In this document: piece by piece, positions 1 through 64,000 of the stretch
Layout of the letters: the number at the start of each line of letters is the position of its first letter
Numbering within the stretch: position 1 is the stretch's first letter
From: Schmidtea polychroa
Lineage: Eukaryota
Assembly (NCBI GenBank): GCA_044892525.1
Contig: CM097888.1
Coordinates: forward strand, 17,608,001 to 17,672,000
DNA: 64,000 bases
Reading direction: 5' to 3'
Notes under the pieces: model-generated
Database searches by the model: none
What the model was told of the DNA's origin: nothing
What the model saw: the letters and a program-made list of their open reading frames with translations, nothing else
Program-made: the position numbers and the translations under genes

Positions 1-440
1 TTACTATTCTGCAAGGCTTTCAAAACCTTTTGTATGACCGGAAAATGGAAGTGGTAGCATCTGCTCTTGCCGACCATCTTGTTAGTGACAAATTTTTGAA
101 CGGAACAGTCTTTTTTTATTTATGTATGATTATAGAATGGTTCATCATTCAGTTGAAGCTGAAAAAAATGTGTAGATTTTTAAATATTTTCCTTTTTCCC
201 CGATTTCAAAATTCCTTTTCCTTTTTGTACTAATTAATTAGTACTGACCTTGATTTTTATTTTCCTGTTTGATTCCTTTTATTTCCTTTATCTTTCTCTT
301 TTTTAATTTCTTTTTACTTCCGTTTTCTTTTCGGAGTTCCAATAGATCGTCCCGTTTGTCATGGCGATCTTCCCCCAGGTAATTTTATTTATTTCTTTAT
401 AAATTGTTATTTAGGTATCCTCAACATATCTCCCCCCTTA
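1..440 (-). mobile_element. LTR-retrotransposon 3' LTR fragment with polypurine tract
   Basis: The minus strand reads AAGGGGGGAGA (PPT, about 429-440), then TA, then TGTTGAGGATACCTAAA (LTR start at 426). About 250 bp is recognisably homologous to 17783-18020 on the plus strand. Confidence 0.7.
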
Positions 441-476
441 AAAAAAATTTCGTCCTCGAAATAAATTAAGATTTTG

Positions 477-689
477 NNNNNNNNNNNNNNNNNNNNNNNN
501 NNNNNNNNNNNNNNNNNNNNNNNNNNNNNNNNNNNNNNNNNNNNNNNNNNNNNNNNNNNNNNNNNNNNNNNNNNNNNNNNNNNNNNNNNNNNNNNNNNNN
601 NNNNNNNNNNNNNNNNNNNNNNNNNNNNNNNNNNNNNNNNNNNNNNNNNNNNNNNNNNNNNNNNNNNNNNNNNNNNNNNNNNNNNNNNN
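477..689. other. assembly gap (N run)
   Basis: 213 Ns. Confidence 1.
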
Positions 690-2392
690 TGTTTTTCATT
701 ACAGCAGGACTCAAACTAAATTTTCTCTTTAGTAAAAAATTTTTTTTATTAAAAACAGAAAGAGGACATTATCGATATATGAAATATTCTGATCCTTGAA
801 ATTTATTTAGTAAAAATTCTAATCATAGAATGAAAACGACACAATATATTGAAATGGCATAAAAGAAAGTTTGTACGAATGTTAAGAAAGATCGTGTATA
901 TATACTTGTATAAAATAAAAGAGTAGCATTACTTCAATAATTAATTTAAGTATTAATTACCTTAGTTTCTTTTCTAGAGGCCTCTTGAAACTCAAGGAGA
1001 TATGTTGAAATTAGGCACAAAAACTTACATTAGTCAGTTAAAGATTGTTAACAGGTCAATTTGTGAAAAAGCAGATTCAGAAAAAAGACTCTTTGAATGA
1101 CGGATATCTATGTCCAATGATTCATCGTAAGACCATGAAGGTAAACGTAGACGAAATTTTTGTAGAGAAATTTCGGTGATATCAAGTTATATAATTTATT
1201 ATGATGACGTTTTTATTTTAAATATTGAGGGCAATCAATTCCGATGTTTATGTTTATTGTTTTCAAAAGATACGTTGCCATTATAATTATAAAATGACGT
1301 ATGTTTACGACGAAGTCGAAAGAATAGATAAAATTTATATGTAAAGTCGGTACGACAGTTTCCTTAAACGCGCATGTGACATTTTATGACTTTTAAGAAA
1401 GCTTTTGAATCTTTCCTAAAGTGTTTATTCGATTTATTCTTTCAAATGATTAAATAAAGAAGAGTGATAACTTTTGAATTAATATATAAAAAATATTAAA
1501 AAATTAATTTATTCACTAATTTTTTCAAAAATGATTTAAATTGTCAAAATGAAAAAAACAAAAAGTGCGCAATATATAAAGAAATCAATTTATTTCCTTA
1601 TTATTAATAAAAATACAAAATATTTGACTGGCGATATAGTAACAAAATCCTCTTTAAGACTGAAACTAAAAAACTTTCAGTTGCCAATACATGGCTATTC
1701 AACTGAAAGGTTAAACCAGTGGTCTTTTACATGAATACTTCCATCTCTATGGGTGAGTAAAATAATGATTATGCGCCAGAAGTTTACAAAAGAATTGAAT
1801 AACCTATTACATACTTAAAACTAAGATAGTAGCAATACGCAAGTGTCAATCAAGGATAATTTCATGTCTAATGAAGTGGGAGAAATAATCTCTAAGCTCC
1901 ACAAGTGACATAAAAGACATTGTGAAATATAAGTTTTTGAAACGATTGTTTAATTATTAGTTTTAAGAAAAATTTAGAAAAAATTTCCTTGATAACAGTA
2001 AAGAAAGATCAATATAAAGTAAAAAAGAATGTAAAATTTTATACGGTTATAGAATGTGGTTTATAATTGTTTTGGAAGCAAAAATTTAGTATCATTTCAT
2101 CACAAAATACTGTAGGAACCATGAAAAAATGAAAAATTTATTTATATTTTCTGCCTATTCGATTATACTCCTTTGCCTCAGTTTTCCTTAATACAGGTAA
2201 TCTAGGTCTCATTGTACACGTTTCCTTTATGCACTCTGGAATATGTGAGAAATTATTCAAATATCTTCAAGTTAAAGAATAAATATAATTCCTGACAAAA
2301 GCAAAATTAATTAATATTTTATTTTCATATGTACACTGGTATAATAAAGTTTTCTGAAAATCTTCAATGCCATTAAAATTTATTGACTAGGC

Positions 2393-3605
2393 TCATGTGT
2401 AATTTGGCATCCCACAATTCTTAAGCAATGATTCATTATTATTTCCATAACTGTTAGAAAATAAATAAGATCCGGTTCCAAGGAAGGGAGAAAAAGCGTT
2501 TAGATTATTTTTCGAAGTGTTCATAACTGTAGGTGAACTGAGAATGCCAGTTTTATTGAGATCACTAGTATCAGGAGAAAATGTTGAATAGAAATTAGTC
2601 GGCATTGATGATTTTACTAAATTTGAACCTGATGATGCCGAAGACCTGGCAGGATAAAGAAGTGAAGGTACTTGATTAGTTAATCGGTTTGCAACTAGAT
2701 TAGCGGCGGCTATGTTAGCAGCTTCAATTTCTGATGTTAGCTGTCGTTTCCATTTATTGCGGCGATTTTGAAACCAGATTTTCACCTGAGTTTCAGTGAG
2801 CTGTAAAGCATGTGCTAGAGAAGCTCTTTCTGAACTGGATAAATATCTTTTCAAGTCAAAAGTTGATTCTAATTGAAAAACTTGATTTCTTGAAAAAACG
2901 GTTCGTGTTTTCTTTTTTCGTCTTAGTGATAATTTTGTATTGTTAGCACTAAGATTGCCGTCTTCTGATTCTGATGCTTGAGAAAAACTATCGGCTTCAT
3001 TGTCGATGGCGTCTTCAGTGAAATCTCGACATATTTCGTCGAGATCTTTTTGATCGGCTTGACTGCCTGAATCGATCAGAAATCGATTTTCTGGTTTTTC
3101 ATTTTGAAAATCATTCATATTGTTTGATCTGTAGTGAATTAATTTCGATTTCTTTTGTTCTATTGAATTCGAATCTGGGGGTGATTTGGATTTTCGAATC
3201 AACGTTAAATTCGGACTTGACTTTGAAAGAAAATTCGGTAAAATATTCCCCAAGGGATAGTTAATTGGAAAGTGGAAATTTTGGGAAAATATATTTGACA
3301 TGTTATTTTCTGTGGATCCCTTGTTAAACTTGTCTTGCATCTCTTTCAAACACATTATGCGATTAATAAAATTACTGTTTCCTAAAAAATAAAAATTCAA
3401 TTTAAAATAATTTAAAGTATTATAATAAAATATAACCTCCATTTAAAAATAAATTTGTGTTTAAACGATTCGATTGGAAAGACGATTTGGTTTCATGATC
3501 TCTTTTAGTGGATTCAGATTTTTTATTATTATTGTCACATGGATTTTCGTTCAGCAATTGATCAATTGAAAATTGTGATGAATTGATTTTTAAAGTTTCT
3601 GACAT
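2393..3605 (-). CDS. HMX: HMX/Nkx5 NK-class homeobox protein, exons 3605-3437 and 3381-2393, 385 aa
   Basis: Homeodomain [60 protein letters not shown] followed by the Hmx motif SEIEAAN. Exon 1 has an eh1 motif (FSIDQLL). A 55-nt GT-AG phase-1 intron (3436-3382) joins the two ORFs in frame. Confidence 0.95.
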
Positions 3606-3667
3606 GATAAAAAATATTTTCAAAGAATATCAATAAAAATGATAATAATGATAATTATTATTTTTAT

Positions 3668-3749
3668 GATTTATATAGGCTGTGATGAAGCTAGCGAGAC
3701 TATTTGGAAGAAACCACCAATCACTGATAACTAGCTCATCGCTGATTGG
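3668..3749 (-). promoter_or_regulatory. candidate HMX proximal promoter (TATA plus two CCAAT boxes)
   Basis: CTATATAAA on the minus strand about 70 nt upstream of the ATG. CCAAT at 3717-3721 and ATTGG at 3745-3749 lie further upstream. Confidence 0.45.
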
Positions 3750-4730
3750 TTGTTAAAAATTGAGTACAAAATCTATCGCATCAGTCAGAGTTTAATTTCA
3801 ATGAAAGTTGAGAAATGCTTTTTTGCTTTAACTTTATTGAAGTAAAGTAATTTTTTTTAAATTTTAAATTATAATCCGATATTATTAGTGTAAAATGATG
3901 TAGTTTTTTTGCTTTCATACTTCTCAACACTTTTGTTTTGAATTTTATTCATCATGAGAGAATCGGGTTTTTTTCCTCGCTTATTACAAATACACCAGAA
4001 GATTCATTAAACAATTGACGTAAACTAAACGTTAGGAGACATTTTAATCCTGATTTTTTATCAATCAATTTTCACATTTTAAGTCTAATTCATGATTTTA
4101 AAATTATAATTAATTTAAATTCATGGAAAAAAATTATGTTTGTTTAAATTAAATGTGTTTGAATTTCTTTTTAATATTGAAAAGTCTAGTAATTAATTGT
4201 TCAAGGAGAAATTATGTTTAGTCAAAAAGTAATTATTAGTCAAATTTCGACTTTATTATTTATACAGTAACACATCAAGTTACGTCTCAGGTGTTTTTCC
4301 ACGGGTGTTGACGAAAGACGAGATAAAATAACCCATACAACTTCTATAGTATCATAATTGGTTTTTGACAATCAGATTGATCATTAAAACTTCAACATTT
4401 TCACAATGAGTTTAACGTTTTTATTGGAAAGCTGCATAAACAGACCTAGACAAAAAATACGCTTAAATTCCGTCAGTCAAGGGTCGTCTCCAAATTTAAT
4501 TGGACCCTGTAGAAAACAAAAAATAATAGCCTGACCGTACTAAGAATGAATTTTATTATTAAGTGACGCCGTAAGAATGGCTACTTCTATTTTGCACTCT
4601 GTATTGAAGTGGTAGTGGGTAAAAATGAAAATTTGGGAGCTTATGAAGTTTATATATAGTTTTTGGTAATATGTGGGGAAATATTTACGACCCCTTGCTG
4701 TATTGTGTTCCCATATTGGGTCCTATATAT

Positions 4731-5334
4731 CAGAGGTTCTCAACCTTTTCAAACTCAAGGACCATTTCAAAATTATGTGCCTCAGTGGCGGACCACAGTC
4801 ACTCGTGATTAGGTGGTTTGGGGACGAGCCCCAGCCGAAAACGATTTTTTTGCATTGGAGGCTCCATTTAGGATAGGATCTATGTTGTCCAGGATGTAAA
4901 TCAGAGACCAAGTCACAAGCATTTAAAGTAAATTTTCAAATTTGAGACAGAAATAAAATTTGTCTAATAAATTTTGTTTCGTATAAAACGTATATTATCT
5001 GAGAAATTTAAATTTAATACAAATCTTTATTGCAGCTTTTTAGCATTATAATTTAGTGAATTGTTAATAAATTTAGTTTAATGTTTTAGCTTTTTAAGAT
5101 TTGTACATAATTTGTCCTTCCATCTGACCAATGCATTTGCAATATTATTTTATTTTTTAATACTTTTAAATTTGGGTTACTTTGACATTTTTAAACTATA
5201 ATTTTAAACGTTTTCTGTTCCTGAATAGAAGGTTTATTGAAAAAATATATTAAAAAACAAAAATCACACAATTCTAGCACCATGTTCCGGGACCATCTAA
5301 ATGCTCTTCACGGACCACATGTTTAAAATTTCTT
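4731..5334 (+). mobile_element. hAT (Charlie/MER5-like) MITE relic
   Basis: Left TIR CAGAGGTTCTCAACC with GGACCAC subterminal motifs. The right end is degenerate (GGACCACATGTTTAAAA). Confidence 0.45.
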
Positions 5335-7610
5335 GAATTTTTACTAATTATACTGATTTTATTTGCGCTTCGATAAGTGATGTCCTTGAGTAAATTCTAA
5401 AATCAGCATTTTCATCCAATTTTATGCCTATGATCATTTGAATACAATCATAAACCTCAAAGCAGAAAAAAGTAAATACAAATCAACGTTTTCATCAACT
5501 TTATTATTTAGATTTTTATTGTATTCCAATACAATTCAATGTAACAGGGTAAAATAGTGCTCTTTTTGAACAAATTGCGGTTAAAGTTATTTTTAATCTG
5601 CGCAAATTTTTTATTTTCATTTATTATATCATTTGGACCACCATAAATCTTCTATGTGAAACCGTACGACGTACTGTTCATTTTAATTTCAGAAAGGCAT
5701 TGAAATTATTTTAAATAATACAGTGATAAATCGAGATTATCAAAAATTTAAAATACAGAAAAATATTTTAATCTAAGAAAGTGAAATAATAAAATTAATT
5801 GGAATATCTTAAACGAAAGAGACAAAAAGAGAACCGTATGAAGGTTAAATTTATTTTCTTAAATATGAATGATTAAATTTTATTAAAAAAATTATTGGCA
5901 TTCTGTAATAAAATTAGTATTTGTCTCAAAATATGAATTTTAAAACTTAGTAAAATTTACAAATGATTTGGAGATTTTAAAATAATAATGAAGATTATTT
6001 TCAAAATAATAATTTGGAAATATAGAAATTTGTTTGAGTGAAATTGTCGACATCGAATTAAAAAAGTCTCAAATCAGAATGTTTGTTTAAATAATTTTGA
6101 ATTAAAAATTCAGTGAATTATTATTGAATTTTGTATTAAAAAAATTTCACATTTTATTTAATTATTATGGTAAATATTATTGAGACTAATAATCAATAAA
6201 TTTTTTTATTTTTTAAACTTAAAAATATATATTTATTTTAAATTAGCCACAAAATTAATTTTTTAAATCCAACTGACAATTCTAAATTGAAGGAATCCAT
6301 AGTTTGATTGAGCGCTAGAAATAATTGTTGACATAATTAAAAAAAATATTCTGGTTTAAAATTTTAAATAAATTAAAAAATACTATAACAACTTTTTTTT
6401 TCTAGCGCAACTCTAAATTTGCGCTGTTTCAATTGAAGTATTTTTTTGTTCGAACTGATTATATGAATATATGTATTAAAAAAACAATTTTCTTACCTCT
6501 AGAAATTTAACTTACTTGCCCATCCGAACAAAGTGAGTATTTGACTGAAGATTGTTATTCAACGGACGTAGCGAGCTTTTATTAATAATAACTTGAATAT
6601 TAATTAGAAGACAGCTTATATCCAAAGAAAAAAGCTAACGTCAGTTTGAGAAAAATTCTCTATTTCAAATAAGTTTTCTTTGCAGAGAGAAAAGTGTGAT
6701 TTCTCACAAAGATTAAAAGAGGCTAAGCTACTTGAAGAGAGAAAGAATCACATCAGCATATTGTTGCAATTAGTGCTAATTATTTCCTTGGATTTCTTAG
6801 TATTTTAAATGCCCTATCTAATCAATTAGCATCGTCTCAATTGATGGATTATTTCAATACATTTATTATGCTCTAATGGATAATTAAATGGGAGCGATTT
6901 TGCAAATTTTTGGTGTTGATTTAGTTTTTTTATTCATTTATTATTGTTGAAGTTTATTTCAATTATTTTTCTGTTTCAATTTCTTGTCGATTAATTTTTT
7001 TTACGATAGGCGGATAATTTGGAAATTTATGATAGGTTGAAATTTCGATCAGGCGGATTTTGTTTTTATCCATATTTGCATTTTATATATTAATGCACAA
7101 AAAAATACTAAAAACATATTTAATCCAAAACTGTTCGCTCTATAAATTTTATAAAAATTTTAAAAAATGAGAAATTAGTTTTAATTTAATTGTTATTAAT
7201 TATTTTTTTTAATTAGCTATAGAAAACTTTGAATAAGAAAGTATAAAAAAATAGTGACTAAACAACTGTTATTCTCCAATTGCAACAGTAAGTGGGTATA
7301 GCACGCCTTGATTCATAAAGAATCTTTTTATAGATACCTTGTTGAGAAAAATAATTGGACCAATAAGAAAGATGAGATATTCATTTTTATGATCAACGCA
7401 AGGTACCGAGATCCAAACTCCTTTCCTCGAGAAAAAGTTTTTGATTTTGATACGTAAATTTGTATGGTTCATCGATTAATAGGTAAAGAAAATAGTTTTA
7501 TTTTTTTGTTTTAATTAATGGGATATTTTAATTTGATGAATATATTTAAAAAATTATAAGGAATGATTTTCTAAAATTATTATTTGCACACTATCCCTAG
7601 GTAGAATCAT

Positions 7611-7749
7611 NNNNNNNNNNNNNNNNNNNNNNNNNNNNNNNNNNNNNNNNNNNNNNNNNNNNNNNNNNNNNNNNNNNNNNNNNNNNNNNNNNNNNNNNNN
7701 NNNNNNNNNNNNNNNNNNNNNNNNNNNNNNNNNNNNNNNNNNNNNNNNN
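7611..7749. other. assembly gap (N run)
   Basis: 139 Ns. Confidence 1.
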
Positions 7750-8099
7750 GTTGCAAAGATAATTCAGCAATACTAACTACCGCATCAGAATTCAATAGAT
7801 CTCTGTGTGATATTTTAATTACTAATACAAATATTGTTGGGAAAATTTATATGGTTAAGCTCTGGGGAATGCTTCTTGGGAAATCCAGAATGGAAAATCC
7901 ATCAGCAATGGATGATTCACATTTTGATGGTAGAGGGTTCAATGAGAGCTTTCTTTTTTAAGATTAGGATTTGTGTCTTTTATGAATGACTTGAAAATCC
8001 ATTTATTTATTTTCTTAGATCTTCCTTCCTTGAATAATACTGGTCAAAATTTTGAAGAGAAATTCAGGTCAATACAAAACCTTTTCTCTCATCTTATGC

Positions 8100-9560
8100 T
8101 GCAGGTGTTGGGTAAAAAAAATTGTTGTTGCCGCTACGGTCTACGGACTGCCGATAGAAGGCAAAGGTCGGGTTTATTATTACCATTTTAACCTCAGTGC
8201 GTAATTTCAATTAAAAACTTGGTTTATTAATTTATGCATTTAATGCCGATTTCGACGAAAATCTTTATCTGTAGCCATTCGTCTAAGGCTATTCGCTGTA
8301 CTCAAAGGTTTTCCAAAAAGGTAACCTCTTGTCTCACTCTCTGGTGGACGCGTTCTTTCTGGCAGGACTTGCTTTTTTCCTGAATTATGGCTGTGATAGC
8401 GGAACCGTAGTGGACACAAGATTCTTCGTTATTTGCGACTTTATTGTTTATACAGTCCGACATCGTTATTTTCCTGATGACAATTCGCTTCGAGACATCT
8501 CGCTCTTAACTCGAGAGCCAAGATTTCTGTTTGATATGTAGTCGCATGATTGTCAGCTTCGTTTCCCACATTTCCTCCTGCTTAAACTAGGTCACTTTGA
8601 GGTCGCGACACTTATGTTTAAAGTGTTCCGATAGGTTCTGGTGGAAACTCTTTTCACGGAGCCACTGGGAGGTATCACCGTGAAGCTTCTTCATATTCAT
8701 TTCCACTGAAATTAGAAATTTAATTAATGTAGTAATCTCTGGTGTTCATATCAAATAAATTTGTAGTTTATTATTTTTAAATTTAATAATAATAATTCAG
8801 TTTCTCCGGGTTTTTTTACTTTCCAGATGAATCAAGTCTGTTTGAATGCTATTTTCTCCCATCCGGTTGTTTTTCCTAACCCCTTCCAAGCTTTATTTAA
8901 TAATTCTAACAATCAACACGACCTCAATTAAGTGACATATGTTACCGATTATTTTCAACGCAAAATAATCAAGACAATATCACCGCTACCCAAAAATTAT
9001 CATTGCTTCACAATCAAATTCCGTACAAAACACTTTAAAATTCCTGTATGAAAAAAATAAAAATAAAACGCAAAACCATAAACTAACAGCTATATTCGAA
9101 TTATCAAACAGTAATAGAATTACCGACGTTGTTAGCTATCCGGTGACATCGAGAGGCTCTCCTCGTTTGGATCCAATCTGCGCGACTTGAAAATCCTTCC
9201 AGTCTAGATTAAAGATGCAACCCCCGATTGGCGACTCTGTACACTTGTCGCTCCACTCGATGCAGCTGTTACTCCACCTTTGCTTGAAGTACGCGGGTCA
9301 CATTTATTGCTGGTTCCCACTTGATGACTATACTAGATCGATTCCAGGGACACCATTTGTTATCAAATGTTCCACAAATCTTTTTTGAATGGGTTGACTT
9401 CCTTGCGTCGAACGCGAATGCGTCTCATTTCCGTTTCGGAATTGGCTACGTCATCACGTCATCATTCTTGTCATTATTCAATGTTATCGGACAGTGCATT
9501 CATCACTCGCAATATTCTCATACATATATGACTATAGTAGTTCTCTCATAATCTTTCAAC
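8100..9560. mobile_element. degenerate member of the orphan-ORF element family (copy C)
   Basis: GC-enriched block with the exact motif GACTGCCGATAGAAGG (8146-8161), a minus-strand decayed ORF, and short plus-strand matches to 24250-24470. Confidence 0.5.
8227..8700 (-). pseudogene. decayed coiled-coil orphan ORF (157 codons, 3 in-frame stops)
   Basis: Acceptor TTCTAATTTCAG lies 5 nt before the ATG at 8700. A single frame reads MNMKKLHG...EHFKHKCRDLKVT*FKQEEMW... to TAA at 8227, overlapping an AATAAA. Confidence 0.45.
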
Positions 9561-10744
9561 AATTCTCCATCCAGACGCAACACTTCTAATTTACTTTCAG
9601 TATACTAATTCGAAACCCCACAATCACTCAATGAAGTCCTCCGTAACCAACTAAATGACCATAATAATCGTAAATATTATAGAAGGAGAGCATAGCAATC
9701 ACAGAATTTATACACAACCCAGTACAACAATAAAAGGATTTAATAAAAGAATAACACTTAATGGGTACCCAAAATATTTAGGAATCCACAAAATCTTACA
9801 TCTTAACATAGTTGTTTTAATATTCTGTGGTCAAATAAAAAACCAAAATGGTGATGGTCATAAGAAATGAGATTAGATTTTTTAAGGAGTCATTTCAATT
9901 TTGTTTCAGTATATATTCCTAATTTTTTGTTTATACGTTGGTGTGTGTGAATTCAAACATTAAAACAAATTCAAAAAATTATTATTTTAATTTAACTTTA
10001 AACATTTTTGTCAAGTTTTACGCCAGACTTTTTATTATTTTTGAAATAAGTTATTTTACTAAATTTATAATTTATTTAATTTTTATTTTTTTCGACTCCA
10101 TGTTAAATTTCGCGAGTCTTATTCATTTTTAACAATTTATTTCATTTATTTTAAATTACGATTTTCTCGTTTTATTCTGTTTTTTTCTTTTGATCAAATA
10201 TTTATTCTTTATTTCTATTTTTTTATGTCACTTTTTTTTTGAATTTGTTTTTTCTTTTTGCCATTTTTATATTATGCTTCTTGTCGAATTTCTTGCTTCT
10301 GTTATTATTTTAATATTGTATTTATTAAATGAATCACCGGTTTTTTGATATTCACGAATTTACGACACTGCCTTTATCAAATGATTTTTATTGTACTGAG
10401 AAAATCAGAGGTAAAAATCGAAAGAACTTTTTTAAATACTATTTTAATATTATTTTTACGTAAATATGTATGCTTTCTCAATATTTAGGTGCTTATTTGA
10501 TGTTTTTGTGTTTAAGTTTAAATAGACTCTGTACCGTGTCATTGTTATTGTACTGATACTGTTTTGGTCGATTCCAAATAAATCGATGTCGGCATTTTGC
10601 TCGGCCATAAATATTGATTGGAAACTGGAATAACGACAGAGTACTGGAGCCGGGGTGATCAAGGCAGGTCAAGAAACCGCGAACTTGAAATGTATTGATT
10701 TTTCTAGAACAACATTGTCAAACACATTCACAACTCTGTTGTTT

Positions 10745-11300
10745 CTAGAGATCTACATAACTTATGTGCTCAGTAACTACATACATACCAATAGAAAACT
10801 TCGACAATTGTCTAGCCAATTTACTTATTCCATTTAACTTATGGGATATTAAATCTGTAGCATTCCGTTGACTGTTTCCCAAATCTGTATAGACATTGAA
10901 TTCGAGAATGCCAGATCGATGATCAATTCTGATCGGCAACTCCAAATTACGAATTAGATTAAATACAATTGGTTGTAATTTCACAGAATTGACATGTAGA
11001 CAAAATTTGTCAAATTCAGTAACTTTTCCAACTTGGATAAACGTTTTACTGATAACGATTTTTGCGATTAAATTAGAATAAACATTTAATTCCAGATGGT
11101 CATGCAACATTTTCAAAACAGGAAGAGCATCCTCTGCCATAGACAACGTATTTCGTATTTCAAGGCTTACTAAATTATGAATTTGGTTGATTTGAATTTC
11201 CTTGATTAAGCTTGTTCTCATAATATACACATAATTCCGAAATATAAAAGTTCCTATAATACACGTTGGTGTGTACACCAGTGTAGATCAGTCACCATTA
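10745..11300 (-). pseudogene. EIF3A: eIF3 subunit a internal fragment (PCI domain C-terminal part)
   Basis: ...LELPIRIDHRSGILEFNVYTDLG...ISHKLNGISKLARQL resembles the eIF3a region DLQVRIDHTSRTLSFGSDL. No N- or C-terminal gene parts flank it. Confidence 0.65.
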
Positions 11301-11604
11301 ACAAGAAAATGAAGTTTGTAACTTCATTTATTAAATTTTATAAATAGTTTTCAAGTAAGTTTTTTTAATTTTAAATAACTTTTAAGGCTTGAATTCTGAT
11401 TTTATACAATTATGAGATCATTATTCAAGCTCTTAAATATTACTTTTAGTCAACATTTGTGTTATAAATTATTTTTAATTAATTTTCAGGTATTTTTTAG
11501 GATTTTTATGAAATTTGATGAAATTATTTTTAGAATTATTTGGAATTATTTTTCTCGTTTAAATTTTTTTTTGTTAAATTTCAAGGAAAATTGAGTCAAA
11601 GTAG

Positions 11605-11708
11605 GGTAAATAATTCAAAGTAGGACAATTTCCCTTTCATGTAGTACGTAGGACAAATATCCAAATTGTAGGACTGTCCTACCGAAAGTAGGACGTGTAA
11701 CAACACTA
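11605..11708 (-). mobile_element. orphan TIR-transposon terminus with GTAGGAC subterminal repeats
   Basis: The minus strand starts TAGTGTTG, followed by several GTAGGAC/GTCCTAC copies, as in hAT-type ends. No partner end was found. Confidence 0.4.
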
Positions 11709-12085
11709 AATTAAGATCATGAGGCCCCTTCAATAAATTCTTAAATTAATTCAATTTGAAGATGCCCGAACAGATACGATTAAATAAGACTCATCAAAAC
11801 AGTGCTATCTTTAATATTCGTTGATTTAACTATTTCACTAACCATACTATACTTGCAATTCCTTATTCATCATGAACTTGTTCTTCAATTTATTGTAACT
11901 TGTCACAAATTACTTCATTACAAGGTATCGTTTGACATTGAAATCATTTAAAAAATTTTAACGGCGTTTGAATCTATAATTCCATCTGTTTCAGCAGATT
12001 TTGTCGTTTGTCGGCATCGCGTCTGTGTGCGCGTTATTTATTAAAAATTGTATTTCATATTGGTGTGCGCACATAGACACGAGGA

Positions 12086-12742
12086 ATGGGTAGGTTTTTT
12101 AATTGTTATAATGTAAAAATTGGTCATGGTGGACCTATTATACGGATTGCAACTAACCTAATCTATCCAAACAGTCTTATTTCTGCATCAAATGATGGTC
12201 AATTAACATTGTCTGGATCATGGGGCGGAACATTAATGTTATGGAATTTATCTGAAGGAAGACATACACTTTAGAAAGATGTGATATTATCAATGAACTT
12301 ATCTTCTCGCCAAACATATATTGGCTATGTGCTGCAACTGGATAAAGTTTCGGTTGGAGATTTGAAAGCTTTTCAGGATGAAATATATAATTCAGTTTTA
12401 ATTTTCTTTAAAATGTCGTTAAATTGTTCTGTTTCTAACAAAATTCCTGAAGTCCCAGTTCTTAATAGATCATCAGGACATGTTTATGAAAAAAGGTTAA
12501 TTGAAAAACACTTAACGACAAGTGATCTAGATCCTATCATAGAAATACAGTTTTCTATAAATGATTTGATTGAAATTAAAGTACCAATGCATGTGGAATC
12601 GAAACCACCAAGCTCCACATCCATTCTGGCTTTATTGAAAGCTGAAGTTATTGATAATAAATCAAAACCAACTGCGGAAGTCACTTGCTTTTCATGGTCA
12701 TCATGTTTTGTGGACTAATAAACAAATGATGATGTTTTGCGT
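12086..12742 (+). pseudogene. RACK1/PRPF19: chimeric pseudogene: internally deleted RACK1 with an inserted PRP19 U-box fragment
   Basis: RACK1 pieces GHGGPIIRIAT, LSGSWGGTL, MLWNLSEGRH, DIINELIFSPNIYWLCAATG and LKAEVI...TCFSWSS. PRP19 piece MSLNCSVSNKIPEVPV...GHVYEKRLIEKH...KPPSSTSILALLKA. Confidence 0.85.
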
Positions 12743-12951
12743 TCACTCAATTCACCATCTATAACTTCGAATAAAAATGATTCTTTTTGATCCGAATATG
12801 GCCTTTGAGATCAGTAAAATAAAAACTTTTCGGTAACAAATCAGTAACAAATCATTCCAAAGGCTTTTTATATAAGGCCACAGTGTTTAGTATTGAAATG
12901 TCAATTTAATTTGGCTGTTTAACTAATTCATCATAAAAGTCTTGGGTATAC

Positions 12952-13049
12952 CTGCGTTTCCCAAAGTGTGGGTTGCCACCCATCACCGGATCGCAGAAAA
13001 ATTTTAAAATCTCGTTCCGAGCCGCGGTCAAAAAGTTTGGGAAACGCTG
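12952..13049. mobile_element. 98-bp hAT MITE
   Basis: 14-bp TIRs C(T/A)GCGTTTCCCAAA. 8-bp TSD GGGTATAC/GGATATAC (7/8). Confidence 0.85.
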
Positions 13050-13426
13050 GGATATACGATAATGAATGGTTGGGAATTCAGGCAGATTCAGATGTCATGA
13101 TAAAGTCAAACTTCAAATATATCTTATTATAATATCTAACGAAATGGCATTATATTTTTTTACATTTTCATATTCATCATTATCAAATTTCTTATTTTCC
13201 ATTACATTTGAAATTGATAATCATTTTGGGCTTTTTCTTCATCAAGTTGTTTCTTGTTTGAAGTGGAAGAACTTGCATAGCAATTGCTTTTCTCATTGTC
13301 ATTTTCATTTTAAGCATGTTTTTGGACTATTTTAATGAATATAATATCTTATTTTAAATTCTTGTAGGTTTAAGAAATAAAATAATTTTTAATGTGTCAA
13401 TAATATTTACATTTACCGGAGTTTAC

Positions 13427-13515
13427 AGAAAGTAAGACCTGGTCTTACTTTCTAAAAAATGAGGTTTTTAAGAAAAAATTACAAATCCGAAAGTAAAACC
13501 GGTCTTACTTTCGGA
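13427..13515. repeat. two related palindromes 60 bp apart
   Basis: AGAAAGTAAGACC-T-GGTCTTACTTTCT (13427-13453, perfect 13-bp arms) and TCCGAAAGTAAAACC-GGTCTTACTTTCGGA (13486-13515, 1 mismatch). Confidence 0.9.
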
Positions 13516-13671
13516 GAATTAGATTAAATAATAAAAATTTAAAAAAATAATTATTTAAAATTTATTCATATGAACTACTTGATAAATCACAAATTTCTTC
13601 CGAATCTTCACTTAAAATCAATTCTTCGTTTGTTAACATAATAGTTTTAAGTTTTTGATTATATTTTTCAT

Positions 13672-13690
13672 TATATATATATATATATAT
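13672..13690. repeat. (TA)n microsatellite
   Basis: tatatatatatatatatat. Confidence 0.8.
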
Positions 13691-14635
13691 CATTGTTAAT
13701 TCCGTTTTCACAATTGTTGTTAGCAAGCCTATCCTAATCTATATTTATAATTTTATGAGTCAAATATGACCGTCATGAACGGGCTTAGTTTACTAATACT
13801 ATATATTTTATGTGATAAATTTTATGGGATATAACTTAACTTTAAATAATTATAAAAAATATTGTTTAAATTAATTATTTATAAATGATTTTTTTATTTT
13901 AATGATATTCTTGTTTAATTAAATTAAATTATACATAATATAAATAAATCACTAAAATAAAATATTATTTTTATTTTTAATGGTAAATCAAGCAACAAAA
14001 TAATAAAATAATTTATTTTAAATTTTAAAAATTTATTATAAATATGGTCATATTTTTAGTTCTATTCGGCAATCAAAAATTAGAGTAGAATGTGAATTCT
14101 AGAGGACTAGATCTCTCTGAATCTCAAACTAAAGCGAACATATTTTCTGGCCATCTTAACCAGGATCTATAATCTAGTTTTATCGTAAAGAATATTTTAG
14201 TGGGGATATTTTATTGTGTAATTAAGAATCTGATTTTGGGAAATTTTAAAATGTATTCTTTAAAATAAAATTTGTTTAATTTTACAGAATAAGATGATTA
14301 ATTTGATATAGAAAAGAAAAATTTAAAGAAAACTCAATTGTCAAGCAAGTAATTTATTCCAATATAATAAATACTGGAATCAAATTTTTTTATATAAATT
14401 AATCCAAAAAACTAAATTATTTTGGAAAAATTGCTATTTTTTAAAATAATCTACTATCAAAACAAAAGTAGTGAATATAATTGCAAAATATTTTTTTTAG
14501 AAAATTGTTATATTAATATATTATTTTAATTACCAAATCAGCATTATTTGTTTTATAAATAGAATAATCTAGTAATATCATAAATTTTAATTATTTTAAT
14601 TTACAATAATGTGAATCAAGTATATATTCTAGGTA

Positions 14636-14684
14636 AGTCGCAGCTCACTTCATATAGATGTGGCCTCTTGGTTGAGAACCATTG
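14636..14684. mobile_element. isolated right end of a hAT MITE
   Basis: GGTTGAGAACCATTG is the reverse complement of the CAGWGGTTCTCAACC-type TIR. Confidence 0.4.
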
Positions 14685-15009
14685 AAGTGAAGAAGATTAG
14701 GATGACCTAACTCATTCTCCTTAGATTGACCACTTGTTACCCATTGCTATAGACAACGTTGGATATGCGACAAAAGTCAGCAGAAGATGTAAAATATTAA
14801 TTTGAAATTCAAAAACTTGTATTTATTATTTATATCTTTTATTATATTATATTACATTGTATTTTATATTTATTTATATTATTTACATTTGTATTTGTTT
14901 ATAAATTTTTATATAAGCTCACCCTTGCCACATTATATTATATCATATTTATATTTTCTTATAAATTTTTACATAAACTCACCCTTCCCAAATTCTTTAC
15001 CCCATCGTC

Positions 15010-16184
15010 TTTCTACACTCTAACTACAAATCACGCCTGCAACCCTACCGAATCCATTACGTGTAGCATCGTTTCTTTCCCCACCACCATAGTAAGGTCC
15101 CCAGCCTCTGTCTTGGCGCGTTTTGATCATCACAGACCAAGGGCGCAAATTTAAAGCAGAACTGTTCAATTACATGACAAATTCCCTCGGCATCAAACAC
15201 TTACGCGTTTTCTCCTACCATTCTCTTGTGGAACGTGCTCATTGTAATATCAAAGCATCGCTTCGCATTCTCTCTATTTCCTTAAGATTGACAAAATCAC
15301 TAACATTCGTACTACTTGGATGCTACAATACAGCTAATTATTCTAGCGGGGTATCTCCAGCGCAATTACTGTTTGGCATGAATACACGCATGCCATCGTT
15401 ACTAATAGAGACCGATTCAGACTTCTAGTTACAACAGCTAAATTATGACCACAGCCACTTCTTATCCTTAGATTCCAACCCTTCCTTCACATACTCAACA
15501 TTGTACAAACCCTACATCCCAAAGTCACTCCTATCAGCTTCGTACGCCTGGTTAAAATGCATCGATACCTCAAAATCTCGTTATAAAGGACCTTTCCCGG
15601 TGATCAAACTTTTCACAAACACTGCTCAGTTACATATCGACGGTACACTACTCATTATAAGCTTAAGTCGTCTCAAACCTGCCATCGTTCTAAACGATCA
15701 ACACAATCTACCACCCCCTTCACCTTCCAGTCAACGAAGACTTGGAGGAAGACCCTTCCTGTGTTCCACATCGTGGCACTGATCCCCTTCCATCTATTCC
15801 ATCTGCTGAACTCCTACCCGGCCCATGTTCAACAAACCGCATCCACTGTCCCCACAATACCTTGCAGATTACCTGCTGGACACTACCACGCTTCAGTGGG
15901 GGCTATTGTAGTGCCTCCGTTTTATTCATATTTAAATATTTATTTATATAGATATATTATATTATAATATACTAAAAAGTACTATATAGAAAATAAAAGT
16001 ATTAAAAAAAACTTATTTAAATAATCAGAATAAGAAACAAAAACGCACGTTCGAAATATATAGTAACAAGAAGATAAAGAAGAGATGAAGCGCAACAATA
16101 AAATTTATAAAATTTATCATCCAGAACCAGTATCGCAGTCAAATCATTATTATCATCAGATAGAATTGAGATCGCGACATCACA
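15010..16184 (+). mobile_element. Gypsy integrase relic with PPT and 3' LTR
   Basis: IITDQGRKFKAELF...GIKHLR...LVERAH and GVSPAQLLFG integrase motifs, and RYKGPFPV. GTGGGGG PPT, then TGTAGTG (15907) to CATCACA (16184). Confidence 0.75.
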
Positions 16185-16199
16185 ATTTTATACTCAATA

Positions 16200-16860
16200 A
16201 ATTTTGGACGTTATTAATTATAATGTATTTCATAGTTACGATACGGAATTTACAAAAGTAGAAGACAAAGACCATGAACGATAAATCAATCCCTTCACCA
16301 TATTTCTCTTATAATTAAATTCAGAATCAGTGTCAGTTAGTTTTCTATAAATATCTATCTCATATTGTTTCTCTATGCGTTGTATTAACAAATCCAAGAA
16401 AGCAAGTGCTGAATTTATCTTCGTGTCACATGTGAATGCAATGTTTTATATGGATTATTCATATAATGCAAAAATGACTCAAAATGCAACTGATTTTGAA
16501 ATATAAGAAAAATATCATCCACATAACGTTTATGAACGGTGGGTTTCATAAATTGGAAAAATGCAATTTCCTTTTCTAAACTTGCCAAAAAATTGAAGCC
16601 ATAGAACCCATAGCAACTCCATTTATTTGTAAATACCGTTCATTATTGAAAAGGAAATTTACTTTGGAAGTACCAAATTCAAGAAGTTTGCGAAATGCCC
16701 TTCCTTCCAAAATATGCTGTTCAGATATGCTTTCATTCGATAATAAGCAACAGAAATCAATAGTTTCAACCAATGTTACATTAATAAACAAAAAACAAAC
16801 ATCAAGCGAAGCCATAATTTCATCCACACTTTTTCTATAATATTGTGCGATGCAGGACAC
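16200..16860 (-). mobile_element. Penelope-like RT relic
   Basis: YLQINGVAMGS motif. Colinear similarity, with deletions, to the Penelope copy at 31250-31900. Confidence 0.8.
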
Positions 16861-17195
16861 AAATTCAAACTACCTTTACATGCGAATGGTAAATATAAAG
16901 GTGTACAGTCCCGAATATTAATTTAAATCATCATGCACTTTATGTGCCTTGTTTATCACATTCATTTAATTTAATAATATGTGATGCTACTTCCAGCAGT
17001 ATATACTGTAAAAATGTTTTTGGTATACTTCAACGTTTATACTGCCTATTTTCTGCATCTATGAAAAGGTGGGAAATATTTAAAAAATATTCAAATATTA
17101 CCTTTAAACCATTGTGTGATACTCGTTAGGAAGCTATAGTACATTCAGTGAGAGCTATATACGAACAATTTGAGCAAACTTGTAATGGTCTTGAA

Positions 17196-18830
17196 CAGGG
17201 GTCTCAAACACGCTGCCCGCGGGCCTTATGCGGCCCTCAACAATACCCAACATTTAACAAAAACGTAAATTTTAAATTCTTAATGAATCTATAAATTTAA
17301 TCAACAACAAAACAACAAAAAATCAACAAGCAAAAAAACGAACACTTGTGGAAGAAAAATAATTTTTCAAAAGAAATGGGAGATTTTATATTTTTTCACG
17401 GAGGTAAAAGATAAAATACAATGCCTTATTTGCCAGCAAACGATTGCTGTTTCTAAAGAATATAACGTGCGTAAGCATTACGACACAATGCATCGTGATA
17501 AATATGATGAGTTTATGGGGAAAATCGGAGAAGAAAAAGTTCAGCAACTCAAAGCAGCCTATGCCACGCAAAGAAATTTCTTCTCAAACATCAACAAAGA
17601 CAGTGAAGATTCAGTAAGGACAAGTTTTGTGCTATGTGAAATGATTGATAAATCATCACGACCTTTCACAGAAGGATCATTTATAAGGATCATCACTTCT
17701 TGTCTTGCAGTAGACATTTGTACAATTTTAAAATATCTATCGCATTCTTTAATGAATGTTTCAACATCATCTCCTATATGATTGTTGAGGATACCTAAAT
17801 GAAAAATAATATAGTAAATAAATTACTTGGGGGAAAATCGTCATGACAAAGGGAACGATCTATGGGAACTCAGAAAAGAAAATGAAAGTCAAAAGAAATT
17901 AAAAATGAGGAAGATTAATCAAATAAAAGGAAACAAACAAGAAATTAAAAACAAAGGTCATTTTTAATTAAGAAGTACAAATGAATGTGGAATTTCAAAT
18001 TCCAGAAAAACAAAATAAGGGGAAAAGTCGTATCTTGACAGCTTGTCAAAGATAGCGATATTGTCGGGAGAAGGCGGCTTAACAAAAAAGGAAAATGGAA
18101 AAATATCTTGATGTCTGTCAGAGATAAGGCTGACGTAGAGGAAAAGTAAAAGGGTAAACAGAATCTGTCGCCAGTGCCACAAATAAAATAACTATATAAA
18201 GTAAAACTAGTGGACACGAAATCGAAAAAAAGGTTGAAAAAGTGAGAGACAATTTGTGAGACGATTTGAGAGACAATTTGAGAGATAAAATTATTGGAGA
18301 AAATTAGACAAAGTCGGACGAAACGTTGTTGGAGAAACGATTGTGAAAAAGAATTGTAAAGAAAAAAGTTGTGAAGAATAATTGTTTGGAGAAGATTTGA
18401 TTAAAGGAATTTAAAAAATTTAACGAAAAGAAGTTACTTGATTATTTGAATAAACTTGTTAAGAAGGTCAAAGAAAACAACCAGCTCAAAGTCCCAGTTG
18501 ATAAACCAATTAGTAATTTGTAATCTTTTAATCCGGTGTTATAAAAATCGAAGCTCTGGTGAATCAAAACGGTGCCAATTAAGTGGTCATAAAAGTTAAC
18601 TGAATAAGCTACAGTGCTTTAATATAAAAAACTGTCATATTATGAATAAAATGTGCAAGTTGTAATGTCTACTAGTTGTATAGTAGTTGAATAAATATAT
18701 GATTTCACTAGTTAAGCATTTTTCTGTACTGTTTTATTTTATAGTACTATAAAAAATATTTGATGCGGCCCTCAAATTGGTGTTCTTGTCCTAAATTGGC
18801 CCTCATCGTGAGTTGAGTTTGAGACCCCTG
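17196..18830 (+). mobile_element. Charlie/SPIN-type hAT element, internally deleted
   Basis: TIRs CAGGGGTCTCAAAC / GTTTGAGACCCCTG. 8-bp TSD GTCTTGAA/CTCTTGAA (7/8). GTF2IRD2-like fragment RKHYDTMH...KSSRPFTEGSFI. Confidence 0.9.
17690..18500. mobile_element. LTR-retrotransposon debris (minus-strand gag piece plus plus-strand LTR) inside the Charlie element
   Basis: Minus strand HIGDDVETFIKECDRYFK is gag-like. The LTR start TGTTGAGGATACC at 17783 is homologous to 1-426. The right boundary is uncertain. Confidence 0.55.
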
Positions 18831-19284
18831 CTCTTGAAGAACTTATTATAACTAGTAATGATAACGCAGCAGTATCTGAAGCTCAAAGTTTATTACATTT
18901 AGTACAAACAATGCCATTTATATTAAGTTTAACAATATGGTTTACTGTATTGTCTAAAATTAATAATATTAACAAATTATTGCTATTAGAAGCTGCTAAA
19001 ACATCTTCTAAATTATTTTTTAAATCCGGTTCAAAAGTTAACGACATAATTCCAATTATTTATTATATGACATATTGTATAATTTTAAACAAATTTTCAG
19101 CGTTGAATAAAATATTTTCAAAACCATTTATCAAAATATTTCAATATTTAAAACATATTTATTTAAAAAATTTTCATTAATAAAATTTCTTTTTAAAAAG
19201 CTATTTTAATTTTTAATTCAAAAATTTCAACTTAAAAAATTAAAATTTAAAAATTATTTAAAAGTTATTTTAATAGTCAATTAT

Positions 19285-21454
19285 TTACAATTTAAAATTA
19301 TTTTGATAATCTTTTTTACTTAATTCTCTTACGGCAAGCTTTATAGGCCCGAGAACTTGCGATATTTCCTTTAAAACATCGATATTTGCATTACAAAATT
19401 GTTTTTGACCTAGTTCAATTAAGGGTGTATTTATACAGTTACTCAATTTTAAAAAACGATTTATCATAGGAAGAATAGAATTCCAGCGAGTCTTGCAATC
19501 GAGTAACAAGCGAAGTTTTTTGCCTTTTTGCACAAATACATGTTTTTGTTGAATACTGCTTCTTACAGATGACTTTTTAAAAAATTTTATTATTTTTCGA
19601 GTCTCAGTTAGAACGACTTCAATATCATTAGGGACTTCGGGAATATCACTTATAGTTTCATCATCAAAATTTAAATTGGAGTCAGAAACAAATAAATCAA
19701 CGTGCCCAATATTATCACTTTCATCAGAATAGTCATCATCGTCTTGGAATTCTTCATTTGAATCATCGTCTTCAGCATCAACATCTTTTGGCTGCAACCT
19801 TTTTTATAGAATACATCAAGGACACCAAGATGGATGCCATGGTTATAATACAGTTGAGAAAATGCTTGAAATTTTTTTCCGTATTTCACCATAACTGAAG
19901 CACCATCATGGGTCGATGCGACAACATCTGAATTCATATGGATTCCAAAATCCGCAAGCATGTCTTTGACTAGCTTTATTGTGACATCGCAATCACAAGA
20001 ACCCTCGATAGGTATGAGGCCAAGAACGCTAGAATACATTCCTGTTGAGTGAATTGTAAGATTCATATATCTTCTGACATTAATATCACTCCACTCATCT
20101 ATCGTAATACTAAATCTTTTTACTGATTTTTGTTCCTTAAAAAAGGAAATAAGTTTTCTCTTTTTATCTTCATAAAATTGCATAATGTGCTTCATCACCG
20201 TTGTTTCACTTCTTGGCATTTCGTAGTTCCGGCTTCTTACAAAACCTCGTATAGCTTCAGATAATGTTATTTCTCTGATACTAAATCCATCCTTAGCTGC
20301 ACATTTAGCTAATATTTCATTTAAAGATTCTCGGCCAAAAAAATTCAACATAGCTCCAGATTTGGGTTTCTTTGAAGAAGAAGTGTCATTTGTGTCTTCA
20401 CTTTTTTTATTGTACAAGAAAACGCTGTGTAGCTTTAGGTGGTTTATCATGCCAGTAGTATTGGCTCCTTGCCGTTGAATGGTGATTTGGCATAAGTTAC
20501 ATGTCGCCTCATTTTTTCGTTTTTTTGTAAAATGTTTCCACACTTTAGATTTATTTAAGGACATTTTGGTGACTTGTTTCTTGGTATAGATTTAAAAAAA
20601 GAAATTATATCAATTTAGAATTTTCCGAATAACTCAAAACAAGATTCGTAAAATATACATGAATTCTAAAAATAATAAAAAATATATTAATCGGGAACGT
20701 ATTTACAGATTTGTAAAAAGTTTACCTACATATAACAAAATTTATATTTTAAATAAAAGAAAGATCTACTAAGTTAACGTTTTTGTTGAAAGTCAGCAGA
20801 TAATTATAAATTAATTTACGAAATATTATATTATAACTACATGTAGTTTACTTTTCGAATTGTAATGCTTTAATAAATCGATCATACAGTAAAGATTTAT
20901 TAAAAAAAAATTAAGATGGGAATTATTATTATTTAGAATATAGTTATTTCGGTAAACAGAACGCGAATTCAATGGTTAAAATTATTGAGAAATTTTTATA
21001 AGTTGACAAGACTTACTTTTCAGTTTTGAGATCATGGTTTCACAAGTTTCACTGCTTCTACTAGTACTTGTATTCACAAAAATTAAACGTGTTTAGTTTA
21101 TGTGTTAACACTTTAAAAGTTCTCACAAAACTAAACTAATATAAAAATTTTAATGCTAAATGCCTAATATATAAAAATAAAATTGTAATTTCAACTAGGC
21201 AACTAGATTCAAATTCCTTTTTAAAAAAAAACAAAAAATCCGAGAAATTCAAATTTTCAATGCTTGAGCACATCACTTAGATTTAAATTAAAATCCACGC
21301 ATATTTTTAAAAAATATTTTTGGTTGATATGTTTAAAAAAAATCAAATACAAGCCCGAGTATAATTATCGTATTTACCCGGGTAATCGAGTAATCGAAAA
21401 AAACAATAAAATTCCGAGTACCCGAGTACTCGATACTCGAGGTTGGATTCACTA
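19285..21454 (-). mobile_element. BED-finger hAT transposon, frameshifted and 3'-truncated
   Basis: BED finger VWKHF...CNLC...TTGMINHLKLH, catalytic IDEWSD and THDGAS, and DCKTRWNS. Frameshift near 19797. Left end TAGTGAATCC at 21454 with CCGAGTA subterminal repeats. Confidence 0.85.
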
Positions 21455-21489
21455 ATACCCATATTAAGTTAAATAATAGACATATTGAT

Positions 21490-21900
21490 AATAATTATGA
21501 GAAATTTATACAAATATTTGACGTTTTAGAACCTTGCACATGACCATTTGATGAAACATTTTCACCTTGGCTGAAAGGGGAAGAAAAAAGTTACACAATT
21601 AGGCGAAATTCTAAAATTTAACATTGATATCAACGAATTTCGTGATTTTGTTGATGCCAACATACAGTCACAAAATATTCAGTTGCTTTAAACCATTTTG
21701 AAGGCAAAGAAAATAGCTAACACCATAGCAGTTAGCAGTGCAGAAGCCGAACGAGGATTTTAGTTTGATGAATACAATTGTAACAAAGTTAAGAACTAGC
21801 TTAACAATAGATCATATTGCAGATCTAATGTCCATAAATTAATTGGGAAAGCCAGTCAATGATTTCGATGCAACACCCATGAAATAAATGAAAATCACAG
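21490..21900 (+). pseudogene. hAT C-terminal dimerisation-domain relic
   Basis: [36 protein letters not shown], with frameshifts. Confidence 0.75.
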
Positions 21901-21943
21901 ACTGGCAACAGAGACGAGAGTGAAAAAAGGCCAAGAAGTTTTT

Positions 21944-22014
21944 GGGAAATGAAGTAGGCATGTGAAGCTTATATTAATGCATTAATAAGGGCATATATGC
22001 CTACTTCATTTCCC
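21944..22014. repeat. 71-bp hairpin
   Basis: Perfect 18-bp arms GGGAAATGAAGTAGGCAT / ATGCCTACTTCATTTCCC enclosing the 16-bp palindrome TATTAATGCATTAATA. Confidence 0.9.
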
Positions 22015-22755
22015 GCTGTAATACTGTTTATATTTATGTATTAACGTATTAACGCTTAACCCTACACTGCATGACTTTTTATATTTGATAGGAAAAAACT
22101 TTCACTTAAACTGTAAGACGTTTTAAAAATTGATTTGGTAATACAAAACTATTGAGAATTACATTACGGTTTTTTTGTATTATATTGCAAATATAGCCAA
22201 TACAATTGTTGGGGTCACACCTCGGCGGACTACTCTACAATATTGGCTGGCCTAAGGGTTGATTGTCCATCTCGAATAAAATGTGCTACTGCCTTGTCAA
22301 CCTGGAGTGAAACCCCACATAACTTTCCTCCAACATAGTGCCCATGAATTACTTCACGTTGGTACTGCACTATGCAGGCGAGACGCCAGCAAGCAGGTGA
22401 GCTTCTGCCTTAAAACTACTCCTTGCTGAGGCCTCGACTTCCCATTCACGACTGCCGATAGAAGGGCTTACGTCTATCTCATTACACCACCGTTTGTCAG
22501 GATTTCGCGAAAAGCAAATCGGGGATTATTCATTAGCTCTCGAAGACTCTTTATTCATCCTATTTAATTAAAGTCTGGCTATTCATAAACGAAAGCATAT
22601 AAAACAACAAAATTTATTAATTTCAACGTTAAGATACAAGGATTCAGCTGTACACATCACGAATGTTTGTCGAAAGGAAAAGAAAAACATTACAACAAAT
22701 GTGGTTCGACTTCTCAACAGGCTTCAGGAATACCGCTGTGGTTCTCTTATTTTCC

Positions 22756-23496
22756 TCATTCGGTGTCGGCGAGTAACTCGTCTAGATTGAAGAATTCGGA
22801 GGCGTTTTCCTCCCATGTCACGCCAGCTGCTGAGATGATGCGTGCTGGGGGTCCTACTGTCAAGTCGATGGACACGCGAGAACTACTACCACCAGTTGAG
22901 TTTTCTATTGATGGGATGCTTGGCTTTGTGGATGCGCGCTCACGCTGTCGCTTCTTACGCTCTGCACGAGATAATTGTTTGCGCTTGGGTTTGCTCGTAG
23001 ATGTGACTTGCTGAAGCGCAGCGGGTACAGAGGTACTAGAAGTTGAGGTCTTACTAGTACCCGTGATGACGACGTCCGGTCGCATAGGTGACATTTCGGT
23101 TTCCACGCAGTCTCGACATGGTCTCTTGAGCGGTGGAGATGGATTCGATGAGGAGTTATGATGAGGCGGGAAGATGTTATCGGCCTCTTTGATTGGAATC
23201 TGTACGATTTTTTGTGTTGTGGCTGCTTGCACGTAGACTTTGTGCAGCGCTTCGGCCTGTTCTTTAATTAGGCTTCTTTGAGCACGGCTCTCGGCGATTA
23301 GAGCGTCACGACAGTGCTCACTCCTGTACAGTTTCTTTTGCGTCTCTTTCATTTGAGTGGGGGTAAACCAGGTGCCCTCCAACTCATCTATCTTCTTTTT
23401 ATATCGCCCGATCTGGGCCTGAAGATCCTTTATAATCGCGTTTTTGTCCGCGCAAGAGAAGCAAGGACGTAAGGTGGATTTCGTAGTTGGCAGCAT
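22756..23496 (-). CDS. orphan 246-aa protein: CxxC, coiled coil, second CxxC, S/T-rich linker, basic NLS-like patch, acidic C-terminus
   Basis: Intact ORF with an acceptor (TTATTTTACAG) 10 nt upstream of the ATG and AATAAA signals downstream. A diverged homolog lies at 57240-57863. Confidence 0.7.
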   Translation of the reverse strand: MLPTTKSTLRPCFSCADKNAIIKDLQAQIGRYKKKIDELEGTWFTPTQMKETQKKLYRSEHCRDALIAESRAQRSLIKEQAEALHKVYVQAATTQKIVQIPIKEADNIFPPHHNSSSNPSPPLKRPCRDCVETEMSPMRPDVVITGTSKTSTSSTSVPAALQQVTSTSKPKRKQLSRAERKKRQRERASTKPSIPSIENSTGGSSSRVSIDLTVGPPARIISAAGVTWEENASEFFNLDELLADTE

Positions 23497-24212
23497 AATT
23501 GATCAACTGTAAAATAAGGAACTATAACGACTTAGTAAATCTTTTATATGAATAAGATCGCGGGTCGAATGAAGTTGGTTGGTCACTGTCAGCAGTTGGC
23601 GGGTACTCAGAATAAGTAGGGGAATGGATTTCCCTTCTAGATGATTTGTAACATCGCTTTTATTTAACGAATAGCTCATTAAAGGGGTAGCATTGACGAA
23701 TGCAAATAAATCATTAACTTCGAAATTGAGAGGGTTTATTAATTACTAAATCGCCCTATAATTGTTGGTCTATAAAACATATCGAATTATTTAATGGTAT
23801 CTTTGAATATTGTTTAAAATACTCTTAATTATCATTTAAAATTTTTACCATGGTTATTCAAAATGTTATTATTCACGAACTCGAATTAATTTACCTATTA
23901 TTTAAAATTACTATTAATTGTTCGTTAGATCACTCGTAACACTCGAATTGACAATTTCCGACTCTATTATTAACGCTTGGTTTTAGTTTTCCACCATTAG
24001 TTGGCATGTCGTGATTATCCCCACTGAACTTAGTCATATTCGTTGCCGTTTAAGTTGATTAATTTAAATCATGGTAATCTATCATTATTAATTTAGTGGT
24101 TCGATTTTCCCTTTGAATTGTTTCCTGCAGAAGAATAATTATCGGTAGTTATTAATTTAGCCGTTTCGTTATTAGTCAAACTACTTTATCCAAAAATTCC
24201 TAGTGAATAGCC

Positions 24213-24740
24213 TATGTGATGTTACTGTGTGCGGTTATCTCTCGCTGGTCGCGTTACAGCACCAACTTTAAGCGAACTACCGTCTGTCACTCATGGAGCT
24301 ACTATGCTGATTAATCAATGTCCCTTCGTTATCAGTTGTAATGCTGGAATCTTTGCTAGATACGACATATGGAACACGGATTACTATGATTAGCCATGCA
24401 CTCGCTGCGTCATTATCATCCATCCTCGTGTGTATTTCTCAGGTAATTCTACAGATGGTGTTGCTACCCATATTCATGCTAGTATGCCTAATCAATGGAA
24501 AATTTATCTGCACCCACACATCATATGGACTAATTCTCAACCGTCCAGTTTTCCTGACAATTCTCTCACTTGGATTTTTTGGAATTATTTACTATGTGTG
24601 GAGATTTTCCTCAATTCTGGATATTACTTGATGGAAAAGTTCTACAATTCAACTCCCTACTCTATGTGGGTATTATTTCGATGTTAGACATCCTGATGTG
24701 ATGGTGTGGAAACCGCTGAACGGGTATTTCTAGTTTATTA
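24213..24740 (+). pseudogene. degenerate second cargo ORF of element copy A (hydrophobic, Cys/aromatic-rich)
   Basis: Long overlapping near-open frames (24341-24631, 24430-24687). Short matches VT.P.L.E and PFVI.C to 9265-9380. Confidence 0.35.
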
Positions 24741-25651
24741 ATAAGTATAAATTAAATAAAATAATTATCAGGAGTTATGTTTTTACTTTAATTTTAATAA
24801 AGGTTATTTATACATTAGAACTTTATCTATTTTAAACTGAAAATGAAGAAATATAGAACTTGTCCTGATTTTTGATTAACCGAACATAAGTGTGGAATTT
24901 AGTACGATGTTAGAGTCAAATTTGACTGATTACGACGATGCTAGCGAAGAGTTAGTCTCATGGTCGCATGGTTCCTCAGGATGGAAATTGAAGACATAAG
25001 ATCATTGTAGATGTAGCGTCCACCTCAATCACTGTACATTTCTGGACTCGTTCTAAATTCATGTCACTAATACAACACGTTTTTCCTCATTCTATCCAAT
25101 TTTGAGTCAACCTTCAGCGATTGGACCCGTGAAGAAGCCTTCACTTTTCGGCCCAATCTAGCTGCGTGATTGAAGAACCTCAGATCCGCCGGCTGAGCTC
25201 CCGAAGGCACCTCACACCATGATCTGCGGTTCCTCAACTCCACGTTACTCGCATCGAATTTTAATATATATCATATTGACGCATAAAACTCATAAAATAA
25301 ATCATAAAATTACTGAAACTCAGAATCATTTATTATAAGGTTTTCCAAAATCATTCATCAACCTACATTACATTCATACCTTTACTTATTCAGAAACTTT
25401 AAAGGAATCAGATGAAAAAGGATTAAGTTAAAACTTTATTTATGAATATTTATCATTACTGTTAACTATTAACTTTACAACATTAAGTGGTAATCAATGA
25501 AAACTCCTTACTATCGTGATTTGAATGTTGGGCTAAATCGAAATTTAATCTCCTGGAAATAGGTTGGCTTGAGTTCAGATGTTCCTTGAATGATTAGTAC
25601 TGCTGCTGCTGTGTGAAGTTCGGTTAGTTGTGATTGTTGTCGCTCTAGGTG

Positions 25652-25783
25652 TACCTGTGAAGTGTTTAGAATTAACGGTGAATTTTTTAGACTTTATCTT
25701 ACCTGTGAAGTGTTTAGAATTAACGGTGAATTTATGATTTTTGTGCTGGTTTATATATAAATTTTTGATGTGTGCGGACCAAT
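25652..25783 (-). promoter_or_regulatory. candidate promoter / non-coding first exon (CCAAT, TATA, duplicated splice donor)
   Basis: CCAAT at 25779-25783, TATATAAA about 25749-25761, then a 34-bp direct repeat (25652-25685, 25700-25733) with each copy carrying CACAG/GTA on the minus strand. Confidence 0.45.
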
Positions 25784-26594
25784 CAAAATTGAGTACCGCT
25801 TATTTCTATTAATTTAATATAATTTTCTTGTTTTTAGGTTATTTTTCTTATTTCTATTTATTTCCTTAATTTTCTTATTATTTATTAAATTTTCCTTATT
25901 CTACTTATTGTTCTATTGTCTTATTTTTATTTTCCTTATTTTTATTTTTTGTTTTAATTCTTGTTTTCCAACTATTGTTTCTTTTATATATTTTTTCTGA
26001 TTTTTATTCTTAATTTTGTTTATTTTAGTTTTATTTTCCTTAATGTTCTACTTTGTTAGCTTTTATTTTTTAACATTAAACCTCCGATTCAGCCCAACAC
26101 AATGTAATATGAGAGAACATTTACCGAGAACAAGAGCGAGACAGTTTTTAATCTAATAAGATAAATGTGTATCACCAGTGATACAATATGCAGTGTAGGG
26201 TTAATGTATTATATGTATACTCTTATTTCAATATAATTAAAATATAAAATTGTTTGGTTTTTTTAGTGAGCCGGCTGTTAACTCTTTGACAACACACCCT
26301 GTCCGTACCCCTACCTACTATTCGCCCATTGAAAATCTTTTACGTCCCTCAAAACAATTTGAGATCATTTAAATTTTCATATTAAAAATTCTCAAATAAT
26401 AAATTACATTAAATTCGTTTTATGTCAACTTAAAATTTGAAAAATAATTAATTTCAAGAAATTTCTGACGTCATCGATTTCTCTTCTCATGCTTTCACCT
26501 GAATGGACAAAATCGAAATTTTCTTCCTAAACACACAATGCTGCGCATCTCAATTGTTATCAGTCTACAAAATTATTTAATCAATAAGTTACCA

Positions 26595-29500
26595 ATGCTA
26601 TTTTTATTATGGATTATATATTTTCCTACTTTTATTAAATCAAATCATTATAATAGTTATTCAGAAAATATTCCGAAACCTTTGGATGGTACTCTTTATG
26701 GAGATGTCTACAATTGGGTGGACATGATTCAAAATTATATCAAACAATTGGCTTTAAATGGAATTAGAAAAGATGTTACTCAGTCTTTGTTTGATCAAGC
26801 AAAATACAAGTTAGAAATAAAAGATGGAATGGAAATCGTCAAAGATATCAGTGAACAGCTTGGTTCTTATTTATTCAATCGTAAAAAGGCTGCTTTAAGA
26901 ATAGCAAATGCTGCTGTGGAAATATATGATATGAATAAAAGGCGCAGTGCGAATTTCTCTTATGAATTTCTAAAAGATCTTCCAATTAACGAAGTTATGG
27001 ATTCTGATAATCCGAAATCTTTGCCTTCAATGAAATTTAATTCGTATTTCAAGCAAAATGTTACTGAAAAACATTCTACAATAAAAATTGCTGATGAAGT
27101 ACCTCGATCACTGAATACTACAATTTTTACAGTTCATTGGACGTATAAGTTAGAAGAAATAATGAAGGAAAATGCCAAAGAGGATACAAGAATTCGGTGG
27201 CAATATTTCGGTAGTACAGCAGGTGTTTTAAGATTATTTCCTGGTCGAGAATGGAGTAGTAATTTTGTTGGTTTTTATACAGATTATGATCCAAGAGTGA
27301 GAGCATGGTATATAACTGCGACAAGCGGACCAAAAGATGTTATAATACTTATCGATTGCAGTTTTAGTATGACTGGAGAAAAGTTTTCTATTGCCAAAGA
27401 GGTATCTAAAGCTATAATACAAACTTTGACTAAACATGATTATTTAAATGTGATATGCGCAAGAAATAGTCACTGGGATGAAATTGGAAAGTGGCACCTG
27501 TATAAATCCCATGCTTTAAGTTGTCGACCGGACAGTCTAGTGGCAGCTACAATTGCTCATAGAAAGGATCTTATTGAAAGTATTGATAACTTAGTCCCAG
27601 GAGGCACAAGTGAATTGGAAACTGGATTTGAATTAGCCTTTGATTTATTAAAAAGTGTTCCTAGAACTGGTTGTCAAAGTATCATTGTATTTCTTACTGA
27701 TGGTCGAGATACTGACGGTGAAAATGTTCGGTGTGGTCCCGGCTATTATACAAGGTCTGGATATGTTCCTGGACCAGTATGTAAGTACAACTGGACCAAA
27801 GTCCATTCTATTATAAATAATACAAATATGGGTCTGACTGTTCCAGCAAGAATATTCAGTTATTTAGTAAAGGATGATGGTGAAATGCTACCAGGCTCAA
27901 TTGCATGTGGTCATGGGGGAAGTATGCGTAAAATTGTATATGGAGAAAATATAATATCCCAGTTATCCAATTATTTTGAATTTTTAGCCAAAGTTACACA
28001 AAAGAAAGAGGGATTATGGACATCTCCTTACATAGATTCTTTGGGTACTGGATTACTTATTACTCATGCAGTACCAGCTATCAGTACTTTTGATGGAACT
28101 CTTCTTGGTGTAGCTGGAGTTGATGTCACATTGGAAGAAATAGAAATGTTAATCGCAAGATATCAGTGGGGATCTATGACTTCATTTTTTATAAATAATA
28201 AAGGAAATGTCATTTTTCATCCTTTACTGAAAGCCAGTACCACTTTAGAAGATGATCCAATATTTATCCACATTCAAAGTCTTGAACAAAACAAAGCTGG
28301 AAATCCTAAAGATTTCTCAAAAGTTGTGGACGATATGATAAATATGACAACAGGAAATCGCCGTATTATTGATGGTAGAAGAGGAACTCCAAAAGGAGAC
28401 TTTAAAGCTGGAGTAAAGTATGATAAAATGCCGTTAGAATATTATTATGCACCCTTGAAACATTCAAATGTATATTCTATTGCTATTGTTTTAGCCGATA
28501 CAGATAAAGTGTTTCGAAGACTTGAAGAACCCTCAAATATTAGTCAGCCAGTTCCAAGCTTCTTTAATTTATTAATCGAATATAACAGTACAAATGTTCT
28601 CAAAGAATATCCCAGTATTTTTAAAGAGCTTGACGTTCGATTTAATGAGACTAAATATCCAATGCTGAGAGTCACTTATAATTATTCAAGCATATTTTTT
28701 GCTCCAAGTGTGCACTGTGATCCTAGTAAATACTTTTTTGATGATGATCTGGCTCAAAAGACTTTAGACGCTCATAGATATATGAATGAATTGACTCACA
28801 ATTCTGATCCGGGATGTGATGTTCCAGAAGGAAAATATGCACAGGGTACAAGAGCTTATGTTCTTGTGACTGAATCTATAGAAAACCAATGGAAAATTAG
28901 AAATTTTGAATCAATAAATGAAGTTACATGGACTTATGTTGGTATGAGGTCTGGGGTTTTTCGAACTTATCCAGGACACCGATCAACTAGGCTTTATGAT
29001 CCAACAAAGCGTCCTTGGTACCGAAGGACTTTGGCTAATCCAACTAAAATTTCAATTTCTACACCTTATTTTGACGCGGCTGGGAGTGGAAAAATCATAA
29101 CAATATCACAAGCAGTCTTTGAAGGAATGCCTACATTATCAAAAGAACATTGTAAAAATATAAATTCGTTAAAGCCAGGGGGCTGCCATTGTATAAAAGA
29201 TTCAGATTGTTTGAGTGGATACTGTTACATCAGTAAAGCACCAGGTCCAGATGCACATGAAACAAGATGTGCTACAGAAAGAATAGAAGCTATAACAAGT
29301 CTTGATATAGGCTATGATAGTTTTCATAAAAGATTATTTCAAATTATGCAGGCTTCAGATGGTGTAAGATCATGTAATTCTTCTTATAAATGCCCGGATG
29401 GGCATCTTGATTGCTGGACAAAATGTTATATTTTTGATGACAGAGCAAATATTATTATGGCTTCAGAATTTGTTGCTGCGACAGCTTTCGACACAAATAA

Positions 29501-30182
29501 GTATCTTGGGATTACAGTGGGTAAGAAAGAAAGTGAAATAATGAAAGATTTAATTTACCATCATAAGTTTTTTCAAAGAAGTGAATCCATAGATTTTCAA
29601 GTAAACCTACAAATATATAATCTATTTAATATTATTTAGGGAGCATGCACTTACGTGTCTAGTTTTCCACAAGTAACATTAAAAGGTATTCCGAGAACTC
29701 CGGAAGATTTTGACAACTATTATAAAACGAGAGGACCCATTCCTAGTTTTATTAATTCATATAGCTGCATTCAAGATGTAGTGACTTTTTCAGCAAATAT
29801 ATCTGCATTAGGTCCAAGCAGAATGATTGTTGGAAATGTGTCCGGCCCATGCACAACTGGCTTTTATTACGTCACCAGTATGCCTGAAACAAATCTTTTT
29901 CTTTTAGTAGTTGAAAGTCGATATGACAGAAGTGATTCGTTTTTTTATAATTTTAATTGTGAAATATCAAGAAAGATTGTAGCAAGTGGAGCGTACAGAA
30001 TTATTAATGGAACTTGTGCTCACAAAGAAACGAACAAGCATACCCTTGCTGAAAAGGGTACTTGTCCAGAAATAGTAAAGATAAATATGACTTGTGAATA
30101 TACCATAGCTATGAATTATCAACCCAACTATAAACTGCTAGTTATTAATACATTATATTTAGTTTACACTTTACTGAACTAG
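26595..30182 (+). CDS. CACHD1: VWA and Cache domain protein (alpha2delta/CACHD1 family), exons 26595-29600 and 29640-30182, about 1182 aa; alternative start 26538
   Basis: Signal peptide, RWQYFGSTAGVLRLFPG, VWA MIDAS DCSFS...TDG, Cache motifs PYIDSLGTG and YDPTKRPWY...TPYFDAAGSG, a 39-nt GT-AG intron, and a hydrophobic C-terminus. Orthology (CACHD1 versus CACNA2D) is not resolved. Confidence 0.85.
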
Positions 30183-30340
30183 AGTTTATATATATCATTT
30201 CTAAGGTATTTGAACAGAAATCAAATTGTGTAACTTTTTAATTAAGTAAAATTTTTAATAACTTATGACTTTTTCATTTAATTACTATAATATTTAAACA
30301 TACATGGCAATGATTTAATTATAAGATAACGTCAATCAAA

Positions 30341-30395
30341 CATTCTTTTCACGATTAATTTCGACAGTTTTCCTGTCATCATCAGGTAGGATATA
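30341..30395 (-). ncRNA. minimal type I hammerhead ribozyme of the Penelope element
   Basis: CUGAUGA-U-GACAG(GAAAA)CUGUC-GAAA-UUAA-UC^GUG: intact core, 5-bp stem II, palindromic AUUAAU stem III and a short stem I. It lies about 210 nt downstream of the Penelope ORF. Confidence 0.7.
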
Positions 30396-30597
30396 ATAAC
30401 TCATTAAATTAAGGATTTTAAACAAATTTATTAATTATATATAAAAAAAATTTTTTACTTTATAAAAAAAATATATTATTTTTTTAAAATTTTAACACTT
30501 AAAATTTAATTTAATAATTTAAAAAAATTTTTATTAATTATTTAATTTAATACAACAATCAATACATACAATATAAAAAATCTATTTAAAAACTTAT

Positions 30598-32334
30598 TTA
30601 AAAATACTCAAAAGTATTTACTGCATTCTGCACATTAATTTTCGGATTCAATGATTTTATCAACAACGCCTCACAAATCACACGTTCCCAATAATTATCG
30701 AAATTTTTTAATAAAATTTTAAAATCAGACATACCTATTTTAATCTTACAGCCTTTATTGTGCTCACCAATATGGGTCAAAGCCTTCGGTCTACAATGTT
30801 CTCGAGCTCGAATACAGAGATGACGGGAAGTCTCTCCAATGTATGTGGCATTACACCCATTACATGTAAACTGATAAACGAGATCGGAACACAATTTAAC
30901 CGGAGTTTTTGACTTATTAATAAACATATTGCGTACTTTCCATAAAGTGGACACTATCCTATAGTTTAAATTCCCTAACTGCTTTCTTATCTTCACTTTA
31001 TAATCCTTAAAACCTTCTGAGTACGGCAAAACTAACACAAATGTAGGCTCATCATCCTTGCTCACACTATTTAATTTATTTAACTCATCAGACTCACACA
31101 CCTTAACAAGATCACACCCAGATTTTCTCAAACATGGATCATTATGATTTTCAATAAATTTGTCAACAGTCTCTTTCACCATAATTACTAAAAAGAATTT
31201 TGAATAACCGTTCTTCATTAACAATTCAACCAATATGTCAACACTTTTTACTGAATTTTTAAAAGTAGAAGACAAAGACCATGCACGATAAATCAACCCC
31301 TTCACCATATTTCTTTTATACTTGAATTCACAAAAACTTTCGGAAGAAGTATAGAGACCAGTATCAGTTGGTTTTCTATAAATCTCTGTCTCATAGTGTT
31401 TCTCTTTGCGTTGTATTAACAGATCCAAGAAAGCAAGCGATGATTTTGTCTCCGTTTCACATGTGAATACAATGTTTTTATGTAGACTATTCATATAATG
31501 CAAAAACGGGTCAACATGCCTCTGATTTTCAAATATAAGAAAAATATCATCCACATACCGTTTATAAACAGTGGGTTTCATACCTTGGAAAGATGCAATT
31601 TTCTTTTCTAAGCTTGTTAAAAAAATTGAAGCATCGTTGGTGCTAAAGGAGAACCCATAGCAACTCCATCTATTTATTGATACCATTCATTATTGAAAAG
31701 AAAATTGATTTTTGAAGTTGCAAATACAAGAAGTTCACGAAATGCTGTTCTATCCAAAATATGATGTTCAGAAATATTTTCATTCCATAACAAGCAACAT
31801 AATTCAATTGTTTCAACCAATGGTACATTAGTAAACAGACTACAAACATCAAACGAAACCATAATTTCATCCATACTTTGTCTATCATATTGTGCAATGC
31901 AGGAAACAAATTCAAAACTATCTTTACATTCAAATTCTGATCGTATTAATGGTTTCAATAATCCATCCAAAAATTTGGCTATTTTATACTGGGCAGTGCC
32001 AATCATGGATAAAACAGGTCTCATCGGCACGCCATCTTTATGGATTTTTGGAAGCCCATACATTTTCGCTGGTTGTGATCCCATTGGGCGAATAGATTTG
32101 CTTATTTTTTTTTAATTAATTTATTTAGTATCTCTTTCAACAAATTCCCATCCTTAAGAGGAGGCTGTATTCGAGAAATCTCTATTTTCACAAACTGTGG
32201 AGCATTCAAAACATCATTAAGCTTATTTACATATACATCGTGGTCGAGAATTACCAATCCATTTCCTTTGTCAAACTTGCATATATTGATGTCTTTTTTA
32301 GCTAAATTTTTTAATACAGTAAAATCTTTAATAT
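30598..32334 (-). mobile_element. Penelope-like retroelement, RT plus GIY-YIG endonuclease, frameshifted
   Basis: KFDKGNG, MYGLPKIHK, SFDVCSLFTNVP, DGVAMGSPLAP, YKRYVDDIF, and LVYQFTCNGCNATYIGETSR. Confidence 0.95.
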
Positions 32335-32429
32335 TCTGCTTTTTATTTTAAAGATTTTATATTAAAGAATTTACTGTATTAAAAGATTTAGCTAAAAAAG
32401 ACATCAATATATGCAAGTTTGACAAAGGA
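32264..32429. repeat. 71-bp inverted repeat at the 5' end of the Penelope copy
   Basis: Arms 32264-32334 and 32359-32429 are nearly identical, with a 24-nt spacer. Confidence 0.9.
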
Positions 32430-34010
32430 TAGAGATAGAAGAGATAGGAGAGACACGAAAGTTATTATTTTGCAAAAGGTAATTAACGTTTGCATCATTA
32501 CTTTACCGGATAAAGCAATTCTGCTAAACAGAAATTGGTGATCCAGTTAATCGATTAAAGGGAACGTTACTACCGATTCTGGGTAGTAATCGATCGCGTT
32601 TAAACTAAGGGAATCCCTTGTCTTTTCCCTTTCACTGATGAGCGGTGCTATTGATCAATTAGGATCCTGCATTCGTCGTCTTAGAAATACCTGAGGACGA
32701 TTTGTATAACCGATATCTTTGCTTCTGTTATATTGCGACAACTTTTTCGGCAACACGTTTTGTAATTTTTTAAATGTATATCATAAACCATATTTGTATT
32801 TATTTGTTAAATAAAGTTTATTATCTAAAGCGAGTTGTGTTCTTATTTGTGAAATTAACAAAGGTCTTTAGAGTCAGATCAAGAGAGTGTGTATTGTGAA
32901 AATACAAATTCAAAATAGCGTCTGGAACTCAAGCACAAGTTAAACTAAAGCAACAAATGGTGGAAGAAGTTAATGCAAATGTTTTTGCAAGATATCCTGC
33001 TTTGGCTGTTAAGGCATTCAGTTGTGATCCACGAGAATTCTCAGAATTTATGTCCGAATATTATCAGAAGGCAAAGGCATATGCCTACCCAGACAACATA
33101 ATGATTCAGAGACTACCAATTTACTTGAAGAGACTTTCTAGAATAAAGTACAATGATGTAATGGTATTACCAGCTCTCAATATACCCAAATTAACATGTT
33201 AGAGAAATTTCTCATCAATTATCATTGATAGCTGAAAGAGCTTTTGGACTCAAGTCTACTTGGGCACAACCAACAGAGTTATTGGTAAAAGATCAGTTAT
33301 GGGCGCGATTCAGTCCAGCATTGAGAAACGCGCTGATTCTTAACGTGGGAGATAGCTATGATGAGCTAACAAGAAAAGCAGTTATATTAGAGAGCAGTTT
33401 AGAGAAATCAACTATGTTCAGGGTGAATAACGAGAAATCACCAGTAGAATATTTTAATTGTCATAAAAAGGGTCATATTGCTAAGGATTGCAATAGCCGT
33501 AAGCCAATCGAGATAAAGAGAGGCAGTTCGTGCATGTGTGGTAGAAATAATTACACTGCCGAAAATTGTAGAGCTAAAAACTTGAAATGTGAAAAATACA
33601 AACGTAAAGGGCATGTAGCTTTGGTTTGTAGGGCCAGAAACTCACAAACAAACAGTAATAGTTTTAATTCGGTAAAGCGAGGTGATGTGAATTCAGCAGG
33701 AAAGATAAAATGTCACGGATGTGGAAAATTCGGGCAAACTTTGAGGTCATGTCCTAAGAATCAGAGTAGCAACAATAATAATAGTAGAATCAATCAAACA
33801 AGAAATACCAATAGTGGTAATGGTAACAAATCTAGTACGGTCTTTATGGAAGGAATCAGAATTATTGTAATAATGTTTGGGTATTGTAAGTTTATGTGTA
33901 TAATGGTTTGTACCTTTAGTGTTTGAAGGTAAGATAGAGAAATTTTGTAGAACCCGATAGAGTCACCTATAAAAATATGTGGCGGGACAATCGGGGTGTG
34001 TGTATGTAGT
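32430..34010 (+). mobile_element. Gypsy-type relic: LTR end, PBS, gag with zinc knuckles, protease remnant
   Basis: LTR end ...TTAACA (32860), PBS-like GGTCTTTAGAGTCAGAT, and gag ORFs 32957-33926 with several decayed CCHC knuckles (FNCHKKGHIAKDC, CHGCGKFGQTLRSC). Confidence 0.8.
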
Positions 34011-35559
34011 GCTTGCTACAATACAAATAATAATAAAATCAAAATATAAAATTAGCCAAATATAAGCAACAAATTATAATTCTAACTTTTACTAAAAAAA
34101 CTAAAAGACCTTAACTAGACTTTTCGGTGATGCCTGGACGGAGCGGATTGTAGAATCGGATAATAATTTTTTTAAGTAATGAAGATTTCAATTCTATTGT
34201 TTTAAAGTTTTGAAACCCTTGCTGGTTTTGTTGTAATTGAACGAGTTTTAAGTTATTATTGTAGAACTTGAACTGAACTTTGATATCTTGGAGTTAGTTC
34301 TATAAATATTAGAAGACACTGTTTATCAGGATTCGGATAGAATAGTATATCAATTGTCTCTGAATACAAGAGATATTTGATTATGATTAATTTTCGGAAG
34401 ATTTTCTTGATTCAAATTGATTGCTTGAGTATTTACCCTTTTATTAGTCTCTATGTCTTCTTTCTTTTTAATTTTTCTTTTCGATTGTTCAGAAAATACC
34501 AAAATCTTCTAATTCTTCAGTTGTTCAGTTAAATATAAAAATTCTGTAGTTTTATAGTTGTAATTTTTTATCGATTTTTTAAAATTTTTCAAATTTACTA
34601 TAGCGATAACTCACTATAGTAAATTATCGCTATATAGTTTTTTTTAATTTCCTTCCCCCGGCGCTAAAGGGACGATAATAAATAAAAAAACACAAAATCT
34701 AATTAGGATATTGTTTACAACTATTATTTACAATTATTTACAACAATCTACGACAAGAATTATCATATCTACAGCAGCTGTAGATGGAAATCCAGGAGAA
34801 GAGAAATAGATTAGCCAGATTAGCAGTCATGGAAGATACAATCTTCATGGTGAATGTCGGAAGGGACGAAATAAAAACGTTGAAACCTGTGGACTCACAA
34901 AGAGGGAGCCATGGGGGAAAGGATTCAGAAAACGATCCTAAAGCCGGACTTAGTATGAGAACGATACTGAGCGAGTCCGAAGCAAGTTCGTCATGCAAGA
35001 CGAAGGTAGAAGAAGGATCAGATACCTTAACCAAATGTATGAAATTAGTATCTGCATATGAGTATCAGCAGAAGCTGGCTTGACAATTAGAGAAAAGGGT
35101 GTTGCTCTAGAACTGATTTCTAGACCCAAAAACTAAGTTCGTGACTAAAATGTGTCGGTCATGCAAATCGGTATTAAGTTTAGTTAAAATCAAAACATAT
35201 AGAAACACCCATTAAACAATAATAATCAAGAAAATCACACCCAAAATGTAAAACATCTAAATAAAAATAAAATAAAACATAGCAGAACGTGTTACACTTG
35301 TTGTACTCAAATATAACCGAAAAGCATAAAACAACCGAAAACAAATCCGAATAAAGGCGATTGAAAAAATTTAAAGAGAAAAATTAAATAAAAATAGTGT
35401 AATAGTTAAATAGTGTAATTTGTAATTATGTTTAAAAGATTATGCATAAGACATTACAGAAAATATTAAAACACAAAAATACTAAATCACAAAATATTTC
35501 TTAATTTTAATTTTTATTGTTTTAATAATATAGATTAAGATAAACTAGATTTTTTACTC

Positions 35560-38500
35560 ATGGTAAATAAATTTTTTGAGTTGTTAAAATAATATTATAA
35601 TTTCTAGTCTACTGGAAATAAAAAAAAAGGAGTTACTAAAAAGAGGAAGTTGTCTCAACAAGTAGATTAATTTATATTCAAATAATGAAAGATTTTTTTA
35701 TTTCAGACAACTAAAGTTTATGATAAAAAAATTAAAATTTCAAATAATATGGATTCTAATATTACATATAATGAAATTAATTTTGTTTCTACTAAACAAA
35801 CAGAAAAAACTATAAAACTATTCAGATTTTGTATTGAAAAACAAATGCCAATTTTGCTCACTGGCCCCGTTGGCAGCGGAAAATCAGTATTCATTGATTA
35901 TATGGCAAAATTAATGGGTAAAGAAATATGCAGAGTTCAGATTAGTGAGGAATCAGATTCTAAAACTCTACTAGGAGGGTATTGTTGTACTGAAATTCTT
36001 GGCGAATTCGAATGGTGTTTAGGGCCTTTGGTTACTGCAATGAGGCGTGGTCAATGGCTTATATTAGAAGATATTTTATCAGGTGAATCTAGTTTATTGG
36101 GAATGTTACGACCATTATTGGAGGCTGAGAGTTTGGGTTTGAAACCAAAAATATCTAGTATCGCATTAAATGAGGAAATAATTGCACATGAAGATTTCAG
36201 AATTATCCTCACTCAAAGTTTATTGGAATTTGACGAAGGATATCAAGAAATGAAATTCTCAGTCTACAATGTAAATTGCTTAAATAAATGTCAAACGATT
36301 TTAATTGATAAATTGCACACTGACAGTATTGAATCGGTAAATCTTTTTTTTTGATTTCATTGGTTTAAACGTGAAATAATAAATGACTGTTGTAGATTGT
36401 CAAATCGAATTACGGATCATTGATACCGTTGCTGCCGAAGTTACTTGGTGACCAAGGATTAATGGAACTGGTTTTCAAACAAGTTAATTTGAAATATCAG
36501 TGTAGAATAAACAGTCCTCGTGATTTGTTTAAGTTTTGCCATAGAATATCTAACATGAACAAATCTAACGAGAACGACGCTACTTGCTATTTCCTCGACG
36601 CAATTGACTGCTTCGTTCATCACATTCCAGATGCTAGATATAAAAAAGAACTCATGGTCTATCTTGGATGTATATTCAATTTGAATCAAACCCATGTATA
36701 CATATTGTCGTATTGATTGCCATTTGTTAATATTGATTAGGTCGAGAACATCCTTTTGCATAGGCAATGCAAAATTATAGGCGACGCTATTAGGGATAAT
36801 GTGATCAATATTGGACGAGTTGAATTGAAGAAAAAACAATGGAAAGCTCAGGATTCTATCAGGTGAGCTTCTAAACAATTTATATCCCAAGCTAAAATGA
36901 TTTCATTGATAAAATTTTTGAATAAACTGACAAATTTATACTGAGTTATTAAATTATTTAAAATAATTAAAGATAAAATTCATCCAATCACATTTAACTA
37001 GTGTATTAAGGCCCACCAATCATAATCCAGTGTTTAATTTTTATCAAATAGAATATGATTTATTTGTTGAAGTTTATTAAAAAAGTAATTTTTATTTAAA
37101 AACATTGAAAAATAAAATAGGAATCTTGATATTAATTAAACATTTTCATTATATATTGCAAATATATTTAATTCTAAAAATCTTACAAAAAAGTTATATA
37201 ACAAATTATTTTTATAGTGTTGCTTGTTTCGCCCAAACTCGACAAATGATGCAGTTACTGGAAACCTTGTCACGCTGTGTTTATATGAAAGAACCCGTAT
37301 TGCTTGTGAGTGAAACTGGCTGTGGGAAAACGTCCACTGTACAATATCTTAGTAGATTAGTAAATAGGAAATTGATTGTAATCAATATGAATCAACAAAG
37401 TGACAGTTCAGATTTATTAGGAGGGTGAGTTAAAAAAAGTTTTATTTCCGTTTGACGTATCACCTTTTTAGTTTCAAACCTGTAAATAGTATATCCACTG
37501 CCAAGGATAAGAAATTATTAGAGACAGAGTTTGGTGAATTGGTTCAGTTATTCTATAAAACATTTGAGATGTCATTTAACAAACAAAAGAATGATGTGTT
37601 CTTAGGCTATGTCAAAGTAAATTATTAGGTTGAATTCTATTCATTAATTGAATGTAGCAAGCTCATAGTATTGCAAATTACGATTTATTACTGAAGTTGA
37701 TTAGTAGTGAGATGATTAAAAAAGCAGTCTATGCATTGGATAGCATGTCGGAATCATTGAAGGAAGATTGGAAGAGATTTTATGAAACATGTGAAATCTT
37801 AGACCAGCGAATAAAGAAATCAAAATCTAACTTGATGTTCGCTTATATTGAAGGTGCATTAGTAGGAGCTATCAAAAATGGTGATTGGGTTTTGTTGGAT
37901 GAAATAAACTTGGCGTCGCCTGAAATGTTACAATGTCTTAGTGGCCTTTTGGAATCATCATCTGGATCATTGACATTAACAGAAAAAGGGTATTTATATC
38001 AACAAATTAATTTGTGAAATTATTTCAAATAACAGTGACGAAATTCCTGTGCCGCGACATTCGGATTTCCGATTATTTGCATGCATGAATCCAGCAACAG
38101 ATGTCGGTAAACAAAACTTACCCCAAGGGTTACGAAATCGTTTTACTGAAGTTTATCTTCACGAATTAACCGATATTGATGAATTGAGTGTGATTGTGAA
38201 ATATTATCTCGGATCTCTGAGTGGTAGAATTGTCGAATCGATCATCAATTTCTATTTGACACTACGAAAAGGGGTTGAGGAAAATATCATTATTGATGGC
38301 GGAGGAAATAATCCCCAGTTCAGTTTAAGGACTCTCTGTCGGGCATTGGAAGAAATCAAGAACATCAGTCAAAATGAGCTGTATAAAACGAGTACTATTC
38401 GTGCAATCTATGAGGTTTGACAAAGATGAAGATCGAATTTCGATTATTTTATTCTTTTAGGCATTCAGCTTTAGCTTCAAGTCACAGTTGAGTGACGAAT

Positions 38501-41500
38501 CTAGGAAAATATTCGATCAGAAATTTGTAGAACACCTAAAGATCGATATTAAGTCCATACAAAAAGGAACAATTTTATCGAAAAACGTAACAGCTGATCA
38601 TTTGGCTTTGAAACATTTCAAAGTAGTCATGGGATACCCGATAAAGATTGGATCGGAATATAAATATGACATTGAAGATACCGATGAATTTGTCAAAGGT
38701 TACAAAATCACAGAATCCACTTGTAAAAATCTAACGGATTTGGCTAGAATTGTATCAGCTGGGTGAGTTTTTTTATTGCTTAATTGATAATTAATTGAAA
38801 ATTTATATTTTAATATGAATAATAATTTTTAAAAACTTTAGAAAAGTATTGCCAGTTCTTATTCAAGGAGAAACCTCAGTTGGGAAAACCAGTCTCATTA
38901 CATATCTTGCAAAACTGACGGGTCATATTTGCCACCGAGTTAATAACCATGAAACTACCGATATTCAAGAATATATTGGTTCATATGTCCAGCAGAGTAC
39001 GAGTGAAACAACTAGTTCTTTTGTATTCAAAGAAGGGATTCTAGTTCAAGCAATGCGCCATGGCCATTGGATAATTCTTGATGAATTGAATTTGGCACCT
39101 ACTGATATTCTGGAAGCACTTAATCGAGTTCTGGATGATAATAGAGAGATTTTCATTGTCGAAACACAAACCACAATAAAAGCCCATCCGATGTTTCGAT
39201 TGTTTGCCACCCAAAACCCATCGGGATCGTATGGAGGAAGAAAAGCTCTTTCTAGAGCCCTTAGAAATCGATTTATTGAACTCCATTTCAACCCCATACC
39301 GAATTGTGAATTGGTGGAAATTCTCGATGAATCCTGTAAGATACCCAAGAGTAATGGTCGTAAAATGGTAGAAGCAATACGAAAATTACAAACTGCTTCT
39401 CAAGATTTGGAAAAAATCTCTCACTGCAAACAAAATTATATTACTCTTCGGGATTTATTTAGATGGGCTAGAAGAGTTTATTATGAACATAACAAATGCG
39501 ATAGATTTTTTGATTGGAATAGAACAATGGTTGAAGAAGGCTATTTGTTGTTAACGGGAAAAGCTCGATCAAAGGACGAAGTGAGCTTGATTGCGAATGT
39601 TTTGAACGAGGTTTTCCGAGTTTCTGATGTTCAATTAAACGATGAATGGTTTTACTCAACAAACGGATCAAACGTTACAAAAATAATTCTTGAGAAATGT
39701 TCCCAATTGCCGAATATTGCTAATATCGAATGGACCTTTGATTTCCGCAGAATAGCGGCGTTGCTTATTAGAGCGATTCAATGTGATGAACCAGTATTAT
39801 TGGTTGGCAATACTGGATGTGGAAAGACAACAATTTGTCAATTAGCTGCAATGCTCAATAATCAAGAACTCATGACAATAAACTGTCACATGCACACAGA
39901 TGCCAGCGATTTCTTGGGAAGTCTGAAGCCAACTGTTAATAAAACTGAGGTATTTATTTATTCCAATAATTATGAGCATCCACTTATTAACCAAATTACT
40001 AATCATTATTAATGAATATTAAATAATCAATATTAAAATAATTATTTTAAATAAATTTTCGAAATATAACATTTAATAAAATGAACAGCAGTACTGTTAT
40101 TGTTCCGATACCATTTCTATCAATTCTAAAATTAATTTTGTAGAATCCAACTCAACTATTCGAATGGGTTGATGGACCACTCGTTGTTGCAATGAAGCAA
40201 GGGAAAATGTTTCTTATTGATGAAATATCCCTGGCCGAGGATTCGGTTTTGGAAAGATTGAACAGTGTTTTGGAGAAAGATCGTAAATTGACACTGGTTG
40301 AAAATAGTGAAGCAAACCTGTTGTCGAGTGAAACGGAAATTCAGTCGATTCAAATTTGTGCTGATAGAAATTTCCAAATTGTTGCTACTATGAATCCGGG
40401 AGGAGATTATGGGAAAAAAGAACTATCACCGGCATTGAGAAACCGTTTCACTGAAATTTGGTGTTTCTCTGATTCTTGGTACACTACCGATAGCGGTAGT
40501 AACGATTGGATTCAAATTGCTACAAAAAATCTCACATCCATTACCGAAAGTGGAAATTCAAAATCTGTTGCAGAAATCATCGTGAGATTCCTGTTAATTG
40601 TCCAAAAAATATCTCATGAGATAAAGTATTTTTCACTTTTTCACAAAAATCAATATTGAATCGATTTTTTAAAATTAGGTTTTCAGTGGTAACAATCCGA
40701 GATTTACTGGCGTGGGTAAATTTCATCAACATATCGATCGGAAATCAAATTCCACTTTATCAATCGATTTTTCACGGTGCATATATGGTTATTATCGATT
40801 CTCTCAATGACAAGTTGAATAAATCATTTTACGAAGAATTGCTGATAAGGGAACTCGATAATTTAGTGAAATCGATTTTGCCAGATATTGTCCAATGTCA
40901 CGATTTTAAATCCAACTGTTTCGAGTTGACTGTCAAAGAAAACAAAGTCGGAATTGATCCGTTTTACGTTGAATTGGGTTCGTATTCCGATTGGAGTTTG
41001 TTGTCGAATCTGGAAAATTCATCGAAAAATTTCCAATACAGTTTCAATAACAACACAACCGGATCGAATATCTATCGATTATTGCGTGCACTACAGATCA
41101 GTAAGAAACCGTTGCTATTGGAAGGGAGTCCAGGCGTTGGTAAAACGAGTTTAGTTACTCAACTCGCGAAACTTGTCGGATTTAGAGTTGTGAGGATAAA
41201 TTTATCGGAACAAACGGACGCTAATGATCTGTTCGGTGGTTTCTTACCGAATGAGAACGGGAAAGCCGGTGAGTTGTCATGGAGAGATGGGCCATTTTTG
41301 CAGGCATTGAAAGCAGGTGATTGGATATTGTTGGATGAAATGAATTTGGCGTCTCAGTCGGTGTTGGAGTGTTTAAATGCCTGTCTAGATCACCGGGGCG
41401 AGATATTTATTCCGGAAATCAATCAGACATTCACAGTGAAACCAGGAACAACTCGATTGTTTGCCTGCCAAAATCCACTCAGTGAAGGTGGCGGCCGAAA

Positions 41501-44500
41501 ATGTCTTCCGATGTCTTTTGTAAATAGATTTACCCAAGTCTACATGAGCAGCCTATCAGACAGCGATTACAGATATATTCTCACCTGTCTCTATCCATCG
41601 ATAACTCGAGAAACGATTGGTTTCATTGTCGATTTCGTGCGAGATTTACGTGAAAATGTAATAGTGGAGAAGAAATTCGGCGTTAAAGGCAGTCCATGGG
41701 AATTCAATTTGCGTGATTTGTGTAGATGGTGTGATTTAATGGTCAAGCATCAACACGATAACCATGAGCCATCGTTTTTTGTGAATTTGTTGTTTATCGA
41801 TCGGTTTAGAACCAAGGCAGACCAGGAGGCATGTGGAAAGCTTTACAATGAATTGGCCAATAAATCCCAATTTGCAAGATTCATTCCCAACAGTTTGGAC
41901 TTGTATATCACTGGTGAAGCATTGAAAATCGGACAGACTGGAATCCGCGTAAATATTGGAAATACGACTGAGAACAGCAAGAAATTCGATAAACATCTCT
42001 TATTGGCTGGACAGTTGTCAATCCTGGAATCGATTATGCAAACAGTCGATATGGGTTGGCTTACGGTTTTGGTGGGACCTGCTGGAACTGGAAAAACGAC
42101 AATTGTCCAATTGTTATCCGACATCACCGGAAATACTCTTAGATCAATGTCAATGAATTCGGCAATGGATACGAGTGATTTATTGGGATCTTTGGAGCAA
42201 CAAAAGAAAGGTGGTAAATTTAAATGGGTCGATAGCACTTTAGTGAAAGCATTACGACAAGGAGATTGGTTGATTTTAGACACGGTAAATTTCTGTTCCG
42301 CATCTGTTCTCGATCGATTGAATGGACTGTTGGAACCGAATGGTAGTCTTTTGTTAACTGAACGCGGATTAGTTGATGGTGATATACTGGAAGAAATAAA
42401 GCCCCATAAAAACTTTCGACTCTTTCTACTTCTCGATCCAGAATGTGGTGGAGAAATCTCTAAAGCGATGAGAAATCGAGGCCTGGAAATATGCCTGGTT
42501 CCTGATAATCTGGAACTGACTCTAACCGATAACGATTTATTGGCAATATTATTGACCATTTATAAATTGAGTGTGAAAAATGCCGATAATTTATTGAGGT
42601 TTCACAAAACAATGATTTTAGCCCAATCGGAAACATCGAAAATAAAAATCGGTAATATCAATTCATTGATTCAAGCAGCAAAATTGATCAATGATGGAAA
42701 CTCACTGGATCAGAGTTTGAGATCGGTTTACGGTGATATTCAGATGATTTTCAATGTTCGTGAGGATGTCAATAGATTTATTGGTGATTGTAATGAAGAA
42801 GCCATTGATTATGAGGAAATGGATCAAGATGGATCCTCCTTATTGTTTAATATCATTACCCAACCAAAGAAATGTATGTTTTTACGGCATGCAAAAGCTC
42901 TAAAGAAAACATTAAAAAGTCACCCAATTATAAGCGATAATGAAAAATTGATTGCGTGCCAATTATTCCTTCAATATTCTACACTTGATGACTTGCCCAA
43001 TCGTTTAGAGTTTGTAGAATTTGATGAAGAATTAGCAACAGTTTGCAGAAAGATTGTGAATGCCATTCATATATTCCCCAATTCGACCAATCGTTGTCTG
43101 CCAATTGATTTTCGATGGTTACCGAACTGGAGAGAATTTCAATTGGTTGATTTTCGAGAAATTAATCGATTTCTATTTTCGATTTACAATATCGAAAATA
43201 ATGTTTTGGAATCGAAGAGCTTGGATATCCCAGCAAATATTCGTCCCAGTGAATTGACTCAGACTGCAATTATGAAATTCAATGTTGCGCAACTCGCTAA
43301 ATTCGTTAGCGCTGGAAAATTATCCCAGAATCATCTTTCAAATCTCGTTGGATTCGATAAATCGATCGGTCGATTTATTGATCAGTTTCTATCAATTGAT
43401 ATGTCATTGAACCTTGGCGGAGTGGATAATTTCTTGGAAATGAGAAATGTTTGTAAACTGTTCAAACGATTTATCGAGACTTACCCCAATGAAAGCTTTC
43501 ATTGGCGAAGCACTTGTGTTTATCATTTAACATCGATTTTCAATTGTTTGACTAATAAAGAAAATAGTGCTTTTGATGAACTATTGGAAATTTGCGAACA
43601 GATATTGGATAAAATTAACAAAATCGATTTGAGTCATTGTTTGGAATTCATTGAAAATGACGAGATCAAGGAAGCGGGAATTAAACGAAATGATCTGAGA
43701 ATCAATTATCCTCATAGACCACTGGCAATTACTGAGAGCGAGATTGAAAATATACAATTGATGGGTTCGGATAAATCGATATCGGTATGGAAACCCTCCG
43801 GTGAAGAAGAATTGAAAAAAGGATTGTGTAAAATGTTTTTATCTTTGTCTCCTATCAAAGAACAGGAAAATATGAATATCAATGAATTAGTAAATCATTT
43901 CGATGTTGAAACCGTTCGTATATGGCCATTGACTTTGAATTTATTGTCTCATATTTTCAACTCATGTACCGGACCGAATTCCATCGAATCAATTCAGAAA
44001 TTTCTGTCGGGTAATTCAGAAATCAAGAATTTTCTGCCTCCTTTGCCATTTAATCTCGAAGAAAAGTTACCGGAATTTTCGGATTTGGAAAAATTCTCCA
44101 CTAAATTCACAAGTCTTTCTGATTGGTCGAATTATATCATTCGCCAGGGGCATTTAGTTAAGGCCATTTCGAGTTGCAGTTATCATTTTGACAGTGATAC
44201 TGATGAGTATCAACTAGTTGTCGATTCCTCATCGTCATACTTGCAATCGCAAATCAATAAAATCTGGAAAAATCCAGACTGTGCTGTATTCTTATTGGTT
44301 AATGGGCGTCGATGTCATAATGATACGATTGGTTATTTCAATAGTGTTTGCACTAATAACTCAACTAAGCGATGCATTCGCTCGATTGAAACTCGTAAAT
44401 TGCAACTGGAATTTTCGAAACAACTCTATATTGAATGTGCATCAATACTCACAAGTGAGCAGATACGAATTACCCGTGAATTGAAGTTATTAAAGGATTT

Positions 44501-47500
44501 AAGCAATATACAACGCCATTGTATAGAGGCATGTTGGAATGGATTGGGTAGTTTAGAGGAATGGTTGAAAACACGGTTTCCATGGTTTTTGGCTCTAGAA
44601 AATGATATTTTCAATTTAAACCAAACAGAAAATCCCGACGTAATGTTAGCCATTGGAAAGCTCTGGATTAGATGGGGTTGTGTTCAATTGAAATTATTTA
44701 CACTCATGGAATCGTTAGATCCGCAATCGCAACTGTTTTGGGAATCGAAATATCTCAGTGAGGAATTGGATCAGGTTTACAAGGAGAAACAATTGGGAAA
44801 TCTCTACCGAGAATATTTAACGGGTGTTAAACAAAGCAACATTACCGAACGATGCTGGAGTGAGCATGGGTTACAACATCCTCTTCTCCATTCAATGTCA
44901 ACAAGAATCGACCAACTACAAACCAGCTTGTCGAAATTAACCGAAAACATTGGATTGAGACCTTGCAGTGATGAAAAATACAACGATTTACGATTGAAAA
45001 CTTTGAGATATCTTTCAAAATATGGCTGGAATGCTTTCTGTAACGAATCAATGGAATCGGTATTGGAATTCGATTCCACATTCAGTACTGAATGGAGTTT
45101 AGCATCATCGGAAATATTGAATTTCTACTTCCAGCAAGAAAACAGCCTAATGTTCCCAGATCTCATTGAACCGCTGACATTAGGAATTTCTCGAGTGTTA
45201 GTTGGAATTGAAATAATCGATAGTAAAACGAAAAAACCAAACGAAAAATCTCAAAACGCATCTAAAATCTGTGAAATATTCTGCCAGTTTCCCAACAATA
45301 ACATTAATGAAATGGTGGAAAGGATTTTGAATGAAGAAACAGCAATTCTCCGGTGTTGCCAAAATCTCATCGGAGATTGCACTCCATCAATGCTCGCTAG
45401 AATCCATATCCGATTGTTGCACTTGTGTTTGCGGTTGTTGGATTTTTCACAATCTATAAAATCCGAAAAATTAACACTTCTCCATCGATTGTTATCGATT
45501 TTCAGCAATTTATGGACCAAGCAACAACAGAAACAACTGGAAAAAGAAGAAGCTGAATCTTCGATGTATGTCGAAAGGAATAAACTTACTGAGAATTTAA
45601 CTGAAGAAGAAATTGAAAATCTGGAAATATTTATGAATGTTTGTCCAACCGAACAACAGGGCTTCGATGACCAACACATGCAAATGTCTGCTTCTATGAG
45701 TTCAGCTGCTACGAAACTCCATGAAATGCAGCAACGATTGACTTCAATCAATTCCGGGTTGACATTAGATGAAGATACGATCCATTCCGTTGTCAATTTA
45801 ACATCTCGTATCTTGAATAGCAGCAATAACAGTTCTATTGACGAGAAGCTGGATTCAACGGTGTTTAGAGATTGTTATCGGTTTGCAGCTGCTTTGATTA
45901 GTGCAGATAATCACAGCATTCCCTATGATGAATGTAATTTGTTTGCCGCCAATTTCTCTGCACTCAATTGGGAATATGATAGTTTATCGCACGGTGGATC
46001 TGAGATTACAATTGGACGTCCTCATGATATCTATCAAGATCCGATTGATGTTGATAATCTGCTTCAAGCTCAGAAAATCCTGCCGAATATAAATATCAGC
46101 GTTACGAAGTTATTGGGAATCTATCCCGAACACACAACACTAATCAATATTCAAAAGAAAATCAATAATATTCTAAATTTGTCTGGCGATTACTCGTTAA
46201 TTGTGTTTATCAATAATGTCGAGCGATTAATCCATGAAATTAACCAATGGGAAATAGTAGCAGCCCGCCACGTGTCATTGATTCAACACGTGGATGAGTT
46301 GAACAGTTTGCTAGTTAGCTGGCGACATCAAGAACTGTCAATGTGGGAGAACACGATTTCCACTGCCAATTGGCAATTGGAACGTGCTGTTTCTCAGGAA
46401 TTTTTCAATCACTACAACCTGATTGTGCAAGAATCCAATAAAACACAATACGATAACGATTTTGAGTCGATAAATTTGATTTTGGAACCGATTTTGAATT
46501 CTCTCCACAATTCTACAGTAGGAAACTTTGAATATCGATTGAAAAATATGAAACTATCGATTGAGTCTTTGATTTCAAATCAAGAAATCGATAATCGATT
46601 CAAAGATCGACTCCAATATATCCTGTTAAATCATTACGATTTCTATCGACTTTATCTCGTCAACGTCCAAGAGCATTTATCCAGTGAATACAAAAGAATC
46701 GGAAAGGAATTAAAAGATTTTATCAAAACGAAAAGATGGGGCAAAACACCACCGAAAATAACCGATGTGCTAAAATGCCATAAAATCGTTTTCAAATACA
46801 AACGTCAATGGAGTGGAATCATAAATCAACCGTGCACGAAATACTTTGTTCTTTCACCGATAAATGCGCTGAAACAAGTCAATTTAATTGATATGGCAAA
46901 TAGTGCCGAATGTGGTATTGATTTTTCGAAATCGAAATTATCTGATTGGTGCGCAAATATGTTGGAATATTGTCGGGAAATGTGGGAAACTATGGAGAAC
47001 TTTCAAAGAGAAACTAAGAAATTAGAAGAGATATCAGTTGTTCATGCTAAAAATGAAGATGATAAAGAAGTTTTGGAGAAAAAATGGAGAATGAGTGTGA
47101 AAAATCTTCAACAACGTAAGAGAAATTGTGTCACTCAATTTGTGAAAGAATTGCGAGAAATGGGACTCGTGGCGCATGGATCAGATTTACCGAGGAAAAC
47201 CGCGTTAATGACTCATTTGCCATTGGGAGATATTGAAAATTTACAATTGCCCTTTAATACCATTCGCTGTCTCAGTCTCCGGTTAGAAGTCGACGATTCA
47301 GATAAATCAGAAGAGTTTGCAAAGTTCAATGATTTCAAAAACCGCTTGATAAGTATTTGTGATCATTTGATATCGATTGCATTCACAAATACCACCAGAA
47401 TTAAAAATTTCCAAAGTGACTTTAAAATCGTTCAAAATTCAATCGAACTTTTATCCAATACTTGCCAATCGGAAATTATCGCTATTCAAGATCCGACAGA

Positions 47501-50500
47501 CATCGAACAAATTTTTTCTCAAATCACTTCAAATAACTGTGAAAAAATTAGCCAATGGGATTTGTTTATAGAAAATCTCAAAACAACGACTTGTTCTAGA
47601 AAATTTCCCAGTTTATTATCCGACGAGTTGAAACCGAGTTTATTAACTCGCTTTGATAATAGCGATTCCGTTAAATCCCTTAGAAAGCAAATCAGCCATG
47701 TCAATGTGCCAAAAAGTTATATAATCAATGCGAAACATGTGGAATGCCTAAATCAACAAAAGTCAATAATAAAAGGAATAAATGAATTGATAGAAATTGT
47801 AAGAAATCGATTCTCCCCAGAACACAAGAAAATCAATTCATATATAGCTGAGAGTTTATCGACATTCAATGAATCCAATGAAAGAGTGATTATAGAAATT
47901 GAAACGAAACTCCAGGTAGCAAATGATAATTTCATGGACACTGAAGATAGTTTTGATGGTTTTGTCAATGAATTAGGAGCTGTAATAAACGATAAAATGT
48001 CTGCATTCAAAAGTATTTTACTCACTGATAATATCGATACTTCGTTTATTAAAGTGAATAATCACATTGATGCATTGGTGCAGAATCTCGATTCACAGAA
48101 AATATTTGATTTGTTTACGAAAATAAAAAACTTTTTCTGTGATTTAAATATAAATCAAGTTAATAAGTTCAGAAACTTGATCAATGAAGTGATATTACCG
48201 AAATTGAGGTGTCTTGAAATTGTTGAAAGGGAATTTTTGACGCTTCTATTAAATTATTACAATGTGCTAATTTCTGCAACGGATGCTCTTTTGACTGTGA
48301 TAACGAAATTGATGAAAGAAGGTTTCTGCATCCCCAATGATTCTGCGTGGAAAAATGAAGAGGAAAATTCAAATTCAAATGAAAAGATGAATGATTTTGA
48401 AATGGCTGGAATGGATGGTGGTGTTGGTACTAATGATGTGACTGATGAAATAGAATCAGAATGTCAAATCGAAGGAAATAACAAAGATAAAGAAAAGGAT
48501 GAGACAGAGAATCAACAAGATATTCCGGATGAAGATAATGGAATTGAAATGACTGATGACTTTAATGGGAAAATGCATGATCCAGAAATTGACGAATCAA
48601 AAGAAAATGATAACAATGATGAAGAATTAAATGATTTGGAAGATAAAATGGGTGAAGTTGGAAATGCTCCAGAAACAGATGTTAATAAAGAAGCATGGGA
48701 TAACGAAAAGCAAGAAGAAGAAAACGAGAAAGAAAATAAAAATAAAGATGAAAGAAAAGGTGGAGTTTCTGAAGAAAATACAATGGAGATGGTGGGTAAT
48801 GATAATGAAGAAAATTCGAAATCAGAGGGTGCTAATAAAGAAAATACAAATGAATCAAAAGAAGAAGAAATTCAAGAAACTGATGATGGACACGTGCAAG
48901 ACATAGGTGATTTTAAAGATAATGAAGATTCAAAGGATCAGGAAAACGTCCCAGAAAATATGAGTGAAGAACCCGAAAAACTCGATGATACTGAAGAAGA
49001 GAAAAATCCATTAGATGATTTTTGGAACGAAGAATCTCAAATGGATATTGAAGCTGATTCAAATCAAGTCGAAGACACTGATATTCCAGAAGAGGTAAAT
49101 GAAGAAAATATTGATGAATTGCATCCAATAGACACACAGGAAGAAGAAGAAAAGGATGTAATTGGTAATACAGTGGAACAAGAAATTAATATGACAGGTG
49201 GAATTGATGCTAATGAAAATCATGAAATGACTTGTGAGAACGAAAATAATGAAGAAAATACTGAAGTAGGAGCTACTGGGAATGGCAGTGGAAGTAGCAA
49301 TTCGATGAATACAGAAAATGCTGAAGGAAATATTGATAACAATGAACCGAAATCTGATAATACAGAATCTTTAGATAAAAATCAGGATCTCTCATCAAAG
49401 CCCTCTGAAAATAGAACATTAGGTGATGTAAATCAAATATTTAAAAGAAAAGCAGAAATTTTAGATGAAAATAAATCCGATGATAATAAACGTCCAAGGA
49501 CAACAGATGCGTTTAGTCATATAGATACGGAAAATCCTGTAGAATCCACTGAACAGATATTGGACGATGCTACTGCAGAGCAACAGCAACATATTCCAGA
49601 AATAAATGAGGAAGAAGACGTTATGATGGAAGAAAATTATGCGATTGATAATGAGAAAACGAACGAACTTGAAACGCAGAACATGTTGAATGAAGTTGAT
49701 CACAATGATATTAAAAAAAATAAACATAATGATAAAACTGAAATTGAGATTCAACCGGAAGAAAAGAAAATTGAACGTTTAACTTGGTCTCAATATAAAT
49801 CTAAAGCCGATTATCTTTCTCGTCAAGCATGTGAAATGTTTAGAACAGTTCTGGAACCTACTAAAGCCAGTAAACTCGGAGGAGCTTATAGAACTGGAAA
49901 AAGACTTAATATGAAAAAAGTTATTCCTTATATTGCATCTGGATTCATTAAGGATAAGATATGGATGAGAAGGATTAAACCAAGTCAACGTGAATATCAA
50001 ATAATAATCGGGGCTGACAATTCCAAGTCAATGGCGTTTAATATCAACCATCAATTGTTCTTTGAAAGTCTTGCAATTGTTTTGGAAAGTTTAACGCTTC
50101 TTGAAGCCGGACAAATTGGACTATGTAAATTCGGTGATAGAGTCGAAGTTGTTCTTCCATTGAACGAGCAGTACAGTTCCGAAATCGGAAATAAAATAAT
50201 TGAAACTTTTGATTTTTCTGACAAATGTTCTAAATTCAATCCGATATTAGAGCAATCTATTAAAATGTTTCAAGAAAATCAAAACTTTCATTCGTCTTCT
50301 GGAATTAGATCACAACTTCTATTGTTGCTCTCTGATGGGGGTATGTCCGAAGATGTCTCAGATCCCAAATTGATTAGTTTAATAAGACAAGCACACAAAA
50401 AAGGAATTTTCGTGATAGTGATTATATTGGACAATGCCGATTCAAAGGTTTTTATAAATTTATATATGATAATTTTATTTTTATTATTTTCAGGAGTCTA

Positions 50501-50679
50501 TTTTGAATTTGAAAACTGTCATTAATGATGGATGTGATTTTGTCAGATTTCTTGATGTATTTCCCTTTCAGAATTATACAATTCTTCAAAATGCTACGAA
50601 TTTGCCAACTCTTTTAACTAATTTGTTACGGCAATGGTTTGAGTTGTCATCAAGGGACGATATGGGTCCTGGTCGATAA
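35560..50679 (+). CDS. MDN1: midasin AAA ATPase, 14 exons, 4672 aa
   Basis: Six AAA modules (GPVGSGKS, SETGCGKT, GETSVGKT, GNTGCGKT, GSPGVGKT, GPAGTGKT), a linker, a D/E-rich tail and the MIDAS domain DNSKS...SDG ending LRQWFEL. Exons 35560-35562, 35608-35661, 35707-36336, 36396-36695, 36741-36862, 37218-37424, 37472-37616, 37658-37989, 38036-38414, 38461-38762, 38842-39949, 40144-40625, 40679-50447 and 50494-50679 are phase-consistent with GT-AG introns. Confidence 0.95.
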
Positions 50680-51158
50680 ATTATGCTATTAATAAAAGTT
50701 ATCTTTCTTATTTGATACTAATTTTATTAAATTTTGAAAAGTTGGGCTACAACCGATGTAGTGTTTTTATTTGTATGTTCAATAACCCATTAACATTTAT
50801 GTCGCTTTAATTTGTCATCGTTTAAGCTTCTAATTTCATGTGGCTTATCAGTTATCTCGTTTGGCGCGTTTCAAAATTATTAAAAGAAACTATATACACC
50901 CAACTCTTTTTTTACTCGGTATATACGTTCGAACGAAAATCATGTAAAAAATGCATGTTAACTGTAGTAGAATTTTACATTTTTTAAATATGATTACGAA
51001 CCAAAACAGAACCTCAATTAGGTTTTATTTTTACTTCTGTTTTGGCGTTCTCAATTTCCTGAAACTAAAATTATAAATTGACAAAATAAAAAAATCGATT
51101 TAGAAATTTAAATATCCCATAAAACAGAAAGTTATATAGAGGATTAATCTTAAGATAC

Positions 51159-51381
51159 TCAAGAACAAAGTTCCGAAAAAGATAAAAAAGAAAATTATAA
51201 AACCTAAACAATTCGAGATTAAAGTTCTGAAGAATATTAAAAGGAATATTATCAAACATTAATAATTCAAGAACAAAGTTCCGAAAAAGATAAAAAAGAA
51301 AATTATAAAACCTAAACCATTCGAGATTAAAGTTCTGAAAAATATTAAAAGGAATAAAAAGATAAAAAAGAAAATTATAAA
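51159..51381. repeat. 108-bp tandem duplication (two copies plus a partial)
   Basis: The unit TCAAGAACAAAGTTCCGAAAAAGATAAAAAAG... starts at 51159 and 51267. Confidence 0.9.
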
Positions 51382-51499
51382 GACTTGTCCAATTTCTATA
51401 AGCCGAGGTTTCAGGTCGATTATTTTATATATATTATTTCTTTAATAAAAATTGTTATCGTTTATAACGGTTATTGTTAATTTTATTATATATTTTATT

Positions 51500-51660
51500 T
51501 GGGGTGTCATAATTTCTTAAATACACACGCACCCCGATTGTCCCGCCACAAGTTTTAACGGAGACTCTTTCTGGCTCATCAAATTTCTTAAATAATCTAT
51601 ACAAATTGGACACAAACTAAGAGTAAACATTTAACATAATATTAACCATAGTAAAATTAA
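51500..51660 (-). mobile_element. Gypsy protease-region relic inside the Tigger element
   Basis: EPERVSVKTCGGTIGVRVY. Shares TGTGGCGGGACAATCGGGGTG with 33979-33999. Confidence 0.6.
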
Positions 51661-53179
51661 GGATGTGTTCTACAATTATAGAAAACCGTGTAAAATAGAA
51701 AAAGGAACCATTAGTTGTTCTAAAAAACCGTGCAAAAAAATAGTAAATCTTGAAATCATATTATATAAGTTTTAGAAAATATAATCCATACATGTTTTTA
51801 TTAAAAATAGATAATAATAGTAATCTTAGTCCATAAGTAAAAAACAAATAAAATTTTAGTTCATAAATACATATAAATTAAATTCAAATCGGAAATATAA
51901 GTCTTATTTAGCAACTAATATTTATTATCACTACTTTATAATAGGCGTACACGTTTATTATAGACTGGCTAAAATTGCTTTAGTCACTTAGGTCTACCAA
52001 ATTTGATATTGGTTTTCTTGTGATAAAATCTGTTATAAGCGGCTGGGTTTTTGCTTTTTTAACTTCCTTATAAAGTTCTTGATAGCCAGCCATACAAACC
52101 TGTAAATTCCGTTGGAATTTTAATGCACGTTCCACGTTAGGATCATGAGTGAGAAAAAATTGTTCCATACTGGTACCAAATTTTAAGCCATCACGAATTA
52201 AATCAGAAGTTGGTTGATGCATTTCACCTTCTCATTAATACCATTAACTGTTATAGCTTCAATCAAGTCCTCATCATCTAAAGGGTTTTCAAGCATCAAC
52301 TCCTCTATATCCGCAACTTGCATATTTTCAAATCCCTCACCACCAATTTCGTGTGAAAGCGTTACAATTTCAGAACACACAACTGTATTTTGTATTAGAG
52401 AGTTACTAATTTTAACACTATCCAAACCACTAAACTTTTTCCATTTTCTCCGAGATAATATTTCGGCTATATGACGATGCTTTGGAACTGATGTTCGATT
52501 CAGAAATTACTGATCGTCGAATAGAATGGTTCTGATAGTCGCTTCACTTAAACTAAAATCTTTGCCAACAGATGTGGGACCTACGCCTCTCTCAAGACTG
52601 TCTAAGATTTTAATTTTAGTTTCCAAAGAAATCGCTTGTCGCTTCCGATTATTTTTCGTTGGTTTAGGCATCTTATTAATCGGCTATAATAAAAATTAAA
52701 ATAAAAACACTTAATAAAAAATTTTTAAATCTAAAAAAAATAACATTACCAGTTTATTAAAATTTCCTTATGTAAGTAAAACTTCTTAAAAATAATAAAT
52801 TCATGCAAAAAAAGAAGATTTGTTCCTTTTTTCTGGACCGTGTTATTTCAAAAGCGTGTAAAAAAAGACCGTGTAAAAAAAGAGTTGGGTGTATTTTTTC
52901 AAATATTAAAAAATTAATAAAAAAAGAATATCAAAACTATTAGGAAATCGTGGATATAATTTACAAAACATTTATAATTGTTTCAAAACGATCCAAAAGA
53001 ATAGCTGATGTCGAGAGTATTTCAAAAGAATAACTGATTTCAAAGGTGTTTCGAAAGAATCCTAACCGAAGACAATCAATTAAGGTCTTTCTTTTTGTTA
53101 CTTAATATAAGTTTAATAACGTTTTTCGTTAGTTGTATTTTATTGTTAACTTTAATTGTAATATTGTAATAAATCGTAT

Positions 53180-53330
53180 CCCGCAAAACATACAGACACC
53201 CGACTGTCCCGCCACACATTTTTTACAAGAGACGCTGTCGGGCTCTACACATCTTCTATACATAAATTAACAAGAAAACAATAATTTCCATAGTATAGTA
53301 AACACCATACTGGATTTATTTCCACCATTA
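53180..53330 (-). mobile_element. Gypsy protease-region relic (third copy)
   Basis: Colinear with 33830-34005 (TGTGGCGGGACAGTCGGGTG). Confidence 0.6.
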
Positions 53331-54673
53331 AAATACTATATTTTCAATAAATAATAAAGAGATTGCTTTTCGAGTCAAAATGATAAAATGTCTGCATTTG
53401 AAAGAAATATTTCTCTATAGGATAAAATACAAAATAATCATTGTTAAAATTTTATTATTATTTCTTTATTAAAGTAAAATTCCTCAAGGATTCTGATTTT
53501 GTTTTGCCGATTCTAAATTCGATTTCGAAGTTAAATGGAGTTTCTGTCTGTTAATTAATAAAAATAATAATAATTAATAATATAAAAATAAATTCTCATA
53601 CCTACTCTAATTTCCAAACCATGTTTTGATTCTGGGGAAGGAGAAATGATTTTTAATGAATGTTTCTATAAAAACAAAAAATAGATATTTTTCGACAGGC
53701 CAAATACAATTAAATGAAACAAGCCTGGGCAAACATTTTTTGAATGAGGTCAACATTAGCAATATAAAATGATCAGTAGGCCACTAAAAACTAGTTTTAA
53801 ATAAATTATTTATTATCATGAAAAAGAATTCTCAATATAAAAAATAATGTTTTCTAATAGTTAATATTTTATTAAGAATGAAATTATTTTACACTTTTAT
53901 AATGTTTCTAATTCGAACTTTTGCTGCGAACCAAATTTGAAACGAAGAATTAGATTTCAGGATGAAAAACAATCAAAGAATAATGTTGTTTATGTACAGA
54001 AAGATAAATATAGAGAAAAAATCGAGAACGATGTTAAGCAATTGAATCAAAAATTGAAAAATTTGATAGCAAAATTTGAATCAGATGAATAAACAAATGC
54101 TCATATGATGACGAGGCAAAAATTGAAGAAAGATGAATCAAAACTTGAAGATGTTACACGAAAAATAGTTAAAACTGATATGCAAAGTGAAAAGAGTACT
54201 ATAATTATCGCTAAGGCTAGAAAATTAGTAACAGAGCCTGGCGCAAACTCTCAGAAACTGACAGAAGTATTAATGAAGCTAACGAAAATACCGTTGAGTT
54301 TAACAAAACTTAAAACCGTTATTAAACTTTGTACAGAATGTTATGCAGCAAAAATGGAAAAGCGAAAGGTATTCGAAAACTTTATGAAAGAATTTGGGTC
54401 GAGTGTTGGAAGACGACGAATTTTTTGTAGATTGTGGATTGATTCCCTATGTTGAAAATGAGATACAAACAATAAATATGATTGCCAATCAGAAACCAGC
54501 AAAGATGATGTCGATAAAATTAAATTTGAATTAAATGAAGCATTGTTCAAGGAAAATACAGGTGATATTAATAATAAATTAAAAATCTTAGATTATGTCA
54601 GACCTTGTGTGAATTCTAAAAATGAATATAGTGAAATAATAAAAACGCTTATTCGAAAATTTGGACAAGAATT

Positions 54674-54816
54674 NNNNNNNNNNNNNNNNNNNNNNNNNNN
54701 NNNNNNNNNNNNNNNNNNNNNNNNNNNNNNNNNNNNNNNNNNNNNNNNNNNNNNNNNNNNNNNNNNNNNNNNNNNNNNNNNNNNNNNNNNNNNNNNNNNN
54801 NNNNNNNNNNNNNNNN
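54674..54816. other. assembly gap (N run)
   Basis: 143 Ns. Confidence 1.
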
Positions 54817-54835
54817 AAAAATAAATGATCAAAGA

Positions 54836-55075
54836 GTGGAATGTACCAACGAGCATTGGTATACGAAAGTGAGTAAAATAAGACGGAGAGCAGCAGAAAT
54901 TATGGGCAATGATGGAATAATTGTATTGGCATACAAAGGTTTTGAGTTAGATGATGATGAGTATTTATTTGATTGTGGCTGTGTACCACGAAAGCTCGAT
55001 GAAAATGGCTTTTTGACGAATGAGGAACCGTCTCAAATTTGTATTAATGATATGAGGAAGTTGAAAGATTCTTAA
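54836..55075 (+). other. ubiquitin-like domain coding fragment
   Basis: IVLAYKGFELDDDEYLFDCG resembles the UBL signature LI(F/Y)xGKxLEDxxxLxDY. The 5' part is lost in the gap. Confidence 0.4.
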
Positions 55076-55244
55076 AGATTAATTAGAAATTTTGTTAAAA
55101 TTTAAAATATTTTAAAAAGAAGAACGAAATTTATCATTTTTAAAAAATATTTTTATCAAAAAATATTTTAAGAAAAATGAAATTTGTTTAAATAACAAAT
55201 TTAAGAGACAAGTTTTTGAGTATATAATTTATTAAATAAAATTT

Positions 55245-57020
55245 ATGGAATTATTTAGTGATTTGAAAACGGATGTTCTCTCGGATGAGAATTCTAATAT
55301 GATGGCAGCGGTAAACACCGACGCGATTACCGAAAGATTATTACCAAAGGTGTTCTGTCAAGGTGATGACTTGGAAAGATTCATCAGAAGATCCGAGATT
55401 TATTTCGATGCTAAAGGCATCAATAAAAAAGAACAGGAAAGATTAACTGCATGCATGATCGACGAGGATCTATTGGAGAAATATGCGAAGACAGTTAAAA
55501 AAGCAGAAGGATTTCAACCCAGGTTACGAATGGTATTTGATTACGAAAGAGACGTAATATAGGATATGGAAAGTTTATTGAATTACAAAAGAAGAGGCGA
55601 AGAGATTGAAACATATTTTAAAAAAAGGAGGTCCTTGTTGACAGGTTGTTTGAGAATAAAGAATTTACCAAAGAGAAAATAACAGCAAAGATGTTGATAG
55701 TATGTGCTGAGAATAAAGAAGTTGAGAAAGAAGTAATATTGTGGAAGATAAAAAGCACGGAAGAGATAGAGGAAACATTATTTCTGATGGATAAAGTTGA
55801 CAGGCTGAGAGATCAGATCTACGCTATGAAAAGTTATGCAAAAGTGGTCTATCAGGATCCACAGAGAAGATGAAAGAGAAGAAATCAGGTGACGAGAAGA
55901 ACCAGAGTGCTGGCTATGCCACAAAATAGGCCACACGAAAATAGACTGTCCAGTAAGAAGTAAAATAGAGTGTTGGGCGTGTCACAGAAGCGGACATATA
56001 AGTAGGAATCGTGCAGATAAGAAAGTGCCAAAATGTTTTGGTTGTGGGAAAGAAAGTCATATAAGAAGGTTATGTCAAGAAATACGGTGTAAAAGATGCA
56101 ACAGAAATTGTCATAGATCTGAAGAATGTTATACAAAGTCGAGTTACAACGATAGAGAAACAAAGACAGACTGGAAACAGATACAGCCGGATTAATGGAA
56201 TCGAAGAAGAAGAGGAAATGGAATCGTGCGTAGAGACAAATGAAGATAATTTTAGTAGGACGTACCCAAACAACAGGGCTCCACCAGTAGAGGAGTTGGT
56301 TGGAGTCATGTACTAACAGAAAAGTTGATGGGATATCCTCAAGGGGAAGAAAAGTAGGAGAATGTAGGAAAACTAAGTGAGAAAGTATACAGGTTCATAA
56401 GGAGAGAAAAGTTTGAAGATGTAGTGGAAAGAATTGGAACAATTGAAATGGGGCAGGAGGTAGAAATTGTATATAACAAACTACAGGGAAGACCTAGTGT
56501 AACAATAATGATCAATGGGGAAATTTTGGACTGTTTATTGGATACAGGAGTACGAATAAAGTAATGAGTGTAATGTAATAAAGTAATAAAGTAATGAGGA
56601 CAACAATTGATGAGAAGCGACGATAAGTTACGATGTGCAAACGAAAGTACGATAGAGACAATTGGAAGAACAAAGGTTAAAGTAACTATCGGAGATATTT
56701 CCAAGGAAGTTAGATTCATTGTGGCGGAGAAAGTGACACCAGAGGTGATTGGAGTCGTAGAATTAGAAGAAACATTTGGATATAGGCTTGCAAAAAAGAA
56801 AGATATCGAATCTAGTTAAAAAGAGAAGAACTATATTTGTAACATTGAAGCAAAATTCGGCAGACAAATATAGAATGGAGAAAGATTGACGCGAGCGTTG
56901 GAACATCTAAAGATTGATGAGGATAGTAAATTAAAGGAAATAATAACGAACAGTGGAAACGTGTTTATGGCGGATAAATGGGATGTGGGTTCGCACGCAT
57001 TTAGTAAAACATAAGATAAC
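55245..57020 (+). mobile_element. Gypsy gag-protease relic
   Basis: CQGDDLERFI gag start, decayed CCHC knuckles at 55900-56080, protease INGEILDCLLDTG, and GRTHLVKHKIT just before the truncation. Confidence 0.8.
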
Positions 57021-57238
57021 CAAAAAGCTAATAAAGAAAAAGATTTTAATAATTTTTTCACAAAAATTAGAAGACAAGTTAGTGTCACTGTTATTTTTAT
57101 AACTCAAAATCTTTTTCATCAGGGTAGTGCAGATCGAAGACGTAATTTGAATGTTCAACATTTAGTTGTTTTCAAAAATCCTAGAGATACAACTGTTATT
57201 GATTTTCTTGCAAGACAGGTATATCCGAATAATCGTAA
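57021..57238 (+). pseudogene. Polinton/Maverick A32-like packaging ATPase fragment
   Basis: FFTKIRRQVSVTVIFITQNLFHQG...NLNVQHLVVFKNPRDTTVIDFLARQVYP matches the recalled Polinton ATPase consensus (ITQNLF...VLFKNPRD...LARQMYP). Confidence 0.8.
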
Positions 57239-57239
57239 T

Positions 57240-58315
57240 TTGGAAGAGAATCATTCACAGCGCATCCTCATTCGAGAGCAATCGCGGGCGCTTCACCAAA
57301 TTTAAACCCACTCGGAACTCAAAAATTGTATCGCCGTATGTCCTGCTACAGACCAAGGAAATATCTTCCCCAGTCACCATTTGACTGAAGGCCCGAGTTC
57401 ACCGAAGCGATCTACATGTCGAGGGCATGGAAACAGTGCGGTGACGTCGCTCATTCCAGAGGTAATCTACGTTGGCACTAGTGTGGCCCCAGTTACCTCC
57501 GCGGCGCATATCTTGGTCCTAGCTCCACCCAACACCTCCGAAAAACTGAAACATAAATCTCGCATGTGGGCATAATTGACTCCGCGTCGACGCGAGAAAC
57601 AGACACAGTCAGAAGCCGCTCTTGCTGCATCTCATGCCAAAGCAGCAGCCGATCTAGTCGTTGCAATTCAATCTTCAAACCGACCGTCGTACCGAATAGT
57701 ATCTGCCGCCGGTTCGGGAGGGACGGAGGAAGGGCAAGTGGACTTTGTCCTCGAATAGCTATTGCGGGAGGCCAAACTGATGCGTTTTCGGAGTCGTCCA
57801 TCCAAAATCCAACCTAACGATCTCATTTCTCCTTCAACTCCACTCGTCCGTAGGATGAATTAACTCTGTTGATTTACATTCGTATGATTTGCATGGCCTG
57901 GATTGATAGTCTTTAATGAATAAAAATATATGTTTGCTATCGAACGTTGTTACTTGAATGTGTATAGTTGTATCTTCTCTGAGTGCGGTTCAGGATGGAT
58001 GACAGTTGATTGATTTAAATGAGTCACGCAGTCAAACTTTGATTTACGTTCTCCAACAAGGACCAGTTGGATGGTAATAGTTCTGATTAGTAAGAGGTAA
58101 GACCTTCTATCGGCACTCTAGAACCCTTATAGGAGTACGATAGGGGAGTAGTTGTAATGCAGGGCACTTTGTCGTATGATTGCATTGTTATGTGAGTATC
58201 TATAACGGTTGACTGTGAAATGCTGAGTATGATGACTAAAGAATAAGACGACCTGCGCATGCCACTTTCATAGACTGCCTAAATGATGTATGTCAACTTG
58301 AAGGGAACTCCAAAA
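57240..58315 (+). mobile_element. 5'-truncated orphan-ORF element (copy B) with pseudogene 57240-57863
   Basis: One frame with 3 stops: QRILIREQSRALHQI*...NIFPSHH...RIVSAAG...FVLE*LL. The motif CCTTCTATCGGCACTC is at 58103-58118 and a degenerate terminus CTCCAAAA at 58315. Confidence 0.75.
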
Positions 58316-58644
58316 ATATTATATAAAAAATATTATGCCTTTTTAACAATAAAAATTTATGAAATAATAAAATAATAATATAAATTAATATGAAGTAATA
58401 AAGTTTATTTCTAACTTCATATCTATAGTTTCAAGATTCAAAATTACAGTTTATTAAAATTTTAAGTAATTAATATAAATTTTTTATTAAATAATTTTTA
58501 TTATATTTTTATATGAATTTATTTTTATTTATTTATAAGATTTTTGAATTTGATTACTTCAAAGTTGTCATTTATATTCAATTCGTTTGTTTTAATAATT
58601 TTAAAATATTGTTATATTTAAATTTTTCATTAATAATTTTTAAA

Positions 58645-59505
58645 ATGTCTCTTATTGAAATTTGTGGATTAAACGAGTCAACATTTAAAAAATCTGATGA
58701 CATTTTTGATGATGCTCATTTGGAAATAAAAGAACTTAACCTTTACGAACCACCTCGCAGTGAAAAGGTTAATTTTCGTTTTATTTGTTTTCAATTTATG
58801 AATTTTTAGAATCAATTTACTAATATTAAACATGGTATGCGTATTGGAAATACCGAAATTAATTTCGCCCATGGTACTACTACGCTTGCATTTAAATATG
58901 GTAAAGGTGTCATTGTCGCTGTTGATTCTCGTGCTTCAATGGGATCGTATATTGCTTCTCAAACTGTCCGAAAAGTAATTGAAATAACTCCTTACCTTTT
59001 GGGTACTATGGCTGGTGGTGCAGCTGATTGTATGTTTTGGCTAAGAGTATTAGCTAAACATTGTAGATTATATGAACTGAGACATAAAGAAAGAATGAGT
59101 GTTGCTGCTGCGTCAAAGTTGCTGGTTAACATTATTAACCAATACAAAGGATATGGATTAAGTATGGGAACTATGATAATTGGATATGACAAAATGGGGC
59201 CCGGTCTATTTTATGTTGACGATGAAGGGACCAGAATGGTAGGAAATATGTTTTCATGTGGATCTGGCAGCACATATGCTTATGGTGTATTAGACACTTA
59301 TTACAAATTCGATATGACGAATGAAGAAGCTTATGATTTGGCACAAAGAGCAATCTACGGAGCGACACACAGAGATGGTGCATCAGGTGGAGTTTGCAAT
59401 TTATATCACATGAAAGAAACAGGATGGGAATTTATATGTCAAACTGATGTTTCTTTGCTACATTACAAATACCAAGAGGAAAAAGCAAACATAAATCCCA
59501 TTTGA
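58645..59505 (+). CDS. PSMB5: proteasome subunit beta 5, exons 58645-58767 and 58810-59505, 272 aa
   Basis: Propeptide, then [10 protein letters not shown]...[24 protein letters not shown] and [11 protein letters not shown] 42-nt phase-0 intron. Confidence 0.97.
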
Positions 59506-60489
59506 TTTTAAAAACTTGTTTATCTTGTTGGTTTGAATAAATATTACAATTTTATTAGAATAGTTAAATTATAACGGCCATTTTATATTTGACAATAATT
59601 TTATAATTAAATGTTACTGAAATTTTATTATTCCGAAAACATATTTTTTTTAAATCAACAATTACTGCAGCGATTTTCAATTTTATGTTGATTTACATTA
59701 GTCATTCCCAAAGTTGTCCATATTTCCCACCCGGTGGAAAAATGGGGAGTTACATGATGTAAATGTGGGTTCACAAAAGTAGATTCCATAACTGGAATTC
59801 GAAAAATCGAACATTATTTCCTTTTACGTGTTCACTCTGTTTTCTTCCGCGCCTTTATGGAACTAATATTTAAACAGCATTTCTGATTGAAGAAATCCAC
59901 AAATTTTTATGAAAATATCAAAAGAATTGTTTAAATTAAAGATTTATTACTAGTAAAGGTGTTGCTTTTGGTCTATTTCATCGAAAATAAATTTTTTGTT
60001 TGACGGGACAAAATAAGACACATTAATATATATTGCTTTGAAATCTGACAATTGTAGAATTTTTTTTCATCCTCAACCTACCGCTTGTATGTCCTGACTT
60101 AAGTGTAAGCACTTTAGAAATGAATCAATTTTTTCCTATGCCATTTTGCTTGCCTGAGCGTGGAAATCACTACCATTGAAAAACGTAAACCATAACAGCA
60201 AACAAAGATCTAGGTAGCATTAAACATGATTTTGTTTATTATTTTCATTTTATAAGGTAACTAGTTCAACTAATTTAAAAAGGCACACCAATAAGCTGGG
60301 CCTGTAGTGCAAAATAACTTACAGATTGGTGGGTTACAGGTGGCCAAAATTTTACCACTTAGTACTATTTCAGCGTAACCCTGAAAAGAATATGATTTTA
60401 TCAAGTAACACCCGTGTAGCGAACAACGTTAGTACTGTGTCAAGTGGGTGAATGCCTCCGAAAAGTTAGCACATCTTCATGCACTTTAA

Positions 60490-61510
60490 TAGTTAGACAT
60501 TCAGTCAGGTTTTCAGACTACCATTAAAAGGTTTCGTGTTCAACGTCTGGTCCTGTCATAATTATTATCCTTTGGGACCCAAAGATTAATTAAAACCCAA
60601 GGTGGATCAAGAAATACAGATTTTATTATTAAAAACTCGCGATTCGGGTCTCCTTTATTGCATTTCTCCGACCAATCTCCTTGAGGCTATAATTGTACCA
60701 AGCGGTCGTTAGAGCCTGCCTTCAAGCAACTCTAGTGGGAGCAGTGGCTTTATTCGCGCTGATATCTTATCGTTAATTTCCTGCTGAGCCTGCCCTACTT
60801 CCAACTAGCGAATTCGGTATTTGAGCATTCTAATTTCCATGTTATTGTTCACTGCCTGTTCTTGTTAACTCGTAATTGACTGTATTTTTGGCTTCATGGT
60901 TTCGGGGGCGAACTTTTTCGCCTCTACTTCCTAATATCGGTTTTTGAATTTGTCGGCATGATTCCGCAGTAACTTCATCATCGCCGGGTGGCCCTCAACT
61001 CTAGCCGGAATGTTTCGGCAATTCTCAACTGAATAACAAACCCAATTCAATGCATACGTCGTGATCACCCTTTAATAAACTCCGATTAAAAAGATAAATT
61101 TTCATTCCCGAAAGTATTGGTAGTTGAAGTTTGGATTTTCCCGTTTCCATAAATTTCTTCACCGACTCTCACCCTCATAATATTTCTCATTAAGCGCAAT
61201 CAAACGATACCCATTCAGCATCGATTTGTCGCAAAACAACTTACAAAACAAAAGAATAAGTAGAACCAATCTTACGATATAAGTCAAGACAACACAATGG
61301 AACAAAACAATGTTTGTAATAACACTGATGTTAAGTGACTCCGTGGCCTCATATGAGATATCCGGGGTTTCAAGCATTTTCTTCTTTTCGAAGTTCTGGT
61401 CAATCTTAGGTGTCACTCCGGTTACCATGTAGCCGCCTGGTTAGATTGACAAGCTGGGTGGGGAGTGATTCTAGTTCCCACGCTCACCTTTTGCTTGAGA
61501 GGTGAAATCG
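60490..61510 (-). mobile_element. probable orphan-ORF element (copy D) with decayed coiled-coil ORF 60981-60655
   Basis: Acceptor TTTGTTATTCAG/TTGAGAATT, then MMKLLRNHADKFKNRY*EVEAK... in one frame with 4 stops. Degenerate motif GACTACCATTAAAAGG (60516-60531, 12/16). CTCACCTTTTGCTTGA is shared with 9271-9288. Confidence 0.45.
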
Positions 61511-61899
61511 AAATTCTAATTCACGATGACTTTAGTATGATAATCTAAAAGACATTTCAATCCAAGTTAATGTATCTTTGAGAACGATTTGGCAGAATCT
61601 ACGCTGACAATTTCATTATTATTAGAATATATAATATTATTAGAATTAATAATACATAATTCCTTAACAATATCCTTATGACAGAAAACATTAATAAAGT
61701 CACATGCCATTTTACAAAACATTTATTTAATTACAATATTTATACATTATACTTCCATGATTATTTTTTGATGTTTAAATTGCTTGCATCAATTAATAAC
61801 TAAAAGTGTTTAATTTTGCCATTTTGTTTGATTTTTGATTATTTTGAGTAAATTTAAACAATTAATTAAATTTGGAAGATTGCTTTATAAAGAGTCAGT

Positions 61900-62620
61900 C
61901 TTATTAAATTCGAGAGTTAACAAACTTAAATCAAGCAAGATGACTTGACCAAAGAGAATTATAGTTATAGAACAATTTGAAACTTGAATCTGAATTTGAT
62001 TGAAATATAAACTTAATGCAACTGTATCAAGTAAATAACTGTTTAATATGGAGAACTCCAATATAGTATGTTAACGTAATCGCAGATGATTTGACAGAAG
62101 GTACTAATCATAATCTCGTATTTTTGAATTATTTGAAACTCGTTTTCCGAGAAAGTTTAACATAAAAGTCCAAACTAGACGGCAAGGCCAAGACACCTTC
62201 TACGGTAGCCCATGAACCCATTGGCTTGTTAGATTTTCAGCAGTCCGTGATAGGGCTAACCTTTGTCTGATAATCAACCGCTAAATCGTAGTACCAATGT
62301 CGCTTGCGACCAGATGAGGGTTCCAGAAGTGAAAGAGTTTCCCCACATATTTAATCCAAATGTTGACCATAAACTCTACAGCTATGGTCAAATCTCTTTG
62401 GAGTGAAAATTGTTAATAATTCCATTGCTTGACATTACCATAAAGGTGTCATATATCAAACTAAAATTGGACAAACTTAAATGTCCAATTAAATTTAAAT
62501 AGACAACAAATACTTTTAAAATTACCCTAGTGACGAGTTTACTTTAAAATTGAAATTTGTAAATAACATCTAACTCCTTTTCAACACATTATCTAGTAAT
62601 TTGATAAATGCCGATACATT
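61900..62620 (+). mobile_element. highly degenerate Penelope-like RT relic
   Basis: Remnants resembling GVAMGSPLG (ACGGTAGCCCATGAACCCATTGG) and IPLLDI. Many indels. Confidence 0.3.
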
Positions 62621-63302
62621 CCGCAATAGGCTATTGAGAAAAGAAATTATCACTACTGACAAATCTATCAAATTTCATAATTACAGTAAACATTTCAGAT
62701 AAATTTGAACTTTCACTAATGTCAATTTTAATAATCCTACTAAATTACTAATCACCTAATATATTAGATACTTCGATAAATAAAAAATTTAACATAAATA
62801 ATTTAGAAATTTATTTTCCATAAATCAGTATTATGCAGTTAACAACTTAAACATTCAAAAAATTATAAATTCATTTCTGCTTTAAACTAATTTAAATGAT
62901 TTGAATTAATTTTGTTTAATAAAATAAATTAGCACTTAGATATTAAAATTTCATAATTTTCGGATTTTCGAAGTCTAGAATCTACCGACAACAAATAAAA
63001 TGATTTCTGAAAATTGAAACAATGGATAAAGAATATTGATTGAAGTTAAATACGGTATCCGTTTTAGATATTGTGTCAGTGTGTAAAAATGGCGTGTGTA
63101 ATACTGAGTCATAAATTTGCCTTCATTTAATTGGCTATTTATTTGTGTATACATGTACTTCGAGATAAAACAAGCTAGTATGTATATAGAAAATTTTTAA
63201 TCATTAATTCATTAGGTTATTTCATTGGTTACTGTTGTAGAGCCTCAATTTTTCATTCCTAACGATTTATTCATTTTGGAGCATAATTTTTTAAGGATTA
63301 TT

Positions 63303-64000
63303 ATGTATCAAGTAAGTACATTATTAAATTTTGTATTCCTTAATTTATAAATTTTTAATTTTCAATTATATCAAATTTTTACATATGTAATTTAATAAAA
63401 TTTATTTAAGGACGATTATCATAATTCTTACAATTCTGATGCTGATACCACCCATGGTTCTATAAATTTTCATACAGAATCAACTAGTCAAGTGAATAGA
63501 TTGGAAGATGGAACAATCGAAATCACCGATACTTTGCCGAAAAAAGATTATTACATGAGCTTACGAAAAAGCGATAACCGCTTAGGTGGAAGTATGAGCA
63601 GAATTGGAGGTGGTTCAAATGTGGGTTTTGGTACAATGACGGGAACATTAAGATCTGGATATAATGCAAAATCTCAAAGCATCTTGGATTTTAAACCTTC
63701 AGGGAAATTAATGGAATGTTTAGTTATTATGCTTGATGGAACAGAAGAAGTGTTTACTATTGATGTAAGTAATATAGAAATATTTTAAAAAAATATCTTA
63801 TAAAAAATTTAGAGAGCGTCTTTTGGACAACATTTGTTTGACGCTGTATGTGATCATTTAGAATTAAACGAACGTGAATATTTTGGAATTTCTTATAAAG
63901 ATAGGAGTAAAGTTTGGGTTAGTTTAATGTAAATCATATGTTTAACATTTTCGTGATAAATTTTCTAGTTTTGGTTGGATTTGGCCAAGAAAATTACAAA
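63303..64000 (+). CDS. band 4.1-family FERM-domain gene, 5' part (exons 63303-63311, 63411-63764, 63813-63917, 63969-end)
   Basis: CLVIMLDGTEEVFTID-RASFGQHLFDAVCDHLELNEREYFGISY...WFWLDLAKKIT is a FERM F1 lobe. All introns are GT-AG and phase 0. The gene runs off the window. Confidence 0.9.

Follow-up and report, generated by a model that had tools for sequence, protein, structure and literature searches.

At 22207-26099 of the window, by which we mean the whole 64-kb stretch of DNA analysed, lies an element that begins with TGTTGGG, ends with CCCAACA, is flanked on both sides by CAAT and interrupts a small MITE (Table 1). Once the element is excised in silico, the TTAA sites lie exactly 244 bp apart and the interval carries 13-bp TIRs, which bears out the ends and the insertion described in the initial annotation; on its TTAA and CCC features, we take this MITE to be piggyBac-like. 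The 17-bp pair of TTAA plus TIR is unique in the window and none of 200 shuffles contained one, and at the left junction the GC content jumps from 0.26 to 0.47. The TG..CA ends with a 4-bp duplication had been read as an integrase footprint, and they do match the att consensus of LTRs, but the signature on its own is common by chance: the window has 39 cases of a 7-bp TG..CA inverted repeat plus 4-bp duplication, versus 13-34 per shuffle (n = 20), and with the LTR consensus TGTTRNR imposed, the counts are 2 versus 0-3 (n = 30). Without the MITE, the signature is not significant. We accept the element as a real unit because the MITE is split and because a second copy in the window (R1) has the same end. 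That unrelated insertions produced a chance patchwork, with ends and duplication aligned by accident, is highly improbable: the signature is indeed frequent and no empty MITE copy in the 64-kb window fixes the junction, but the signature sits within the window's unique TTAA-TIR pair, the left junction carries the GC step, and R1 has the same end beside the same 16-nt motif.

Table 1. Coordinates of the element, its host MITE, internal features and candidate relatives in the window
Feature	Position	Strand	Remarks
Whole element, candidate giant solo LTR	22207..26099	.	3893 bp; GC step at left junction
Left target-site copy	22203..22206	+	CAAT
Right target-site copy	26100..26103	+	CAAT
Left short inverted repeat	22207..22213	+	TGTTGGG, integrase att-like; att consensus in PMC3601003
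Right short inverted repeat	26093..26099	+	CCCAACA
Host MITE, left part	22056..22206	+	TTAA + 13-bp TIR 22060-22072
Host MITE, right part	26104..26204	+	TIR 26188-26200, TTAA 26201-26204
16-nt motif	22450..22465	-	Common to copies at 8146 and 58103
Two AATAAA signals	22550..22618	-	3' of ORF; at 22613-18 and 22550-55
Intact 246-aa ORF	22756..23496	-	From ATG; at least 15 homologues
Splice-acceptor-like site	23507..23521	-	10 nt upstream of ATG; consensus scan only
96-aa hydrophobic ORF	24341..24631	+	Acceptor-like site 5 nt upstream, possible donor 22397
Inverted copy (14/15) of last 15 bp	25526..25540	+	Bounds 574-bp sub-unit
Perfect 34-nt direct repeat	25652..25733	.	Spacing 48; covers predicted start site and donor
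Splice-donor-like CAG|GTAAGA	25697..25705	-	GT at 25702; consensus scan
Core-promoter-like region	25750..25783	-	Palindromic TATA 25752-25759, CCAAT 25779-25783
Low-complexity terminal stretch	25790..26080	-	A-rich on minus, T-rich on plus
Decayed relative R1	8106..10330	.	TGTTGGG end, shared motif, T-rich far side; right end not found
Decayed relative R2	57243..58162	+	Last two-thirds of ORF homologue + 3' DNA motif; no clean terminus
Possible distant ORF relative R3, unproven	60640..61110	-

In agreement with the initial annotation, comparison of the first and last 800 bp of the element gave no terminal direct repeat (score 32 versus a shuffled mean of 31), and its six frames held neither YxDD, D[TS]G and CCHC motifs nor GPY/F; one TDGS and two HHCC pattern matches were all interrupted by stops. 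No PBS, PPT or paired copy was seen, and no pol is linked to the element. Rfam returned 0 matches over the element at E up to 1, and the 354-nt left end had no excess structure relative to shuffles (z -0.2 and +0.8 for the two strands). Several known classes were rejected. TRIM and LARD elements have two direct LTRs flanking a non-coding interior, and there is no terminal direct repeat here; DIRS and other tyrosine-recombinase elements insert without a TSD, and Mavericks combine long TIRs with a TSD of 6 bp. The comparison with Ginger made in the initial annotation holds for the TGTNR ends and the 4-bp TSD but not for the length of the TIRs or the choice of target: Ginger elements have TIRs of 40-270 bp, a transposase, and targets CCGG/CCGT (Ginger1) or RTATAY (Ginger2) (PMC2836005), whereas the element has a 7-bp repeat only, the target context ACAATG and no integrase-like transposase.

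The intact 246-aa ORF was found with its acceptor and polyA signals as first described, and searches of Pfam, PHROGs and PDB sequences placed its product in no named family. The label "orphan" is nevertheless too strong. A word-index search with the single protein gave 0 matches, an exhaustive protein search gave 8 homologues, and a profile search, in which 8000 candidates were scored, gave at least 7 more, for a total of at least 15. The homologues listed share about 17-35% identity with the window ORF and fall into several subfamilies, in support of an old, dispersed family. Of 253 pattern matches in prokaryotic genomes, none was confirmed. Thirteen of the 15 homologues listed are gene models fused to 13 different cellular domains, none of the 15 is fused to gag/pol or any other retroelement domain, and their flanking parts did not match the rest of the element. 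In three homologues with different predicted neighbours, IFDN stands just before the start methionine, consistent with an acceptor close by.

The protein is laid out as helices at 17-44 and 48-100 (P0001 numbering), a disordered middle, a K/R-rich patch and an acidic-hydrophobic tail; in fold class, this is a coiled coil with an arginine/lysine-rich patch after it. An AlphaFold model (pLDDT 65, pTM 0.32) had no Foldseek match in BFVD or the PDB at E 0.001 or better, and an Atlas search with the homologue P0008 gave only generic helical matches and no usable feature. The arginine-rich basic motif of Rev-like factors is found in the family: of its 17 rows, 9 have at least 8 R/K per 15 residues, and the remainder are mostly shortened or broken; the patch of the window protein itself has 4 Arg only. 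One of nine scanned members matched Pfam REV (PF00424; E 7e-4), a match driven by its arginines that at 19 bits lies below the cut-off of 22, and none of the nine reached homology to Rev at that cut-off. With regard to a leucine-rich export signal, hydrophobic tails in the family proteins were noticed by eye.

Three diverged relatives had been proposed within the window. The one at 57.2-58.3 kb (R2) was confirmed by tblastn (28% over 191 aa, E 1.5e-18), and its identity to the ORF by codon position, 0.45/0.52/0.31 over 174 codons in an alignment made at the protein level, follows the pattern seen when a reading frame is under selection. A gag-protease fragment on the same strand precedes R2, although the junction is scrambled and about 220 bp of unrelated ATPase-like sequence separates the two, so the neighbourhood could be a nest. 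The relative at 8.1 kb (R1) holds at the DNA level, with 16/16 matches to the motif and TGTTGGG 40 bp from it, but not at the level of the ORF: its minus-strand frame is broken by stops, 128 of 1000 shuffles score as well, and hhalign of this frame against the family profile gave E 0.3. The one at 60.5-61.5 kb (R3) is unproven, with a window-wide E of about 5 and no copy of the 16-nt motif; its score was reached by 2 of 500 shuffles, in a frame picked by eye beforehand, and hhalign against the family profile gave E 0.019. Further blastn matches in the window, T-rich and of low complexity, were left out of the relatives.

Sequence scans of the element point to a transcription unit around the 246-aa ORF. 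The donor-like site, about 50 nt behind the TATA, is the sole minus-strand donor above threshold in the element, while 11 sites of equal or better score occur in the whole window on both strands. Splicing from it to the acceptor at 23507 would remove a predicted intron of 2196 nt and with it nearly all of the 46 upstream ATGs. The 16-nt motif is acceptor-like on the minus strand in two of its three copies. Consensus matches to TATA, AATAAA and downstream elements are present on both strands of the element.

We favour, with slightly better than even confidence, the reading that the unit stems from a Gypsy-type element, either as a giant solo LTR or as an LTR pair collapsed in the assembly, and that it carries the gene of a nuclear regulator that is possibly Rev/CERV-like. 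The ends, the TSD, the host MITE, the ORF family and its fold class are established, whereas LTR status, splicing, strand and protein function are inferred. The unit would be one very long LTR of a planarian Ty3/Gypsy-type (Metaviridae) retroelement whose parent copy was inserted by an integrase into the MITE, duplicating CAAT; its single state could result from LTR-LTR recombination or from the collapse of two identical LTRs in a gapped assembly. That the host is a planarian is probable from mir-753; the literature covered did not confirm how widely this microRNA occurs among hosts. The LTR would enclose a complete transcription unit on the window's minus strand. An A-rich U3 (about 370 bp) and the TATA would come first, then a first exon of some 25 nt, a 2.2-kb intron and one coding exon, and finally the polyA site and about 320 bp of terminal sequence that includes the conserved motif. 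We lean slightly toward the minus strand as the genomic-RNA strand, in which case a further acceptor at 22452 would allow RNA that reads through to bypass the cassette, polyA signals included, en route to gag-pol. The initial annotation had left the choice between a giant solo LTR and a gene cassette, and the ends, the LTR-like promoter/polyA anatomy and the Burro precedent speak for the former. The ends fit the att consensus TGTTRNR..YNYAACA at its typical length of about 7 bp (PMC3601003), the short duplication expected of a Ty3/Gypsy solo LTR is present as CAAT, weak on its own, and the position of R2 downstream of and co-oriented with the gag-protease fragment counts for the same reading. 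Burro elements have an internal region of up to 25 kb and a total length of over 30 kb (PMC6431247), from which our own arithmetic implies multi-kb LTRs; a size of 3.9 kb is compatible with such an LTR, Burro being compared by description. Against the LTR stand the missing PBS, PPT and paired copy, the lack of a retroelement domain in all 15 homologues listed and the internal inverted copy of the end, which a simple LTR does not explain. A 3-kb R or U5 with introns would also be atypical, and the U3 would then hold 8 AATAAA hexamers.

The signals of the plus strand also weigh against this arrangement: it has a good donor at 22397, an acceptor with the 96-aa ORF, the same palindromic TATA and a T-rich end, so the 246-aa ORF could be antisense. 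The 96-aa hydrophobic ORF had no Pfam match and PHROG matches at E 0.11 or worse, and may be due to chance. The same giant LTR with the opposite polarity would have a genomic plus strand, a U3 of 3.5 kb and the 246-aa gene transcribed antisense from the palindromic TATA. This variant, which splits our preferred explanation rather than opposing it and overlaps it in confidence, seems to us unlikely. The intron of an antisense gene would survive reverse transcription without any export factor, and its protein could be a transcription regulator like HBZ or Grande gene23. In favour of this variant, the right end is T-rich, as is typical of U5, and has ATTAAA hexamers, a plus-strand donor and acceptor are present, and antisense accessory ORFs are well known (PMC7264820, PMC10186651). 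Against it, the conserved motif is found at the opposite end, right behind the polyA signals, R2 has the same orientation as gag, and A is in excess on the minus strand (AT skew of the plus strand -0.14 overall and -0.07 in its non-coding middle), as it is on the sense strand of the window's gag fragments (+0.15 and +0.29).

At 25526-25540 the element contains, in inverted orientation, a 14/15 copy of its own right end that is absent from the initial annotation; none of 2000 shuffles reached 14 identities. This copy delimits a 574-bp sub-unit (25526-26099) with 15-bp inverted ends, a TATA and a donor, and this sub-unit, of ordinary LTR size and anatomy, might be the true LTR. The element would then be an expanded or chimeric LTR derivative, its other 3.3 kb, with the accessory gene, being leader or internal sequence acquired via a shifted priming site or a second att site. 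We think this quite improbable. The sub-unit has no flanking target duplication of its own, no tRNA-type PBS or purine tract lies beside 25526, the left end shared with R1 argues for an old family end, and a relic should have decayed. The copy could instead serve 5'-3' RNA pairing, for which CYC5/CYC3 of Ty1 provide a precedent.

The absence of retroelement domains among the homologues listed, 13 of which are joined to 13 different cellular domains, speaks for a further alternative, namely a stand-alone, non-autonomous gene cassette with short att ends that borrows a Gypsy/Ginger-type integrase and has no gag-pol parent. The transcription unit appears complete between the ends, and R1 has the same end and motif but a different or far-diverged ORF. 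We nevertheless consider such a cassette rather unlikely, and its extension to parentless gene-carrying satellites, with a borrowed Gypsy integrase, a common end motif, a cargo gene swapped between subfamilies and a Rev-like factor supplied in trans by each copy, a shade less likely still. We know of no route that copies a single unit with 7-bp ends lacking an LTR pair, and repeat masking of pol or an excess of solo LTRs could also explain the missing fusions. Ginger, moreover, requires TIRs of 40-270 bp and other targets (PMC2836005), whereas the repeat here is 7 bp.

Returning to the giant LTR, its product would be a regulator that binds RNA in the nucleus and helps unspliced RNA of the element to be exported or to remain stable. 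Since the cassette can be copied only from unspliced RNA, a factor acting like Rev or CERV on such RNA is the most likely function, although a doubtful one; a transcription regulator and a silencing suppressor are our next guesses. The basic motif of the family and the one REV match count for a Rev-like role; the 4 Arg of the patch, the score of that match below the cut-off and the lack of a structural match to viral or solved proteins argue against it. Genes overlapping an LTR are familiar from MMTV sag, HIV nef and foamy virus bel; neither sag nor nef is known to form a complete promoter-to-polyA unit inside a single LTR. Rev, Rex, Rec and HTLV-1 HBZ (for HBZ, PMC10186651) are small spliced regulators with Arg-rich or coiled-coil regions and genes in or driven from the LTR, but they belong to vertebrate retroviruses, and the window family lies below the Pfam REV cut-off. 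CERV of the Gypsy-type C. elegans element Cer1, to which the window ORF is likened by description, is a spliced, lineage-restricted accessory gene, has a leucine zipper and an NLS and is needed for the export of unspliced RNA (PMC10309623). The giant planarian Gypsy elements Burro and GYPSM1 carry accessory ORFs and, by implication, multi-kb LTRs, probably in the same host group, but the available text of PMC6431247, which also gives Ogre LTRs of up to 6.5 kb, places the accessory domains in or upstream of the polyprotein and mentions no ORF within the LTR. The plant Gypsy elements Grande (gene23), RIRE2, Retand and Ogre carry conserved orphan ORFs, some nuclear and some with their own promoter, which are described in the internal region, outside the LTR (PMC7264820).

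In the literature covered, no gene inside a Gypsy LTR of a planarian or other invertebrate is described; Grohme et al. 2018 and Repbase, outside that scope, may annotate the unit. If the LTR reading is true, each solo LTR left by recombination would be a complete portable gene, the disarming of LTR elements by the host would still scatter expression cassettes for the element's regulator, and the locus would provide, after CERV, the second invertebrate candidate for export of unspliced Gypsy RNA. The ORF has been absorbed by automated gene models in 13 of the 15 homologues listed, and it thereby either corrupts annotations or traps host exons.

The element at 22207-26099 (3893 bp) starts with TGTTGGG, ends with CCCAACA and is flanked on each side by CAAT; with the element excised in silico, two TTAA sites enclose 244 bp whose inverted ends measure 13 bp. 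These ends, the target duplication and the MITE host are as the initial annotation had them, and no terminal direct repeat or intact enzyme motif was found in the element, as it had also claimed. The terminal signature alone is no proof, because the window contains 39 TG..CA pairs that combine a perfect 7-bp inverted repeat with a 4-bp duplication, versus 13-34 per shuffle (20 shuffles). We consider the element real because the TTAA-TIR pair is unique in the window and absent from all 200 shuffles, GC rises across the left junction from 0.26 to 0.47, and at the 8106 locus (R1, a proposed relative) TGTTGGG stands 40 bp away from a 16-nt motif found again 244 bp in from the element's left end and at 58103. 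Three matches to this motif compare with 0.1 expected, and none of 100 shuffles reaches three. Set beside these features, a patchwork of unrelated insertions is highly improbable.

We lean towards reading the element as one 3.9-kb LTR of a Gypsy-type element: an integrase would have inserted an element bearing such LTRs in the MITE, and a single LTR would be left after recombination or assembly collapse. Identical repeats may have collapsed, given the three N gaps in the window. A cassette with no gag-pol parent at all is unlikely. At 25526 the last 15 bp recur in inverted orientation with 14/15 identity (best match across 2000 shuffles, 13), a copy that the initial annotation overlooked. It delimits a 574-bp unit, a usual length for an LTR, from which the element could be an expanded derivative; neither a target duplication nor a PBS or purine tract adjoins the unit, and we rate such a derivation as less likely still. 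The copy may be left over from an earlier LTR boundary, or serve in 5'-3' pairing. Ginger membership was rejected: the TIR length and target site differ from those described in PMC2836005, and no transposase is present. A large solo LTR alone is not new, because multi-kb LTRs are implied by the giant Burro elements of planarians (PMC6431247), which are transcribed upon PIWI loss (PMC8532177). The literature searched gave no description of a spliced, complete gene inside such an LTR, although Grohme 2018, Repbase and the PMC11410931 supplements could already hold one.

On the minus strand, the features follow the Metaviridae LTR order outlined in PMC3601003, except for about 3.2 kb of inserted sequence separating the promoter from the polyA site; the promoter, splice and polyA features are predictions from consensus matches. 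The palindromic TATA reads equally on the plus strand, whose end is T-rich; the 96-aa frame there is, by a rough estimate, close in length to chance for this composition.

Features of the element and of the surrounding window
Feature	Position	Strand	Remark
Right end, 300 bp A-rich, CCAAT, TATA	25759 (TATA)	minus	5' part; consensus match
Donor	25702	minus	sole minus-strand donor above threshold in element
Acceptors	24837; 23507	minus	23507 is 10 nt upstream of ATG
ORF	23496-22756	minus	246 aa
AATAAA after ORF	22613; 22550	minus	consensus match
16-nt motif, acceptor-like site, left end	22452 (acceptor-like)	minus	consensus match
Donor	22397	plus	competing reading
Acceptor	24335	plus	competing reading; before 96-aa hydrophobic ORF
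Inverted repeat	21944-22014		perfect, 18 bp; immediately left of host MITE
Homeobox gene	2393-3442		
mir-753 precursor	11378-11439		Rfam 66.6 bits, cut-off 62; presumably a planarian family
Integrase-like fragment	15096-15782		decayed; label by eye, no Pfam match
Penelope-like element	30598-32111		weak GIY-YIG match, RT-like frame
Second Penelope-like copy	16242-16869		partial; 85-89% identity to the first
hAT-like fragments	19285-20591; 17287-17781		BED finger with DUF659; Spin-doc zinc finger
Alpha-2-delta-like gene	26469-30182		
Hairpin or small MITE	32257-32436		78-bp arms, 94% complementary, 24-nt spacer
Gag-like ORF	32900-33926		one TGTGGCGGGACA copy directly after
Repeats starting TGTGGCGGGACA	33972-34003; 51525-51556; ~53193-53220		possibly another LTR family
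Midasin-like gene	35689-50525		9.9-kb open frame, short introns; assigned by eye
Element with 21-bp inverted ends	50900-52888		transposase-like fragment, presumably pogo/Tigger
A-rich tandem array in that element	51159-51381		period 54 bp
Proteasome beta subunit gene	58645-59505		

We conclude that the element carries a selected, unnamed accessory-type gene family. The frame had been called an orphan gene; it is intact and belongs to no named family, but it is not the sole member. A word-index database search found no match to its protein, while an exhaustive search gave eight homologues (E 8e-7 to 2e-4) and a profile search seven more, at least 15 in total. A profile made without the window protein recovers both this protein (E 2.5e-24) and the decayed copy R2 (2e-10). 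Thirteen of the 15 homologues are fused to 13 different cellular domains (SNF transporter, actin, glycine decarboxylase, subtilase, L21, CRAL-TRIO, tyrosine phosphatase, sybindin, LSM14, DAD, MCM6, M1 peptidase and ankyrin), two have no domain, and none is joined to a retroelement domain; the eight examined in database records are all singletons with UniParc ids. The homologues are probably automated gene models that took in a dispersed repeat exon. Most begin with a [YR]KIP[KR]-like motif (alignment rows P0002-P0017), which the window protein lacks. In the family tree, database rows make up two subfamilies, a single row stands alone and both window copies share a branch, the window protein being a long branch of unsure placement. 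Between the ORF and R2, identity at first, second and third codon positions is 0.45, 0.52 and 0.31.

The predicted structure has two long confident helices (17-44 and 48-100), the rest being disordered with one short basic helix; sequence-family and structure searches gave no fold or family match. At least eight R/K within 15 residues occur in 9 of the 17 family rows, and Pfam REV matches one of nine scanned members, below cut-off. The ORF strand is modestly favoured as the genomic strand by its A-richness, by where the conserved motif lies and by the co-orientation of R2. Were it genomic, the cassette would be passed on solely via unspliced RNA, which would give it reason to encode an export factor. 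A Rev/CERV-like function is a tentative possibility by analogy, CERV of C. elegans Cer1 being a precedent in a Gypsy-type element (PMC10309623); if the gene is antisense, a regulator like HBZ or gene23 (PMC10186651, PMC7264820) would be as plausible.

Among the diverged relatives that had been proposed, the one at 57.2-58.3 kb stands: R2 (57243-58162) retains the final two-thirds of the ORF, interrupted by three stops, and its 3' DNA aligns to the element with z 4.6. The one at 8.1-9.6 kb holds in part, since R1 has the element's end, 16-nt motif and layout, but its reading frame has no significant similarity to the ORF and no far end was located; that at 60.5-61.5 kb is unproven. R2 is preceded upstream on its strand by a gag-protease fragment that carries LLDTG and four zinc-knuckle-like motifs (Pfam match weak). 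The approximately 220 bp between them resembles a packaging ATPase, putatively of Maverick type; database searches did not confirm that label. Across 55236-57779 the three pieces adjoin in one orientation, and the second and third share a frame; this would be a nest that has suffered deletions, or else a chimeric retro-copy. The best clue to the host is the mir-753 precursor, from a family that is presumably planarian, an attribution that the literature searched did not confirm. The window is about 70% AT, consistent with planarian genomes (PMC11410931).

Follow-up and report, generated by a model that had tools for sequence, protein, structure and literature searches.

A gene under purifying selection within the LTR of a Burro-type giant Gypsy element of Schmidtea polychroa, possibly encoding a Rev-like regulator

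Planarian genomes are filled with Burro elements, which rank among the largest known LTR retroelements, and solo LTRs are usually treated as non-coding scars. LTR-carried ORFs that are expressed by splicing include MMTV sag, the HIV nef overlap and foamy bel/bet; in these cases the coding sequence is in U3, ahead of the start site, and only the 3' LTR expresses it. The architecture of the Burro/GYPSM1 giant Gypsy-like LTR retrotransposons of planarians has been described (PMC6431247), and Burro elements are reported to be repressed by PIWI (PMC8532177). In the C. elegans Gypsy element Cer1, the accessory protein CERV is made from a spliced mRNA and is needed for export of the unspliced genomic RNA (PMC10309623). 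The response element of HERV-K Rec, RcRE, lies in LTR sequence and is also found in solo LTRs (PMC10746203, PMC12724133). HBZ of HTLV-1 is an antisense product with N-terminal LXXLL motifs and a C-terminal bZIP (PMC4776189).

The window, a stretch of 64,000 nucleotides of the S. polychroa genome, contains an ORF at 22756-23496 on the minus strand that encodes a 246-aa protein. An earlier note on this DNA had proposed that the protein is element-encoded, and the ORF indeed lies inside a solo LTR of a Burro-type giant Gypsy element (22207-26099, minus strand, 3,893 bp). The solo LTR has TG...CA ends (TGTTGGG...CCCAACA) and is flanked on both sides by the 4-bp target-site duplication ATTG, and its empty site appears as a 3,897-nt skip joint in contigs of two runs. 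Same-strand copies of the ORF are often paired about 26 kb apart. Four such pairs were read in 10-kb pieces, and each pair proved to be the two LTRs of one element; one example is a full element of 29,552 bp with 3,841-bp LTRs at 100% identity. The gene lies wholly within the LTR and is present in both LTRs of full elements. It is on the gag-pol strand in four lineage-A elements, and also in the elements of lineages C and D (see below), and is therefore not an antisense gene.

The element interior encodes a RING ORF, a giant polyprotein and a RING-MATH ORF. The polyprotein pieces are consecutive and match in frame (Retrotrans_gag, zf-CCHC, Monjiviricetes_fusion, RVP, then RVT_1, RT_RNaseH and rve), with a viral fusion glycoprotein (env) between gag and protease, and ankyrin repeats are also present. 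The cargo thus comprises ankyrin, MATH/TRAF and RING domains, with BIR in lineage D only, where the element is about 35 kb long and has 4.8-kb LTRs. A primer-binding site is common to all three lineages (L223:3991-4016, L219:6023-6048 and L215:5940-5968), and resembles a tRNA-Pro site. Ahead of the 3' LTR, the sequence departs from a plain polypurine tract. The leader before gag has tandem repeats of about 75 nt (L223:5400-5660) with very deep coverage in DNA contigs. A YAG also stands 0-3 nt ahead of the ATG in several internal accessory ORFs (RING, RING-MATH, BIR-RING and others; L223:4333, L033:6722, L217:6220, L215:6734 and L221:6564), which suggests that the element as a whole is expressed through complex splicing or trans-splicing.

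The host element is a Burro/GYPSM1-type, env-bearing giant Gypsy element, assigned by its architecture as in PMC6431247. The described elements are likewise about 30 kb long, with multi-kb LTRs, a Gag with CCHC knuckles, an env in frame between gag and protease, RT-RNaseH-integrase, and ankyrin, MATH/TRAF and RING domains (PMC6431247). The review text covers internal domains and accessory ORFs, with no mention of a gene, introns or an RNA hairpin in the LTR (PMC6431247). No description of a gene inside Burro LTRs was found in the literature searched; the review figure, Repbase and the extended data of Grohme 2018 lay outside the search and may already draw the ORF. The element family is already known; the LTR gene and the LTR anatomy are unusual and well supported.

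The motifs listed in the earlier note are all present in the translation: CFSC (residues 12-15), a coiled-coil stretch (17-40, with six of seven a/d positions of the heptad pattern hydrophobic), NIFPPHH (107-113), CRDC (127-130), an S/T-rich linker, a basic patch (170-188) and LDELL (238-242). The layout is that of a CxxC, two long helices split by GTWFxP, an FPxHH, another CxxC and a variable linker, then a basic helix and an acidic-hydrophobic tail with a net charge of -7 and six W/F/L per 20 residues. The AlphaFold model (pTM 0.36) has two confident helices, at residues 13-40 and 46-96, and places two more at 177-189 and 238-243; its support for the protein extends to helices only. The LxxLL is weak alone, being present in 4.8% of shuffles. 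The G+C content of the ORF region is about 40%, versus the 22-35% typical of the window.

No named relative was recovered for the 246-aa protein. Pfam has no match at cut-off, just weak coiled-coil matches, and a PDB sequence search found no significant match. Foldseek on the AlphaFold model, a check that had been suggested earlier, found no match at E 0.001 in the viral and PDB libraries. A wide structural search returned generic helical hairpins only (best Z 9.7, a score that does not stand apart from the next ones), and none of the fold searches matched a DNA-binding fold. In the ESM Atlas the best clusters are unnamed (0.83-0.84, within the chance range), and the nearest named cluster is the delta antigen, a weak match at 0.78. 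Shared-word homolog searches with the window protein, the alignment and the lineage-D protein gave no matches. The protein is thus neither a gag/ORF1 nor a known host protein as far as Pfam, PDB and fold searches reach. The description as an orphan holds in that there is no named or Pfam match at cut-off, but the genome has 150 or more copies of the gene, and 17 unnamed proteins are distant homologs.

In a protein search of the genome (781 Mb), the best 150 of 7,157 candidate places all match at 82-100% identity, and no internal stop is found in 143 of the 150 scored copies, a set biased to intact copies because it is ranked by protein similarity. For 28 full-length copies, each compared with the window copy (two of 30 loci were dropped for length), dN/dS is 0.08-0.31 over a dS of 0.04-1.13, and 0.10-0.14 for pairs with dS above 0.1. 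Among 29 loci picked by downstream non-coding DNA, which overlap heavily with the protein-picked loci, 23 are intact and dN is far below dS in all. The compared LTR copies are related, so these counts are not independent events. The dN/dS comparison proposed in the earlier note thus gives about 0.1 and not a value near 1, and the LTR gene is under purifying selection. Within lineage A, constraint is strongest in the tail (pN/pS 0.062), about 0.1 in the N-terminal 105 residues and weakest in the S/T linker (0.54). The pairwise counts show no sign of positive selection, with dN/dS low everywhere except in the linker.

That the ORF frame is a neutral by-product of LTR sequence is hardly credible, even though the frame is known here from sequence alone. 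Such a reading is contradicted by the selection data, with dN/dS near 0.1 up to a dS of 1.1, and by the homologs across lineages and other datasets. The constraint is also specific to the frame. In 29 copies the ORF frame has a pN/pS of 0.164 and 0.03 stops per copy, and the other five frames have 7-17 stops per copy and a pN/pS of 1.0-2.5 (0.285 in the antisense frame that shares third positions). The ORF frame alone is both open and constrained, which is more than chance.

Four lineages of the gene were distinguished. Identity within lineage A is 63-100%. Lineage B has decayed, and by sequence comparison a second remnant in the window (about 57245-58160, plus strand) is a decayed piece of a lineage-B LTR with a broken homolog of the LTR gene. 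Lineage C is intact, with about 38% protein identity to lineage A. Lineage D is a young 35-kb family with BIR and an in-polyprotein MATH; its 159-codon frame, in the same place within the LTR, reaches 32 bits against a profile from which it had been left out, compared to 16.3 for the best of 1,000 shuffles. The RT of lineage A is 98% identical to that of lineage C and 90% identical to that of lineage D, so the LTR gene changes much faster than the RT, yet under purifying selection. An exhaustive HMMER search added the 17 unnamed distant homologs (E 8e-15 to 7.5e-4). Thirteen of these are joined to host domains with no relation to them, apparently because gene predictors have absorbed an LTR exon; relatives of the LTR gene would then already be mis-fused into host gene models.

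The core common to the lineages and the distant homologs consists of the coiled coil, a TW-x-P kink, the second helix, a P-x-H-H-like motif and the basic helix. The basic helix is kept in lineages A-D, where the patch is lysine-rich (9 of 15 residues K/R in lineages A, C and D), and the distant homologs have an arginine-rich motif of the NRRRRERRR type (8-11 arginines per 15 residues in 5 of 14 segments). The motifs on which the earlier note leaned turn out to be lineage-specific. LxxLL is present in 10 of 11 lineage-A proteins and in none of the three lineage-C proteins, and CxxC is missing from lineage D and from all 14 distant segments aligned (three short matches were omitted, and some segments are without the N-terminus). 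A hydrophobic-acidic pattern of the F-x-L-D-E-L-L type is still seen in lineages B and C, and nine Cys/His are conserved across lineages A-C; lineage D and P0011 have neither the tail nor the Cys/His. In the distant homologs P0003, P0005 and P0010, a PPPY motif and an acidic-aromatic stretch after the arginine-rich helix replace the lineage-A tail. Some copies have a VIDLT-like motif, presumably of the SUMO-binding type.

The lineage-D LTR also has a second ORF (L215:4496-4861, 121 aa) with an acidic N-terminus and a C-terminal KKGRPRKR, which we take to be AT-hook-like. It has its own acceptor, in phase with the shared upstream donor, and the lineage-D LTR possibly carries two alternatively spliced genes.

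From comparison of the LTRs, the whole LTR reads as a complete transcription unit with a promoter, two predicted introns, an ATG-free leader and poly(A) signals, all on the minus strand of the window. A reverse CCAAT box (GATTGG, 25774-25784) lies in a block conserved across lineages A and C. The TATA box is at 25750-25757, with the start predicted 30 nt downstream at 25727. Predicted exon 1 (25703-25727, 25 nt) ends at the donor CAG/GTAAGA and is followed by predicted intron 1 (25655-25702, 48 nt). Predicted exon 2 (25512-25654) is non-coding, without an ATG, and ends at the donor ATA/GTAAGG. Predicted intron 2 (23507-25511, 2,005 nt) has its acceptor, TTCCTTATTTTACAG, 10 nt ahead of the ATG, and the ORF at 22756-23496 would be the coding part of exon 3. 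Two AATAAA predicted poly(A) signals (22618-22613 and 22555-22550) lie 3' of the stop, and a conserved block near the LTR 3' end (22455-22474) contains a third donor-like GAC/GTAAG and CCTTCTATCGG. An HDV-like ribozyme reading of the CCTTCTATCGG block was dropped by inspection; the block folds no better than shuffles.

The same order is kept across lineages that are hard to align: reverse CCAAT, TATA, a donor at a distance of 54-57 nt, another donor, a hairpin, an acceptor right before the ATG, AATAAA past the stop and the third donor-like block. An acceptor stands just ahead of the ATG in 16 of 20 ORF starts versus 31 of 545 other ATGs. The predicted leader exons are ATG-free in all 11 LTRs whose promoter was found by script (8 of 19 loci were unscored), and with intron 1 included the leader has 5 ATGs versus 33 expected. 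A poly(A) signal lies within 330 nt past the stop in 10 of the 11 promoter-scored LTRs. In lineage D the first Met is at or after codon 49, past the conserved TWFSP core, and the donor and both acceptors are phase-matched. Contigs of runs guessed to be RNA cover parts of the ORF and have no joint at the predicted splice sites, which speaks neither for nor against the predicted splicing. Unlike the MMTV, HIV and foamy ORFs in U3, the ORF here follows the predicted start, which would make every LTR a self-contained gene. Each intact solo LTR would then be a protein-coding gene under selection, able to supply the protein by itself.

The last 25 nt of predicted intron 1 are an exact copy of exon 1. 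Among LTRs with introns of 45-50 nt, the last 22 nt of intron 1 equal the last 22 nt of exon 1 at 22 of 22 positions in 14 of 15 LTRs and at 21 of 22 in the other, and exon 1 is just 52% alike between LTRs. A sixteenth LTR has a single unit and no donor. The exact repeat starts 26-34 nt past the TATA in 9 of 10 two-unit LTRs, and in the tenth it is shortened by a mismatch. The simplest reading is a template jump: strong-stop cDNA made from 5'-spliced RNA, from which intron 1 has been removed, would jump onto the unspliced 3' copy, so that the end of intron 1 would be overwritten with exon-1 sequence in each reverse-transcription cycle. Local gene conversion of a tandem duplication would also produce such a copy, but it is the weaker account, without an explanation for borders at the start site and at the splice junction. 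By the template-jump account, the rewritten intron end would be a natural record of the transcription start and of the RNA form that is reverse-transcribed.

The rewriting of exon-1 sequence implies a packaged RNA from which intron 1 is removed and in which intron 2 is presumably kept. The copied RNA should still hold intron 2 because the LTR would otherwise lose it. A search by exact-junction pattern in one subfamily found no LTR copy without intron 2. Since the packaged RNA would keep intron 2, the element would need both a spliced RNA for the protein and an intron-retaining RNA for the genome.

Within predicted intron 2, folding and covariation identify a conserved RNA hairpin (25164-25243, minus strand, which is the sense strand of the gene; fold z -3.6) with a nearly invariant, UUCG-capped top and a covarying lower stem. 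Across 16 distinct copies, pairing holds in 97% of cells and 9 of 31 pairs are compensatory. Shuffles reach the hairpin in 0-1 of 500 cases on four of five measures, and 'further pair types' is not exceeded (473/500), with the caveat that these controls are inflated by relatedness of the sequences. Lineages C and D have different, equally strong hairpins in the same place (z -2.4 to -6.0). Rfam has no match within the LTR, hairpin included. A likeness of one hairpin arm to the primer-binding site was considered and rejected, as it is not conserved (5 of 17 rows differ).

A nuclear trans-acting role, as the earlier note had suggested, is plausible for the LTR protein. It may be tethered to RNA and regulate splicing, export or poly(A) read-through, similar to Rev, Rec and CERV; argued by analogy, this is the preferred reading, although it is held tentatively and falls somewhat short of probable. 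It is preferred because a regulator made from spliced RNA, together with a structured intron kept in the genomic RNA, is the logic of Rev/RRE, Rec/RcRE and CERV. The LTR's own promoter would drive a doubly spliced mRNA for the protein, whose N-terminal helices would oligomerise. Its basic helix would bind the intron-2 hairpin, and the acidic-hydrophobic tail would recruit a host export, splicing or 3'-end factor. Binding would favour the intron-retaining, full-length element RNA and allow its export, or read-through of the LTR poly(A) signals. A more specific form, in which the Burro LTR is a complete Rev/RRE-type circuit with a TATA promoter, a spliced regulator gene and its hairpin in its own intron, switching from the short mRNA to the 30-kb genomic RNA with hundreds of solo LTRs acting in trans, is possible but doubtful. 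If true, a Gypsy element would have evolved an analogue of Rev independently, and the protein would represent a new family.

The likeness to HIV Rev, HTLV Rex and HERV-K Rec lies in a small protein from fully spliced RNA, predicted here, with a basic or arginine-rich helix, oligomerisation helices, putative in the LTR protein, and a structured RNA, here a candidate response element (PMC10746203, PMC12724133). The LTR protein differs in having no conserved leucine-rich export signal and a larger coiled-coil domain, and the RNA here is a single 80-nt hairpin in place of a branched RRE-type element of about 350 nt (PMC10746203, PMC12724133). The gene and the candidate RNA element are both inside the LTR, and there is no demonstrable homology to the Rev/RRE system. 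A PDB sequence search found no homology to solved Rev/Rex structures, and the window protein has no match to Pfam REV (PF00424). One of the 17 distant homologs has a sub-threshold REV match over its arginine-rich motif (E 0.0013, 19.1 bits versus a cut-off of 22), which is probably compositional. The canonical CRM1 export-signal pattern is not conserved in lineages A-C (15 proteins), and although two distant homologs contain a class-1a pattern, so do 33-43% of shuffles, which is chance level. With CERV the LTR protein shares a Gypsy-type element and, as predictions here, a spliced mRNA and a Cys-containing oligomerising domain (PMC10309623). CERV is a large three-domain protein with a demonstrated export role, and the gene here lies wholly inside the LTR and may, by inference only, have the same role (PMC10309623). 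The sequence and fold searches described above gave no link to CERV.

The earlier note had likened the protein to HTLV-1 HBZ. Both are retroelement-encoded and have a basic region, a coiled coil and an LxxLL-like motif (PMC4776189). The analogy fails on orientation, since the LTR gene is sense to gag-pol inside the LTR and HBZ is an antisense bZIP protein, and on domain order, which is opposite; an adjacent basic-zipper is absent and the LxxLL is not universal (PMC4776189). Here the coiled coil is N-terminal, the basic patch is about 75 residues downstream and the LxxLL is C-terminal. As about 75 disordered residues part the basic helix from the coiled coil, the LTR protein is not a bZIP. It is a member of neither the Rev nor the HBZ family.

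Several features of the protein fit other roles. In lineage A, constraint peaks in the acidic tail, which is activation-motif-like and counts against a Rev-like regulator. It is instead what would be expected of a transactivator of the LTR promoter with a dimerising N-terminus, an NLS and a C-terminal acidic activation motif, after the logic of foamy Tas, Tax and Tat, and of all the readings it comes nearest to the idea of the earlier note. The tail's charge and its W/F/L content suit this role, as does the persistence of the hydrophobic-acidic pattern in lineages B and C, and the nine Cys/His of lineages A-C could bind zinc. Because the tail is so strongly constrained, a transactivator keeps some standing, but it is unlikely. 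Lineage D and P0011 lack both tail and Cys/His, no DNA-binding fold was matched, and the basic helix is separated from the coiled coil by the long disordered stretch. The coiled coil and the basic helix are the parts most widely kept, and together with the RNA anatomy of the LTR they favour regulation at the RNA level over a classic transactivator. The Rev-like regulator has weaknesses of its own, in that an export signal is not conserved, the REV match is sub-threshold, and the lysine-rich basic patch may be no more than a signal for nuclear localisation. The hairpin could just as well serve packaging, dimerisation or constitutive export, with Gag or host proteins reading it.

The protein could also be aimed at the host, as an anti-silencing factor or adaptor against piRNA/chromatin repression or by altering cell state, expressed early from many solo LTRs. 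This would suit the other host-aimed cargo of Burro elements (RING, TRAF/MATH, BIR and ankyrin), the much faster divergence of the gene than of the RT between lineages A and C, and the VIDLT-like motif in some copies. However, that motif is not conserved, the pairwise counts give low dN/dS outside the linker with no sign of positive selection, and the hairpin and the intron logic are left unexplained. Even with the PIWI repression of Burro elements on its side (PMC8532177), a host-directed role is improbable. That the protein coats or packages the genomic RNA, as an RNA chaperone or a particle component, with the hairpin as a packaging or dimerisation signal, is slightly more improbable still. 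Coating of RNA is generally compatible with a coiled coil plus a basic helix, the delta antigen is the nearest cluster with a name in the Atlas, and the hairpin would be restricted to intron-retaining RNA, but the Atlas score is within the chance range and the element already has a Gag with zinc knuckles. A separate early spliced mRNA, as predicted, also fits a regulator better. For the Rev-like regulator, the LTR anatomy supplies concrete candidates: a start site, two junctions, a response element and the regulator itself.

The solo LTR is inserted in a miniature element of roughly 244 bp (window 22056-26204) with CCCTACACTGCAT inverted ends and TTAA flanks, presumably piggyBac-like. The miniature element lies beside hAT transposase remnants (zf-BED at 19671-20564), and transposon debris is also found among the ORF's neighbours. 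From their translations, the neighbouring genes in the window appear to be a homeobox gene, an alpha2delta-like channel subunit, midasin and a proteasome subunit, and the host genes in the window are intron-poor in their 3' parts. The promoter end of the LTR is head-to-head with the long uninterrupted alpha2delta-like ORF (26538-29639, plus strand), about 440 bp away (window 26099-26538), so the LTR could affect expression of this gene. Two related Penelope-like remnants (RT with GIY-YIG) at 30598-32084 and 16242-16869 are about 15 kb apart. The midasin-like gene at 40785-50525 is a single open frame of 3,246 codons.
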